Shown: one piece after another, positions 1 through 64,000 of the stretch
Layout: each line of letters opens with the position of its first letter
How positions within the stretch are numbered: position 1 is the stretch's first letter
Assembly (NCBI GenBank): GCA_965649825.1
Contig: OZ287707.1
Span: 488,292-552,291, forward strand
Source of the DNA: Penicillus capitatus
Taxonomy: Eukaryota > Plantae > Chlorophyta
Reading direction: 5' to 3'
DNA: 64,000 nucleotides
The notes under the pieces: generated by a model
Database searches by the model: none
Told to the model about the DNA's origin: nothing
Seen by the model: the letters and a program-made list of their open reading frames with translations, nothing else
Made by a program: the position numbers and the translations under genes

Positions 1-498
1 ATTGTCTTTCTGGCAGATCTCAAGGACCCATCGCATGCATGGTCGGCATGAACTTCTCCAGTAATGTGTTTCTGTCGATCCAGCTGTTTTTGGGACATCA
101 TCCGGACCAGGTTTGGAAAACTTTAAGGATTTGTTCTTGAATAACGAAGAGATTGTCTTTCAGCTTTGAGGACATGAGAAGACCCAAATGATGAAGTGGA
201 TCGACTTCTTTCAATAAGGAAAAGTCGTGGCGGCTTGTATGCCTTCTTTTCTCTGATCTTCGTTGATCCACCATGGAAACGAACTTCCTTCTCTCCCTCT
301 TCTCGACAATGCATTCTGGAGCATGAGTTCTGTTTTTGTTCGAGCCATCAGATTTACTGTGAGATCAGAATAAAAAAAGTGCCACACCAGACGAAATCTG
401 TGATAGGACGCGGCTGGGCATGACACGAGTTGCAGTCGATCCACGGTACTGGATATCTTCGATGACCTATCTGGACGTTAAAATAGACAGAGGCTTCG

Positions 499-2624
499 AT
501 GAGAAATGTTCTCGAGGCCCGACAAAGAAATGAACGGCAAGAAGCGCGGACGAAATCTCTGCCACCCCCTATCGAAGTTCAAACTGAAGGAAGGGGTACT
601 TTTTTGTGCATCAGCAGCGTTCTGGACAAACTTGGAAGCGATGAAGAATGTGACGAACAGAAAAGTTGTTGCTTCAGGTAAGAGACATACTCTTCTTCCT
701 TCATTGGATGCAGAGATGCCACAGGAGTATAACGGAAGGCTGAACCCTCAACATTCCGAGCGATGGACGGAAAGTGGACAGAGTCCGCACTCATCCATTT
801 CCATAATTAAGACGAAACATAGCTCTTTTGAAAACGTCACATATTTTCAGAGTTTCCACAGAGACACATGGAGCAGAAAGGAGGAAAGAAACAGCGAAAC
901 CAAGGATCCAAGGAGCAGTCCCTCAAGCATTCTTGCTCTCGGCATTCGACAGGCCATCAAGTTGAGGAGGCAACATGAAGGATGAGGCACGACTTGAAAC
1001 AGAGCGCAGGCCAAAGGCAAGAGTGAAGACAGAAGCCTTGACATCAGAGATGGGACCATGCCTTGATCAAGAATCTGGAGAATTCTGCATAGAAGAGAAG
1101 CTCTCGGATCGCTATGAAGCCGCCATAAAGAACGGAACATGTCCAGAGCGAAGACACATCCAGAAACTATACAAAAGAGTAAGCAAGCGTGGTGCGTCAC
1201 TCGATTAATGCATCCAACATGCGAAATGCTGAAACAGATGTAGCGGCAGTTAAAGGCACAAACAGTATACGCATCCATGACCACGTACATCTCATCAACC
1301 GATGTTTGCTTGCAGGCAGTTGATTCCCGGGCACATCGAGACTGAAGCGGAGAGTCTTTGCTGACAGGCCTGACTGTGCAGTTTGCTTCAGCGATGGTTC
1401 TTGAAAGACGAGGAGAGAAGACAGAAGTCAGGGCATTGAAGACAAAAGACTGGTATCGACAGAAGCATCCAACAGCAGCAATCTGTTCCTCCCTATTGGC
1501 GTGGCAAGCGGTGCTGCCGCCAGGGTGGTTGGTTGGGCGATAGGGAGTGGATGGGTCGACCACCGGTAGGCCCTGCTCCCGTCGTCATAGCCGCGTACCG
1601 TCCGAGTGCAGACTGACTGCCATTGTATGTGTGCGGAGTCGGGCTCCTGGATCTGCACCAACGGGACGTCTTGTTTTGTTTTCTTGTTTTCTTGTTGTGT
1701 GTGTTTTGTTTTTTTATCTGTTTATCCTGTTTTTTCTTCAGTTTTGTTATTCTTGTTTTCTTGTTTTCTTGTTGTGTGTGTTTTGTTTTTTTATCTGTTT
1801 ATCCTGTTTTGTCTTCAGTTTTGTTTTTCTTGTTTTATTTGCCTTGTTATGTGTGTTTTCTTTTTTTGTCCTATTTATCCTGTTTTGTTGTCAGTTTTGT
1901 TATTCTTGTTGTTCTTATTTTGTTTTATTTTATTTGTCTTGTTCTTGTTGTTCTTATTTTGTTTTATTTTATTTGTCTTGTTCTTGTTGTTTTGTTTTTT
2001 TCTTTCCGTTTTTTCTTTCCCCGTTGGTGCATTTTGCTTTTTAGGCAGATCTTGCCTTTTCTTTCTCCTTATGTGCATGTGTGGCAGGATCTGCCATTTT
2101 CTTTCCTGTCTGTGTTTTTAATTTTTCTGTTTTCTGTTTCCTTGTTTAATTTTTCTGTTTTCTGTTTCCTTGTTTAATTTTTCTGTTTTCTGTTTCCTTG
2201 TTCACTTGTTATTTTCATTTTTGGCTGCAGTTTTCATTTTGTTTTCTTCTCCGTGCCGGGTCCTTTTTTCTTTTTTGTTTAATGGACCCCTTAACTACAT
2301 GTCCGCGCAGCGCGTCGAACAATGGTCTATGGAGCCCTGACCTGCTGCTGATGGATGTGTCCTTGTCGCCTCGTCGACACCTCGTGTGTTATTGGCGCAG
2401 TGGGTATGGAGTCACGCCACCGGTCCCCGTCCCAGGTTGTTTTTATGGCAGCCGCTTTGCCAAAAGTAAGCATCACTGTCTCAGAAAAGAATGGACATCA
2501 CACTTTGTGTTTACAGATGCACGCCATTACAGCAAGATTGAACTGTTACCACAACTATCTTGCGTTTCTAGTCGATGACTATTGTACCGAGAATTCAAAG
2601 ATGTCAGTTATTTATTATCTTTAA
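499..2624 (+). CDS. Unresolved multi-exon gene fragments, function unknown
   Basis: Purine-rich + strand ORF pieces (506-985, 975-1208, 1358-1543, 2355-2624). Canonical-looking introns: GTAAGA at ~678, and a 51-nt GTAAGC...TTTACAG at ~2465-2515. I could not assemble a consistent model or recognise a domain. Confidence 0.25.
1669..2205. repeat. Composite T-rich minisatellite: ~77-bp unit x3, 39-bp unit x2, 28-bp unit x3
   Basis: TTTATCC recurs at 1721/1798/1874. TTATTTTGTTTTATTTTATTTGTCTTG has a 39-nt period around 1915-1985. AATTTTTCTGTTTTCTGTTTCCTTGTTT recurs at 2120/2148/2176. The + strand is very A-poor. Confidence 0.9.
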
Positions 2625-4201
2625 CTCTTGAGAAGGCTTTCTGCAAAGCTACGTCGGCTGGAGTCTCCTCAATGGACAAGGCCGTGGAGTCAAAATGTGA
2701 ACGACAGTGTCTGTAGCGTTGATAACACGAGCATCCGGCCGGTCGACCAGAGTTTCCGTTGTTCTTGGAAGAATGCATTGCACCGAAGAATTTTTGAATC
2801 ATCGTGGAGAATGGCTGCTTTTTCGAGGATGCCTGACAGACGTTGACTCTATTTATTGCCGATGACAGAGCGAACGAACGAATTGTGTCTGGCTCGCCAT
2901 GCAACAGTCGGTGTTTCTTTTTTCATCGCTCTCATGCGAAGTTTCCTGGGATCCAATCTGTGAAACTCCAATCACTTTGTGTTTTGGTGTGTGTACGCTA
3001 TTGTGTTTTCTGAATGCTTAGGGATGTCATCAATCCCCAGTACTGGGAATTTTCAACCTTTTTTTATGAAAACTGAACTCTGTTCGCACTCAGGCTTTCT
3101 GTTAAACTCGTGTTACAGATGAATACTATTGCAGAACTCCATTCCATAGTCTGACTTTCAGCGATGTTATTCGCAAAATTGGTTTGTTAAGTACGAGTTA
3201 TCATTACCACGCAGTTTCCCGTGTATTCTTCCCGAAGGCGCGATAGAAATGTAGATGTGAATGTGGCCGACATGCAATTCAGACCAGTCTTTGATTTGCA
3301 GCAAACGCCAAACAGACAGAAGCATGTATTGTTGAAACCCACAAGTTCAATGTGCAATGCTCTCCATCTATGATGCACATTCAATGCAGAAAGGCTCTGA
3401 AATGCTTGACGTCATCATGCTCTCCTAGGCTCATCGCCGTCTTATGTGCAGAAAAGTGTTCGACTCCTTTAATCTGCTTTCCGCCTGGTTTCGTACAATG
3501 GCCTGTTCAGGAAACAGCGCAATTCTGAAACCTTCCAGTCTTGATGAGACCTCCATCAGAATCCTGAAAGACAGTCCGGTTCAGGAGATCGTACTCCCCA
3601 TACGTCAAGTAAATCGTAAATGAAAGAATCAGTATTTAAAACTCCGCGTTCGGTTAGCGTCACATCAAGGACAACATTCTATTCATGCATACAACGTGGT
3701 ATCCTTCGAACAGGAGCGATCCATACACCAATGGGCTGGATGGACTTCTCTTGTTCCATCAGAAACAGGTTAACGACGTTACATAGATTTTCTCAAACGT
3801 ACAAGTAGAGCAATCCGAGAACCGAGTCTTTGGGACCAGGCGACAGATGTTATGTGCATGAAGCACCTCATCACTAGGACAGGTCTACGTCAATTGACAT
3901 TGGCAAGACAACCGAGTTTAAATGTAATTCAGCAGGAGGTCGTCTGCCGCCAAAGTAGAAAAAAACACAAAGCAACGTCCAGTAACGACGTCTGAACATC
4001 TAAGACCATTTCAGTGTTCTTCAAAGCTCGTCGTTATAGATGAGAACCGTTTGTCTTTACTTGAATAGCACGCTGGAGACGTTTTGCTGCTTGGGTTCTT
4101 TACGAGAGCCGTCACATCAAGCTGTCGCATTTAACCGTCCCGTCCTGTGATTGACGATTCACGTTCTGCATTATTGACGGCTCTTGTGTCGTGGAATCTG
4201 G

Positions 4202-5623
4202 ATGGGTGTCGAAGACGACTGTGTCTGTTCGAGTCCGAAGCTCTTTGTTGGTCAAGTCCCTATCGATGTCGACGAAAACGCTCTCCGGCGTCGTTTTGAA
4301 TCTCTTGGCCACGTTCAGCGCATTGACATGTTGACGCCGCGTCAACTCAATGTTTCCACACGCAGCGCAATGATCTGGTTCGAAACCTGGTCCGACGTCG
4401 AGCGCATCCTCGAGGGTGCGGAAGAGGGTCGACTTGACCTCGGCAGCACGAAACGCCTCGTCATACGCATTGCCGATCCGCCTAAGCGTGCCGATCGTTG
4501 TGTCGGGATCAAGCCTCGAAAGCTCTTCGTCGGACAAGTACGCCTAGAAACGTCGCTGGTTGCCGGCGATACTTCTTCGCGGATGTGTGATAATAGATTC
4601 CGCGTGAGGTTCAGGAGAGTGACGTGGAGAGACTCTTTTCGCAGTTTGGTGCGATCACTGAGTTCGAGATGCCCAAGCGTCTTGCAGGTTGCTTCGCGCG
4701 TTTGCGTCTCATCGATCTGCGTTGTGCGTGATGTTGTAGCTGTTTGCTGTGCGTTCGTTCGGTTTGAGAAATGGCGTCAGGCAGAAGATGCCATTCGCAC
4801 ACTCAACGAGAGATTCCAGTTTCAAGAATCCAAACGACCGCTCGTCGTGAAATTTGCAGATGCCAAAACAGCAGATCCCGTCAGAAGCGCAGCACAAGTC
4901 ATCGGTGAGAAGAGACCATTGACACCAGAAGATCGTGCCGACGTCACCAAGCGACCGTTTTCGCTGCCGTGTGGGGGAGAACAGAGAAAAAGAGATCCAC
5001 TCGAGATGGGATACCTCTCCAGTCGCATGGGGATGCCAATGGGGATGGGGAACCTCATTGGAATGGGCCGACTCGAATGGGTTCAGGAAGAGAGTCACCG
5101 ATTTCTCAAAGTGACAGACACAGATGAATGGGCTTCTTCTTGATGTATGGATGATTCGTGTCAGGATTATGGAAAGGAGACGACAGCAAGTGTGGCGCTG
5201 ATTTCCAATCTGACGACCACGAGTACGTCGTTGCATCTATCGACCGTCAATTTTGGGATGGGTCAGCACGATGGCGTGTCGACGGTGCGAGATTTGAGTG
5301 ATGTGCCCGTCGGGGCCAACGGGAAATTGGGAAAAGGATTCAGTGACCCCAGAGTCAAAGAATGGACATTGTTCATCGGTCAGATACCGCATCAAGCAAA
5401 CGAATATACACTATGGGACATATTCCGTCCCTTTGGCGAAATTCTCGAACTCAATATCCTCAGAAAAGATGGGAAACACAGAGGCTGTGCCTTTGTCACG
5501 TACGAAACAAAAGAAATGAGTCTCGCAGCCATCGAACAGCTCGATGGGACATCTTTCCCTTGGGATGCGAATCAGAGAAAACTTGTCGTCCGTTTTCGTG
5601 AAAAGACAGCAAGAAATGGATGA
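4202..5623 (+). CDS. CELF/Bruno-like RNA-binding protein with 3 RRMs
   Basis: RRM motifs KLFVGQVP, KLFVGQ|IPREV...CAFVRF...RPLVVKFAD and TLFIGQIP...KHRGCAFVTY...KLVVRF. Phase-consistent GT-AG introns near 4538 and 4687, and probably 5111-5164. Confidence 0.85.
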
Positions 5624-5638
5624 CAATGCAAGTGCGAT

Positions 5639-6667
5639 TCAAACCTCCGTTTTGTTTGTCTCTTCTGACTGCTGGACAGTTTCTTCGCTTTCAGGTTTCG
5701 CCGGGGCCTCTGTAGAGATATCTGGTTTCTTGACGAATGCCGCTGCGTAGTTGATGGATGTGTCATCACTCAGTCTCCATTTTTGTGTAATTGGATTCCA
5801 TTGCATTCCTGTCAGCACGTCTAGTTTCAATCCTGCCTGTCGCGCGGCGATGGCCATCTCTCCAGGGGTCAAAAACATTGCCCAGTCGTGTGTTCCTTGA
5901 GGAACCATGTTTAGCACATACTCGGCCATCCAGATCGCACCCACCAAAGACGTCAGTGTACGATTCAGTGTCGTTAGACAAAGCAGTCCATCAGGCTGCA
6001 TTAACTGCGAAAGGGTCTTGACGAAGGCGACCGGATCCTGGACGTGTTCGATCACTTCCGATGCCACAACGACGTCAAATCGAACATCCCTTTGCACCAG
6101 ATCTTCAGCAGCCGTGCATTCGTATCTATAAAAACCGCGATCTCGCCTCGCAAAAGAGTGAGAGAAGTGAAAATAACGTGACGGTTTGAGTGAGAGAAGT
6201 ATCGGACTGCAAATGATGCTGTGCCGCAGCGATGTTCTGTGGAACGACATCGATGCCCAACACCTCGCCTCCCAATCGTCCCAATGCTTCTGTCAGAATC
6301 CCTCCCCCACATCCAACGTCCAGAATCCTTCGGTTCTCCAACGGAAGACGCACAGATGGTGTCGATTGAGAGAAATGCCGAAGCGAAGCATTCCGTATGA
6401 ACATGGTCCGAACAGGGTTCATTTGGTGCAATCCCCAGCACTCTCCTCCTCGATCCCACCAAGAAACTTCTCGAAACTTCGCCACTTCCGACGCCTTGGT
6501 CGAGGCACTCTCGCGAAATCCCCCATTTGAGGCAAACCCCTTTCCCGCTGTCGTTCTTTCCTCGCACAGCACAGCAGTTTCCTATCAGCTTCGTTGACAG
6601 GACCTTACAAGGCAGGCCAGCTTCGCAGTGTCAGACGACTGCAGCTCAAAAGATGTGTCCTGGCCAT
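5639..6667 (-). CDS. COQ3: Ubiquinone biosynthesis O-methyltransferase (COQ3/UbiG), mitochondrial
   Basis: EVAKF...WWD...LHQMNPVR, ILDVGCGGGILTEALGRLG, FDVVVASEVIEHV, TTLNRT, VPQGTHDW. R/S/L-rich N-terminus MARTHLLSCSRLTLRSW. Two introns inferred; start codon inferred. Confidence 0.92.
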
Positions 6668-6702
6668 TATCTGTCGTACATCCGGCAAAGAGGTTCATCA
6701 TC

Positions 6703-7863
6703 ATGGTGCGTGTCGCTCTCTCCACTGCCTCGCCGCGTCTGTCAAGGCCAGTCTTCTCTCGGCGATGCCGACCCTTTCGCGCACGCCGTTTCGCGCGAAG
6801 CACGGCCGTTTCTGAGATACCGTCGTACGATTCGATCGAGCTCGAAGAGGAAGAGAATCTCGATCGCGACGAGTTCCTTCGCGAATTCGATAACCTTCTC
6901 GATGAAACCGAATACGTATTCGAAGTGGGCGAACGCGTCGAAGGGCTGGTGTTTGATGTCGAAGAAGCGGGTGCCTATATCGATTTCGGCGGAAAAGAAG
7001 TAGGATACTGCAACACCAGTGAAATGGGACTACTAAAAGTATCTGACGCCCGACAAGTCTTCGAGCCCAACACTGTACGTATTTTCGACATCGGAGCGAT
7101 TGGGATCGAAAGCGAACGATTGGGTGGAGAAGTCACCCTCCTCTCTCAGAAAGAGGTCGTCAAAGAAATCGCATTCGAGCGTTTGCGACAGATGGGTGAA
7201 TTTCAGACCAAGTTCCAGGTGGATGTCCTGGAGAAGAATGCTGGCGGTTATATGGTGCAGGACGAAATGGGCATGACTGGATTTCTCCCCGGAAAGCAAA
7301 CCGTCGGCAATCCAGCCAGCGATTCTGACGACGAGGACGAGCTCATTGGACAGAGAATTACTGTGAGGATTCTGGACATCTTCGAGGAGTCCGAACGAAT
7401 TCTCGTCTCGCAGCGGGGCATTGCGGGATCTGATGTTGACGAATCCAGATTTGCGATGGGATCTGTTTTGGACGGCGTGGTGGATGGTGTGATGCCCTAC
7501 GGTGTGTTCATCACCGCGGGAGGCATTTCTGGTCTCCTCCATTCGTCACAGATCTCAGGCGCCCATGTAGCCGATGTTGGCTCTGTCTTCAGTGTGAACG
7601 ATCGGGTCAAAGTCATGGTGCTGGGATACGACCGCACTCGCAATCGACTGTCCTTTTCGACGAAAAAATTGGAGCCGACGTCCGGAGACATGCTTAAAGA
7701 TCCAAAGCTTGTGTACGAAAAGGCGGAGGAGATGGCTGCGAAGTTCAAGAAAGAAGTGGAGCTGGCGGCAGCCCGTATTCAAGCGACAGAGTCTGAAACC
7801 ATTGTCTCGGATGTCTCTCTCGACACCTCTCGACTTGAAGGAGGACTTATGTATGAAGACTAA
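6703..7863 (+). CDS. PRPS1: Plastid ribosomal protein bS1c (3 S1 domains), intronless
   Basis: Transit-like N-terminus MVRVALSTASPRLSR. S1 repeats GAYIDFGGK, GFLPG, YGVFITAGGISGLLHSSQIS, RLSFSTKKLEPTSGDM. Confidence 0.9.
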   Translation: MVRVALSTASPRLSRPVFSRRCRPFRARRFARSTAVSEIPSYDSIELEEEENLDRDEFLREFDNLLDETEYVFEVGERVEGLVFDVEEAGAYIDFGGKEVGYCNTSEMGLLKVSDARQVFEPNTVRIFDIGAIGIESERLGGEVTLLSQKEVVKEIAFERLRQMGEFQTKFQVDVLEKNAGGYMVQDEMGMTGFLPGKQTVGNPASDSDDEDELIGQRITVRILDIFEESERILVSQRGIAGSDVDESRFAMGSVLDGVVDGVMPYGVFITAGGISGLLHSSQISGAHVADVGSVFSVNDRVKVMVLGYDRTRNRLSFSTKKLEPTSGDMLKDPKLVYEKAEEMAAKFKKEVELAAARIQATESETIVSDVSLDTSRLEGGLMYED

Positions 7864-8235
7864 GATGATCATCAACTGTGTCGTGTAGCGAGAGCCGAAA
7901 AGAGAATCGAGACATCTGAGTGCGGTACCCTTCAGGAAGGGATATACTCTGAGAACACTGCGCATCGTTTATGGGACGTATGCAATTTTTCCTATGTTTT
8001 CTTTCTTGACCCACGGTAGAAAAAAGCAGAATCCGTCGTCCACCCTTAGCCTCTCGCCGGATCCAATATCTCATGCGCGATTTCTACCTGCGATGCTGTT
8101 TCTTGGTCAGATCGACGACAGAAGCGGCCAGCTCGTCGCGACTCAAACGTGAAGTAGTCGACCGTTCGCATATGAACATCGTGTTGCCATCGCGGACTTC
8201 GCCTTCGTCCGAGAAGACGACGATGCCTTCAGCAC

Positions 8236-9114
8236 ATGGATCGGCCATCAAACGGTACGTCGTTTCAGCACATGACACGCCAAACATTGCCGCAAAGAGA
8301 AGAGGGGAGGGATCGTCCACGGACGACGATAGCTCCGAGCATTCTGTCTTCGGACTTTGCTCGACTGGCGCATGAGTGCGAGAGAATGATGGAGCTGGGA
8401 GCGGATTGGCTGCACGTGGATGTGATGGATGGACACTTTGTGCCGAATCTGACGCTGGGACCGCCCATCCTCGGATCTCTGCGGCGGCACACGGACGCGT
8501 TCTTGGACTGCCACCTCATGGTGACGCATCCGGAGAAGTGGGTGTTTGCTTTTGCCCAGGCGGGGGCAGACATGTTCACGTTTCATTTGGAAGCGGTGGC
8601 GGATCCGTCGACGATGGGCAGTCGAGATGAAAAGGTGAGAAGAGAGAAAAGACTGATGAAAAGGCAGAGAAAAATGTGACAGGTTCTGCAACTGGTCGGC
8701 GAGATCCGAGAAGCGGGAATGCACGTGGGCGTGGCGCTCAAGCCTGCAACGCCTGTCGAGTACGTTCTGCCTTATCTGGCCGAAGTGGACCTGGTTCTGG
8801 TCCTGACGGTGGAGCCAGGGTTCGGAGGACAGTCCTTCATGGAGGACAAGGTCTGCGACGGGACAGCAGCCTCTCTTTCTCCTGAAGGGCTGTATCTGTA
8901 TGTACAGGTGAAGAAATGCCAACAGCTTCGGGAAGCGTCGCGAGACGTGCAGATCGAGGTGGATGGAGGTCTGGCTCCCGACACCATCGACAAGGCCGCT
9001 GCCGTCGGTGCCAACGTCATCGTGGCAGGCAGTTCCATCTTCGGCGCTCAAGATCCAAAATCCGTCATCGAACAGCTTCGCAGCAGCGTCGACAGCGCCT
9101 CCACTTCTGCCTGA
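8236..9114 (+). CDS. RPE: Ribulose-phosphate 3-epimerase (cytosolic type)
   Basis: [65 protein letters not shown] introns at ~8635-8682 and ~8850-8907. Confidence 0.95.
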
Positions 9115-9224
9115 TCCTATCGCTGAACTTTCCCTCTCTGTCGACTCGCTTTCCAAACATAAATGCTCATTTCATAATGATGCACATGAACTGTAACGTA
9201 CCTTGTCGTTTGTGCGCGTGATCG

Positions 9225-9832
9225 ATGTCAGCGTCGACAACAGAGAGACAGATCAATGAGCTCATTGCACAGCACAAGAAAAAGTTGGCGGAAATTGAAG
9301 AGACAAAGAGCTTCTTTGGATGGTTACACAAGAGGTCGCCGACTGGACCGAAGCTGTCTACCGCTCAGAGAATCCGACTGCACTTGGAGAGACATGGAAA
9401 CGCCTGGTCCACTGCGCTCTTTGCAGGATGGATCATGATCCTCTCTTTGAGGCTTTCCGCATTGCGTCGCGAATTTGCGGTTTCCTTCGTCCCTTGCCCA
9501 GTTTCATATCCGAGGTTGGTTCGGGTAGGAAGAGAAGGCGCAGCTGGAAGACAAAAATGTCACTCTTTCGAAGGAGAACGCAAAGTCCTGCCTCTCTCTC
9601 ACATTTTTTCATCTTCATGTGTTTTTCTAGAATGAGAGAATACGTGGAGCGAATGGAGGGAAGTTGGTCGTCCATTCTTGAAGCTGTCCAGAAAAGCGGT
9701 TGGCGATCCGGTTCTACCGTGGAGCGGATCGAGAAGATCATTCAAGACATTCAATCTACCAAAACGGAAAAAGAATCAAAAACTGTCGATCCTCCCAAAG
9801 AGGTCAAAAAAGCAAAGCGCTTTTTTATTTAG
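9225..9832 (+). CDS. Hypothetical single-TM, coiled-coil protein
   Basis: Three exons join in frame through two canonical short introns (...RREFA|EEKAQLEDK...NAK|MREYVERM). One hydrophobic segment, ALFAGWIMILSL. Confidence 0.7.
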
Positions 9833-10080
9833 ACGCATGTCTCAGAGAGAAGATTAGATCATATCAACGAAGGCCCTGAGGCCATTCTCATCTGGCACGC
9901 ATGAATGATTTGTCATCAGCGACATCGAAAGGCTTCAGCCATCGAGAAATGTTCATCATTCATGTCTCGTCAAGAGTAGCAAATATTTCCACGTCATCAT
10001 GAGCCAAGGAGGAAAGAAAAAGGTCAATGGAAGGTTACACATCTGTTTGGGTTTGGAATAGAAGTGTGATGGAAAGATCG

Positions 10081-11022
10081 TTACGTGTCGTTTTGTCGAG
10101 GGGTCTCCTCTTCCTCTTCTGACTCTGGATCGTCAAATCGTGCAGGATCGTCACCGATCAGCTAGGCATCAGCAGTGCATCTTACATATCGTATTCGTTG
10201 ATGATCTATCTGTGTGCGAACCTCCTGTAGATCCTGAGCGATGTGATCCACTCTAAATCCTCCTCCATCTTCTCCATTAAGCAGATCATCAAATTCCTCT
10301 TCTGGCGAAAGGTCGATGTGCGTGAAGGATGCAAGAAAAGAGGGAGATACCCAAATCGTCCGAATCTGGATTCAGTGCCGAGCATTCCGAGAAGATCCTG
10401 AAAATCTCGTCCACTACAGGCACAGATGGCGATGGGCCCTTCAGCCAAGCACAATAGCGGCAGCTTCAGAGATCTTGGTGGATGTGTTCTTTTCATCAGG
10501 TGAGGATACTGACATCCCCAATCAAATAGCAAATATTGCACATCTCATCCTCAGCATGCCTGATCATATATGTATTCTTACACGCACGCGCATACCTGTG
10601 CCCACATCCTCTGGCGACAAGATGACAGAGCACTCCAAATCCAGTGACTCCATTTCTTCTGGAGGATCCAACTGCAGGTAGAGACAGCGTTCGCCGTCGC
10701 ACACATTCGGATCTTTGGAGATGGCATGGACCACAACGGCGGGATATCCGACAGAGTAACCCACGTCTCCCCTTTCCTCGCTAAGCCATACCATACGCCT
10801 ACAGACAACAAAGCGACAAGATGACCTTCTTTGCGGCGGCGTCCAGTCTGACCTCGTTGTGAGGTACAGCCAACCGCTTCCCTTTGTATCGGAGGACGAA
10901 AGTGTTAAATGGACGGCGGCAAACCGACCGCGGACCTCTTCATTATCAAATGTACAGAACGGAGGATCGTTGCCGACTTGGCGGAGAACAGATGACAGAC
11001 CAAGTCGGATCGAAAGCGACAT
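10081..11022 (-). CDS. CLNS1A: Methylosome subunit pICln (Voldacs family)
   Basis: GWLYLTT|RMVWLS, YPAVVVHAISKDP, CLYLQLD, VDEIFRIFSECSALNPD and C-terminal DDPARFDD. Four phase-consistent introns. Confidence 0.88.
10459..10560 (-). ncRNA. U24: Box C/D snoRNA U24 (SNORD24/snR24 family), intronic
   Basis: Terminal stem GGCAUGCU/AGCUGCC. Variant C box AGGAUGA. Guide AAUAUUUGCUAU before D' (UUGA). C' UGAUGA. Guide CCACCAAGAUCU before D (CUGA). Both guides are complementary to the conserved LSU rRNA segment AGAUCUUGGUGGUAGUAGCAAAUAUU. Lies in the 182-nt pICln intron 10414-10595. Confidence 0.9.
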
Positions 11023-11025
11023 CAG

Positions 11026-11820
11026 ATGCAAACGGCGCCAATGTGGAAAAATCATCTCCTGCGCAGCCTCGCTGCCCATAGGGATCCGTTTAGCGCACGA
11101 TTTCTTCAGATGGCAACGGTCAAACCCGACGGATATCCAGCAAACCGCACCGTCGTCTTTAGGTCCGGCATCTTTCGCCGATACCTCTCCTGTCACACGC
11201 TCTGCGTCATACAGAGGTTTTGTGGGCGATACCTGCAACTTGATGACCTGTTCAGATATGAGGAGCGCCAAAGTACGCACGCACTCAATATCGAACGTCA
11301 TGGAGAGACCGACTGCTATGTATGAATGCATACATCACAGGTGTCTGAACTTCAACGCGCCCCCTTCTCTGAATGGTGCTGGTATTTCGACGATACAAAG
11401 GAACAGTATCGACTCGCAGGAAACATGACAGTAATCGGCAAAGATGCGGGCGATACAGATCAACAAGAAGTCGCCTACACCATCTCACATCTTTTCCCTT
11501 AGTCGCTGTGCGAAAGATGCGAAGAAATCTGTGGAGCAGTCTGACACGCACGGCACAAGAACTGTTCCTGACGCCATATCCTGGAGAACCGATCGACGCT
11601 CAGTCTCCATTGCCACCCGGTCCGTTGTCGGAGGTCAGCCTTTTCGCTGGAAGAGCGATTCTCAGCGTCGCCATTTGTACAGGAGGTGCCATTAGACACA
11701 TTCTGTCTACTGATCCTCTCTCCGCATTATGTGGATTACCTGAATATCAAGACAAGCAATAGAATCCTGTATGAGTTGCAATCGGACAGTACATGGACTG
11801 AAACAGAAGTTAATAGATGA
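11026..11820 (+). CDS. Pyridoxamine 5'-phosphate oxidase-like FMN-binding protein (Alr4036/PPOX2-type)
   Basis: FLQMATVKPDGYPANRTVVFR|GF, SDMRSAK, FSEWCWYFDDTKEQYRLAG, FCLLILSPHYVDYLNIK, WTETEVNR. Four short introns. Confidence 0.88.
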
Positions 11821-11994
11821 GATCTCTTTACGCACACTTGGAGCTTTTTTTAATTTCAAGTGTGGCTCTAATGACGCCCGCTGCTGAATGGAAAGGGATT
11901 GTATCGCCATAATGGCAGACCGCAAGGGAGACCGCCAACTGTTCGTGTTTTCAGCATAAGATGCGTTTTCATCAGATGATTTCATTTTTGTGTT

Positions 11995-14900
11995 ATGGGG
12001 AAAAAGATTCGTCCATCGCCGTCGCGCGAAGGCGTTCAGTCACGGAAGCGCCGAAGGCCGTTCGATTCAAAACACGTGTCGATCGAGTTTCTCTGCGATG
12101 GCGTCTCTCTTGAGCGGTGTTTTAGATAAAGGGCCTGGAACCATTGAGCGATATCCCTTTGCCGGCGGATCGCGAGGATTCAGAAATCAATGAGGAGGAG
12201 CTCTCGGAAGAAGACTTTGCGTTTGTCCAGGAGCATTCAGGAAAACTCACGTTCTTGGAGAAGATCGAAAAAGATGAACTGGATCAGTGAGACAGCGAAC
12301 CGACTGTGCAGACTGAGCAGATGTCCTGTTCAGGCAGGTCCTTCATAAACAGAGGACCGAAATGGAGAAGAGACAGCAGAAGATCGAGAGAGTTCAACGA
12401 CGGAAGGCGCAATCAAAAGATCCACACTCCGAAGAAGACACGACAGAATCAGAAGGAGAAATGGATCCGTTGGATCAAGAACATGCAAAGAAGCACATTG
12501 AAGCACCTCAAAAAGTGATCTTATACATAGAGGTCGATCATGTCGACCATATCGTCTCATCTCTCCTGTCCAGAACAAAGCGTCGACGCATGACATCCGC
12601 AACAGATTGCCTGTGAAGACACCAGACGGGCGTGTGGTGCTAGAGCAAGAGATGGATGGCGCTGCTGCAGACTGCGTATGAAAATGGACAGACAGTTCAA
12701 GAGTTCTTGATCTTGTTTGTGCGTTTCAGGCTCGAAAAGTAGAAGGTGTGACAGTGGATGACGTTTTCGTGGAGGGTAAAGCGACTTCACTTGTCATCGA
12801 TCTCTTTGATGCCATCTTGTGTGGCAGGAATTGAAAAGGACGATGAGGAAGCAGATCCAGACGAAGGAGCGCGTGATATGGACAACAGCACCAGAGATCT
12901 TGCCAAATCGGCAGATGCATCTGAATCTGAGCTGTCGGAGATCGAAGTGCGTTAGGTTCCCTCATGTCAGCATTCACGTGTCTTCAGTCTGAGGAAGACC
13001 AGATACCAGATGCCGGAAGGGATGAGCTGAAGACACAGATCGCTGTCCATGCAAACAAGATGTTGTCGCAAGCTGAGAAATCAGTCATCCCATTGAAGAA
13101 ACTTCTGATTCTGTGCAGAAACCGAGATCTCCAGGTCCCATCACCTGTTTTGGACAGAATCGAGCTGGGGATATGAGCATAGATCCAACGACTGGCGATG
13201 GTTTCTGCGATGCAAGTCTTCAAAGACATCATACCGGCGTATCGGATCACCACAAACTTGACAATCGCCCAAGGACAAGCAACGAAGAAGGTGACCGACC
13301 AAGGATACAGAGAGATGTAGATCATCATCCGACGCCTTTTCTGTGCCTTCAGATGGACAGAGAACAGTTGAAGACGAAGGAATACGAATCGTTTCTCCTT
13401 CAATGCTACCAGTCCTTTCTAAAAATGCTGCTCAGCGATGCCGAGTCTTTTCGGAAAGGGCATCGATCTCCTTCGACACAGAGAGTCTGCGTCAAATGTC
13501 TCTGTGGTTTGGCTGAGTCCCTTCATCATTTCAATTATGGGTTCGAGCGTTGCCGACCGCGATTCTTTGGATAAATTGAATAATGGTTGCAGGACGGATC
13601 TTATCAAAGCTGTGGTGAATTACATGAAGCATCCAGATCGAACGCTCACAACAATCTGCTGTTCGACTTTGGCTGAAATCATACGATCGGATGTTCATGG
13701 TCATCGAACACTAGATGTGCGCGCTCCTTGTTATTAGACCCCTGATCTCTTGTGTACCCATGACAGATCGTTCAGTTCGTTGGAGATTTGATAAAACGTC
13801 AGAAGTGCCGTGTCGATCCTCAAGTGGTTGAGTGTCTGTTTCCTGTGTCCTTCAGTGATCTGCCGGTGCCATCAAAGGAAGGTACCTGTGCATTGTTTCT
13901 CTTCCTCGTGTCTCTATTCCATTTCGATCCTGTAGACAGGAAAGAGAAAAAGATATCGAAGCACAGAAGAAGAAAGATGTTCAAGATACGGAACCAGTTG
14001 GAAAAACGCGGAGAGGATTACCAAGTGGACAAACCTCTGCGCGACAAAGCGACGGAAGAGAAAGCACAGCTACAATCGCAAACCGTCGAGGCGCTGTTCG
14101 AGATCTTTTTCAGAGTTCTGAAGCACTGCAGTCATCACGTGCATTCGAGAAGCTGTTACGAACACGAGCACTCTGTCCACAGATATATCGCACTCAAGTG
14201 TCCACTACTGTCTGTTTGTCTGAGGGGACTGGCTAAGTATGCACACATCATGAGTGTCGAGTACTTTGAAGATCTGCTTGCTGTCTGTGCCCTCTCATTG
14301 CCATGACGACCGTTTTGACGACACATGTCTTGTTGCCGCAGGTCATGACGAAACTCCTGAACTGTGCCGCATTGCCGTTCCATGAGAGATTTCAGTGCCT
14401 TTTCACCATCGCCTGTATTTTCCGTGGACAGGGCGAAGCGCTAAACATCGATCGAAAGGCCATGTACCGGCAATTGTACGAAGCCCTCGGTAACTGGAGA
14501 CCAGATGTTGTGCAAGGAAACGATGTCGACAGCAGCAGCAACGGCAGTGACATTGCCACATCGCCTCTCTGTCCATCGGACTCTGAAAGACAGATCCAGA
14601 ATCCAGGCGTGATTCTGATTCGAGTTTGTCACCAGATGTTGTGCGAAACAAAGACATCAGATTTCGGCAAACTGGCTGCGTTTATCAAACGGATGTTGTC
14701 TGTTGCGATTCATCAAGAAACGGGCATTGCCATGGGGATATCTGCCATCGTCCACAAACTGCTCATGAAGTATCGGCGATTGAGAACGCTGATGGAGGGA
14801 GAGAGCGAGACGCCGATCAAAGACGCCATTTACGATCCATCTGTCGCCGATCCCAGCCAGGCTGGAGGATTGCTGACGTCGCTTTGGGAACTGACACTTC

Positions 14901-15322
14901 TGCAGAAGCACTATCACCCTGACACAGCACAGGTCCTCTGTCAGAGATACCATTCCTTCAGTGATGACGGTGTTTTGCAGGGAGCGAAACAGATGTTGAA
15001 AATCCAGCCAGATGCGATGCGCAACGAGGCCGGTTGCATGGCGGCAATACTGACGTCCATCGATGGACCCCCTGGCATTGCAGCGCGCTACACAACAATA
15101 CACGGTAGCTTCTGTCCAGCTCCTTGTCTGAGGAATCGACAGACGGGACTCAAGAAACGCAAGAGACAGAAAACGCCGTCGATCCTTGCCGAGCTCTCGA
15201 ACGGAGAGGGGCGGAGCGCAGATAGCAATGCGATAAGCACCGCCTTCGAGCATTACTTCGCCAGACTGGAAAGACAAAAGCGCAGTCGTCGGTGCGCAAA
15301 GGCAGACGTGCGAAGCAATTGA
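11995..15322 (+). CDS. NOC3: Nucleolar complex protein 3
   Basis: N-terminal EEELSEEDFAFV, LAMVSAMQVFKDIIPAYRI, LHHFNY, CLRGLAKYAHIMSVEYFEDLL, AAFIKRM, LWELTLLQKHYHP. Multi-exon; 3' end approximate. Confidence 0.9.
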
Positions 15323-15609
15323 GTATTCGGAAGAACTCTGGATGATCCTTCTGTTGTGCTTCCGTCTGTACTGTTGCTATCCATTTCGCATTTTACCCGC
15401 CCAAATCCGTCGACGTCCTTCCAAAGGACATTTCTTTCACAACTTCACGGTGAGCAGTCAAGACGGTTGGCCACCCGGTTAACGAGCCGCACTACGCCAT
15501 CTTCACTTGTATCTGCAAACTGATTGTGCTGTTGTAACGCATTGACACTGAGCGAGGCAACAGTCGAGTAGAATCGGGAGACCCCTTGCGTGATTACCTT
15601 TCTGTCAGA

Positions 15610-16241
15610 ATGCTTCGTGCTTTACTGTTCAGTACCGCGACGGCGTTGCTCTGTTATGTGGTCGCTGGAGTGGTCACATTTCCCGTGGAGCGCAACTTAA
15701 CCATCTTTCCGGGCACGACGATGGGCTTTGAATTCAGCGAAGAGAATCTCTTTGAAATGTTTCGCTTTTCGGGTCCAGTGGATTGTGTTTCCTTTAGCTT
15801 CAACAGTACACGTCCAATGAACGCCGCTCTCTTCTTCGAACGCTGGGATTACATCAAAGACTATGTCAACAACCATACCGTCCCGCCCCCAGACAGAGAA
15901 GGCATTGTACCTGGCTCAGAGTGCGCCCCTCTCAAATGGTTGTGTGCTCTTGATGTGACTTTTCATCGCTTTGCAGGTGCAATAAAACAACCGTGTGCAA
16001 GATAGAGTTTACCAAGGGAAATCTGCCGACGCTTAACGCACAACGAGGATTGGGACAGAATGGCTTGCCATACACGGTGGTATTCTGGTACCCCATGAAC
16101 GACACGGAACCGGCCAATGTCAGTCTCACTGTGGATGGACCGTGCTATACTGGAGAAAAAGAGACCTACACCTACACGATCCCTGCTCCTGTAAAGCCCG
16201 TCAACATACCCGGTTCAAATAATCAGACAACGTCGAGTTGA
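15610..16241 (+). CDS. Hypothetical secreted glycoprotein
   Basis: Signal-peptide-like MLRALLFSTATALLCYVVAG. One canonical intron joins CAPLK|WCNKTTVC. At least seven N-x-S/T sequons and several Cys. Confidence 0.75.
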
Positions 16242-16494
16242 GGTCCTCTTAGCGGCAAATGGGTTATCCTGGGTGCGTCATATTTGATGAGAGTCGTCAT
16301 TGTCGTCATTATCGTCGTCGCCTCAATAAATGCATCTCCGGAAATGCGATCGATGCCTTGGCGCATGTGAAAGTGTCGATTTGATTACAGCGATCTCGTT
16401 ATGATATAATCGAGGAGTTGCCAACGCATAACTGTGCGTTTCTGTGATTCTCCCTTTAAAGCTGTTTTGTTCTGGAGGCTGAGATTTGCGTCTC

Positions 16495-19344
16495 ATGCAT
16501 TTTGCTAAGTTTCTCACGCTTTTGGCCGTTGCCTCGATCGTAGGCCCGTTCCTATCCGAGGCGCGAAGTGCGTGTTCCGACTTTTTGCGAATGCGACGGA
16601 TCATTTCCCGCCATTGCAGGCAGTACGAATAGCGACATATCGCATTATTGTAAGAGATCATTGCGAGACAACGACCGCGACGCAGCGCAGCTCTACTGCT
16701 CTGCAAGTAGAGAGGTTTCATTGGTATACGACTCGAGCACGGACGGAAAGGTAATCCATCTATCTCCCTATTCCTCCGACGACACGCATCGCCATTCTCC
16801 TGACGCGCATAACAAATGGCGATGACAACCGCATCCGCTCGCTTCGAATGTATAGGCGCGGGGAAGAACGACGACATACAGATACGGTGTGGCAAATGGC
16901 CGAGAGGCGTTTCGTGGATTTGCATCCCGACAGGACATTGTCGCCACCGGCATCCTCAACGCCGATGCCGACTCCGTTTGGCACGTCATTCGCGATCCGA
17001 GGTGCGATATCGGCATCACAATGTTACCGTTGTCCCACATAAAGCCATGGCAGAGTCGCTTTCTCTGTTGCGTTTCGTGAGTTTGCTTTTGAAGTGCGAC
17101 GAACTGGCCGCTCGATGACGCAGGTGGTGCTTAACAGCGGGGAGGAGCTTCTGTTCTCCCTTCTCCGCATAGACCACGTAAGACACAAACACCGAGAGTG
17201 ACTCCGGAAACGTCATGTCCTAGGCTCGCCGATACCAACAATACTCGATCTTCGGCCACACGAGAAAGATCTTCAACATCGATGATACCTATGTCAACAT
17301 CCGTGGCTCGCAGGTCTTTGTCACAGTGAAAGAAAAAACGGCAACGACGTGCGAGATCGAGATCGGCCTCTCGCTGGCCATCGATCGATCCTCCGAGCGA
17401 AACAGGATTCTATTCTTCTTCGAAGGATTTTTGACCCAGATGGTAAGGTCGATGTCTGATGCCTCGATGTCGGATTTCGGCCGGCGTAGATCGACCACTA
17501 TCGAATGGCTTTTGGAGCGGGCGATTGCACGACACAAGGTCACAGAGAGACAATCGGGATTTGCAACAACTTAGCCCATCCAACATTTGGCGCCGCTCGA
17601 ACTCCCCTCAGGCGTCTTTCGCGTAACGACCCTTCCTACATCGACGGCAAATCCACACCGGCTGACACGAATTTAAGCCCCCGACGTATCAGCAATATTC
17701 TTAGCGACCAAGGTATGAGATTGAGAGAGCGAGCACATCTCACGCACTCTATTGTATTCAGGCACGGACGCAGACGATGCTGAGAACTCGATGCATGTCA
17801 CGGATCTCTTCGTCTTTTTTGGTCAGTTTATCGACCACGATATCGGCATGACGCAAATGGGTTCTTCCTCCCTCGGTAAACAGCCTTTGTTCTCTTTCGG
17901 CCACGATAAATTCAGAGAAGAATTCGACATCCCTATCCCTCGTAACGATCCGGTCTTCCGCGGTCCTCACCGAAAAGACACCCTCGCATTCCAGCGCAGC
18001 ATCTACGTCAAAGTCGACGGTATGGATGTCGAACCGAGAACTCCGCCGAACAGCGCTACGGCCTACCTCGATCTGAGTCAAGCATGACCTTCTTTCTGAA
18101 CCACTCGGCAGTTCGTTGAGAATGTGTGAATTAGGTATACAGTGCGGATCGTGTCAGAGCAAAGGCACTGCGTGCTTACACCGGAGGTCGGATGAAAACG
18201 AGCGGCGGGTATCCGGGTTTCTTGCCGTTCAATGGCGACGGTCCAGGCGGCATCGGACTCAACATCGAAAACGCACCGGATGCCGATTCGAGATTCTACG
18301 TCGCCGGAGACAGCCGAGTGCAAGAGAACGCGTTAATTGCATCTCTCCATGCTTTATGGCTGCGCGAACACAACCACGTGAGCTTCGTCTCATCCCGACG
18401 CCTTTGTCGTCGATCTATCTCTTCAGGTCGCCGCTGAACTGGAAGCCGCGTTTGGCGACGCAGACCTGAACGTGTCGGATGAAGAGCTCTTTCAATACGC
18501 CCGCGATATCTGCGTGGCAGAGTATCAGAGTATCGTCTTCAACGAGTGGCTAACGATCCTTCTCGGAAAAGGCGTCGTCTCTGCTGAAGCCTACGCGTAT
18601 GATCCTGAGCTGTCGAGCAGTCTGGACGTCTTTTTCACCACGGCCTCCTTTCGCTTTGGGCATTCCATGGTCAACAATGTCCTGTGGTTGAAAAACAGCC
18701 GAGGATATGTGTCTAAGAGCAAACTGGAGCAGACCTTCTTCAATCCTTCCGGCGTCAACGCACAGACTTTTGCAGACTATCTGTTCGGTGCTGCAAGCCA
18801 TGAGGCACGGGAGATCGATACCAAAGTCGTCGACAGTCTCCGTTCCCAGCTCTTTAGTGGCGACGGCATTCCCACGCACGACCTCGTTTCGCTCAATATC
18901 CAGCGCGGCAGAGATCACGGTCTGCCATCCTACACCGCCGCGAGAGCGGCTTTTGGTCTACCTCCCCTCTATAGCTGTGACCAGATCAGCAGCTCAGAAG
19001 AGATCCGTAAGAAACTCCGAAAGGCATATTATAATGACATCTCCAAGGTGGATGCCTTTATCGGGGGCCTTGCCGAAGACAAACGAAGAGGAAGTCTTCT
19101 GGGCGATCTCTTTCATCGCAGCATATCCGATCAGTTTCGTCGTCTTAGGGATGGAGATCGCTTCTTCTATAAGAGCTCACCTTTTCCATCAGCTCTTTTT
19201 ACGCTCTATCCCCGACTCCATGACATCGCGAACGATCGTGTGACCTTGGCAGATATCCTGCATCGCAATACCGACATCACCGAGAAGGTGTTGGCTGCAT
19301 ATGGCGATGGTCCCCGTTCGCTATTTCAACTGAAGCATACGTAA
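16495..19344 (+). CDS. Secreted animal-type heme peroxidase (peroxidase-cyclooxygenase superfamily) with N-terminal SRPBCC/START-like domain; 801 aa from 9 exons
   Basis: Signal peptide MHFAKFLTLLAVASIVG. Distal FGQFIDHD, TAYLDLSQVYS, AGDSRVQEN, LWLREHN, proximal FRFGHS, LNIQRGRDHGL, DAFIGGLAE, QFRRLRDGDRFFY. All eight introns close in phase. Confidence 0.9.
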
Positions 19345-19493
19345 GCATCGAGAGTGTCCGTTTTGTGTACATGACATCGATCGAGAATTTAAAGATTCAA
19401 ATGTAATTCCGTTCGCATCCATTAAAGCAGCTCAACGAGATGCAACATGCTCAGACGAGGGAAAGAACGTCACACACACAAACCAATGCACAC

Positions 19494-20164
<671 letters not shown>

Positions 20165-20254
20165 TCTGAACGAGCTTTGCGGTGACTGAGCGACAAGCGC
20201 AGAAGGGAAGAATGGCGTTCATTAGAAGCGATCGGCCATTTCGTGGTAGCTTCA

Positions 20255-23200
20255 ATGTCGCTATCGTCACAAGATAACGGCACGACGTTGGACGATGAAG
20301 TGACAGATGCAGGTCTAAAAGAGTGAGCTAAGAGTGAGAATGCAATGCAGGAATGTCCATTTGAAGTGCAATGGCATCCTTTGGTCGTGGTCCCGTGTTT
20401 TCGTGAGAATGAAGGACGAGAGATTCTGCAGGCAATACAGTCAAAGGATGTGGCACATGTACTCGCGCGTCACGCATGGATGCCGGATGAAGCACCTGAC
20501 GAAACGGCAAATGATCATCTCAATATTGCCTCAGCAGTCATCCAGAAGATCGATGACGCACAGAAGACACTAAAAGAATCCGCATGGAAACATGAGCTCC
20601 AGCAACGACGAGAGAGAATCGAGACAGCCAAGGCGCATCACACTGCTGTCAAAGAACAGATGGAAGGGCAATCAGATCAGGTATGGGATCAAAAGGATCA
20701 ACGTTATGACAAGCGTGCATCGCACAGGACGAAGTCGACTGTATTGAAAAGATGAAGACGGCTGAAGAACAGCTAAGAGAGGCGGAGGGTTCACTGTTGC
20801 ATCCCTTTCGAGAATTCTGTCTGATATGTCTGGAAGAGGCAGATGTCGAGATGGACCTTTTCGTTCAAATGATCTATCACGGTTTTCAAATTGCTGCTGT
20901 CTTTTCTATCGACATCGACGAGGCAGTAGAAGGAGAAGAAAGTGAGTTGTCGGCACCATCCTTTTCTATTAGACATTTCTGCCTGTAGCTACCACGAAGC
21001 TGCCGTCCTTTGCTGACCTAGAGACAAGACTGCAGGAGGGCACACATTTGAGAAGGACGCTCTTTTGTTCTGTCAAGACCTCTTCTGAGGGGGACACTCT
21101 TTTCCAGAGTGTTGTACAACAGCTTCAAAGAATCAAAGAAGCGCACGATGCCTATGATAATTTTCTTCGCAATTCTCGCATCTATTCCTTGCTGGACGTG
21201 GTGGATATCGAAATGCACCGGTATCATTATCTGATGGATCAAGTGCAAGAAGAAGAGAGCACAGCGCCTGTTATCCTGAACGCTATGATAGATCAGGTGT
21301 GTCTTCTTTCTCTGTCTGAAAGCGTATTCCCCTGTAAAGCAGATTTCCTATATGGAAGATTCGATGGATGGAGAGAGAAACGAAGCCTACAGAAATCGAG
21401 CCTCGCAGTTGATCTGTGAAGAAATCGAGGAAACGTGTTGCAGGAACGCCTCTGCCCAACACACGCATTTGCATGATGATCCTCTCCTTGTCCACCATGT
21501 ATTATAACACCATCCGTGCTGCACGATGCTATGGCGTTTTAGGGGAATGCATACAGGATAGCTGAATACGGTCTGTTGACCTCGAACACGTGGTATCCAT
21601 CCACGAAAAGAACAGGGAGTTTCGTGAGTTGGAGGTCCAGATGTCAGTCTTCGAGCGATGCACTTCGTGAACTGGATGATTGCCATGCAGAAGGGCACAT
21701 GTTGCAACTTCTCTATGAGGACATCGTGGGAGGGGACACAGATGCGGTCTGCCCCAATAAGACGCCTCGATGCGATATTATGGAGAAACACGGTGCCGAT
21801 GCCGTACGACAAACGCCTGTCGAATTCGATGCCGTGCTGAGAGAGATCTGGAGCAAACTGCCAAAGGAGCTCCAAAATGAACATGCAGCTCACGTCAAAC
21901 AACGAAAGCACGTCGAGTTTCTCACTCCATCAGTCCTTCATCAAGTTACATCGCAGCATCTGCTGCTCTTCGACACATTCCATGCAGGCACTCGCGAAAC
22001 TGGAAGTATCTGGGATGCAGCGACTCCTTGTTTCGCTGGACGATACGGATACTCGTGCACTGATATACTATCATGACACAAAAGAAAACCAGAGCAGTAG
22101 CGCAACAGGAAACATACAGACGGTTCCTTCCCTGCAGGCTTTCTGGAAACTCAAATGCGAAGATCGACTTGAAGACTTGCAACTTGCAAGACCTTATTAT
22201 GATATGGGTCACCGGCAAGACATCCCTCTATGCAACTGTCGATACGAAATCCTGCCAAACGACATCATCATCAAATCCTCTGCGAAATCGTTTGTCATGA
22301 GCAAGGTAGTGGCATCGCCGATGAGAGTCTGAAAGATGACAGACAGTGTTTGCAGGGAGACTGTTGTTTGTGCTTTAATGGTAGGGGTGGAAAGCACAAC
22401 GGAAGAGTAACCTTAACATATGGCAATAGAGTTGTGATCACTTTGACATTGACAACAGCCAGCGATGGCAGATTACTGCAAGAGGTTGTGTTTGTACGTG
22501 CAGATGGCACGATATTCTCCCTGAACAGCGATGGCCGCCTCAAAATCCAGAAGCCCATCCCGAGAAGCCACTGTTCACATCAACCTGCCGCTAATCTCGT
22601 AAACAAGTCCAGGCGAATCTACCGTTGTGATGTGACATACTGTGAAGGACCCGACTCGGCTGGCAAGCGGATACGAAATCCATCCCAATGGAAACATGAT
22701 CCTCAGTCTCTGTAACGGAATGACGACGGCTTTGACAAGAGAGGGAAACTATTATGAACTGACAGATACAGAGGCAGCTTCCAAGTGGACCGTGAGCTGC
22801 AAAGATGGCAACAAGTATCTTACGCCATCGTGACAAGACCTTTTGCATCTTTCTTGAACAGATTCGTCAGGAAGATGGATTCAGAAAGCCATGAACACAC
22901 AGATTTTCAGATCGACGTCGATGACAAGCGAAGTGAGATGGACGAAGCCTCCGAAGCTTCCTGCAGGGAGAATGGAGATGCAGAAGAGCGTGCGATTTGG
23001 ATGTACCTTCAAACAATACCCACAGTGCAATCTCATTGGCCTCGACAAGACATCAAATGCTTGACCATCCGTGAAGACCTGCTGATGCTTCAGGAATTCC
23101 ATGATGGAACCTACTCGTATACATTGCCGAATGAAACGTGTATCGTGCACAGTGGAGGGAACTGGTCTGTGTCGTTTGAAGAAGCATTACCGTCCATTCA

Positions 23201-25080
23201 GGGCTCTGATAAAGAGATGCAGCTTTCGCCATGCCCAGGCAAGATTTTTCACGAGATCGAGATCATGACGATTCCTTGTTATTCAGGGTTCTCGCTAAAA
23301 TGGATGGGAGTGAGCGGGACAATTTCCGTTGAACTTCCAGAAAGCGAAATCGTGACAGCAAAGGAAGGAATTGTCGTCGCAGACATCTGTCATCACCGTG
23401 CATCATCGGATACCTCCAGAGCGGAAGCCAGACAACAGGTTTTCGATCACCTTTCGGCGCTCAGTAGTCAAGCAGAACAACCGAGACCTGATCTCGAGGC
23501 AGACAACGCTGACGAAAAAGAGATCTCTGTGGAATGTGAGGCACAGCCACTCAGCACAGACACAGATGCAACATCCTTGTCCATTTCCGAAGAGAAAACT
23601 CGACAGAGCATAGGATGGGACTCAGTAGAAGAGCGAGACGTTTCTGTGTTTGGAGATGGATTGGTTGCCTTCGATTTGAAGCGTGGCCGATGCGTTCGGA
23701 TACACGAAGGAGAAGTCTGTCACTATGGCGACGCCTCATCAGATGTCGTCGGCAGCACACATTACGATCCGCAATGGATAAACCTTCAAATCTTTCTGCT
23801 GTTTCCGAATGGACATGCTTTCCGTGTATTGAGTTATAAAGAAGGCCATTCCACTCTGGTGGAGCAGGTGCACTGCCACGGACAGACAAAACTTGAGACA
23901 ACAGATGTTTCTGGCTGGTATATGGACAGCATCTTCTTACCGTTTGGATCGAAACGACACATCCTCCTTTCATCACCGGAGCCGCAATCAGAGAACAAGC
24001 TGGATGCCGAAGATGTGTCATCGGTGGCAATTCCAGATGTCTTACCATCTCTAAAACGCCCTTCTGTCTACAAACTGTCTCCCGATGCTATTCAATCATC
24101 GTTTGTCTTTCCTCGGACTCGTGAAGAGCGCGGCATTCCGGTGATGATCTTCAGAGAAATCATCGAGGCCGTACCCAATCGACAACTCACATCAAAGACG
24201 AATCAATCGCAAGAGGTGCTCTTTATGGGAACATCTCTTTCCACCAATACAGATCCTACAGGACACAGAACTAAAGAAGGAGCCCCTCAGCCGTTTCCAA
24301 GAAAACTTGGAGACGAAGCGAAGGAAGGAAGAAGAAGAGCGGGAGAAACGAAGGCGAGAGGAAGAGAGAAGACAGCAAGAAGCAAAACGACGTGCCTCAA
24401 AGCAAAAGAAGCCATGGCCAGATCGAAAAGACCGCTTTGATAATTGTCCCAAAATACCAACAGCCGAGTCCCTTCTGCCCTTCTTCGCGACCAAGGAAGG
24501 GATTCTGGCGCTGGAGGCCATGGCATCCGAAAAGACCAACGAGAGACCATCTCCGAACAGATGTATCACAAAAGCCAGCTCCGCAGGAAAAGAGCTGATT
24601 CCTGGCGTCTACGTCACATCGAGCGATCCGATGACAGCTGAACCGATCGCCACACACAAGAAGAAGACAGAAAATTTGAAGAAGGCTATGAGCTGCGATG
24701 TTGAGACTATTGGAAAAGACTTTCGCTACTTTGATACATCCAAAGCGCATTCTGGAATGTCTTGCCGAATGAACACACTCGCATTGCATCCTCCACATCT
24801 TCACTTTGGAGCAGTGCCGATCGGGCAGAGCATGTCCAAAAGCTTTATTCTGAGCAACATGTCTACAAAACCGGCTCGATTTCTCATTCATTCCGAGAAC
24901 GCATGTCTCAAGGCGGACCACAAACCGGGTCCACTTCTTCCTGGATTGAGCCGTCGGATCTATGTTACTTTTGAAGCCCAACTGTGTCAACCTTTCGTTG
25001 GCGAACTGACTATTCGTACAGAAGAGAGTTCCTTGCAACTCACGTGCTCCGCAAAGACCGTTAAATGCACTCAAGTGTAA
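20255..25080 (+). CDS. SPAG17: Flagellar central-pair protein PF6/SPAG17-like
   Basis: Large multi-exon gene. Beta-hairpin repeats (FVRADGTIFS, IHPNGNMIL, LLFPNGHAF). C-terminal PapD/ASH-like domain HFGAVPIG...KPGPLLPGL...ELTIRTE. Start codon inferred. Confidence 0.65.
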
Positions 25081-26171
25081 CGTATTAAGTGGACGGCAAA
25101 TCTCATTTTCTGCGTTGTTTTTACTGATTTGACTTCTGCTCTTCCCTTCCCCTTGCAAGAAATGGTGTCTCCCGCAGCCACAAACACATTCGTCTTCTTG
25201 ACAGTATCCCAGTTCAGTTGAATATCTCCCGCTTTGATTCGTTCAGCCATCTTTTCGCGGGCCATGCCGAACGCAGCAGATGCGACGGCATCCAATCGCA
25301 TGGATGGCTCGACGGTGTGAATCTCTCGCACTCTTGCCGGAGGCACTTTCATCTCCTCAAATGAGATTTTCTTGGCCTTTACAGGAACCGATCGAACCTG
25401 GATCAGAATCCTTAATTCAATGACAAACAACATAGGTCACGTTACGGCTTCTAGCTTTCGTTCCAACAGGATAGCCGTCTCTGGCGATGTGAAGGTCAGA
25501 CATCCAGTGTCCTTTTCGACAACAATGTCGCCCACATCTTCACTTTTCAATCCAATGCCACTGATGGCACCGAGAAAATCTGAATGATCCGCCTTCACCA
25601 GAAGGAAATTCCCCGATACCTAGAAACCTCGTCATGGTCTGGAGTGTGAATGGAATGGCTGAAGTGACTTGGACGGGAACAATTTCTGCGATATTCTGCA
25701 GATCGTCCTTGTGGGTTTCGAGGAGTTCGTCCCTCATGATCAGAACTCTGCAGCGTTCGGCATGGGGATATCCTCCGAATGCCACGGCAGACACTTCTGA
25801 TAGCAATGCTACTTCATTGACGACGGCTTGGACACCCAAAGGAGATAGGAACTTGGTTCGCGTGACCATCCATGTGTCCCGTGCCCGATCAGCCTAAACA
25901 TCCACCCATCCAGACAGACACAAAGACAACACGCTCATCGACAGTCCAATACCAACTTCAGCGCCCGTTTCACGACATCTGCATCCACACGCGTGATGTG
26001 TCCTAGTCCATGAACGCGTGCCGTCAAGGATCTCCCTTTTCCACAGAAGCTCTTGCTTGGGGTCGGATGACTGCTGTGTATGGCAAAGACATTGAAGGCA
26101 TGACGACGAAGAGAGTGTGTGAATAGAGTGTGAGCGTAGTAATGAGAACCACGGAGCAAGGGAGACGACAT
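25071..26171 (-). CDS. YLMH: Plastid YlmH/Sll1252-like S4-domain RNA-binding protein
   Basis: TKFLSP, FGGYPHAERCRV, HSDFLGAI, SMRLDAVASAAF, LNW, GKGR, AVHLIRY-stop. S/H/R-rich transit-like N-terminus. Three introns. Confidence 0.9.
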
Positions 26172-26190
26172 GAAGAAGGAACAAAGGGGC

Positions 26191-26194
26191 AAAA
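26191..26194 (-). terminator. Pol III terminator (T4) of tRNA-Leu
   Basis: TTTT begins 4 nt after the discriminator base on the minus strand. Confidence 0.6.
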
Positions 26195-26197
26195 CGC

Positions 26198-26277
26198 TGT
26201 CGCGAGTGGGATTCGAACCCACGCCCCGAAGGATGCGGACCTTAACCGCACGCCTTAGACCGCTCGGCCATCGCGAC
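26198..26277 (-). tRNA. trnL-AAG: tRNA-Leu (anticodon AAG), 80 nt, intronless, long variable arm
   Basis: Acceptor GTCGCGA/TCGCGAC+A. D-arm GCCGAGCGGTCTAAGGC. Anticodon stem TGCGG-TTAAGGT-CCGCA. T-arm GTGGG-TTCGAAT-CCCAC. Confidence 0.97.
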
Positions 26278-26457
26278 ATGACAAAAACGTCGATATGGAC
26301 ACGCTATCATTCACCACATCTAATACCGATGGATCATCCTTCCGTCCAGCTCCACGACCACCACGACCTCAATTTACCATGTCAAAAACTGAAAAGATGC
26401 ATCGAGCAATGAAAATCTACAGACAGTAGAGACTCGATGAATACGGCATTGGTGTTG

Positions 26458-27966
26458 TTACACATGGTGCTTTGTCGACAGCACGCCGTCGATGTTGTTC
26501 TTTCTCACAAAGATCGATGTGCACAAAGATTTTGTTGTTGGGTGACGGCGCTGGGCAGAGAGATTTGGATGCTGTCCCAGAAATACGGACATACAGATAC
26601 GGTGGCTTCTCTGTAGATAACGCGGTTCAGATACCAGAAGGTCTTCATCGACGACATCAGGGATCTATTTTGCCTTACCCGTCATATTTCACCACCATCG
26701 CCGGTTTGGATCGTGTGAACGCTAATCGTCGCCGACTCGGTGGAGTCAAGCTTCTGCGTCCCTGACATGTGACATCATGTACTCCACGCGCCTGTCGGTT
26801 CCTTTTCGGCGAAGCATCTATTTTCAGAAGAGGCGTCGTTTCTTGGCTTGAATCAAGGACTCAATTGTCCTGTGATGGTTGCATAACAACCGTATCTCGT
26901 CAGCGACAACTAAGCACATCCTATCCGTTCACCGCTGCCAATTCCTAGGCATCATTGCACGTATGGTCTCACAGCAAAGTGTCCTACCTTGTGATAGCAA
27001 TCGATTGTGTCCTGCACATCTCCCGCATCGTGATTCGAACGGCCAGCAAATGACACATTTTGGCCGCATTCACTTCACTGCCGCGCATCTAACGAGACTC
27101 CGAATTTTGCCTCCGCCTATGCAGCCCATCGCCCATCAAGTGCGTCGCAATTTTTCACCCCTCTCCTTCATCGCTCCACAGTCCCCAGATTCAAGATTCC
27201 GTCAACAACAGCGACATGGGCCTCGTCTTCGCTTTCACTTGCGCGATGAGACCCGTCTAGCACTTGCGGCTTGTCACCCTTTGCCGGTTTTCGATCGACT
27301 GTCGCCATTCATTACAGCAGAACAAGTATTGCCCTTCTATGCTTGCCTAGTCAACGTTGATGTATGTGTTGACCCCTTAGCTAGCAGATATTTATAGAAA
27401 CTTCACGTCCACCGATGTCTCTGAACTGTTGCCGCTTCGGTCGACAACGACACAGACACACGTCTCTTCGTTATGGGACACAGAAGACGTAGTTTCGTCA
27501 CTGACGTCAGGCGACCAACGAAAGACGTCGCGTGTCACCGACACAAAGAAAGTAAGAAACAGTGCGATCGAGTCATCATTACGGTCATCTCTGTGCAGTG
27601 TGTGCAGTATCCTGCCTTTGCATTAGGTTTGCAGAAGAACGAAGAATTGTTAAATGCCCTGCCTGTATCACGAGTATCCCGCAATGGAACGTCATCTCTG
27701 CTTTCTTCATCTGGCAAGACTTCTTCAAGATGGAAAGTTTTTCGAAGATTTCTTTGTATGAGCGCTCCCAGCAAACAGGCAGCGTCGTCGATTCGTCGAA
27801 GCGGCACGGCGATGCGATCTTCGTCACTCATGGCGTCGTCACCTGGCACAAAATACTCCGCACTGGATATGCAGTCGGAAAACTATGAAGGATGGATTTC
27901 GAGTGCACAGGAAGATGCGCATGTCGGCCTAACCTGTACACATTCCGCGGATTTATCCATTGGCAT
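26458..27966 (-). CDS. Hypothetical multi-exon protein
   Basis: Exons join in phase (MPMDKSAECVQ|FSDCISS...RDT|RRILHTLHRDD...DVFRWS...CVVVDRSG). The 3' exons are ambiguous and no domain was recognised. Confidence 0.4.
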
Positions 27967-28858
27967 TTCTTTTCAAGAGCCGTCTCACAAAAGCTCAGGA
28001 TCAAGCAGTAGCAGTCATTGCTTATCTTTTGTTTCCGCGCCTTCTTCTCATGAGTTAAAGTTAGAGAGAGCAGTATCGATGCAATATCGATCTATTCGTA
28101 ATTGATGATGATGATCTGTTATCTGATTTCCAGTTGCCACCCCTGTCGTTTTCCGTCAAGTTTTGCTGTCGATGGCCCCTTCTTCTCTAAGGACGATAAT
28201 AAAGGCACTCATTCCAGATAATAAGGCTCTCCCTTTTTGAACAATCCAAACCACAACAGATAATTCGCTAATTCGGCATTTACGCAGAATTCGTGAATCG
28301 TTCACTGCAACGCTCGGGTTAGCAAGACCAGTATGGCCCTGATGAAGGGGGAATTGACTGTGTGCTGATCATTATTTGATGAAATCGTCCAATTCCAGAT
28401 AAACGGATCGATTTCTGATGCTTTGATTCTCAGTGGTCGAATCTTCCGATTCTCATCTTTGATGTTTCCCTCTTTAAATGTTAGCTGGTTGTATGCTTTG
28501 CGCGTTTGAGGCTTTCTCCATGTCATATGATACCTGTCAATGACAAGCTGAATGGAACAAGCTGACAAGACACATGACCGCGTTTACTTTGTATGCTGTG
28601 TTTGAAGAAACAGTAACCTCAAATGCATGTATTTGATGACGTTGTCACGTCCTTACCGTCAGCTCCTACTTTCCTTCTAACCACACAACATACTCCTTAA
28701 ATCTGATGTTCGCTTCTCAAAAATCGGGTGGGATTTATGATTTTCTGCTCTTATCGAACTCTTGAGAAGACAAATGGACGATGATTTGAACGCATTCCGT
28801 CGTCCATTGCCAAAACTCGTTGTCATTGTCGTCGCGATCCAGACATCGAACAGATTGA

Positions 28859-29917
28859 ATGGACGTCTTTTCACTGTGCCGTGAGAAGACGTCGCTCTCA
28901 CAGAGGTAATTCATTTGTTCTTCATGAGCAACACGTCGTGGTCCGTTGTCCCTTCGGGGTCTTCTGCTTCCCTATCCGTCTTCTCGAATCGTAGATACAG
29001 GACTTATGCCGGGATCAGTGTCGTGGGTTTCTTATGGCTCTTCGGCCTTTTTAGTGTGTTCCTGTCGCCTGCGCCGATGGGGATCACTACAGAAATGCAG
29101 AAGCGTTATGATATAAAACTCGAAGAGGCTCTCAAAGTCGAAGCTCGGCGTCACATTGCTCACGAAGAATACATGCGCGCCCACATGCACACCAATGAAG
29201 CCAAAGTGTGGTTCTGGTGGTTCAAGTCTGCCGCTCGGTGCGATTCTGCCCATCATCCTTACGTCAACAGTATCTTTCTCCCTTTTAGGAAAGAAGTCCG
29301 AGAACGACAGGTTCCAGAGAAGGAAGCCTACGGGCACTACAGAGCGCTGGATGCTCAGTACCGTGCTGCTATACAGGATGCTAAATCTGAGTTGGGTATC
29401 TGGACAGTAGCAGGCGTCGGAGAGATTCGTCACCTGTTCTGGGAATCGTATAAAACAGGAAAGCTCTTGGCACAGAAACAAACACTGTTCGACATCTTGG
29501 AACTACTCTTTTACGGAGACAGAGATGCTGATCCTTTTCTCAGGTCTCTTCACCTCATTACACAGATGGCCCTCTACAAGACGAAACTGATGTGACAGGC
29601 TTATTCAGTTTCTTGCGCTCGCCGTCTGCAACTTTGCCACTGCCACAGTCAGCTCACTCTTTGTTTTCATAGCAGGCTTGCCTTGTTTTATCCTCAGTTT
29701 CAATCCCGGGTTCTGGAGTGGTCTTCTGTTTTTTCTCACCTGCTTGATTGGAAGCATCAGTGTTATTGGAACCATTCTGCTGCTGCTTAGTGGAAGCTTT
29801 GTCGCTGTTGTTTTTGCAATGGATGAATGCCGAGGTGAGATCGGATACAGAGCGCCCTACAGACGAACGGGGCGCTACAGACGAAGGAGGCTAAATCATC
29901 GGTCACACTTTGATTGA
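28859..29917 (+). CDS. Conserved-looking hypothetical multi-pass membrane protein
   Basis: Exons join in frame (SQR|YRTYAG..., FLR|LIQFLAL...). N-terminal TM, helical region WESYKTGKLLAQKQTLFD, three C-terminal hydrophobic segments. Confidence 0.7.
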
Positions 29918-29920
29918 TGA

Positions 29921-31882
29921 TTAAAAAGGAAATGCTAAAGACCAAGAGAAGACGTGGGCACGACAGGACTGCCACACTCTTGCATCGCATTGTCGAATTC
30001 GCTGCGGTTTTCTGAGCTCTGCAACGAGACTCAGCATAAAACCATCATCCAGAAATTCAAGATTGTTGAAAGCCCAAATGATATCACAAATGTCTTTGGA
30101 CGTGTAATTTGGCAATCGTTCTGGACGTCGCATTTCGGAAGCGAGTTTCCTCAAAACGTCTGCATCTCGCACACTGACGGTAGCCATTCCTAATACGATC
30201 GTTGAGAAATTATGCTCCATGTACTTCTTCAGTCGGTGGGATTGAACAGCTTCTTTCCCCAGCGTTCTGTAGAAGCTCTCGTCTTGAATGCCAATCAGCG
30301 CGGCACAGGAAATGATGTTTGCCAATTCCTGTACCTTGAATCTTCGCAGTCGCTCACTCTGAACGATTTCTTTCATCAACGCATCCAAGATAGGTGGATA
30401 GGCGAATTCCACGCGTGAGAAGCCGTACAGGATGTTGGCCAGATGTTGAGTTTCCATCTCTAACAGACGTCCCGTTTTCAGAAGGTAGTCTGACAGAGTG
30501 TAAAGCATTCCTTCGTCTTTGACCTGGTTCAGTCCAAATCCATAGATGATGTTCGAGATCTCCTGTCCGGTGAACTTCGTCAAGCGCTGGTAATTGGCAA
30601 TCTCTCGTGCCAGTGCTTGCAGAGCTGCGGGTTCTGGCGCTCTCAGCAATCCACATCCATAAACGATATTTGCTAGCTCCTGCTCCTTGAACCCCGACAG
30701 TCGATTGGTGACGGCAATCTGTTCGCATAGTGCGGTAACGAGTTCAGGTTGTGAGGGAAAGAGAATGGGCGGTGTCTCTTGAATATAGAGCTGAAAGAGA
30801 TCTACCAGACGCATACCCTTCTCCGCCGCAAAGACCAGTAATTGGAAACGGCTGAGGATACCAATAGAGTAGAGCATGATAGAGATGTCACAACCATCCA
30901 TCTGCATGACCAGGCGCTCTTGCAGTATTCGCTGCGACATCTTCTCCATAAAGTCTCGGTGGATATACCTCAATTTGCCGCATGAATAGAAGAGCCGCGC
31001 AAGTTGATTGCTTCGTGCCTCGGACAACAGAGGGATTCCTTTTCGTGCCAAAGAATCCAGGAATGTCTCTGGAGGTCGAGGAAAAATATTTCTCAGTGAG
31101 GTGAAAGCTGAAGCCACGTGACTAAAACGGACTTTGTCTCCCAAGCCGTCGAGAGCTTCTTTGAACTGTGGCCACTTGACAAAGTCGGAAAACTTGATGA
31201 AATCGTCTTTCTGTGGACGCAGCGATGCTGGATCGAACACATCATCGTCCTCCATCGACTCTTCCTGCGTCGTATTCAGCTCCATTATTGGTTCGTTGAT
31301 GTTCTCTTCTTCTACTCCCTCCTCTTCTGGTTTCTCCTCCTCTTCTACTCCCTCCTCTTCTACTCCCTCCTCTTCTACTCCCTCCTCTTCTGGTTTCTCC
31401 TCTTCTTGTACGACAGGCTGTTCTTCGATCGAGGAATGCATGTCGGATGCTGATTCTGCTGCGTTTGTCGTTTCTTCTGTCTCCTTTTCGGACACCTCTG
31501 TAGAGGCGTCTGCGTTGTCAGATGGTTCGGAACTTGTTTGCAGGTCATCTGCTGGACAGGGGACATCTGTCTCTGTCGTATCATTATCGCCTGTCGATAG
31601 CGATAGCCACCGACTCCACCCCTGGGCAGCGTTCCGCGGGAGATTGAACGGTGTCCCTAGTCGGGATCTGCCTTTCCGAGCTGTCTGACAAAGGAATGCG
31701 GTCGGTGTCGCTATGTGAGGGTTGAACGAAGTATGCAGTGCACCGTGGGAAGTTGGACATCTCGATGCGAAGCATCCTAAGCGAAAGAGGTCCGGGTGAT
31801 GACAGACACATGGATGCTGATAGAACGACGGACCACATCTCAGATCGCGCCACAGCGTTGCGACGCGTTGTGTTTGTCGCAT
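29921..31882 (-). CDS. Organelle-targeted helical-repeat RNA-binding protein (OPR/FASTK-like)
   Basis: Transit-like N-terminus and an acidic linker, then tandem 39-aa repeats of the form FKxQELANIxYGxGLL...L..LA.E....RL. The 3' end may extend to 29787 via an intron. Confidence 0.8.
   Translation of the reverse strand: MRQTQRVATLWRDLRCGPSFYQHPCVCHHPDLFRLGCFASRCPTSHGALHTSFNPHIATPTAFLCQTARKGRSRLGTPFNLPRNAAQGWSRWLSLSTGDNDTTETDVPCPADDLQTSSEPSDNADASTEVSEKETEETTNAAESASDMHSSIEEQPVVQEEEKPEEEGVEEEGVEEEGVEEEEKPEEEGVEEENINEPIMELNTTQEESMEDDDVFDPASLRPQKDDFIKFSDFVKWPQFKEALDGLGDKVRFSHVASAFTSLRNIFPRPPETFLDSLARKGIPLLSEARSNQLARLFYSCGKLRYIHRDFMEKMSQRILQERLVMQMDGCDISIMLYSIGILSRFQLLVFAAEKGMRLVDLFQLYIQETPPILFPSQPELVTALCEQIAVTNRLSGFKEQELANIVYGCGLLRAPEPAALQALAREIANYQRLTKFTGQEISNIIYGFGLNQVKDEGMLYTLSDYLLKTGRLLEMETQHLANILYGFSRVEFAYPPILDALMKEIVQSERLRRFKVQELANIISCAALIGIQDESFYRTLGKEAVQSHRLKKYMEHNFSTIVLGMATVSVRDADVLRKLASEMRRPERLPNYTSKDICDIIWAFNNLEFLDDGFMLSLVAELRKPQRIRQCDARVWQSCRAHVFSWSLAFPF
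31305..31406. repeat. Coding tandem repeat (15-nt unit) encoding EEEGV/EEEKP
   Basis: CTACTCCCTCCTCTT repeated on the + strand, plus a duplicated CTGGTTTCTCCTC block. Confidence 0.85.
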
Positions 31883-33488
31883 GTCGTCCGACGGACTCGA
31901 CTCGTAATGAATGATAATGACACCATGTGTTTTTTCTTCTGTGATCACGTTGCGTAGAATTGAATGACAACGAAGGTCAATTGACTTACTGTAACGCATT
32001 TGTTACAAGAGTATGGAGACTTGGAGATTATTGTAAACATGATGCAACGGAAACGAAGCGATAACAGAAACGGATTATTACAGAAAGCTCGAGAATTAAA
32101 AAGCGATCCATCCGTTCTTCTCTAACCCGCGTCTTCCGAAGATTGTGTCTGTGCTTTGCCTCTCTCCCCCTTGTCAATTCTTCTTCGTACAACGAGCCCG
32201 ACTGCGGCGTTTAGAACCGCGGCTCTCAGACTCGTCTTTTGTTTCCATGACCACGTCCCTATCTCCGCAGCGAGGTCCGGTACAAGCGGCCTCCCGCGGC
32301 AAAGTCCGATTCGATGTTTGACAAGAACTTAATGAAGCCACAACCCGTTCGTTTTTTCCGAATCGCTTACTCCTCAGTGTTCGCTAAATAAAGACCTCAA
32401 GAGCATCACAGACACTGCAATCTGAAAGCACGCAAGTCTGTTGCCGTTTGCGACGACCAAAGCGTGACGGAGAGCATGTGCAAAATTGCGTTACTTACAA
32501 ATGGGTCTCTCCCCACCTTCGGTCGGGCGAAAAACTTCCGCTCCATCGGTTAAGCGTTCCGGTGACAATTGTCGGCTGATATATAGAACGGTAATGCACC
32601 GTGCTCGCAACGCGGCCGGATAGTCAGCGTAATGGATACTGTTTGTTTTATCAATGTAAAATTGACAGTTGGACGTTACTTACTGCCTCTTCCACGTGCA
32701 CGAAGAACACTTATGCTTTGCTTTGTCTATCGGTTCTTCGTTCGAATCGTGAAAAACATGGTTCGTCAAAATATCGGCTGCTTGAAAAATGTCAAGGGAC
32801 AGCTGTTAGCTTCGCTGTCGTACTATCTGGACAACTGTCCACTTTCGGGTCACACCAACGTCTGGATACTTAAACGCGTCCCCTGTATGGAACTCTGTCT
32901 CGTTTGTAATCCAATCTGTTCCTTAAAGCTCAGAAACTGAATTGGAAAGAGATTTTTGAACACAACTGGTTCTCATTTGCCAAATTTCTTGAATCCATCT
33001 GTGTTGGTTGGATTCGTGCACCCTGAAAAAACGAAGTTCGCATGGAAACCGAATACTGTATCGCTCCGGGCTGATTTGTTATTCAAAAGCCCGTGTAAAT
33101 CCCACAAACTTCTCTCTCTCGTTCGTAGTCCATCTCTGTGTTTGTGGCATCCTACCTCCACGACATCTCTTGCTGATGAAGCTTGAAACCCTGTTGTTTG
33201 TCGGTTCGGTATATTGGTCGATGTAGATGAATGAATCCTTGTTTCCTTTAGCAGTATTCGTCTATTTCATCCTTCCTGGCATCGTACTATGGCACGTATG
33301 TGAATTGTTACTGATGTTTCAAAGATAGTGCTCAGACGAGTTCTAACCATTTCAGGGTTTTTTTTTTTGCAATGGCCTCCTTGGAAGCACTTTGCTCAAC
33401 ATTCGGTTAACCTAGTCTTTCACGGACTCTTGGGTTCAAACCCGAATTTCGGAAATCTCCTTGGTCATGTGTACATGTGATCGATGCG

Positions 33489-35266
33489 CTATTGCTCTCT
33501 AAGTGAAAGGACTTTGTAAGGATTCAAAATGCCTTTTGGATCGAATAGCCTTTTCATTCTTCTCATCCATTCCACAGCAGAAGTGCTCTTGGAGTACCAA
33601 ATATTGTCGGGCAGCTTCAAACCAAGACCGTGTTCTGCGCTGATGCTCCCTCCCTGTTTTGCTGTCCATTCGAACACAAACGGCTCAATTTTTGATCGGA
33701 TCTCCGGCGAATGTGCTGAATGCCTGGTCGAAATGGCCAAATGCAAATTGCCATCTCCCAAATGACCAAATCCAGCGACCAAACAATCCGAGTCCTTCAA
33801 TCGAACCCGCAATGCATCCAGAAGAGGAGAAATGGCATCGAGCGGTAAACTCAAATCATACTTGAATACAGCACCTGATACACATCCACCTTGCCCGTGT
33901 GGAGAGTATGAGATTTGGGACATGCCTCTGAGGGACAACGCCTGTGTGCAGTTCTCTCTGATTTTCCACATATTTTGAGTTTGTGTCATGTCCTGGGCCA
34001 ATACACCGTCTACTACTGTACCGTCCAATAAAACCGTCTGCAGTTGTATACATCCTGCTGTGAGGCACAAGTAAATGAACGGATGACCTCTAAGAAAGCA
34101 CTCAGCTTCTCTTTATCATGATCGTCGTTGCTTCCAGAGGTCTCGACAAGAAGAATGATGTGATCCTGACTGTGTTTTAGGGGATTCTGCAATTCTGTGA
34201 AGAAAGCAAAGGGCATGTGATAGACAACGGTATCCATGAACTCCACCGCAGAGAGAATTTCCCCCAAGGATTTCTTCGCCGATTGCAATACATCGAGAGC
34301 TCTGGGGAAATCCTTGACGGCCAAAAGACATGTGTTTTGCGCAACACTTCGGGGAGGACAGTACAGATCGACAGCTGTGATCACCCCTAAAGTGTGAGAA
34401 GGTTCACAGAGTTCTTCAGAACGGGTACCGCTCTCACCCAACGTTCCTTCTGATCCAATAAAGAGTTGCTTCAGATCATAGCCAGTGTTGTCTTTTCTCA
34501 GCGATGACATCAAATCCACGACTTCTCCATCGGCCAGTACGACATTGATTCCCAATACATTGCCATGCAGGGATCCATACCTCATCAGACGAATACCCCC
34601 TAAGGACCGATTCCATGACAGCAAAGAAGAGAAGAGTTACCTGCATTTGTGGCCAGATTGCCACCTATCTGACAGGAGCCCTTTGCTGCCAGATCCAAAG
34701 GGACCATGAATCCCTTCTCTTCGACAAATCGGTCGAGTACTTCCAGTATACAACCTGCTTGACAGGTCAAAACGCCTGTTGCCTACAGACCCACCAATAT
34801 CAACAGACGCTTCCTTGTCACCGAGAGTCAGACATCGTTGAAATGAAGGATCTTGTTCATCTTGCTCATGTTCAGCAAAATCTCATCGAAGACTGGAACA
34901 CCTCCCTGTACCAATCCTGTGTTGCCTCCTTGTGGGACAACAGCCAGACTCCTTGAGTGACAGTGCTTTAGAACAGTGGATACATCCGAACAGGAGCTCG
35001 GAAAGAGAACGATCTTTGAGTCTCCTTCATGATGTCCCAACCAATCCCTTTAGTGTTTCACTCGATTCAACTAGCCTTGACTTCTCGTCGCACCTGTTGT
35101 ATTTCGATAGCTCGTGGGATTGGGTGAGAACGCGATGGGATCCTAACACCTCTGTAAAGTACTGCACATCAGATTGTTGCAGTGTGGCGAAACTCGGATC
35201 CCTCGTTCGGAATGTACTAAGAGAACGACAGAGCCACGAGATTGCCTGTTTCGCCTGATATCGCAT
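33489..35266 (-). CDS. D2HGDH: D-2-hydroxyglutarate dehydrogenase, mitochondrial
   Basis: [86 protein letters not shown]. Start may be further upstream (35428). Confidence 0.93.
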
Positions 35267-35817
35267 GACCCAATGACACCAGATAATGCCGTTAACCAGA
35301 AAAGCCAAGAGAACGCAAAATTCCGCTCTCATCGTTACAGAGATGAGATAACCATCATGGCCTGCATACAACCGTCGACCCCATCCTTCCCAGTGCACTT
35401 CCCTCAGCAAGGCTCTGATGCAGAGCATGTTGTGGCAAATGACCATGCAGATGATTTGGATGTGCATCTGAGCAGAGTCTGTGGCTGATGATGCTTTTTG
35501 AACAGGAAGCCATCGTTTTACGTGGTGATGAAATGGTTGACTGAGTCAACACTTTGTCATCAGCGCCATTCGAGCAATAGTATCGAGCAGTAAACGTATT
35601 CCAAGTAATGAGGGCGGATTTCTCGACGATTCAGTAAACGACATCTTCCCTCGGACTCCGTTCTGCTGAACGACGCAGAAACCCGACCTTGCGTACAGTC
35701 ATAAGTAACGCGACTTTCGCTCTCTAAACGCCTCCTGACAGATGTTCCTTCGCCTAGTCGCGCGCCTCGTCCTGGCGGATCTTTTTTGGGCCTGCTTCTG
35801 CATTGCCTCAGACCGTC

Positions 35818-36606
35818 ATGAGTACCACCGTCGCTGGACTGGACGTGACCAAAATGGAAGTTACTGAAGAAGACTTGCACCGACTCTACTCTTGGATCGA
35901 CGATATCCCTCTTTCGAGGCCAAAAAGGCACTTCACCCGTGACTTCTCGGATGGAGTACTGATGGCAGAAGTCATGCGTTACTATTTCCCCAAGCTGGTG
36001 CAGATGCACAACTATAGCTCTGCTAACAGCACCCGACAGAAAATTTACAACTGGGAGACGCTCAACCGTAAAGTTATGCAGAGAATCGGAATCGAAGTTC
36101 CCCAGGCACATTTAGAGGCAATTGTCAATTGCGAGCCGCGTGCCATCGAAAGCTTGCTGAAGCTGGCGAGGGTTCAGATACTGAAACGCCAAGCCATGCC
36201 GACAGCTCGCAGTCCTCGTTCCGCGACGCCCGAGGGCGGCAGTATCCACGGCGAACACGGAGAAGATGCCAACAACCGACATACCATAGGAAGCTCTGGC
36301 AGGACGAAGAAGGGAACAACTTCACGCTCTCGTCGCATCTCCCACATTCCTCGAGCACCTTCTCAGTTGAGCATGACTCCGCCACCCGTGGCCAGTAACC
36401 TCCGTCGACCCAAGTCAAGCTTCGATGTCTGTTCGAGCAACGAGAAGGATATTATGATAAAGGAATTACAAGAAACTAACGAACTGCTCTTGGCTAAAAT
36501 AAGCAAACTCGAGCAACTCCTGAATCTGAAAGACAGAAAAATCGAAAGCCTCGTAGCGAAACTGCAGGCAGCCAACAACATTTACAGCAGCTCACCGAGT
36601 CCATGA
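35818..36606 (+). CDS. SPEF1: Sperm flagellar protein 1 / CLAMP-like (CH domain + coiled coil), intronless
   Basis: LYSWIDDIPLSRPKRHFTRDFSDGVLMAEV...HNYSSANS...NWETLNRKV, and C-terminal coil KELQETNELL...KDRKIESL. Confidence 0.92.
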   Translation: MSTTVAGLDVTKMEVTEEDLHRLYSWIDDIPLSRPKRHFTRDFSDGVLMAEVMRYYFPKLVQMHNYSSANSTRQKIYNWETLNRKVMQRIGIEVPQAHLEAIVNCEPRAIESLLKLARVQILKRQAMPTARSPRSATPEGGSIHGEHGEDANNRHTIGSSGRTKKGTTSRSRRISHIPRAPSQLSMTPPPVASNLRRPKSSFDVCSSNEKDIMIKELQETNELLLAKISKLEQLLNLKDRKIESLVAKLQAANNIYSSSPSP

Positions 36607-37621
36607 AAACGTCGTGTGAATGTCAAGACCCTTTCTCACAAAACAATGGTTTCCTCCTTTCCCTTCACCGCAACGGAAGAATATCTCCTGTTCTCTATTG
36701 CCCATCTCATTCATTGTTGCAGAATCGATCCTGTTCAAAGACCTGGAAACACACATTCCCGCATTCCTGAAGAAATAAACCAGGCATCCCTCTGTATGTC
36801 ACCCGCTCCTTTACACATGTGTTTATCTCAGAACCAACAGATGATCCACCAAGAGAAGTGGAAAAAGTTTGGTTCCATCGGTTTCTTTTCGCCTCTTTTG
36901 TCTCGGGAATGGGTGTTAGTGCTTCAGCTGTTTGGCAAGATTATGCGTGGAATGTGATTCTATGTTGTTTTCTGCGAAGATGGTCATCCATGGCAATTGC
37001 GAGCTCATGGCTTTGCAAAACTGTACCTGACGATTTATGATGATGATGACTCAATCATTGTGTCTTGCTGTGGATGATCAACTAACTTCATGGCAGTTTT
37101 TAGTATTCTTTAAGCCAATTTGACACAGTGCGTGTTTTCACGTTAGCTGTTGATACATCTGTAAAGTGCATTACCGTTGCGGAGAGAGATGATTTGGTGA
37201 GATTCCTTTTAATCAAATAGACGTCTTCCTGTTGTAGAACGAAGAAGGGAAAATAATACTACCGTTACCCAGAGACGCCATCTCTCCGGACACACTTACC
37301 ACTGCGGTACCCAGCAACAGAGGTCTTGAAGCTACACTTAATCCGCTGACATAACCCACTCGTTTGTGATAAACTCAGCAGCACGTGTAATCTGCATTTT
37401 GTAACGAAACAGAAAATCTCTCGAACATAACAAACGAACCTGCGAACTTTTTGGCCTCTCTAAAATCTTTCTGAGAAGTCAAAGGAAGGAAACTGCAAGA
37501 AAGTCCCCATCACAATTGTCGATAGGAAGATACTTGACGTGGTTGGTGTGTGGCGATCGAATCGTGGCTATGTCACACTGACGATGACGCCAGATTATCG
37601 AGAGTGCGTTTTGGTTTGATA

Positions 37622-39101
37622 CTAATGACTAAAAAGAAGACTCGGATGTTGGAAGAGCGTTCCGTTTTTGATGCGATTCTTCCTTATGTCGAGAGTTTCG
37701 ACGCGAGGAAGGATCTCGCATAGATCCCTTCTTTTCTCTCTGAGTTTGTTGTCGCGCAAAAGAACGGCATCTTTCCAGAACTCGTGATTCGCAGCGGGTT
37801 GCTTCAGCTTTTCCGGAAAGACATCGCGTTTTAGTTGCTGGGTCGGCATCGGCGGTAGTTTCTGAACCAATGGCGTCGGCGAGAGCAATGGCACGCTTTT
37901 GCGCCATTTTTCCCTTTGCTGCTTGTTACGTGTCGTCTGCCAATGGCGCTGTTGCGGTGTCATCCACGTCGAAAAAGACGATCTCTCGTCCAGTCCTGGA
38001 AGTCTTTGTCGACGCACGGATCTTGCCGACCGGAGGTCTCTTCGTATCTGGCGATGAGGAACTCGACATGTGCGCTCTGTCTCTTTCTGTCGTCTCCATA
38101 CCTGAAACATCATCGTGAAACGTCGCACAATGACGAATGAATCGACGACAACGCGCTTCCATCATTCCCCAAGTCGATTCCAAGAATTACCTCGTCGCCA
38201 CAACTCTCCCGAGAACATCTTCCAGACAACGAAAAGGATGTCCTGCGAAGTTCTGCCTCTCTGATGCGACGTGGGATCAGCTTAACTACAGCACATCCAT
38301 ACCGGCATTCGCTCTTCGATGTGGCGGCGTCTCGCCTGCATCGTACACGTCCTTCTCTTTCAGGTACCGATCCGACGTCGAGAAATCTGCGTTTGGCGGT
38401 TCACTGGCGGCGGCGGCAGTGAAGAAGTCTTCCGCATTCTTATGACTCAATGTTCCGGACATCTTTTGCAGTTGCTGTTGGACGGCTCTGTCTCTCGACA
38501 CCAATCCTTCCAAAAGTCTCTTTCTTCGGTATGCTGTGGCCATCAACGAAAAGGGCAATCGATCGCTTGCATCCTCCTTCGCATTCACGCGTTTCTCCTT
38601 GGCGTCCGCATTGCGACCCAGTGTTGTTGTCATAATTTGTAGAAACTCGTCGTAATCGACCTCACCCGAATGGTCTTTATCCACCTCTTCCAGCAATTCC
38701 ACAACTTCCGCTTTTTTCATATGGAGACCCAATAGCTGACAGAGAGAGACCGACGATCGCGAAAATGTTAAGAACAGGATAAACGTGCTTGAAAGGCCGC
38801 GTGCAATTCATCTGCGTCGATCGCGCCAGAACCGTCGGCGTCCATGAGATCGAAACACTCTTTCAGCTGACGACGACTTTGGCGAGAGAGAGGTGGATGG
38901 ACGATCTGAGGCACACAGAAGAACAGTAGTAATCCATAAGGTCGACCGTCATGTCAATACAACCTTGCCATGTTTCTTCAGCCAGTTAGCAACGTCAAGA
39001 GCCAATGTCGGCTTCACTTTCGCGATTTCTTTGCGAAAAGACGCAGGTGGACCTTTCGTCGCGTGCCATGCTGATGTTGCCTGTAACAGAATAGATAACA
39101 T
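37622..39101 (-). CDS. EF-hand (centrin/calmodulin-like pair) protein with basic C-terminal extension
   Basis: LKECFDLMDADGSGAIDADEL and VDKDHSGEVDYDEFLQIM, joined by a GC-AG intron (38736-38788). Start codon and 3' exons are approximate. Confidence 0.7.
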
Positions 39102-39763
39102 GGATGCGTTGAATATGTCAGACGCGCGATCGCCGCCAACAGCATCTGCCACTTAGGGAATCGCGTTTGTATGCCGTCAACGAAGAGAATCGACCAAAGA
39201 AAACGCAAACTACCGCGAAAAACTCACGATCCGACAAATGACAGAAGAATACAATTGGCACGGTCGGGACACAAAGAACGAATGTTCGCGTTCATGCGTT
39301 CGGATGTAGATCCGGAAGAGAGCGACGCAAAGATTGAGACTTCCAATACAGGTCAGGGACCTTGAATTGCTCCTGGTTTGACCTGGCGGACGTTTGGGAG
39401 GATTGCCAGCGACTTCTGGAGGACGACATCCAGAGACAACCAAGCCCGCGATGATATGTCCAAGAAAAGGAATACCAACCGCCGGAGCTTTACCTCGATA
39501 GGAGCGTCTATGATCGATACCTCTACCTGGAACCTCACTTTCGACGTGAAATGTTATCTTATGCTCCGGCGAAGCTGCCAATGAAAGACCACCGCCTCCA
39601 TTGTCAGAGCGTTAAAGAGCGATTGAGATTTCATGCGGACGAATAGCAGGAACAATATACGAAAGAAGTTGTTTTTAAAATCGTTTGACAAAAAGACACG
39701 TCCTCGCTTTCTCGTCCATCACAAGTGAACACTCCCTTGGCAACTGAACGCCCGTCGCGGAGA

Positions 39764-41093
39764 TTAGAAATCATCCATCTCCTCTCTTGTTGGTAGACTC
39801 GACATCGCTCCCTTTCTTTGAATGCATCTTGCGGCCGCCGAGCCTGCAAAGAAGCGTGAGATTCACGTTCGCATAAAACATACATCCCACTCGCAAATCT
39901 GAGCGCCTTCTCCGGCGACAAGTCATTCAGAAGACCCACTGCGTATGCCGCTGTGAAGCAATCTCCCGCTCCTACAGGACGCCCTCCACATTGGAGATTC
40001 GAGCTCATTGTCTCATGCATCCACCTGTCGTGTCCACGACCTTGGCAACAGGGACAGCTGGCTGTCGTATCACCTCACCCTCTGTACAGGCTTGCAAAAG
40101 AACTAGACGGCTAAAGTAATGGCCCTTACCAGTGACAAGCATAGATCCTTTAGATCCTAACTTCACTAAAACTTGTTCTACACCGAGATTCAAGAGGCTG
40201 CGCGCCGCCATCTCGGCCTCCAGTTCATTAGATACAATCTTCCCCGAGATTCTTACGAGTTCTGTTTCGTTGGGTGACAGAATGGTCAGACGTGGCAGAA
40301 TAGATGTGGATAGAGGTGCATCTCGTCCTCCAACGTCAAGGATAACAGGCACACGTGCAGCAGAGGCCAACTGTTAGACAGACACACACATCCATAGAGG
40401 AGATCATCCATTCGCTTCTCTCATCTGACAAACCTCAGCCACCATCTGATTCACCTTCTCCGGAATCTCTCTCTGCAATAGCACAGCGCCGGCCGTTCTA
40501 ATCAACTAAGCACCGGCATCGATACACTCTGGAAATCTTGAAGGTACATTCTCTTCGGAGGAACTCAGATGCCATGGCGCTTCATTTGCCCCGCCGACAA
40601 TCACAATGCTGTTCTCACCTGCAGCAACACAGTACTGCCTTCGTTGTCTCTCTCGTACTGGGTATGGAATCACCTGATGGCTGTAACATCACAACGGCTG
40701 TTCCCGTTGGTCCCTTCACCTCCTTAACGGAAGAAACGTTGACCCCACACGAAACCAAAGACTCCATCAGAAACTCGCCATTGGCATCCGATCCGACCTG
40801 TGCACTCATCCATCTGATGCATTGCTGGTTTGTTGGGAAAACATGGTTCACTTGACCGATGAAGTACGTTGGATACCCCAGCTTCGCGGCAGCTGCTGCT
40901 TGATTGGCACCCTGGCAGAGTACCCGCCACTCTTGGAACGTCTGCTGATGAGAAGCGATCTCTCGCTGACCTTTCCCCCAGGGAAGGTCTCTAAGCTCTT
41001 GGCCGAGATTGTTTCGCCTGCCTTAGGGACGCGATCGATCTGAAAACAGAGATCGGCGTTGGCTGAGCCAACGACGACTAAATGTCCGATCAT
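39764..41093 (-). CDS. RBSK: Ribokinase (PfkB family)
   Basis: VVVGSANADL, PGGK|GANQA, VGSDANG, PTGTAVVML, SPNETEL, VKLGSKG, VDTTG|AGDCFTAA. Multiple short introns. Confidence 0.93.
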
Positions 41094-41125
41094 GCGGTTC
41101 ACACACCGTGCAATTGTCCATCAAG

Positions 41126-44100
41126 ATGAGCGGAAGTGCCGAAAAGAGGGTCGTCGTCTTCGGCCTCGTGGGTCTGTCTCCCATCCGTTTCCCTATTCGC
41201 ACGTTCCACGCTTGGATGGATGGACAGGGAGCACTGAGCACAATGGAAGAGAGATTCTCTCTGTTCTGTTAAACTGCGACATCTTTGACGACAACTGTCA
41301 GAACAGCACATCTCCCGTACAGGTGGACTCGATACCCACCCATACCGCATGCAAGTTCACTCTGTGACGCGGCGTATCGCAGAGGCATCGCATTTCGGGG
41401 TCTCCCATTGTAGCCTACGAAGACAAAGATCAAGGGTCCTGTTATCTTTGGTCAGAATGACATTCTCAGAATGGATCTCTCTGTTACACATAGGGTGATG
41501 TTTGTTCATTTGCCTGGAGAGATGGAAGAGAGTGTTGCGGCAAGAGAAAAGAATTCAGTCAAAAGAAAGGCAGAGTGGATCATCCATTTGAGCTCTCTGT
41601 TTGCCACCAGTCACATCGTTCTAATGCTTTCCCCCAAGACGACAGCGGACATTGAAGAAATACATACAATGCGCACAATCCAGGCACGTTTCGCATTCAT
41701 CCTTGTGCTCTTGGGAATGCAGCATCTGTTGGATAGATGTTCAAGGATGCGTGGATGCCACACGTTGAAGAGAAATTTCCAATAGCTCGACAAACCAACA
41801 TGCCACTGGACTTGCAGAAACTTCATTCTGTCATGGTACCTGGGTATTGCGAACCCCAACTACTTTACCTGTTCCAAGTGAGAGTGCCCTTCATAGAGGC
41901 CTCTTTCTTACAGTCTTACTTCTATGTGTCGAGAGAGATCTCTTTCCTTCAGACACTCAAGAAACGCTGAGTATGCTTAAGTACTACGTGTGACGTCGTT
42001 GATTTGCACAATGCATGGCAGATGGAATATCACGTGTCTTGTCTGAGCAACTTACCACTCTCTATCAGAAGAGTGAGATCCCTCCAAAGAAATCCAATCG
42101 TCCAGTCGTGAGCACGTCTTCTGTCAAGACCATGGTGTTGCCTCGATTACCGATGACGATGGATGAACATTTGAAACATTGGGTGGCTTATCTGGAAGAA
42201 CCGAAAGAAGAGAATCCCATCATGGTATCCGCGATGGCCAAATTGAGAGATCTTGTTTACTCCAGAAGAGAGAGAATGCAATGTTATCTGCGATCAAGTA
42301 ATCTACACGTGTCTCCACTGCATCAAAGGCATGAATGATGTGACAGATTCTGATGACGTTTTTCCGACGAAATCAGAAGTGCAGTTGGTACTTGTGTGCA
42401 TTGAAGATCTTATGAAGGACAGTTTACCATCGCTGTCTTCATCTCCTCGAATGTGTTGTCATTATTTGAGATGCTCTGGTGCCAAAGGGATGGACTTGCA
42501 GGAGGATGAGGGGGACAGAGGGAGGTGGCAGTACTTCAGAAGGCCGTCACACAGCAGACAACCACAAAAAGAAGCTCAGAAAAGCGTGGAGGATGTATTT
42601 GGACGGAGTGACAGCTCTTGACAGAATGGCAGGCAAACAATGCGACAGGGCCACCCATCTTGCTTGGTCACACTATGAAAGAGTGAGCATCCTGCCGAAC
42701 ACAGAACGCTTGAATATCTCCTGTTGCAGCTCGTGCCTCAGCTATACACGAAACATACACACGAAGCCGCCTTGAAGGAGGCAATGAAGGTTCTGAGAGC
42801 AACATCGCACGGTTCTCTCTATCCAGAGATCGAAGCAGAACTCTCTTCAAAGTGTATGGAGCACTGGCAACATGGCCGCCGCCAATGTGAAGTTGTCAGT
42901 CTGACGGGGCGTTCCTGCCGAAAACCTGTTCAGATAGACGATGATGGACAGATGGTGCCTTCACAATCTCGCCGGGCATCACAGCTAACACTGCTTTCGT
43001 GATAGGCCCCTTGTCAACACGATTCTGGTTTCACGTGCATGTCGGCGAGCAATTCTGGTCTGTCTATGTATCCGAGGGCAGATCCTTTTAGCTTCTTGAC
43101 TGCCAACTATGGGTTCTATGCAGAGTGCCCCGTAGATGAAGTGTGGTCTTTGACACAGCCGCAACCTCCCGCCACAAAAACAAAACACAAAAAGAGAATG
43201 TCTGCGACATCTAAGGAGATAAAACGGTCTGTGACCAACCTTCTGGCGTCTTCTGTCCTGTCGATACACTTGGACATGTCAATCAGCTGCATCATTGAAG
43301 ACAACGAAAAAATATGCCGTCCGTGTTGCTCTGAACGGCTCATGTGGTGATCTGTGTTCTGTTTTTAGAGAAAGAGCAGACGGCGACGGTGCACAGCTGG
43401 TGCTCCCTTTCATACTTGGGACCACGCGAGGCCTGTCCTCCAGGCGAATCGCTTGCTCAACCTGGATTCTATAGCGGAAGAGACAAGCTTTATGGACTCG
43501 GTCTGCATCTCCCTGTTTACACATCCGCCTCCCAACAAACCTCCGAATTCGGTACACACATAGATGCCCCAATGCCTAAGACGATGTTCTCGGCGTACAG
43601 ATGAGAGTTTTCCACCTCTGAGCGGAGCTCCGTCATCAAAGAAAGTTGAACCTCTCTACGATGCCTTGGAAGAGCAGTTGGCCTGTGTTCGGGCAACGAA
43701 GCGAGAATTAAAGAGATACTGGCCAGAGGAAACGCATGGCGCAAAATCGTGGCCAATGCCTGGCATTACTGTCGACGTTGTTGCAACGGCACCCATTATT
43801 CTTCAGGGATCAAACAGCCAGTCTAAGAAACACAGCCATCGATATACAGACAGCACAGGTGCGTTTCCAACCCATTCTGCCACACTGGACACCGTGCTGC
43901 CAACCAGAGGACGTTCTGATTGGACTCGAGTACGAATCGATGGAGGGACTGCGTTTCATCGCTTCTCCGAAACAGCTTGCAGGAGATCAGACCCGAGAAC
44001 CCTTCTCCGTTTTCGTTTCCAGAGACATCCCGATCTTCCTGCCATCTCCCAGAAACAAATCTGAAGGCAATCCTTCGTCAGGGATAAAGCATGAGAAGCT

Positions 44101-44443
44101 CTGTCAGTTACAGCGGATCTTCTTTGTGACACCCGCTTCGCCGGCATCCTTTGCCACGCAGCCAAGTATCCAGTTTCGATTCTCCTCCCGCTGTCAACGA
44201 ACACCTGTCATCTCACGTTTCCATCTCAAGACACCGGTCGTGCTACCTGCCAATAGCGTCACTGTCCTGCGACTTCCTTTTGTCTATGGCATTCCCTCGC
44301 AATGGACGGGACAGCTGGGAATTGAAGGTCTTGTGGATAATGTTGCGAGTGGAGTGGCATGCTGGACACCTTTTCTGCAGACAACTGCGAGTCATCCTTA
44401 CGATGCATGTCTCGAGCGACACACGCTCCTTTTTCCTGTTTGA
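41126..44443 (+). CDS. SMG8: Nonsense-mediated decay factor SMG8
   Basis: N-terminal VVVFGLVG, LFATSHIVL, RQCEVVSLTGRSC, RADPFSFLTANYGFY, IGLEYE, LQRIFFVTP, LRLPFVY. Multi-exon. Confidence 0.8.
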
Positions 44444-44512
44444 GCATCTAAGTATCGATTAAAGCGAACAATTGACATAGACAGTCGTCCTGGATACTGT
44501 TGATGTCATCAT

Positions 44513-46354
44513 CTATTTATCCTTCTTAGACTCGTCTTTTGCATCATGCAGTTTTGGTGGTTCGATTTCTTCAACTTGTGCCGGTTCTCGTCGATGACGC
44601 AGCGTGGGCGTGGATGGTCCCTCTTCTGTTTGCTCCTCTGGCGGCTCTGTCTCTTCAGCTTCCGTTTCTGAACATGGACCATCATCAGCCGGAGCTGCTG
44701 GCGCTGCAGATGATTCTTCACTGAAGCCAAATTCATTGACGCGTTTCTTGTCCACTCCATAGACATACCACTGATAGAGGTAGATCAAGAACACAACATC
44801 GTCTCTGAAGACAGACAGTCGATGCAGCCATGGCATGGTAATCACAAAGGCAAAGAGATCATCAATGATCGTATTGAGAAACTTGTACGTTAACTGTCTC
44901 CACGGCAGATGCGCCACACTCTTGAGCTTGTAGTTCAAGTACAGCTGAGGACACATCAGAATGAAACCAAAGGCATACACAGCTCCGACCAGTGAACTCA
45001 GAATCCAGGAATACCAGCTCTTATGCGATTCATTGACCAAAGCGTATATGGAATATCCGATGACGAGTGGATAGATGACGTATGAGAGGTACTTCATTGC
45101 CTGGGCATCGTGCTTCTTGGTCTCGGAGTTACTGTAGGAAGCCCGATCTTCAAAATGCGGCACAGGTATACCGTTCCTCCACTGCACCGTCACTTTCATC
45201 GCTTTCGTGATTTTCCAGATTTCGATCAGTAGACCCACTCCAGAGCTGAGCAGTACGACGAAACTGGTATCGTTGTCCATCAGATAGAGAAAGATCACAA
45301 ACTGACAGGCAGCGTTGATCAGGATGGAACGAGCGGAGAGACCTTCCATTGATCGATTGTCTTTCCAGAAGCCGATGTCATTCTTAAACGCCAAGAAATC
45401 AAAGAAAGAATGCAAAAGCGACACGACAAATGTGATGCCCAACAGAATCGGATTGCCTTCCACCAAGATCTTTTTGAATTCATCTGTCTCGTCGTCTGTG
45501 TTCAGTCCCATAGAGGCCTGGAGTCTGAACGACTCCTCCACTTGGCTAATGATCTGGACGAGCCACGGTTTGATCGAACTCACTGTCAATTCAATCGTCA
45601 CTTCGTCTACCGTACTGTTCACTTCGATCATGTGACTCTTGAGGACCCAGAATTCATTGAAATAGATCATGGGATAGTAGTAATCGTCCTCGGGATCGAC
45701 CAGGAAGAGAGGACGGAGATGTGGCGGAACGGTGCTCTGTTTGTACTGGGAGAAATCGTCCACCAATGCCACCGTCATTTTCGGTTTCCAATAATTCACT
45801 ATCTCTCTTGGCGCTTCCTCCTCTTCCTCTTCCTCTTTGTCCTCCTCTGATTGAGCCTCATCAAAGAGAAGATTCTTTTCTTTTGTTTCGCGGCGTTTTG
45901 GACCGTAGTGTGTGAGTCTGGTCACACCGAAGAAGGCATTGTGTTGTTCGAACTCGTGCCCTTCTCGCATAACGAAGGTATGGAGATAGAGGCTTCCATT
46001 ATTCTGAGCGCTTTCTGGCAGCTGGAACGTCACATTCTTGGAAACGGCGTCATCAATAACCAAGTGCACGCTTTCAAGGTCCCAAATAGGATCTTTTTTC
46101 AGTAATGCCTCCTTGATGACGGGAGAGGGGTCTATGTAAAAGGAGATATCGACGGGCTCGCCTCGTTGAAAGAGATTGCGCAACACGGGTTGGTCCGCGC
46201 TTTTGCGTCCACCTCCTTTGAGATAATTCATGAGCCACCAAACGAAGACCATTCGGGCAATAGTGCCGATGAGACCGCCTCCTGGACGTGGGGCAGCTTG
46301 TTCCGGAGCCGGAGCCGCCCCTCCTCCAGGTGCGGCAGCTTGTTGTTGCATCAT
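44513..46354 (-). CDS. CLPTM1: CLPTM1-family membrane protein (lipid scramblase-like), intronless
   Basis: FDFLAFKNDIGFW, FILMCPQLYLNYKLKSVAHLPWRQLTYKFLNTIIDDLFAFVI, FRDDVVFLIYLYQW, RVNEFG. Confidence 0.95.
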   Translation of the reverse strand: MMQQQAAAPGGGAAPAPEQAAPRPGGGLIGTIARMVFVWWLMNYLKGGGRKSADQPVLRNLFQRGEPVDISFYIDPSPVIKEALLKKDPIWDLESVHLVIDDAVSKNVTFQLPESAQNNGSLYLHTFVMREGHEFEQHNAFFGVTRLTHYGPKRRETKEKNLLFDEAQSEEDKEEEEEEEAPREIVNYWKPKMTVALVDDFSQYKQSTVPPHLRPLFLVDPEDDYYYPMIYFNEFWVLKSHMIEVNSTVDEVTIELTVSSIKPWLVQIISQVEESFRLQASMGLNTDDETDEFKKILVEGNPILLGITFVVSLLHSFFDFLAFKNDIGFWKDNRSMEGLSARSILINAACQFVIFLYLMDNDTSFVVLLSSGVGLLIEIWKITKAMKVTVQWRNGIPVPHFEDRASYSNSETKKHDAQAMKYLSYVIYPLVIGYSIYALVNESHKSWYSWILSSLVGAVYAFGFILMCPQLYLNYKLKSVAHLPWRQLTYKFLNTIIDDLFAFVITMPWLHRLSVFRDDVVFLIYLYQWYVYGVDKKRVNEFGFSEESSAAPAAPADDGPCSETEAEETEPPEEQTEEGPSTPTLRHRREPAQVEEIEPPKLHDAKDESKKDK

Positions 46355-46416
46355 CGAACGTACCAACACGAAAACGTGACACCGTTGTCGTCATTTCAGT
46401 TGCACCATTTCATGCA

Positions 46417-48062
46417 ATGTTTGACAGGCGCGAGGGAAACGTGCCGCTTTTGACGAAGCGGGTGGGGGGTGGTAATGGAATTATACCGCTTTCTCGAATC
46501 ACCTCATGGCATGCGCTGCTGGCTGGCATTCTGTTTGGAGTTGTATTGGGTATGTTTCTGAGTACGACCTTGTTCTCCTGGCTGCTGTCTTACAACAAAA
46601 GTGGACAAGGTTATGTCATCATCACATTTATCCCTTGGTTTTCATTTCTGCTGCATAGTGAATACTGGCAAGACGATGCCGGAAATGCTGCCCTCTATCA
46701 AAGAGACGGACGTTGGTCTCCATTATGAGCAGCGACATGGTAACATGCTGCATCATGCCATGTGATGTGACATCTCTGCTTTATGTGCAGACGAGATTGT
46801 GGAGGAACGGAAAGAAGATGATGACAGGCTGCCGACATTACAGGACGAAACGGTCGAAATCGCCGTCGATATGAAGACAGATGATAATCCATCGCTGCGT
46901 CTTCACGAAGGTCTATCTATCGTTCTGGATACCAACGTGTCTCATAACATTACCTCGTAGTTCAGGTACACGGGAGATCTCAACTTTTGAACAAACGGGT
47001 GGATGGCGGCTGACACCAGATGTTCTGAACATCAGTCTACACTTTCCCCGATCCGAAGTCACGCATTTGTGTTTCTTATCTCTCGCATGCCTTGCTCAAT
47101 CACTGCATGCTTGTGCAGCTTGTCTCCGAATCGGAGCCACGTGCCATTCTCTTCAAGCAGTTTCTCTCGGAGGAAGAAGTCCAACACATAGTGGACAAAG
47201 CATCGACACATCTTTCCCGTTCCAAGGTGTGTATTCAGAATTTCAGAGAAAGGGCAACAGAAATGCCATCATTGCTCTGCAGGTCGTGGGTGGTAAGGAA
47301 GGGTATGAAAATAATGTACGAACAAGTTATGGTGCCTGGTTAACGGCGACTTACCGAGACGATACGATTCGCGCTATCGAACAGCGCATTCACGATGCCG
47401 CTGGCATTCCACATCCGTTTGGAGAAGGCATTTACGTTCTGCGTTATGAAAAAACGCAAAAATACAATCCCCACACGGATAACTGTGCACGATCAGTAGA
47501 CCCTCTCTTCCAGCTCGCATCTATCCACTGTGGTGGTTTTAGGGGGAAACCGTTAAGGATTCATGCCTCGGTTTTCTGAAGCGAAGTGGAGGACCGAAAT
47601 GCGGAGAGGGACATGGAGGTGTCTCCTGTGGAGATCGAATTGCCACTTTCATTATGTACCTCAAGTCTGTCCTCTTCTGCCTCTCCCTCAGTCGAGATGT
47701 CTTTTCGGAGCAGATCTCCCTCTCTGGGCGGCGAAACGCTTTTCCCCAATGCCAGAATCACGCAGGACCGTCTGAAGAAGGCTGGGCGTAAATCGATGAA
47801 TGGAGACTTTGCAGATTTCTGCCAGAATTCCCTTTACTTCAAGCTCTCTCCGGCGCCGGGTGATGCCGTTCTTTTCTGGGATTACAGGCCGAGATCAGAT
47901 ATCCAAAACCACAGCAGTTTTGAGCGCAGTGGGAGTTGGGAATTCAGCAATGCCACGACAGAAGGCACGAATGACGGTGGCAGCCTTCACGGAGGATGTC
48001 CTGTTATCGAAGGCGAAAAATGGATCGCCACAAAGTGGATTCGAAGCACGGTCTTTGTGTAG
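46417..48062 (+). CDS. P4H: Type II membrane prolyl 4-hydroxylase
   Basis: N-terminal TM, VRTSYGAWL, EGIYVLRYEKTQKYNPHTD, RIATFIMYL, GGETLFP, SLHGGCPVIEGEKWIATKWIR. Confidence 0.92.
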
Positions 48063-48221
48063 ATAACTGTAGATCGGTTAAATTGCAAAGAAGATTTCAT
48101 GGTGCTGTCATTTCGGCAGTGATGTGACTTTTTGTTCGCGGAGCGTCTCAGACGCACGTCATCGCTCGACTGTTGCTTCGACCAGCACAAGACAAACGCG
48201 TTTTCGATTGATTTCTCAGCA

Positions 48222-51200
48222 ATGTCCTCGAATTGGTTTCGTGCAGCTGAGCAGTGGCTGAGAGGGAATGTCGAGGTGGAGACACTTGTGGTGGAAGCTG
48301 CACTCGAAGGACAGCTGACAGAACTCGAACAATACTTTCGCCAACATTCTCCATCGACAGGGTTCGTCCTGTGATGTCCTGCAACACGGATGCATGTTCT
48401 GTCCATGCAGACCACATCCTATAACCCTAGGTGCCCTGGAGCGTTATGCTTGTCAGTGTGCCTACGATTTGCTCGATAAGCCACAGATCGATCGCGGCAT
48501 CTATGTTCTGCGAAACGTCTGTGGAGAAGACGTCATGCATCAATGGCTGAGAGATGCTGTCATGTCATCAGTCGATGCTCCTCTGCGTCGTCGAGTGACG
48601 GAGTACTTAAGAAAACACGCATTGATGAATGAAGACGATGCGACGACTCTTAGGAACTTAAGTAGGTACCATTGCTGAAATGTGTGAGAGTGTGAGATTG
48701 CAGTGCTTCCATAGATCATGTGGAGAGAGTGTACACTGTCGAATCTTATGCCCTTGCTTTTGAAGGAATGCGATCTTCTGCGCTGTCGACATTCGTTTCC
48801 AGTACCTATAATCAATTAGAGACATCACTGAATTCTTTCTTCCCTCGTCGTCGAGGAGGAGCGATAAAATTAGTGGATGATGTGAAAGGCATGTCGCTCC
48901 TGCCCGATTCTGCCAACGTCTGGGCACAAGTCTCGGAAGACCGAGCATGGAAAAAGAGAGCGAATGAACAGATAGCATCCCCAGCAGAAAAACGACAGGG
49001 ATCCATCTCGCTCTTTTTCAGAGGAGCTATCGAATGGTTTGCGGACATGGATGATGTGGACTGGCAGCGGATCGTGGTCGAAGGGGATCTCCTGTCACGT
49101 CATCTGAACAAAGCTGGATCCATTCCACAAGCAGCTGACGAATCTGGCGTCAGATGGACGGCAGAGTTACAGTATTACGTGTCACACTTTATGATGAAGG
49201 AGGCTCTACAGAAGCTCAATCAGATTCCCCCATCGTCTGTTGTGTCGGCCACCATCTCTGTTCGGCAGAGTCACATCGAACTGCTGCGTTTCGAAGCACG
49301 GACACTGAACTGTGATCTTGACCCATTCTGTAACCACGCTTCTCGCAGAGTCCTCGCAGAGAAGCTTCTGGTCATGGGAATCTGGTTTCAGACCCATTGG
49401 GAGCGCGTAGAAGAGTGGATCGGCTTTTTGGCTCGATCCGGCGCACTGTTTGGAACGGAACCCGTACACGAAGACGTGAAAGCCCTGCTGCAGAGTGGAC
49501 GCGTTGTAGCAGTACTTCTGGAGTTTTGCATACGACATGCGTTGCCAGCGACGCTCCAACATTTTCTGGAAGGCAATGCCATACCAACAGATATCGAGAG
49601 AACAAGAGTGATGCTAAACATTGCTCGAACGTGCGACTGGGCACAGTGGTTGATTCTTTCCCGCATTCCAGATCAGATCTTTGCTTCGACCATTGCCAAT
49701 GCGCGTTATGTCTTGGCGACAGAGCAGATTTCGGTTAAGACATTTGCCGACCTGGCTCAGGCAGATTCCATTTATGTGATCTTGACAGCATTGGCACATT
49801 CTCCAAAACCTCTGAGTCAGACACTGCTCATGGAGCGTCCTGTATTGACAGAGAGTCCCAGTCAGCGGGAGGAGTTGCAGGTTGAGAACGGCAAGCTCTG
49901 TCTGGTCGATCCCACCTGCTGCCTTGCAGATATCGAACCTCAGCTTCAAGAGAGTTACCCCGAGACATGTCGAGCATTGAGGATCATTGCCTGCCAGGAG
50001 AAAGAACGTGGGCATTTGACATTCTCTGATTTCTGCACATGGCGCAACCGTATGCTGAGAACAGAGTTAGGAGAGATCGGGTTCCTAGACATGGTCATGA
50101 CGTCTGGCATCCGAGAGATCGAAAAGCTGCTCAAGATGAGCCAGTCGACCACGGACATTGCAGCAGATCCAGGTCAGAGTGAGAGCGCTCAGTTTTGGGA
50201 AGAGAGACAGCTTCGCATGCTGCAACAGTATGTACAGAAGCTCTGTCATCGGGATGTTCCTGAAGGGATCAGCATCGGCATCTGTCATCATCTCATATGC
50301 GGGCGACCTATGGCGGCGCTGGAGTGGTTCCTTGCTTCCAAGCCGACTTCGGCATCTCCTGTTCTTACGGATGAGGAACTGCGATTTCTGGAGTTCCTGA
50401 CACGCATTACTGCTCTATGGTTTTTCAAAGATGCTGTCGTTGTCTTTGCCACCTTGGTTTTCGCGGCAGCCTGTGGAATAGACACCAATAAAATCAGAAT
50501 CGATGTTGCTGCGTTACAGCGGCTGGATCATGCGCAAGGCAGTTCCATGGACATTACAGATTTGACGGAGGATCTGGCCATCGAAGTTGCCATGGAATAC
50601 GATGCAAATCTAAACTGCCGGGTGCAATACAGATCACAATTTCGACGAGGACACGTTTTCTTTAGGTAGCAGGCCATGCTTCTTCGAAGATTCTCGGATG
50701 TCTAGAGAATGTCCTGTTGAATACTTTCTCGGTGAAGCCATTGATGTCCAGTAGTACTGTCGTGGAGATCGGTATGCCTTCAGTTCTGTCGGAATCGACC
50801 GATGCTGTGATCAAGTGGTCCATCGTCCATGCATTTGCCAAGCTGCATCATCAGATTCCTACAAAACGCCTCCTCGAAAGACTGGCTCAAGCCGACGACT
50901 GGATCCTCTTTCTCACAGAAGCCAATTTCTTTCAGTCCTCCATTAACGAGGTTCTTATCTCCCTCCCTTCTATTCACGTACAGGATCTGTGAACCAGGTC
51001 ATTAATATTGCGAAAGCACATTTCGCCGATCCGCATCTGGGGCATCACGTTTCGTTCATCTTAGAAGGAAGACATATCATTCAAGAGCATCCAGCTGTAC
51101 CTGTATCGCGTTCGCTTTCGGGCGGCTGGGAGAGCAAACTCTCTCACGATGTGACGATGCCGAGTGCTCCTGTCTCTGAGGAGCTGTTTGATCTTCTGCT

Positions 51201-54200
51201 AGAGGTCAAGAAGACAGAGAATCCAATTCAGGTCGAAAGTCGTCCATTGCACGCGTTGACGTTATCCCTTGTGCACAGGTTCTGCTTCTCTGGGCACGTC
51301 GTTTGAAGTGGAGACTTCTCTGTGTCATTGCTGGTTGTCACTCTTATCTTTCGTACCTGGACTGTCTTGTTGCATGGCTGGATATTGGCATCTCCTGCAG
51401 AAGAGATGGCTTCCAGGCTTCTCCTTCACCATCGCCTCAAGCGGGCGCCTGGGCAACCACGCCATCGAAGGAAGAGATTTCTGAACAGTTGATGCACCTG
51501 GTCTATCATCTATGCTCCCAACAGCTGTTTGATGAACTTCTGAACGGTTTATCCCTCTTTCCCGTGGTGCCATTACTGCCGATGAAGCATTTTATGGCGG
51601 CGCTTAAGTACTATTGCAGACACATGTTTCGCGCAACGAGAGAACATCTGACGCAATTTGAAGACACGCTCGACAAAGAGATCAAGCGATCTGAAACGCT
51701 CAGGGAATCCATTTCTACATCCACATCATCCAACGTCGGAATGCTACTGGCCTCTTCTCTGGATCTCGATCTCCTGGAGAAGACAACACAGTCAGCTATC
51801 ATGGCCCTTCTGCGGAGCTTCTCAACATCCTTCGAAAGGGAAAGACTGCTGGATTTGCTCATCCGATTAGAAATTGATGATGATCTGTTATGGATAGGTC
51901 ACCTTCGTATGTTACGGCGAACGTACGAACTCCTTGGAGCAGAGGCAGACACCTGTATTAACTGGCAGTCTCCAGTTCGATGTTTTGATCTCCCATCCGT
52001 GGATACCGATTTCGTCCTGAAGCGTCTCACAGAGGACGGCAACTGGACAGCTGCTCGAAAATGGGCACAGGAGAATGATATACCCTCTGAGGAGCTGACA
52101 AGACGTCAGGCAGAAGCTCTGGTACAGGAATGGGAAGATTTTGGCTTTGAAGAGGACATGTTAGAGATTCTGTGGGATCAGATCAACAACATCTTCGTCG
52201 ATCAATCCTATCCTTACTTCAAAGCAGGACTCTTCTTTCTACAGCAGGCAACACAGGCAGATCCAGACAGAATGAAGCGCCTTCTGTTGGAGGCAATGCA
52301 TTGGGTCGATGGTTCGAAGACGCACCACGGTTCAGAACTGGCACCGCATTTGGTGGAGGAGCTGCGAAAAGCGCTTTACCTTATGGACAGCGAAGGAGAC
52401 CTCATACATCGTCTTCCCAACAAAGCAAGACGCCTGTACTGCCGGCAGTTACTCATGGATCCTTCAGGTGTCCATCGCTGTCACATCACGCAACGAGAAG
52501 TGCCCAGCTGTTCAGATGGTGCTGCGATCTGCGCCTGAGATTGTGATCGCTGCAGACGGCAGTGAGATATCCAAATCGAGCGAAGTCTCGTCACAGTCAT
52601 CACCCAGTCTCGATCAAAGTATTGCAAAGCCTCTGCCACGAATGGACATGCCCACTGTATCAGACGAGGAACGCCAATGTATGCACCGAACAGCGACACT
52701 GACAGATCGCTCAAGTGAAGTAATTGCTGTTTAGGTCTGGAGATTCTCGAAAAGATCGTCCCGCATGCAACGGAGGATCAAGTACAGAGAGCCATTAAAC
52801 TGCTTTTGGATAGCGGTCAGATCGAGGCGGCGAAGAGTATACAGCAGAGTGAGAATCTGGCAGCACAGATCGAGTTTTTTCTGGTGGATACAGCTCTTTC
52901 CATCGTCCATCGTTGCGGAACAAATGGTCAGCCGTTGTCTTTCTTCCCTCTCTCTATCCACGGACACTGTGTGCAGGATGGAACAGTGAATCAGCTGATA
53001 GAATTGTATTAGCTCCAATACTGAAATTCTTGAAGAAAAAAGAACACTTGGATTCCGAAACAGAACCAAAACCGCAGGACGTTTTAGACGCAGTTGTCCG
53101 GGCTTGCAAGGAATGTGGAGGATATCCTGTCTGTGCCCGCGCTGCTGCAGCATTTCGAGCAGCAACACTACTCAACATGTCATGCGTCGAGCTGGCTAAC
53201 TGTGGTCCCAACAAAGTACTGAGACGACCAAATGTTTCATGTGTGAGAAGAGTGAGATGTAGGCATTGGAATTGCTGCTGCTCAAAGGGCAGAATGCATC
53301 CGAGGTGGTCCATGAATTTGTCTCTGCCTTTGAGTTCACCCCACGAGCAACGGCCAAGAAATTGGCCCAGATGTATCTAAAGAGCCTCACAGGGATGAGG
53401 ACAATCAGCAGTATCAACGAAAACGAACCGGTGGAAGACTACTCCAATCCTTTCAAAGACAGGTACTGCCTGTCACATCATCCAGTCAGCGCCTCGACAG
53501 CAACTGTCGTGCTTGCCTTAGTAGTGATCTGGTTCGCAATTCGATGATCTGTTCCGACGGTGTGGAAATTGGCAATGCTTTGATGCAGCTTCTGGTCGAG
53601 CGTCACTGCTCTTTGCCTTCCGAAGTGGAGGCAGATATCCTTGTCCAAACATACCATTGTTACGAGCAAGTGGGCTACGTTGAGGGACTGGATGTCCTGT
53701 TGGAATTGGCAACCTCTCGAATTCATGACTTTGCATTGCACGAGAAGTACGAAGCGCTTGTTAAGGTGTCTGTCGGCATCTGCCGATTCGATGGACTGTC
53801 GTATGCGCTGGACATCATTGTCAAGAACCGAAAGCTGGATCTTCTCTTTCAAGATGCTGACAGTCACAGCCCCGTCACCATTTCGACACTCAGATGTGCC
53901 ATTCTCAGTTCGATCTATAAGCACTCTCCAAGAGACAGCGAAGCATTGTCTATCACGCATCGGCATTTCAACATGCATGTCGAAGTCGGTCAAGGACTCA
54001 AAGATAGAGCAGAGGAGCTTCTGAAGCATTACACATTGGCTGGACGCCTCTCCAGAGATCGAAGACTCATCGATGCCATGGATCTGCTGATCCGGGCAGG
54101 TGCTGAGTTCTCATGTGCCCAGTGCAGTTCCTCTGCGACCGAATGTGGGGCACTCGTGGCATTGGTGGCTCAGCAGATCTGTTACGGAGATCGCAAATGG

Positions 54201-54723
54201 GTCTGTCTCAAAGATGCCGAATGTCGAGATCTGTTGCCACAGCTCTCAGATGTTCATTCCGCTCTGATCGTGGCGCGAGCCTACAAATTCAACACACCAC
54301 AAGACTGGGTTCTCACTCTTTGGCAGCGTATGCTGTATGTTGCCACAGAGCACGATAAACAGAGACACTCGCATTCATCTCTGAAACGCGCCTTACAGAA
54401 TATGTCACTCTATTGTGAGGGCATCATGAGAGAGATTGTTTTCTCAGAGGAGCACTTGGAGCAAGTGAAAAGACGTGTCCGTTACTCTATCCACCAAGAG
54501 CACGGTGTTCTGTCTGTAGATCATGCACATGTACCTTGCTTTTCCTGCAAATGAAGCTTGTTTTCAGCCACAGGTCAGTTATGAGGTATTGACAGAGTGT
54601 GTCCTTCAGTTGCTCCACAGCGTGGCCGATGTTCGCTTGCGCTGGACGCTTTGCAGTATGATGGGAGGCGAAGCGGCTCAGTTGTTGATTCGGGACTGCC
54701 GCACGATTCTTGATATGGAATAA
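48222..54723 (+). CDS. SPG11: Spatacsin (AP-5 accessory protein SPG11)
   Basis: Long helical multi-exon ORFs. WAQWLILSR, WSIVHAFAKLHH, DDWILFLTEA, NWTAARKWA, EVEADILVQTYHCY, and a Spatacsin_C-like C-terminal region. Start codon inferred. Confidence 0.85.
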
Positions 54724-54912
54724 AGCACATCTTCTCCGATGACTGAAGGCACTCCTTTGTCTCGATCTCCTGTGAGAAAGCAAGCATCGGTGCGTCTTTG
54801 GAGAATTGAGGATCGTGTTAAAGGGTGTTGTCTATCAGTGTCGTACTAGATGTATTTCACTGGATATTAATGTAAGAAGCATTTCCTCATGAAATCCGCG
54901 TGAAAGGCACTC

Positions 54913-56765
54913 CTACACTTTTTCGTTCCACTGAATACCATACGAACGTCGCTCGTTAAGGAATCTCAAAAAAATCAGAACAGTGTGAACAAAATCCAAT
55001 GATTCAGCATATCCGAGTGCTTGCTTCTGATAGATATCCCTCAATATGAAAGAGAAAGACACCAGCATATCGATATCTTTTACACTGCGGACTGCAATCG
55101 CACTGTTGAAAGAATTTAGAGCTCTTGCTGAAACAAACAAACAAACAAACATATCGTTGCTCACACAAAGCGAGCCTAAGTCTTGGAGAGATGTCGATGC
55201 AAAGGTATCGTTCCATCTCCTCGACTTCTAAATCGGATCTTCGTTTTCTCAAAGCTAGAAATGTCCATTCTCGGATCCCATATGCTGCGCATCCTTCTTG
55301 ATAGCGGATTGCACGGAAGATTCGCTCTTGACCCATTCTAGAACGTTCAATAGGATGCCTGAAGAATCTGGTGCGAATACGTGGCTGGAAACGGTGGCGG
55401 CGGTTTCCAGATCCTTTACAAGCGGCACATGAGGCCGCACGGCTTGTTTCAATGATTCAGAAATGGAAGGTAGATAGTAATCTCCGATTGGCAGTACTGA
55501 TTGTCCCTCGGAGTACAGGGGCCTCAGACTGGGATAAGCCTGTTGCTTTGAGCTGTTCGATCTCAATCCTTGTGACCATAGAGATCCAGCATCCACATTC
55601 AAACATGACGCTAAGTGCTCAGACGGGTCAAGATGGCTTGGAACAGTGCATTTTCCAGCAATGTTGGGCGTGAACATAACTGCTGGTCCACAAGGACTCT
55701 GAATGTAAGGTGCTAATGTGAAAGGCATCTCCGCCGCCGGTTCTGACGGCGGCGAAGGTGATAGGCCAGAAAAGCCAAAACGTGCCAATGGCATCGGCCT
55801 TGAGAGACTTGAAATCGTGGAAGATGTGGATGGCGCAGCAAGACTCAACACTTCTGGCACACCCTGAAGAGAAAACCCTTCGCCTTTGGGCACAACGGAC
55901 ATAGACCTTTCAAAGATATGACCATTCTTTCGGATCACTCGACCTTCCATCGGAATCTGTACCAATGGAGAGAGCGTCTGCGCCATCAATGGAGCAGACG
56001 GATATACAGTGGCCTCTACATCACCAGTCCCCTTTCAACAAAAGAATCGACGCGGCGACCAAACATACGGGTTGCAGGTCGAGATGTACGTCTCGGAACA
56101 ATAACTCTCGGCATCAGGATCGTCGTCTCCTTCTCATCTGGCACAGAAGGCGGCATGGCTACACACACAGAACTGTTTTTGCGCCTGACCCCTGAGATGA
56201 TGCAGACTGGCGAGTGGTGTCGCGATTGGGATGACTGCCTGTTCGGGTGGCGGCGGGTTTTCGACATTCTGATCAGACATTCCCCCCAGTGTATGTATGA
56301 TAGGGACAGCATCCGCGTCAAGATTCTCATCCATCTTGGATGAGAAGACGACTCTCGTCAATCCATCCGATGTCTTAACAAACACCATCTTTTCATTATC
56401 TTCGGCCACAGAGGTCACCACCATCTCCGCTTTCATCACGGCATCGACATAGAATGACAACCGGGGACGTGTCATAGGAACGCCCTCTAACAGCCACACG
56501 GGACACTCTCTTTGACTAAGAGGTATATCATAAACACACGTGCAGCGTCGCGACAGTCTTTGCAGAACTGCTTTGCCGCTTCGCCGATTTCGTTGGCGAG
56601 AAATCCCGTCGATGAGACGGCGGTATGTCTAGCGCGTTCCTTCTGCTTCTGTCTTTTTTTGAGATGCAATAGAGGATGTCGTGCAGAGGGATCAGCAGCG
56701 AGGACCAGGGATGATGGTGTTGACGTGTCGGTATTCGGCCGTCCGACGTCTCCTGTCGCCGTCAT
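54913..56765 (-). CDS. Hypothetical multi-exon protein with long S/P-rich linker
   Basis: ORFs 56487-56894, 56134-56499, 55255-55989, 55004-55336 and 54913-55164 are collinear. The last junction, GTGAGC...TTTCAG, gives RLAL|SRALNSFN in phase. No domain recognised; start uncertain. Confidence 0.5.
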
Positions 56766-57842
56766 TGTCTCCTTCTCTCTCTGCAACCAACGACGCTTGC
56801 GCCAGTTATCGCCTGTCGACGCTGCGCAATGGCATCCGGCCCTAAGACCGGCACTCTCAGCAGTTGCCACCTCTCGGCTGTGTCCTGTACACATTTGAGG
56901 TCAGTGTGGTACGTTCGTTCGTATTCGTAACGTACTATCCGAAGGGTCCACGACGGAACGGGCGTCGTCCAGAGCTCTATGCAAAGGATAGCGACTGCGA
57001 TGCATGGAATAGATCGCATGGGATCCTCCTTTATATCGCGGTGTTTGCGACGGGTTGAAGGCGTGTGTTCGTTCGCTGTTCAACATCTAACGGCGACAAC
57101 GTTGTCTACGTCACACACACGCGATGACGTCAGAGCACAAAAACAATAATGGTACTCGCAGTAGGCACCGGAAAAGTGCATCGACGCGGGTCGGTCTATC
57201 CAAGTGATCTGCGACATCACCTGGCGACGCATTGACAGCTATGAGACGCAACGGCGAAAGCGCGACGCCTCCGACGCGTCACATACGCGATGGAACCCGC
57301 AGAAACGCAAATGTGCTGCTGACGCAGGGCGACGGTTTCGACCGCGTACCGTGTCCGAATAGGAGAAAGCATCTGCAGAAAGGTGCGGGACGAAACGGAT
57401 GCGCGCGTGAGACCGTCGCCGTCGACCCGAGGAGCATTTGAGGCAAAACGACGTTCGATCGTTCCCAGCCAACCGACGCACAGTAGAAATCGTGTCGCCT
57501 GAAATGATGTGAAGGACACCAAGAACAGAGGGACGGGTCGGCTGCAAAAAATGAGGCACGGACGAACGCACAAACAAAGGCAAGGCGACAGTGGTGGCGA
57601 AAGTTGGGAAGCATGCGTTGAACAGAAGACACGGAGGAGAATCGTGACGTCAGCTGCGGACGTACTTTGACAGCGTGGTTGCGTTTTCGGTGACTCTGCG
57701 CGTATCGAATCGAGAAAATACTGCGGATTCGGTTTCCGACGGAATACGGTTTTCAAAAGCGCTCGGCCAATGAAAGACGTCACGTCATATGCGCGCAGAA
57801 TGTGATGGGACAGGCGAAGACCACTGACATGACCGAGAGAAA

Positions 57843-59332
57843 TCAGAACAGCTCCAGACCCTCTGACTCCCGTCGGATAGCCGCCAACTGACCGCATGCC
57901 CCTTGGCGCTAAGCCGTTCGCAGGAGAGACGCATAGAGAATGGATGACCTACCCGCAATGTCTTGTCCCTTCGCTTGACGAACGGTCGTGCGGATGTGGT
58001 AGATCTCCGTGACGATGAGCCGAAACTGGGCGACGGTTGATGGGTCTGGTGCTTTGAAAGAGACGCCAGGAGAGAGAACAGGATTGAAGGGTATAAGGTT
58101 GAGGACAATATTCTTGCCTACAGGTCGAGATCGAGGGAGTGGGAGACAACGAAGCTGAAAGGGTAGGAACTGACCGTGAAAGAGCTGCCCGACTTGATGG
58201 GCGTGTTCCGCACGATCGTTGACATCGGCAAGGAGAACATACTCAATGAAGATACGTTGATGGGTCGTTGTTTGGTAGTTCTCCAGCTCCTCCATGATTC
58301 TGTCGAGCTTCAGTGCTCGGGCTGACGGGACGATCTGCTTTCGTAGCTCTTGCGTCGGTGCATGCAAAGAGAACGCCAGACTCACTCCCTGTCAAGCATG
58401 GTGTGGTCTTGGTGCGAGAATGGGCGAAGTTTACTGGCAGATCTTGGGCAAGCTGACGGAATCTGTTGTGGACGCCGACGGTAGAGATCGTGATGCGTCG
58501 TTTGGCAAGACCAAAACATTTGGTATCCATCAACAGCTCCACAGCATCTCTCACATTTTCATAGTTATCCAAAGGTTCGCCCATGCCCTTCAGGCTTCAA
58601 TGAAGGAGGTTGTTTCTCATACCACGCATAAACGCACCATGAAAACGATATTCCGGACCTTTTCGTAACTCCGTGCAATCACGAGCTGTTCGACAATCTC
58701 CCCAGTTGTTAAATTTCCGTCCAGTCCCATCGATCCTAGCATCCTCCTTCAGTATGATTTCATCCCGTGGGTGGGTGGATGGATGGCACCTGTGGCGCAG
58801 AAGGTGCATCCCATTCGGCATCCGACTTGGGAAGAGAGGCAGACCGTGGCTCGAGGATTGCCAGGAATGCTCACATCATCCGACGGATCGTAGGGCACAC
58901 ATCCTGATACCAGACAGATACAGAGAGATGTGCGTGCGGTCGGGATTCGGTGTGGATGGTCCATACCTCTTGTGTCATACCGCATGATGACCGTCTCGAT
59001 ATGCAGACCATCCTGCAGTGCCAAGAGAAGCTTCGTCGTTTCTTCGTCTGCCGAGGTCGACTCCTCCACCAATTGCACGATCGGTGTCATACACTCCTCT
59101 TCCAATATCGCCTGCGCTGCTTTTGGAAAGTTCGGCATCTCTTTCCATGTCGATCCTGGATTCTTGACCAAATAACTGCAAGACATTTCAGAAGAGAGCA
59201 TCAGGACGGTGCGTTCGGGTACCCCCACAGATTCCAGGCGTGCAGTTCCTTGATCCTGTTTTCGCGAAAGCGTCGCAGAAGGTGCGCCTTGTCAAAGACG
59301 GAATGTTTGGTTAAGGTACGCCTCGGCGGCAT
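57843..59332 (-). CDS. RLMN: RlmN/Cfr-family radical SAM RNA methyltransferase
   Basis: TVCLSSQVGCRMGCTFCATG (CxxxCxxC), NIVFM|GMGEPLDNY, ISTVG, SLHAP, IEYVLLADVND, NLIPFNP, GQDIA|GACGQL. Confidence 0.95.
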
Positions 59333-59396
59333 CGTTGCATTTGACGTCAAGCATCAATCATCTCGGACGTGACACCGCTCTTTTGGTTTCAAAGCT

Positions 59397-59732
59397 ATGG
59401 CCATGCATGTCGCTGAAAGCTCCAGTGCTGCGCTTGCGCGAATGGGTCCAAGAGGGACGCAACAGAAGGGCAGTCTGTTTTCGGGAAGCTGGAAACTCGT
59501 CCAAGACACATTCAACCCGACGGTTTCGTTTGGCAAACGAAACGCTGCCGAAACCGCCGGGACGATGACGGAGGAAGGCGGAGAGAAAAAACCAACCGTG
59601 CAGCGCAACGATAGTTGGATACGTTACGATACCAGTGGCAAGTCTGGTCTGCGTCAATCTTCAAGTCGTCGTTTGAACAAATACGACCTCCTGTTGAAAC
59701 CGGTCAAGTCTCAGAAGAGGCACTCAGCCTGA
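59397..59732 (+). CDS. Small hypothetical protein (111 aa)
   Basis: ATG-initiated ORF that fills the gap divergent to RlmN, as in other pairs of this window. No motif recognised. Confidence 0.35.
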   Translation: MAMHVAESSSAALARMGPRGTQQKGSLFSGSWKLVQDTFNPTVSFGKRNAAETAGTMTEEGGEKKPTVQRNDSWIRYDTSGKSGLRQSSSRRLNKYDLLLKPVKSQKRHSA

Positions 59733-60104
59733 CACTTGACATCGTGATTCCTCTGTTTCCGACCGCATTCTCTTATGGGTGATAACGGTCATGTCATTTG
59801 ATAATACATTTTGTTTTGCTGTCCTAATCAATGTTGTCATTTTGCCGAACTCACACATCGTCACTTAACCTATCATGTGCATAGCACCGCTTTCCCTGTT
59901 TCCTTAAGTATATGATCAAATGTCATTGATGATGACGATAATGATTGCATTGCTGCTGTTCGTCTGGCGAATCTGAGGCTTCTGTTGTCAAGGGCATTTC
60001 ATAACAGACAGTAAAGCGAACAGTTGTTTGAGCATAAAAACGACGATGAATTGTGATTTCGTGTTGCTTTGCTGTGCTGCGGTTTTCAAAGAGGGCAGAC
60101 ACAC

Positions 60105-62214
60105 TTAAGAGGTATAATAGATGATGGGTTTGTGTACTTTTGCTGCAATCTTGTCCATCGAGGGCGTCAGTCCATCACACGTATGGGTCATTTCGCGCTG
60201 ATAGTCACCCAAAGAGAAGAAATTTCGTTGACTGCGTTGGGTGTGAACGACAAAGACTCGACGTTCTGTGCTACGACGAATATCGTCGGATCCACTGAGG
60301 GGAGTGCTTCGTCCGATGAGATGGACAATCGCAGGGGGAGCATCTTCGCGGAGGTACGTCTTCTTTCGCTGTTGTCTCCAGATCTGTAATCCTATTCGAT
60401 CTCGGAACCCACCGTCGCAGAACGGACTGGATGCATTGCCCGGAACGGTCACGGGAGCAAACATTAGTGGGATGGCGGCGGATGCGGCGACCGCTTCTGG
60501 CAAAGGACCAGAATCGAGAATCTCATGTTCGCCCTTGGCATTGACCACGCCCACGGCAAACGGCTTCTCCAGGGCTTCGAACGTCGCAGGGAGGACATCT
60601 CTTAGACGATCAACCACACCATCCAGTAGAAAGAATCCCTTCCAGAAACAGAGGTTCGGTCTCACAATCTGAATGGGAGGTGTTTTGCAAAGCTCATGCG
60701 CCACTTCTGCTGGACGGTAACCGGCACAGTAGAGACTTCCACTGAGAGCGCCTGAACTCGTCCCCATGACACCCATCACATCCAGACTCGCCTGCACACA
60801 ACAGAACCCTCATGGCACATATTCACAACACAATGATGATCTCTCGGTCGTTTCTCGCAGAAAAAGCATTGCATATGCGTGGTCAATAGGTCCACCCAAC
60901 ATACTACTGATGTTTTTACACAACCGTCGGCATTGAAGGAAGATCGTCATATCAGGCACGTGGCCATAGGATCCAGGCAGAAGTTGTTTTTTGGTATCTT
61001 CTGTACAGAGCGACTCTTGCTGGTTCCCAGTTCCTTAACATGCGTTCTTCTGTCATTCTCTTTGTTTCGATCAAAATAATCGTATTGAAAAGTGGACCCA
61101 CAAATGTCCAGCCATCCCCGTGAGGCAACGAAAACAGACATAGACTCCACCAGAACAGCTGTTCGCCGAAGTAATTGGGATGTCGACAGAATCTCCACAG
61201 ACCCGTATTCAGAATCGCTGGTTTATTCGGACCAGATGTCATGTATCGGTACAGGTCGTTATCAGCCGAGAAAACGATGGCAATTCCAATAATACACAGC
61301 ACGAAGGCGACAGAATCGATGACAGACGCATCTGACGACGGATGGTAGAGAACGGAATAGACAGGCAGTGTGAGACCGGTCAGCATGATCTGCTGCAACA
61401 CGCCTACCATCCAAAAGGACATCCACCACCAGTGCTTTCCATACTTCCTAGCCAGAAGAGTATACCGCCAATCTTCACGTTCACCAAATTTCCACCCCTC
61501 TCTTCGAAAGTAGGTATGCAGCATACGGCATCCCCAGATCAGCAACAGAGTGATAACACAGGCAAAGCGACGAGAAGCGAGAGGTAGGGGGACGAGGATG
61601 GAGGCGTGTCTCGTGTAGGCGTAAGTAATCATGAGTGGGATCAGCACCCAGAAAGGATCGATGAGCCAGAAGCTGCGCTGACACAGTCCAATGAGCCAAA
61701 ACAACAGAGACACCCCAAAGAACTGAAGCAGTGACACCGAGGCGACAGGATTCTCACAGATCTTTGCCAGAAAGGCATCCGATGCTGTGCAGTGGCCGAG
61801 AAAAACGTCGACGGCGAAAATCCAGACGACGAGGACGAAGATAACGAGTGTCGCATTCAGGAGGTTCTTCGCCGAAAGATGTGCATGGGGACGATGCGCT
61901 CCCCAAGATGCCATGAGTGGCGCAGAAAAAATGTATGTTCGTGCGTTTTTTTGCAGCTTACCTCATCCACCGCTTGCAGAAATCCTGCATGTTTAGCAAA
62001 TGCCATAAACCCACTTGACAGCACCAAATCCACGCCCTCTGGTTCTTGCCCTTCACAGAGGACGCAGAGATGACGTCCTATGAGAGCATAACATTTTACC
62101 AGCCGCCTTCCCCCTGTGATCTGCACGACTGTCCACTGATCGTGTCCTCGAAGCCATCGGCGATGCGGCATGCCCCGAGAGAGGCCGCTGATTCCATGGA
62201 CGGACACGCATCAT
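60105..62214 (-). CDS. Patatin-like phospholipase, 296 aa; exons 62214-62100, 62050-61962, 60791-60105
   Basis: Exon 2 encodes DLVLSSGFMAFAKHAGFLQAVDE. Exon 3 encodes the nucleophile motif GTSSG and DGG. Exon lengths 115+89+687 nt close in phase. Confidence 0.9.
60916..60920 (-). promoter_or_regulatory. Candidate chlorophyte polyadenylation signal TGTAA for the nested DUF1295 mRNA
   Basis: TGTAA lies 31 nt after the DUF1295 stop, inside the host intron and upstream of its acceptor at 60792. Confidence 0.55.
60952..61914 (-). CDS. DUF1295-family membrane protein (steroid 5-alpha-reductase/ICMT-like superfamily), intronless, nested in patatin intron 2
   Basis: WLIDPFW, WGCRM, EDWRY, ADNDL, GLWRFCRHPNYFGEQLFWW, Y..Y...TSAWILW. 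Complete 320-aa ORF. Confidence 0.93.
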   Translation of the reverse strand: MASWGAHRPHAHLSAKNLLNATLVIFVLVVWIFAVDVFLGHCTASDAFLAKICENPVASVSLLQFFGVSLLFWLIGLCQRSFWLIDPFWVLIPLMITYAYTRHASILVPLPLASRRFACVITLLLIWGCRMLHTYFRREGWKFGEREDWRYTLLARKYGKHWWWMSFWMVGVLQQIMLTGLTLPVYSVLYHPSSDASVIDSVAFVLCIIGIAIVFSADNDLYRYMTSGPNKPAILNTGLWRFCRHPNYFGEQLFWWSLCLFSLPHGDGWTFVGPLFNTIILIETKRMTEERMLRNWEPARVALYRRYQKTTSAWILWPRA

Positions 62215-62289
62215 GGGATCGGACAGAAGGAGGACTGTCAGCAGACGATGGCAAGATGTTCGCAAGATTCCGAAATTCTCATGTTCGTC

Positions 62290-63859
62290 ATGTTGCTTGA
62301 TGTCTCGATTCTGCGGCTACTCGGTAAAGATGATTTTCGCGTCCTGCGCGCCGTCGAACTCGGAATGCGCAATGTAAGCGGATTGTACGTTTGGTTGCCC
62401 ATAGTGATGTGGTGAGTGTAGCACGAGATCGTTCCGGTGCCCCTGATCGTGCAGGTGGCCCGTCTGAGACAGACTCTCTCCCTACGCTCCATTCGCGAAC
62501 TGTTGAAGCACAAGCTGCTGCATCACGAGAATGTCCAATACGACGGATATCGCTTAACGACAGCTGGATATGATTTTCTGGCCATTCACACTTTGGTCTG
62601 TCGCGGGAAGATTTATGGTTTTGGTCGTCGGATAGGAACGGGAAAAGAATCGGATATCTACGAAGTGCACAACGAAGCGCATTTCCAGAGAGGTGAAGCG
62701 ACATTGGATATGCAGGTGACAAATGAAGAGGGGGAAGTTATGGTCATGAAACTGCATCGACTGGGGCGCATTTCTTTTCGCGCCGTCAAGAATAAACGGG
62801 ATTACCTGCGCCATCGCAAGAATTTCAATTGGCTTTATCTGTCTCGACTAGCCGCTCTCGGAGAATACGCCTTCATGACGGCGCTCTCCAAAAGAGGCTT
62901 CCCCACTCCAACACCTATCGATCAGAACAGGTACGTGCTCTCATGCCTGAAATCCATCTTCGCCATAAGAAGCACCTTTAGGCATGTCGTGTTAATGTCG
63001 GTGGCAAAGGGCTATCCCTTGTCTCAGATAAGGACGATGGGACATCCAGATATGGTGTTCGAGAAGATCATGCATTGGTTTGCTAAGTTTGTGGAAGTTG
63101 GTCTGGTGCATTGCGATTTCAACGAGTTCAATATCATGATCGATGAGGACGAGGAGATCACGATTATTGATTTCCCTCAAATGGTATCGGTATTCCACGA
63201 CAATGCCGAGGAGCTGTTCAACAGGGACAGACAATGCATCATCACGTCTGCACGATGATACAGTTGGACGCCGAACACGTTTCTGTCTGTTCTTAGTTTT
63301 TTCAAGAGGCGGTTTCATTTCGATCCAGATCGGGATGCACCTGAGGAAGCTGTTTGTCCTGAGTTCCGTTCCTTGATGGAGAGATACGGCGAGTTAGCGT
63401 CGTCGCAAGATGTGGACAGTCCGCTAGATCAGGAACTCCATGCGTCGGGTTTTAAGCGATCGCACAGAGAGGCGCTCGCGAAGCATGCTCAGGGAGACGA
63501 TCTTGATGAAGTTTCTTTTTCGGAAACGGCCTCGATCGATTCCGCATCGACAGACGCTGAGAAATCCGATGGGTACATCGCCTTGATATTTCTCTTGGCA
63601 AACGGATCGCATGTGTGAACAGAGAATACAGAGATAGCGAAAGAACAACGGAAGAGACGCTTCAGCCGATGACTTCTCTTTCAGGCAGCACCAAAAAAGT
63701 GCGTCTCTCTTCTTTTAGAACTGCCCCATGTGTCAGGCTTAGGATGTGGCCCAAAGAGTGACGCTCGAGCAGAGAAGAATGATGGCAAAGAGCATCAAAC
63801 ATCGTCGTTCCAGGAATAACAAGGACAAAAGACACAGCAAGCATTCGATAACGATGTAG
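62290..63859 (+). CDS. RIO2: RIO2 atypical protein kinase (40S biogenesis)
   Basis: DDFRVLRAVELGMRN, YDGYRLTTAGYDFLA, IGTGKESDIY, KLHRLGRISFRAVKNKRDY, VHCDFNEFN, IIDFPQMVS, and a basic C-terminal tail. Confidence 0.95.
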
Positions 63860-64000
63860 AGGATACATGCTGCTCATACCGTTCTTTCACATCTCATCAC
63901 GAGCCCGAAACATGTCTGGTGATCAACCGACTCGCGCTACAGCGTCTTTTACCCGATTCTCGACAATGTTTATCTCCATAAGATGCCACAGCGCATGGCT

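Follow-up and report, generated by a model that had tools for sequence, protein, structure and literature searches.

The 64,000-nucleotide stretch of Penicillus capitatus DNA analysed here, denoted below as the window, carries on its forward strand a gene for a predicted secreted haem peroxidase of the LPO/MPO type, which is preceded within the same polypeptide chain by a domain with a predicted helix-grip (SRPBCC/Bet v 1-like) fold. Known parts are combined here into a new domain architecture, which is common to the siphonous green seaweeds (Caulerpa, Bryopsis, Ostreobium).

Splicing in silico from the ATG at position 16495 to the end of the stop codon at 19344 yields nine exons on the + strand, with a coding sequence of 2397 nt and a product of 798 amino acids. 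The start, the stop and the in-phase splicing of five 5' exons had been proposed in the original prediction at these same coordinates, and the five exons are joined by four further ones. The exons and the one unusual intron are as follows:

Exon 1, 16495..16567, + strand: start codon and signal-peptide-like segment, residues 1-24
Exon 2, 16620..16750, + strand: non-conserved linker with Cys35 and Cys51, residues 25-68, phase 1 in and phase 0 out
Exon 3, 16856..17001, + strand: end of the linker, β1 and α1 of the N-terminal domain, residues 69-116
Exon 4, 17054..17177, + strand: α2 and β2-β4 of the N-terminal domain, residues 117-158
Exon 5, 17224..17442, + strand: β5-β7 and first half of the long C-terminal helix of the N-terminal domain, residues 159-231
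Exon 6, 17490..17712, + strand: second half of that helix, Cys244-Cys256 loop and An_peroxidase start, residues 232-305
Exon 7, 17762..18081, + strand: distal haem pocket GQFIDHD and Ca-site motif TAYLDLSQ
Intron 7, 18082..18134, + strand: GC-AG boundary, GCATGA...TTAG
Exon 8, 18135..18377, + strand: RVQEN with the catalytic Arg and the haem-ester Glu
Exon 9, 18427..19344, + strand: proximal His (FRFGHS), Asn650 (LNIQRGRDHG), C-terminus and stop codon

The eight introns measure 52, 105, 52, 46, 47, 49, 53 and 49 nt, and translation of each retained form shows that retention of any one of them leads to a premature stop. Introns of about 50 nt are present elsewhere in the window as well (53 nt in the neighbouring minus-strand E2 gene). 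Exons 3 and 5-9 were recovered by tblastn with proteins from Caulerpa, Ostreobium and Bryopsis, the HSPs ending at or a few bases from the junctions 18081/18135 and 18377/18427. Exon 3, matched by an HSP to the Caulerpa protein P0001, has an in-frame stop directly upstream and therefore requires a preceding exon. The frame is brought back by the exon 4 acceptor CAG/A at 17054; the product of this exon, RVAFSVAFREFAFEV..., aligns with RALSIAYRQFAYDV... of Caulerpa, and the intron position is the same as in Bryopsis BSKO_01944. All peptides quoted in the original prediction are present in the model, which additionally contains 23 residues, RVAFSVAFREFAFEVRRTGRSMTQ, between VIRDP and VVLNSG; these derive from exon 4 starting at 17054 and align with all relatives. 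Exon 2 is the least supported exon: it is not alignable to the relatives, has pLDDT values below 50 and is based on splice-site and frame logic.

The splice boundaries are GT-AG in all introns except intron 7, which has a GC donor at 18082. At this boundary the HSPs of all three relatives stop at 18081 and two of them restart at 18135, while an HSP of P0006 continues through the intron. The GT donors near the end of exon 7, each combined by hand with two acceptors, break either the frame or the conserved motif LDLSQ/VYS. As none of them is compatible with both the frame and the conserved LDLSQ/VYSADRVRAKALR, the GC donor was accepted.

Two antisense open reading frames (16323-16925 and 18550-18918) gave no significant family match and were treated as chance ORFs. 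A search for a gene cluster at this locus and at two Bryopsis loci revealed unrelated housekeeping genes as neighbours, with no H2O2-producing or biosynthetic partner gene nearby.

Several observations place both domains on one chain. Exon 6 runs without a stop from the last helix of the N-terminal domain (N-domain) through the first disulphide loop into the beginning of An_peroxidase; the helix, comprising residues 214-239, straddles the exon 5/6 junction and ends four residues before this loop, and the Pfam match begins at residue 250. In two intron-free contigs of relatives (L001 and L002, 2.6-2.8 kb) a single open reading frame of 749 and 758 amino acids, respectively, encodes signal peptide, N-domain and peroxidase in this order; in the Bryopsis genome, by contrast, a close homologue is divided into about ten exons. 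Three intron positions, including that within the C-terminal helix of the N-domain, are common to the window gene and a Bryopsis paralogue. Homology support is absent for exons 1-2 and one intron needs a non-canonical GC donor, as might be found if two adjacent genes or chance ORF fragments had been joined by forced splicing. Such an artefact of gene prediction is hardly conceivable and in our view effectively refuted, because both domains share one frame within exon 6, exon 3 lacks a Met and with its upstream stop cannot start a protein, every retained intron introduces a stop codon, the architecture and the three intron positions recur in relatives with RNA-seq-informed models, and the intron-free contigs hold a single ORF. 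That the 5' exons form a separate transcript, which would have undermined the original prediction, is likewise contradicted by exon 6, the layout of the relatives and the intron-free contigs. The predicted gene model and the fusion are almost certainly real.

The two domains occupy the following positions:

16931..17516, + strand: predicted SRPBCC/helix-grip fold domain, residues ~94-240, split by introns 3-5
17544..19290, + strand: An_peroxidase (PF03098), residues 250-781, split by introns 6-8

The AF2 model of the N-domain, based on only 10 sequences, has a mean pLDDT of 82.4 with a core above 90 and displays a β-α-α-β6-α topology, which is unchanged in the full-length run, so that two independent AF2 runs agree. 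A Foldseek search against the PDB returned 324 matches with E<=0.001, of which the best 50 were examined. Among these listed matches, 50 of 50 are of the SRPBCC/Bet v 1/PYL/START type (E from 2.5e-8, TM (target) 0.5-0.8 with a maximum of 0.80, ~145-165 aligned columns, identity 7-17%). The best of those listed are small-molecule SRPBCC proteins (the Polyketide_cyc2-like XoxI 3CNW, PYL, PR-10 and norcoclaurine synthase), and the START-superfamily protein 5Z8O is also found among them. Topology and listed neighbours thus agree with the SRPBCC/helix-grip fold proposed in the original prediction, and the N-domain very probably adopts this fold as far as structure modelling can tell.

On the sequence level the relationship is not detected. 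Pfam gave no match at E<=10 for residues ~94-240 or for any of 10 family members, and searches of the PDB by phmmer and by profile returned no N-domain match. In hhalign, the N-domain family profile reached a probability of 0.2 against Arabidopsis PYR1, a value that speaks neither for nor against a relationship. Weak hits of the N-domain to Peptidase_M61_N and OMP-decarboxylase (E 0.1-0.9) were regarded as noise. The SRPBCC assignment consequently applies to the predicted fold and does not extend to a sequence or profile match, and of the two Pfam families originally expected, An_peroxidase was found (E=5e-127) but neither Polyketide_cyc2 nor another SRPBCC-family profile.

Across the family N-domains a His, a Ser and a Trp are near-invariant. 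In the family alignment the window copy differs at three near-invariant N-domain residues (W to Q94, H to Q163 and P to R213), and its N-domain may therefore be functionally relaxed or shifted. The near-invariant residues, together with norcoclaurine synthase and thebaine synthase among the close structural matches listed, would suit an N-domain with catalytic activity of its own, namely an SRPBCC-type cyclase, isomerase or coupling scaffold for a radical, quinone or bromonium adduct that the peroxidase produces. This possibility is very improbable, as Gln takes the place of both that His and the Trp in the window copy, and in profile searches and hhalign no catalytic motif of known SRPBCC enzymes could be aligned to the N-domain.

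The N-domain diverges faster than the peroxidase domain (22-46% versus 46-59% identity); unlike the unalignable linker it is nevertheless retained across the order. The full-length AF2 model has a pTM of 0.80 over 798 residues, although about 130 residues have pLDDT <50; by our own arithmetic it could not exceed ~0.66 without a confident placement of the 145-residue N-domain. From this value and the short linker we infer that the two domains are held as one rigid body in the model. Rigid attachment via a four-residue linker with high inter-domain confidence, fast divergence of the N-domain and the tolerated loss of the family W, H and P in the window copy would all fit a structural or regulatory appendage that has no small-molecule role and serves as an intramolecular chaperone, as a cap assisting secretion, folding or haem maturation, or as a gate of the substrate channel. 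The listed structural neighbours, however, are without exception of the SRPBCC type, and many of these structures represent enzymes or complexes with a ligand. Related peroxidases, moreover, manage without such a part: 8S6C with 523 residues and DdPoxA with 511 each fold on their own, and DdPoxA needs no such domain for its secretion (PMC5787809). The proMPO structure 5MFA aligns over the catalytic domain only. An appendage of this kind is thus considered unlikely. It may loosely be likened to the promyeloperoxidase propeptide.

The peroxidase domain is recognised by Pfam PF03098 with 425.1 bits against a gathering cut-off of 25, covering profile positions 2-525 of 530. The LPO-type catalytic set (Q327, D330, H331, D332, R473, E476, H572 and N650) is complete, its key residues being encoded as follows:

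17833-17835, + strand: D330, haem-ester Asp in GQFIDHD (residues 326-332)
17836-17838, + strand: H331, distal His in GQFIDHD
18315-18317, + strand: R473, catalytic Arg in RVQEN
18324-18326, + strand: E476, haem-ester Glu in RVQEN
18661-18663, + strand: H572, proximal His in FRFGHS
18895-18897, + strand: N650, partner of the proximal His in LNIQRGRDHG

Across 15 homologues Q327, D330, H331, R473, E476 and H572 are invariant; the catalytic residues including N650 are invariant or nearly so and fall in the same alignment columns as in 8S6C and DdPoxA. The distal D-H, the R-x-x-E, the proximal H and the ester-forming Asp and Glu named in the original prediction are hence all in place, and the domain combines PF03098 membership with the two ester residues D330 and E476 of the LPO type. 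In two-ester homologues compound I oxidises bromide, iodide and thiocyanate but not chloride. The residue following E476 is Asn (R-V-Q-E-N), so that no Met occupies the MPO sulfonium position and chloride oxidation is not expected. Two haem ester bonds have been linked to bromide oxidation: LspPOX, for which two such bonds are reported, EPO and peroxidasin oxidise bromide, and DdPoxA, in which Ile replaces the ester Asp, does so poorly (PMC5787809). Judged by its residues, the product is probably a secreted, active, two-ester peroxidase.

By eye and hydropathy, the N-terminus MHFAKFLTLLAVASIVGPFLSEA/RS resembles a signal peptide, with an n-region, a 15-residue hydrophobic core (FLTLLAVASIVGPFL) and a small-residue site (SEA/RS); the relatives likewise start with hydrophobic leaders. 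The short Cys-containing segment that the original prediction placed after the signal peptide corresponds to Cys35 and Cys51, which are located in the non-conserved, predicted disordered linker. This linker is not alignable at all among the relatives.

The same architecture is found in Caulerpa lentillifera (g890.t1, EukProt EP00210_P000920), in Ostreobium quekettii (evm.model.scf_1104EXC.2 and CAD7704198.1) and in at least five proteins of Bryopsis sp. KO-2023 (BSKO_01944, _10770, _06739, _07164 and _04350), as the original prediction had suggested looking for in algal proteomes. With an overall identity of 40-56%, these Bryopsidales proteins also comprise signal peptide, variable linker, an N-domain of ~150 amino acids and An_peroxidase, and they retain the N-domain W, H and P that the window copy has replaced. 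In the databases they stand unnamed or as 'hypothetical protein', PF03098 being the only domain annotated, and the protein collections searched contained no entry for the window protein. A HMMER scan of 1.84 billion representative proteins detected the N-domain only in Bryopsidales peroxidases; one of the six matches, P0033 (1321 aa, 13 stretches), was discarded as a low-complexity tandem repeat. The relatives emerged from the word-index search only with the full-length query, the N-terminal 256 amino acids alone returning nothing, and a search with the N-domain alignment profile added exon-sized fragments from genomic Logan contigs only. Full-text literature searches revealed no published description of the fusion or of Bryopsidales haem peroxidases, so that the original impression of an undescribed architecture holds for the literature, while the proteins themselves are already in the databases.

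Some Bryopsidales paralogues carry extra PAN/Apple modules N-terminal to the shared N-domain, which supports an extracellular setting. These adhesion-type modules also suggest that anchoring matters for the family and, together with 5Z8O among the listed Foldseek matches, could speak for a START-like lipid- or surface-binding module that localises the peroxidase to membranes, lipid bodies, wall or wound plug. In line with such a role, siphonous algae close their wounds by means of rapidly cross-linked plugs (background in PMC6278426). The best listed matches, however, are small-molecule SRPBCC proteins and not lipid-transfer START domains, and localisation by the N-domain appears distinctly unlikely.

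The reading preferred here is that a small molecule bound in the helix-grip pocket is coupled to the peroxidase reaction. In this mechanism the signal peptide would send the 798-residue protein into the ER; a variable, predicted disordered linker of ~70 residues would come next, and the helix-grip domain would directly abut the peroxidase. There, the proximal H572 would be backed by N650, Q327, H331 and R473 would form the distal side, and D330 and E476 would form the autocatalytic haem esters. H2O2 would take the haem to compound I, the oxidant of either halide from seawater or a phenolic donor. In the pocket, situated beside the catalytic domain, a small hydrophobic acceptor or substrate, e.g. 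a terpenoid or phenolic, would be kept as the target of oxidation, halogenation or coupling, for instance in the chemistry of the wall or the wound plug or for defence. The coupling step is proposed tentatively, at less than an even chance. The explanation as a whole, with the well-supported architecture weighed against the proposed functional step, is evenly balanced. By analogy one may speculate further, with little expectation of being right, that the pocket gives a haem (halo)peroxidase regio- or stereo-control over a hydrophobic algal metabolite in place of free hypohalous acid or radical release. This would amount to a 'dirigent-like' fusion peculiar to siphonous green algae, and perhaps to the gene family responsible for the classical haem bromoperoxidase activity known from Penicillus and its relatives among the Bryopsidales.

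Haem peroxidases of the MPO/LPO type are commonly regarded as sources of diffusible oxidants that exert little control over the substrate. The fusions described within the superfamily involve adhesion, calcium-binding, NADPH-oxidase and P450 modules; to our knowledge small-molecule pocket domains are not among them. The helix-grip fusion would add an architecture to the peroxidase-cyclooxygenase superfamily, and the conserved, apparently rigidly attached domain would represent a new lineage-restricted SRPBCC-fold family missed by sequence profiles. Giant single-celled seaweeds rely on chemical defence and on the rapid closure of wounds, and the protein is a candidate enzyme for targeted oxidation or halogenation in these organisms. 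An enzyme whose pocket steers the reaction would be of interest for biocatalysis; otherwise, the gain is an annotation for about ten 'hypothetical proteins'. The Caulerpa genome paper reports an excess of peroxidase genes (PMC6476727).

A fold search with the peroxidase domain of the window protein identified 8S6C and 6ERC as the closest solved structures, followed by MPO and LPO. The catalytic domain matches the Cyanobacterium TDX16 peroxidase 8S6C with E=5e-81 and 32% identity and Dictyostelium DdPoxA (6ERC), which is also secreted, with E=3e-58 and 28% identity. Both have the distal Q/H/R, proximal H/N and ester-forming Glu in common with the window protein. In 8S6C the aligned motif is GQFLDHD and the ester Asp is kept as well, whereas 8S6C lacks the Cys-Cys loop at the start of the domain. 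Relative to both enzymes, the algal clade has an insert of ~20 residues after the distal His motif. 8S6C, DdPoxA and LspPOX (Lyngbya) are single-domain proteins without an N-terminal helix-grip domain. In pairwise matches, 8S6C and DdPoxA are well ahead of the family 1 enzymes. The bacterial enzyme assigned to 'family 6' of the peroxidase-cyclooxygenase superfamily we take to be LspPOX. DdPoxA, which has Ile at the position of the window protein's ester Asp, was placed in this family together with that bacterial enzyme (PMC5787809).

Mammalian LPO, MPO and EPO share the fold (Foldseek E~1e-27 at 26% identity) as well as the Asp/Glu ester positions and the catalytic residues, but have no helix-grip domain, and the window protein in turn lacks an MPO-type propeptide. 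An N-terminal disulphide loop before the CNN motif is a further feature in common with MPO. The predicted topology of the N-domain matches that of SRPBCC members such as XoxI (3CNW), PYR/PYL, PR-10/Bet v 1, norcoclaurine and thebaine synthases and START proteins; these structural matches are short chains of ~137-190 residues, none of them noted as fused to a haem peroxidase.

The vanadium-dependent bromo- and iodoperoxidases known from red and brown algae have an unrelated fold and a different cofactor; by analogy with algal haloperoxidases, H2O2-dependent oxidation of seawater halide is the chemistry that would be expected of the window protein. Penicillus belongs to the same algal order as the relatives, the Bryopsidales. 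We know of no sequence for the Penicillus bromoperoxidase, the subunit of which is said to be smaller than the ~86 kDa expected for the window protein, and its identity with this peroxidase family is only a lead. The purification of a haem bromoperoxidase from Penicillus capitatus is mentioned in PMC6864650, which cites Manthey & Hager 1981.

A working analogy is offered by the plant dirigent protein acting with laccase or peroxidase, where a non-redox pocket protein steers the intermediates made by an oxidase. Dirigent proteins are separate polypeptides of a different (β-barrel) fold.

Between 16400 and 19400 the three forward frames contain nine coding stretches which, as deduced from frame reading and splicing, can be joined by eight short introns into a reading frame of 2397 nt (798 codons).

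Coding exons of the peroxidase gene (plus strand, spliced gene model)
16495-16567, +, exon 1
16620-16750, +, exon 2
16856-17001, +, exon 3, tblastn support
17054-17177, +, exon 4
17224-17442, +, exon 5, tblastn support
17490-17712, +, exon 6, tblastn support
17762-18081, +, exon 7, tblastn support
18135-18377, +, exon 8, tblastn support
18427-19344, +, exon 9, tblastn support

Besides exons 3 and 5-9, tblastn with three bryopsidalean relatives as queries recovered the junctions 18081/18135 and 18377/18427. The introns measure 52, 105, 52, 46, 47, 49, 53 and 49 nt from first to eighth, and seven of the eight are GT-AG. Intron 7 (18082-18134) is GC-AG (GCATGA...TTAG, donor GCATGA at 18082), its junction position being fixed by homology (LDLSQ/VYSADRV). 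Retention of any single intron produces a premature stop, and exon 3, which contains no Met and directly follows an in-frame stop, cannot start a protein. Introns of about 50 nt are present elsewhere within the window, as the downstream ubiquitin-conjugating-enzyme gene on the minus strand contains a 53-nt GT-AG intron (19800-19852). The nine-exon splice, the frames and tblastn with the relatives show the coordinates, exon count and peptides of the original prediction to be correct; exon 4 adds 23 residues, RVAFSVAFREFAFEVRRTGRSMTQ, between its quoted 'VIRDP' and 'VVLNSG', which in the alignment with the relatives rank among the better-conserved parts of the N-terminal domain (residues ~94-240, N-domain).

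N-domain and peroxidase belong to a single protein on four independent grounds. The exon 5/6 junction follows M231 inside the last helix of the N-domain (residues 214-239), and exon 6 continues stop-free through G-A-G-D-C244...C256-N-N into the peroxidase domain; C244...C256-N-N is the first disulphide loop, akin to that of MPO. Caulerpa lentillifera (overall identity 56%) and Ostreobium quekettii share the same layout, as do at least five proteins of Bryopsis sp. KO-2023, an alga whose gene models are RNA-seq-supported. In two Logan contigs, L001 (2618 nt) and L002 (2764 nt), signal peptide, N-domain and peroxidase lie without interruption in a single ORF (749 and 758 aa, respectively) between untranslated flanks; since a close homologue in the Bryopsis genome occupies about ten exons spread over 4.3 kb, these contigs are most simply read as spliced mRNAs. 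Finally, three N-domain intron positions agree within a codon between the gene and Bryopsis BSKO_01944, namely after a conserved D/E-P, at DH/SR before β5, and behind the Met of the C-terminal helix. With exon 6 spanning both domains and layout and introns common to relatives, the 5′ exons are spliced onto the peroxidase, as had been proposed, and do not form a separate transcript; that the fusion is an artefact of the gene model is hardly credible.

Only four residues lie between the end of the N-domain helix and Cys244. The full-length AlphaFold2 model reaches a pTM of 0.80 even though ~130 of the 798 residues are disordered, and exceeds the ceiling of ~0.66 that we calculate for a 145-residue N-domain lacking confident placement relative to the catalytic domain. 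This is indirect evidence from modelling for a fixed inter-domain geometry, i.e. rigid coupling. A purely structural or regulatory cap, a role that would involve no ligand, is regarded as rather unlikely.

Residues 1-24 resemble a signal peptide, with a short polar start and a hydrophobic core of 15 residues followed by SEA/RS, and the N-termini of all full-length relatives are similar. Residues 25-93 are not conserved in the alignment of relatives and are predicted by AlphaFold2 to be disordered; the corresponding segment of the relatives is Pro/Gly/Arg-rich, a low-complexity repeat, or lengthened by PAN/Apple modules. In the last sub-group (P0034, P0031, P0035 and the Bryopsis protein BSKO_06739, L004 10001-14161) the Cys-rich modules precede the helix-grip domain, giving a three-part arrangement of PAN, helix-grip and peroxidase.

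The Pfam family An_peroxidase matches residues 250-781 (E=5e-127). By sequence and predicted fold the nearest solved protein is the Cyanobacterium TDX16 peroxidase (8S6C, E=5e-81, 32% identity), followed by Dictyostelium DdPoxA (6ERC, E=3e-58) and then by myeloperoxidase, lactoperoxidase, DUOX and eosinophil peroxidase. The catalytic residue set is complete, comprising the distal motif G-Q327-F-I-D330-H331-D332, R473-V-Q-E476-N, the proximal H572 within FRFGHS and N650 within LNIQRGRDHG; among 15 aligned homologues from algae, bacteria and animals, Q327, D330, H331, R473, E476 and H572 are invariant and N650 nearly so. The Asp and Glu of this peroxidase type form two autocatalytic haem ester bonds; bromide is oxidised by the two-ester-bond enzymes EPO, LspPOX and peroxidasin but hardly by DdPoxA with its one ester bond, and chloride only by MPO via an extra Met sulfonium link (PMC5787809). 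As both ester residues are present and an Asn follows E476, the enzyme can reasonably be predicted to be LPO-like, oxidising I- and SCN- and probably also Br-. Behind the distal His motif lies an insert of ~20 residues (~337-357, window ~17854-17916; …GSSSLGKQPLFSFGHDKF…), which is absent from 8S6C; it is modelled with a pLDDT below 50 and includes a motif, QPLFS, that is conserved among the Bryopsidales.

The N-domain is conserved in every relative (22-46% identity). AlphaFold2 with a ten-sequence alignment yields a mean pLDDT of 82.4, a pTM of 0.77 and a core above 90, with the order β1, α1, α2, six β-strands and a 26-residue C-terminal helix, and an independent full-length run gives identical elements (residues 96-239). 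Foldseek against the PDB returned 324 matches at E≤0.001, and the 50 listed all belong to the SRPBCC/Bet v 1 type: Bacillus XoxI (3CNW, E=2.5e-8, TM 0.79 on target), further Polyketide_cyc2-type structural-genomics proteins, PYL abscisic-acid receptors, norcoclaurine and thebaine synthases, PR-10/Bet v 1 and cytokinin-binding proteins, and a mycobacterial START protein. Topology and listed matches thus bear out, at prediction level, the SRPBCC-type assignment of the original prediction, and the helix-grip fold is well supported as a prediction.

Since the listed matches are ligand-bound receptors, carriers and enzymes, we tentatively favour a role in which the N-domain would hold a small hydrophobic molecule beside the oxidant-generating site. 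A module targeting a lipid or surface is considered unlikely, and a second catalytic activity quite improbable. Among 13 aligned family members few N-domain positions are nearly invariant, and three that are so in the 12 relatives are substituted here: Gln94 (codon 16931-16933) replaces the Trp before β1, Gln163 (17236-17238) the His on β5 and Arg213 (17386-17388) the Pro ahead of the final helix. The Caulerpa protein, the closest relative, keeps all three. Loss of these consensus residues suggests that the N-domain function of this copy may be shifted or relaxed; its peroxidase residues are intact.

When 1.84 billion representative proteins were scanned in full by HMMER for the N-terminal part, six proteins matched, one of which is a repeat artefact. 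The remaining five (two Bryopsis/Ostreobium proteins, three Logan contigs) either combine N-domain and An_peroxidase or represent pieces of genes that do so, the shortest of them stopping inside the N-domain; the scan found the N-domain neither alone nor in another architecture. In peroxidase homologues from outside the Bryopsidales (planctomycete, other bacterial, Chondrus, ticks) the match is confined to the catalytic two-thirds of the query. The protein itself was not found in the protein collections, where the best match has 56% identity. G+C is about 50% in the window versus 40.4% in C. lentillifera; the DNA probably comes from a different member of the Bryopsidales.

No conserved gene neighbourhood was found between this locus and two Bryopsis loci. 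Among the neighbours of the peroxidase gene in the window are a CBF/Mak21 homologue, two ORFs without Pfam match and the ubiquitin-conjugating enzyme; those at the Bryopsis loci are unrelated.

Other features of the window
4184-5143, RRM ORF
6628-7863, S1 RNA-binding ORF
14303-15322, CBF/Mak21 ORF
15586-16005 and 15993-16241, +, two adjacent ORFs in different frames, just upstream of the peroxidase gene
19608-20164, -, ubiquitin-conjugating enzyme, two exons, intron 19800-19852 (UQ_con, E=2e-26)
22785-24440, +, long ORF
26196-26278, -, tRNA-Leu(AAG), sole tRNA found
29921-31999, -, long ORF
44513-46369, -, CLPTM1 ORF
48720-50669, +, long ORF
51303-52538, +, long ORF
53544-54554, Spatacsin C-terminus ORF
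60952-61914, -, DUF1295/steroid-reductase-like ORF

The ubiquitin-conjugating-enzyme gene is convergent with the peroxidase gene, and its intron is of the same size class. The ORF pair at 15586-16241, which may be joined through a frameshift or an intron of very small size, matches no Pfam family; it has a hydrophobic N-terminus and several N-x-S/T sites. The six ORFs from RRM to DUF1295 are ordinary eukaryotic housekeeping genes, and no functional cluster with the peroxidase is seen. None of the four long ORFs (411-692 aa) matches a Pfam family at E≤0.001.

A haem bromoperoxidase was purified in 1981 from the bryopsidalean Penicillus capitatus, as cited in PMC6864650. The present family is a candidate for this enzyme, as a lead. 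To our knowledge, the bromoperoxidase has no known sequence. In the literature no description of an SRPBCC-peroxidase fusion or discussion of these algal proteins was found; the Caulerpa genome paper goes no further than stating that Caulerpa has more abundant peroxidase genes than other algae (PMC6476727).

On the best-supported reading, the gene encodes a secreted haem peroxidase of the LPO-like, two-ester type to which a helix-grip domain is rigidly attached. The parts are of known kinds; their combination is a new domain architecture that is conserved across a single order of algae, and the helix-grip family is itself new and divergent. The importance of the architecture would rise if control of the peroxidase reaction by the pocket were demonstrated. 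As a member of the peroxidase-cyclooxygenase superfamily the catalytic domain is unremarkable, and the cyanobacterial/DdPoxA group stands nearest to it. For the N-domain, Pfam gave no family at E≤10, either with this protein or with any of ten family members; phmmer and profile searches gave no PDB chain, and hhalign no similarity of the family to PYR1. Assignment to a known SRPBCC sequence family is thus not supported: the domain is predicted to fold like SRPBCC proteins but matched none of their described families in sequence.

Follow-up and report, generated by a model that had tools for sequence, protein, structure and literature searches.

How does a complete gene come to lie on the same strand inside an intron of another gene, in a compact genome, and how would each of the two then be expressed? 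The locus that raises this question lies in a 64,000-nt stretch of DNA (the window), where a DUF1295 gene occupies the second intron of a patatin-like phospholipase gene. A first-pass annotation, made from the letters alone, had described this arrangement and read it as a switch between two enzymes; all of its coordinates and sequence statements hold on re-check. The features are collected in Table 1.

Table 1. Features of the patatin/DUF1295 locus, in window positions; a slash marks a splice point.
Feature	Positions	Strand	Description
Patatin exon 1	62100-62214	minus	Starts ATGATG; encodes MMRVRPWNQRPLSGHAASPMASRTRSVDSRADHRGKAA plus one base
Patatin intron 1	62051-62099	minus	49 nt, GTAAAA...GAAG
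Patatin exon 2	61962-62050	minus	Encodes (G)QEPEGVDLVLSSGFMAFAKHAGFLQAVDE; ends GAG/GTAAGC
Patatin intron 2	60792-61961	minus	1,170 nt, phase 0, GT...AG
29-nt A/C-rich element	61923-61951	minus	AAAAAACGCACGAACATACATTTTTTCTG; in the 47-nt leader between donor and DUF1295 ATG
DUF1295 gene	60952-61914	minus	Single exon, 320 aa; Pfam PF06966
Intron-2 trailer	60792-60951	minus	160 nt, DUF1295 stop to patatin acceptor; TGTAA at 60920-60916
Patatin exon 3	60105-60791	minus	228 aa plus stop; Pfam Patatin

The host gene has three exons, of which the last is visible as an open reading frame at 60105-60797(-). Alone, this frame matches positions 30-186 of the 191 in the Pfam Patatin profile, with 53.3 bits; the product of the joined exons scores 72.6 bits over positions 1-186. 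The peptide DLVLSSGFMAFAKHAGFLQAVDE, encoded at 62030-61962, runs up to the exon 2 donor, and the join to the acceptor TGTGCAG/GCG at 60792/60791 is in phase 0. At the exon 2/3 junction the joined product aligns without a gap to 11 green-algal and bacterial homologues, and the exon 2 segment aligns, again gap-free and across the junction, to residues 6-60 of PlpD, for which a structure has been solved (5FQU). The first-pass model, with an upstream exon spliced over 1,170 nt, is borne out by the restored full profile and by these alignments.

Exon 2 encodes the N-terminal oxyanion-hole segment of the patatin fold, and exon 3 holds the GTSSG nucleophile elbow and the catalytic DGG aspartate (CDGG), motifs that are invariant across our alignment A1. 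The product thus has the features of a patatin-like phospholipase (PF01734): GxSxG elbow, DGG Asp and N-terminal oxyanion-hole segment. It shares its profile span of 1-186, its elbow and its aspartate with enzymes of the RssA/PlpD type (PDB 5FQU) and with green-algal orthologues that include Chlamydomonas CHLRE_10g417750v5 and Caulerpa g804.t1. Its glycine-rich oxyanion motif is the subfamily variant SSGF; the canonical GGGxRG reads SSGFMAF throughout this algal and bacterial subfamily. In tblastn searches the exon 2 peptide is 97% identical (29/30 aa) in the related assemblies L002/L004, 86% (24/28) in L003 and 87.5% (21/24) in Ostreobium. Homology and conservation together argue for the exon 2-exon 3 splice. 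An active lipase would need the oxyanion-hole segment of exon 2 joined to the Ser-Asp dyad of exon 3, so the 1,170-nt intron would have to be removed.

Exon 1 is of a different character. The window, L002 and L003 all support its frame and its join in phase 1. Intron 1 measures 49, 50 and 51 nt in these three, changes that are not multiples of three, and the frame is restored in each only when the intron is removed. At the nucleotide level exon 1 is 80% identical to L002, the same level as non-coding DNA. The encoded peptide, in which R, S and A are abundant, shows little conservation and so probably serves for targeting.

The nested gene is a complete 320-aa open reading frame that lies wholly within intron 2, on the same strand, and fills 82% of it, as the first-pass annotation had stated. 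It matches PF06966 over the full profile (1-235 of 235) at 7e-47 and 160.3 bits, against a cut-off of 20.4. The product is a polytopic membrane protein and, like the S. pombe C594.04c-like proteins, belongs to the superfamily that joins ICMT, PEMT, steroid 5-alpha-reductases and sterol reductases. Its AlphaFold model has a pLDDT of 91.4; the best fold matches in the PDB, ICMT (5V7P) and SRD5A2 (7BW1), are both weak (E 0.03-0.5, TM 0.34-0.52), and its profile touches delta14-sterol reductase (4QUV) at E = 0.0055. Matches this weak leave reductase and methyltransferase as the candidate chemistries; the substrate is probably a lipid. A literature search retrieved no biochemical characterisation of any DUF1295 protein.

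The surroundings are very compact. Five other introns measured in the window, namely patatin intron 1 (49 nt), RIO2 intron 1 (48) and three in an RlmN-like gene (54, 50 and 46), span 46-54 nt, in line with the earlier estimate of about 50 nt; patatin intron 2 is some 23 times the usual length. The ATG of the divergent RIO2 gene is only 75 nt from that of patatin. Within intron 2 the DUF1295 ATG follows the donor by 47 nt in the window and by 40-47 nt across lineages. The trailer is 82% identical to that of L002, the non-coding background level, and elsewhere it measures 28 nt (L003), about 60 nt (L006) and about 76 nt (L008). A search for known RNA families found none within the intron; its sole match lies outside, an ALIL hit in the RIO2 5' region (62306-62380) that, at 16 bits, falls below the gathering score of 50. 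Around the donor and leader, the search for stable RNA structure gave an unremarkable z-score of -1.66.

Between the donor and the DUF1295 ATG lies the one part of the intron outside the nested coding sequence that stands out by its conservation. The leader is ATG-free and 93% identical to that of L002; the corresponding identities of the spacer between RIO2 and patatin, the trailer of intron 2 and the 3' flank of patatin are 80-83%. Its 29-nt A/C-rich element, unique within the window, matches L003 ungapped at 22/29 positions despite saturated synonymous divergence between the two lineages; the local alignment score of the leader, 15, compares with 6.1 +/- 1.2 in shuffled sequences and was reached by 0/5,000 of them. 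Such conservation suggests that the element serves either a separate start site or the control of splicing, and it could equally be an intronic splicing element.

The nested layout recurs in related algae. The first-pass annotation had proposed a search for its conservation, and the layout is present, besides the window, in four other independent related assemblies (L002/L004, L003, L006 and L008), five lineages in all; the L006 and L008 contigs begin inside DUF1295 and show the locus from there on. The recurrence excludes an assembly artefact. Against L002/L004 (dS 0.35-0.41), dN/dS is 0.16-0.17 for DUF1295 and 0.10 for patatin exon 3, and by this measure both genes are under purifying selection. 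Against L003 dS is saturated, and patatin exon 2 still keeps 24/28 aa. Wherever DUF1295 is seen, its reading frame is intact. Neither gene of the pair is a pseudogene by these measures (dN/dS 0.17 and 0.10, frames intact), and the nested coding sequence falls wholly in one host intron.

Comparison with more distant genomes orders the events. Chlamydomonas (L009) and Ostreobium (L007) share intron 2 in both position and phase, and in neither does it hold a nested gene: the Ostreobium intron, of 905 nt, has no DUF1295 remnant at E < 1e-3. Since the intron is shared with both and empty in both, DUF1295 would have entered an old intron. Other orthologues of the window patatin outside the nest clade likewise have no gene in this intron, and the nested copies have as their sister a stand-alone DUF1295 relative in L005; among the genomes compared, nesting is confined to one clade. 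In Bryopsis (L010) the two genes are on one contig, with locus tags 224 numbers apart. The host genome itself belongs, on protein comparison, to the Bryopsidales, on the Caulerpa side of the order, because its CLPTM1 is 71% identical to that of Caulerpa lentillifera and 51% to those of Ostreobium and Bryopsis, and 100/100 bootstraps of a neighbour-joining tree exclude the latter two.

Several wider searches were made. An ancient functional linkage of the two enzymes was looked for and not found: at 5 places where the bacterial patatin homologue P0098 occurs, no DUF1295 gene is its neighbour, and patatin exons are near 0/46 more distant DUF1295 loci from JGI metagenomes. A metagenome scan yielded no relative with more than 46% identity, and searches of public protein and contig collections found no spliced or unspliced transcripts of the nest clade.

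Could one of the two genes be a relic, with dead upstream patatin exons before a truncated lipase, or with an unexpressed DUF1295 remnant? A 1,170-nt intron among introns of roughly 50 nt might indeed splice poorly. Yet dN/dS is 0.10-0.17 across both genes, the donor and acceptor are kept along with exon 2 over saturated divergence, and DUF1295 is intact wherever it occurs, and we consider this reading highly improbable. As to origin, the nested gene could be a processed retrocopy, inserted into the intron, whose DUF1295 parent had introns. Its single exon would fit, as the first-pass annotation had noted, and 72.5% of same-strand nested genes in Drosophila are single-exon (PMC3814207); moreover a 10-nt direct repeat, TTTTTCTGCG, has one copy in the leader and a second 87 nt beyond the DUF1295 stop, where about 0.007 chance matches are expected for segments of 47 and 160 nt. 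Introns are likewise missing from the nearest stand-alone relatives (L005 and Bryopsis L010), however, so intron loss is not tied to insertion, and the window genome has uninterrupted reading frames of up to 694 codons. No A-tract or poly(A) remnant follows DUF1295. The repeat is pyrimidine-rich, with one mismatch in L002 and no counterpart in L003, and a target-site duplication would not outlast saturated divergence. Retroposition therefore seems quite unlikely, and the lack of introns that had been taken to fit it does not point to a retrocopy.

A more serious alternative, and the one closest to the earlier reading, concerns expression. Both genes could form one transcription unit with a promoter upstream of patatin exon 1, in which splicing would yield the lipase and intron retention or intronic polyadenylation would yield DUF1295 by leaky scanning or reinitiation, the outputs being mutually exclusive on each transcript. 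The extremely compact 5' region, with RIO2 so close, and the 40-47 nt between donor and DUF1295 ATG leave little space for a separate promoter, and the conserved leader adjoining the donor could be the decision element. Leaky-scanned bicistronic mRNAs are known in other green algae, namely Chlorophyceae and Trebouxiophyceae, not Bryopsidales (PMC11291117). The locus resembles them in having two same-strand reading frames, possibly on one primary transcript, and a weak-context upstream start codon. In those mRNAs, however, the frames are consecutive on the mature message and the region upstream of ORF2 is almost AUG-free; adding a single AUG brought ORF2 output down to background (PMC11291117). 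Here ORF2 is inside an intron of ORF1, and between the patatin ATG and its own ATG lie 8 upstream ATGs in the window, 6 in L002 and 3 in L003, the low count in L003 speaking for a shared transcript. The patatin frame, read into intron 2, stops at 61857 and so overlaps the DUF1295 start by 58 nt, as the first-pass annotation had pointed out (26 nt in L003). These upstream ATGs and the overlap make leaky scanning on an intron-retained transcript unlikely.

The intronic poly(A) signal that the first-pass annotation assigned to DUF1295 fares no better. TGTAA does stand 31 nt after the stop, but the motif occurs within 200 nt after 3/33 long reading frames in the window, where chance alone would give about 10%. 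It is absent from the patatin 3' flank and from the L003, L006 and L008 trailers, and the 28 nt of the L003 trailer leave almost no space for an intronic poly(A) site. TGTAA is thus neither a general signal of this genome nor conserved at the site. On balance a shared transcript is rather unlikely. The more specific proposal, a conserved single-promoter two-enzyme unit in which the 29-nt element decides for each transcript between removal of the intron (lipase) and its retention or early termination (DUF1295), is unlikely; if it were true, siphonous green algae would possess an ancient, hard-wired either/or choice between two enzymes that modify lipids. We also tried a fusion isoform of patatin exon 2 and DUF1295 and rejected it: a TGA in the last exon 2 codons closes the DUF1295 frame, and in both the window and L003 a splice to the first AG past the donor is out of frame and runs into stops.

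The locus is, then, of an ordinary kind, a nested gene, with a layout that is genuine and has been conserved among several related algae. We favour, as probable though well short of certain, a long-standing and genuine host/nested pair in which DUF1295 most likely has its own transcript with a short leader. An own start site is favoured because the upstream ATGs and the overlapping patatin frame conflict with the rules of leaky scanning (PMC11291117), and because an ATG-free, conserved leader precedes the DUF1295 ATG. On this account a complete, single-exon DUF1295 gene would have become lodged, same strand, in an old patatin intron in one lineage, with purifying selection on both genes ever since. 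Its mRNA, most likely separate, would start at or just upstream of the 29-nt element, that is, at the end of patatin exon 2 or in the first 40-50 nt of the intron, within about 50-85 nt of the ATG, which would make its promoter overlap the patatin 5' exons. The mRNA may end within the short trailer or, as L003 suggests, run on into patatin exon 3 or past it. Polymerases from the patatin promoter would have to read through the nested gene, which would be spliced out for the lipase mRNA, and some interference between the two genes is therefore to be expected.

Same-strand host/nested pairs have been catalogued in Drosophila and mammals (PMC3814207, PMC11694760, PMC3192792). The present pair is like them in having a complete, single-exon coding gene in one intron, which the host would transcribe through and splice out. 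It differs in its setting: a compact genome with introns of about 50 nt, where 47 nt from donor to ATG and 28-160 nt from stop to acceptor leave almost no space for separate regulatory DNA. It differs also in its conservation across lineages with saturated synonymous divergence, and in its hosts, siphonous green algae, for which our literature searches found no report of a same-strand host/nested pair.

The locus has a practical bearing on annotation. Prokaryotic gene callers, used on the metagenome contigs of the relatives, split the lipase, and the GenBank model of the Ostreobium patatin has no N-terminal exon. To our knowledge, the standard gene predictors for eukaryotes miss genes nested on the same strand, and a nested DUF1295 may likewise be hidden in the Caulerpa annotation.

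As a natural example of a gene nested in the sense orientation, the locus is a clean one: the genome is eukaryotic and very compact, and the pair has stayed under selection in Bryopsidales lineages that diverged deeply. It lends itself to asking how a spliceosome tuned to introns of roughly 50 nt handles one of 1.2 kb, and how two overlapping genes on the same strand keep transcription start, termination and splicing apart.

On the minus strand of the window a short patatin ORF piece is followed by a DUF1295 ORF, whose Pfam match covers the full profile (positions 1–235), and then by a longer piece that by itself matches Patatin only at profile positions 30–186 (53.3 bits). A phase-0 join of 61962 to 60791 removes a 1,170-nt intron and gives a product matching Patatin positions 1–186 (72.6 bits). 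The junction falls within a highly conserved block that aligns without gaps to 11 homologues, reading DLVLSSGFMAFAKHAGFLQAVDE/ASLDVMGVMGTSSGAL against the consensus DLVLSSGFLAFAxHxGFLxAVEEAxLxVxGVMGTSAGAL, and the stretch also aligns without a gap to residues 6–60 of the solved patatin PlpD (5FQU). Removal of intron 1 (50 nt in the relative contig L002 and 51 nt in L003) is the sole way to restore the reading frame, and the complete lipase has 296 aa. All coordinates of the first-pass annotation proved correct, as did its exon 2–exon 3 join and its placing of a complete same-strand DUF1295 ORF inside a patatin intron.

Coordinates of the patatin/DUF1295 locus and of features compared with it
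Feature	Position	Strand	Remarks
Patatin exon 1	start 62214	-	begins ATGATG
Patatin intron 1	62099-62051	-	49 nt; parts exon 1 from exon 2
Patatin exon 2, short ORF piece	3' end 61962	-	ends ...GVDLVLSSGFMAFAKHAGFLQAVDE/GTAAGC
A/C-rich core, 29 nt	61951-61923	-	in the leader (donor to DUF1295 ATG)
DUF1295 ORF, intact, 320 aa	61914-60952	-	Pfam 7e-47
Patatin exon 3, 228-aa ORF piece	60791-60105	-	starts behind TGTGCAG
RIO2 intron 1	62374-62421		48 nt
RlmN-like radical-SAM gene, three introns			54, 50, 46 nt
CLPTM1, neighbour gene	44513-46390	-	well conserved

An active lipase requires the splice, since exon 2 supplies the oxyanion-hole segment (subfamily form SSGF) and exon 3 both the GTSSG nucleophile elbow and the DGG aspartate. 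For the DUF1295 product, modelling confidently (pLDDT 91.4) predicts a polytopic, helical membrane protein. Its closest solved folds, all weak, are ICMT (5V7P) and steroid 5-alpha-reductases (7BW1, 7C83), and a profile search weakly touches delta14-sterol reductase (4QUV); it belongs to the membrane-embedded lipid reductase/methyltransferase superfamily. We retrieved no biochemical characterisation of the DUF1295 family from the literature. The proposal of two lipid-modifying enzymes is reasonable for the lipase and plausible, though unproven, for DUF1295. The GenBank patatin model of Ostreobium quekettii (CAJHUC010000484.1, 234 aa, P0017) starts within the intron and omits the conserved exon for VDLVLSSGFLAFAKHAGFLQAVED, which is found 905 nt further upstream and has a proper GT donor (locus L007, 7045-7116 and 8001-9439), so the public model is N-terminally truncated.

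The host intron is a ~23-fold size outlier, because the five other introns whose boundaries could be fixed via conserved protein motifs measure 46–54 nt, in line with the ~50 nt first estimated. DUF1295 coding sequence takes up 963 of its 1,170 nt. Promoter room in this genome is very tight, since the start codons of patatin (-, ATG 62214) and the head-to-head RIO2 kinase gene (+, ATG 62290) point apart at 75 nt, and at 65 nt in L003 (5629-5714). This interval (62214-62292) is either a very compact bidirectional promoter or a place where 5' ends overlap. Between the window and L002, patatin intron 1 is 90% identical, compared with 80% for exon 1 and 80–83% for other non-coding sequence; in this small sample it may carry a signal.

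The search for the nesting in related algal genomes found it in four further lineages. The succession of patatin exon 2, DUF1295 and patatin exon 3 along a single strand is conserved, with RIO2 and the radical-SAM gene on either side. Proteins encoded by the ERZ26696514 contigs L002 and L004 are ~90% identical to those of the window, and those of L003 (Logan SRR33785045) 56%; the contigs L006 (SRR20820735) and L008 (ERZ27276715) start inside DUF1295 and continue through the acceptor to exon 3. Comparison with L002/L004 gives a dS of 0.35–0.41, with dN/dS at 0.10 in patatin exon 3 and 0.16–0.17 in DUF1295. In the comparison with L003, synonymous change has reached saturation, and still 24 of the 28 exon 2 residues are identical and both the GTAAG donor and the acceptor persist. 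Low dN/dS and this retention despite saturation show that both genes are functional and the arrangement old.

ERZ26696514 carries the whole locus twice, on long contigs of 520 kb and 2.2 Mb (L002, ctg303635; L004, ctg303824), the L002 copy ~10 kb short of its contig end. Their coding sequences are 99.3–99.6% identical, and the two copies may reflect separate haplotypes, separate strains or a large, recent duplication.

The window lies on an 894-kb contig in the ENA metagenome assembly ERZ25074695, annotated by a prokaryotic gene caller alone. Named relatives of the window patatin are green algae without exception. The CLPTM1 protein is 71% identical to that of Caulerpa lentillifera (g867.t1) and 51% to those of Ostreobium and Bryopsis. 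In an NJ tree it clusters with the L003 contig and a number of Logan/ENA proteins, a cluster whose sister is Caulerpa; Bryopsis and Ostreobium fall outside in 100 of 100 bootstraps. These comparisons place the host among siphonous Bryopsidales green algae, on the Caulerpa side. Other ORFs of the window (18382-19344 and 53334-54554, +; 29921-32002, -; 48696-50669, +) include an animal-haem-peroxidase domain (1.6e-71) and the C-terminal domain of Spatacsin (4e-45), a gene that is syntenic in L002 and L006 too; several ORFs of 560–694 codons match nothing in Pfam.

The phase-0 intron after AVE[ED] lies at exactly the same position in Chlamydomonas reinhardtii (L009, ~190 nt) and Ostreobium (L007, 905 nt), and DUF1295 is absent from both introns; the insertion was therefore into an intron that already existed. 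An NJ tree built from DUF1295 proteins puts the nested copies in a single clade. Its sister, L005 (53% identity), stands alone behind an unrelated gene with no patatin exon upstream. In Bryopsis the two genes share an 11.4-Mb contig, 224 locus-tag numbers apart (BSKO_01148, BSKO_01372), and DUF1295 is intronless and stand-alone. Patatin exons adjoin DUF1295 in 0 of 46 more distant loci from JGI metagenomes, and the bacterial patatin homologue P0098 lacks a DUF1295 neighbour at all 5 of its locations. The nesting is limited to one clade and does not stem from a broader association between these enzymes.

The lack of introns had been read as fitting a retrocopy, but the stand-alone relatives in L005 and Bryopsis are intronless too, uninterrupted ORFs in this genome reach 694 codons, and no A-tract lies downstream of the gene. 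A 10-nt exact direct repeat, TTTTTCTGCG (minus strand), does bracket it, 7 nt before the ATG (61921-61930) and 87 nt past the stop (60856-60865). As evidence for a retrocopy the repeat is weak, because it is pyrimidine-rich, has one mismatch in the L002 trailer copy and has no counterpart in L003; it could be a chance likeness of pyrimidine tracts or an insertion trace.

The first proposal for DUF1295 expression was a switch between splicing and intronic polyadenylation (or an internal start site). The TGTAA proposed as its poly(A) signal is present 31 nt past the stop, but such a motif occurs within 200 nt of the stop in 3 of 33 long ORFs of the window (~10% expected from overall frequency), and there is none in the 400 nt past the patatin stop or in the trailers of L003, L006 and L008. 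In L003 only 28 nt (TAGatctttgaaataaaacggtttctttcag) part the DUF1295 stop from the acceptor, leaving almost no space for a separate intronic 3' end; the DUF1295 mRNA probably ends in patatin exon 3 or beyond in at least this one lineage. An intronic poly(A) signal is thus not well supported. Leaky scanning on an intron-retaining patatin transcript fares no better. Eight ATGs precede that of DUF1295 in the window, six in L002 and three in L003, and the patatin frame does, as first described, overlap the DUF1295 start, extending 58 nt beyond it (26 nt in L003). In the green-algal bicistronic system, whose design rules remove upstream AUGs, one restored upstream AUG cut ORF2 output to background (PMC11291117). 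By those rules a transcript shared with patatin would serve DUF1295 badly as an mRNA. Alternative processing of such a transcript seems unlikely, and an independent nested transcript somewhat more likely than not.

Over the 47 nt of the leader, from the donor to the DUF1295 ATG, identity of the window to L002 is 93%, compared with 80–83% in the RIO2–patatin spacer, intron-2 trailer and patatin 3' flank. Of the 29 positions in the A/C-rich core, 22 are shared with L003 in an ungapped alignment, although neutral divergence there is saturated; its alignment score of 15 was equalled by 0 of 5,000 shuffles (6.1 +/- 1.2). The element occurs once in the window, contains no ATG and shows no marked RNA structure. 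It is the best candidate for the place where DUF1295 transcription starts or for its 5' UTR, or else for control of the adjacent donor. The DUF1295 promoter would be embedded within the patatin 5' exons, which would fit the tight promoter spacing. The sole other near-match in the window, ACGAACGCACAAACA at 57558-57576 (+), differs by one mismatch from ACGCACGNACANACA and adjoins the 3' end of the radical-SAM gene.

On the features tested, the locus conforms neither to a green-algal bicistronic mRNA nor to a TGTAA-driven intronic polyadenylation switch, and the nested DUF1295 is not readily recognisable as a retrogene. It fits the known class of same-strand intronic nested genes. In Drosophila 28.7% of nested genes have the same orientation as their host, and of this group 72.5% consist of a single exon, a bias ascribed to selection against mis-splicing (PMC3814207). 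The class is already known, and the patatin/DUF1295 pair is a real, further case of it; what is unusual here is how extremely compact the locus is, that it has persisted through deep divergence within Bryopsidales, and that its leader holds a conserved element.
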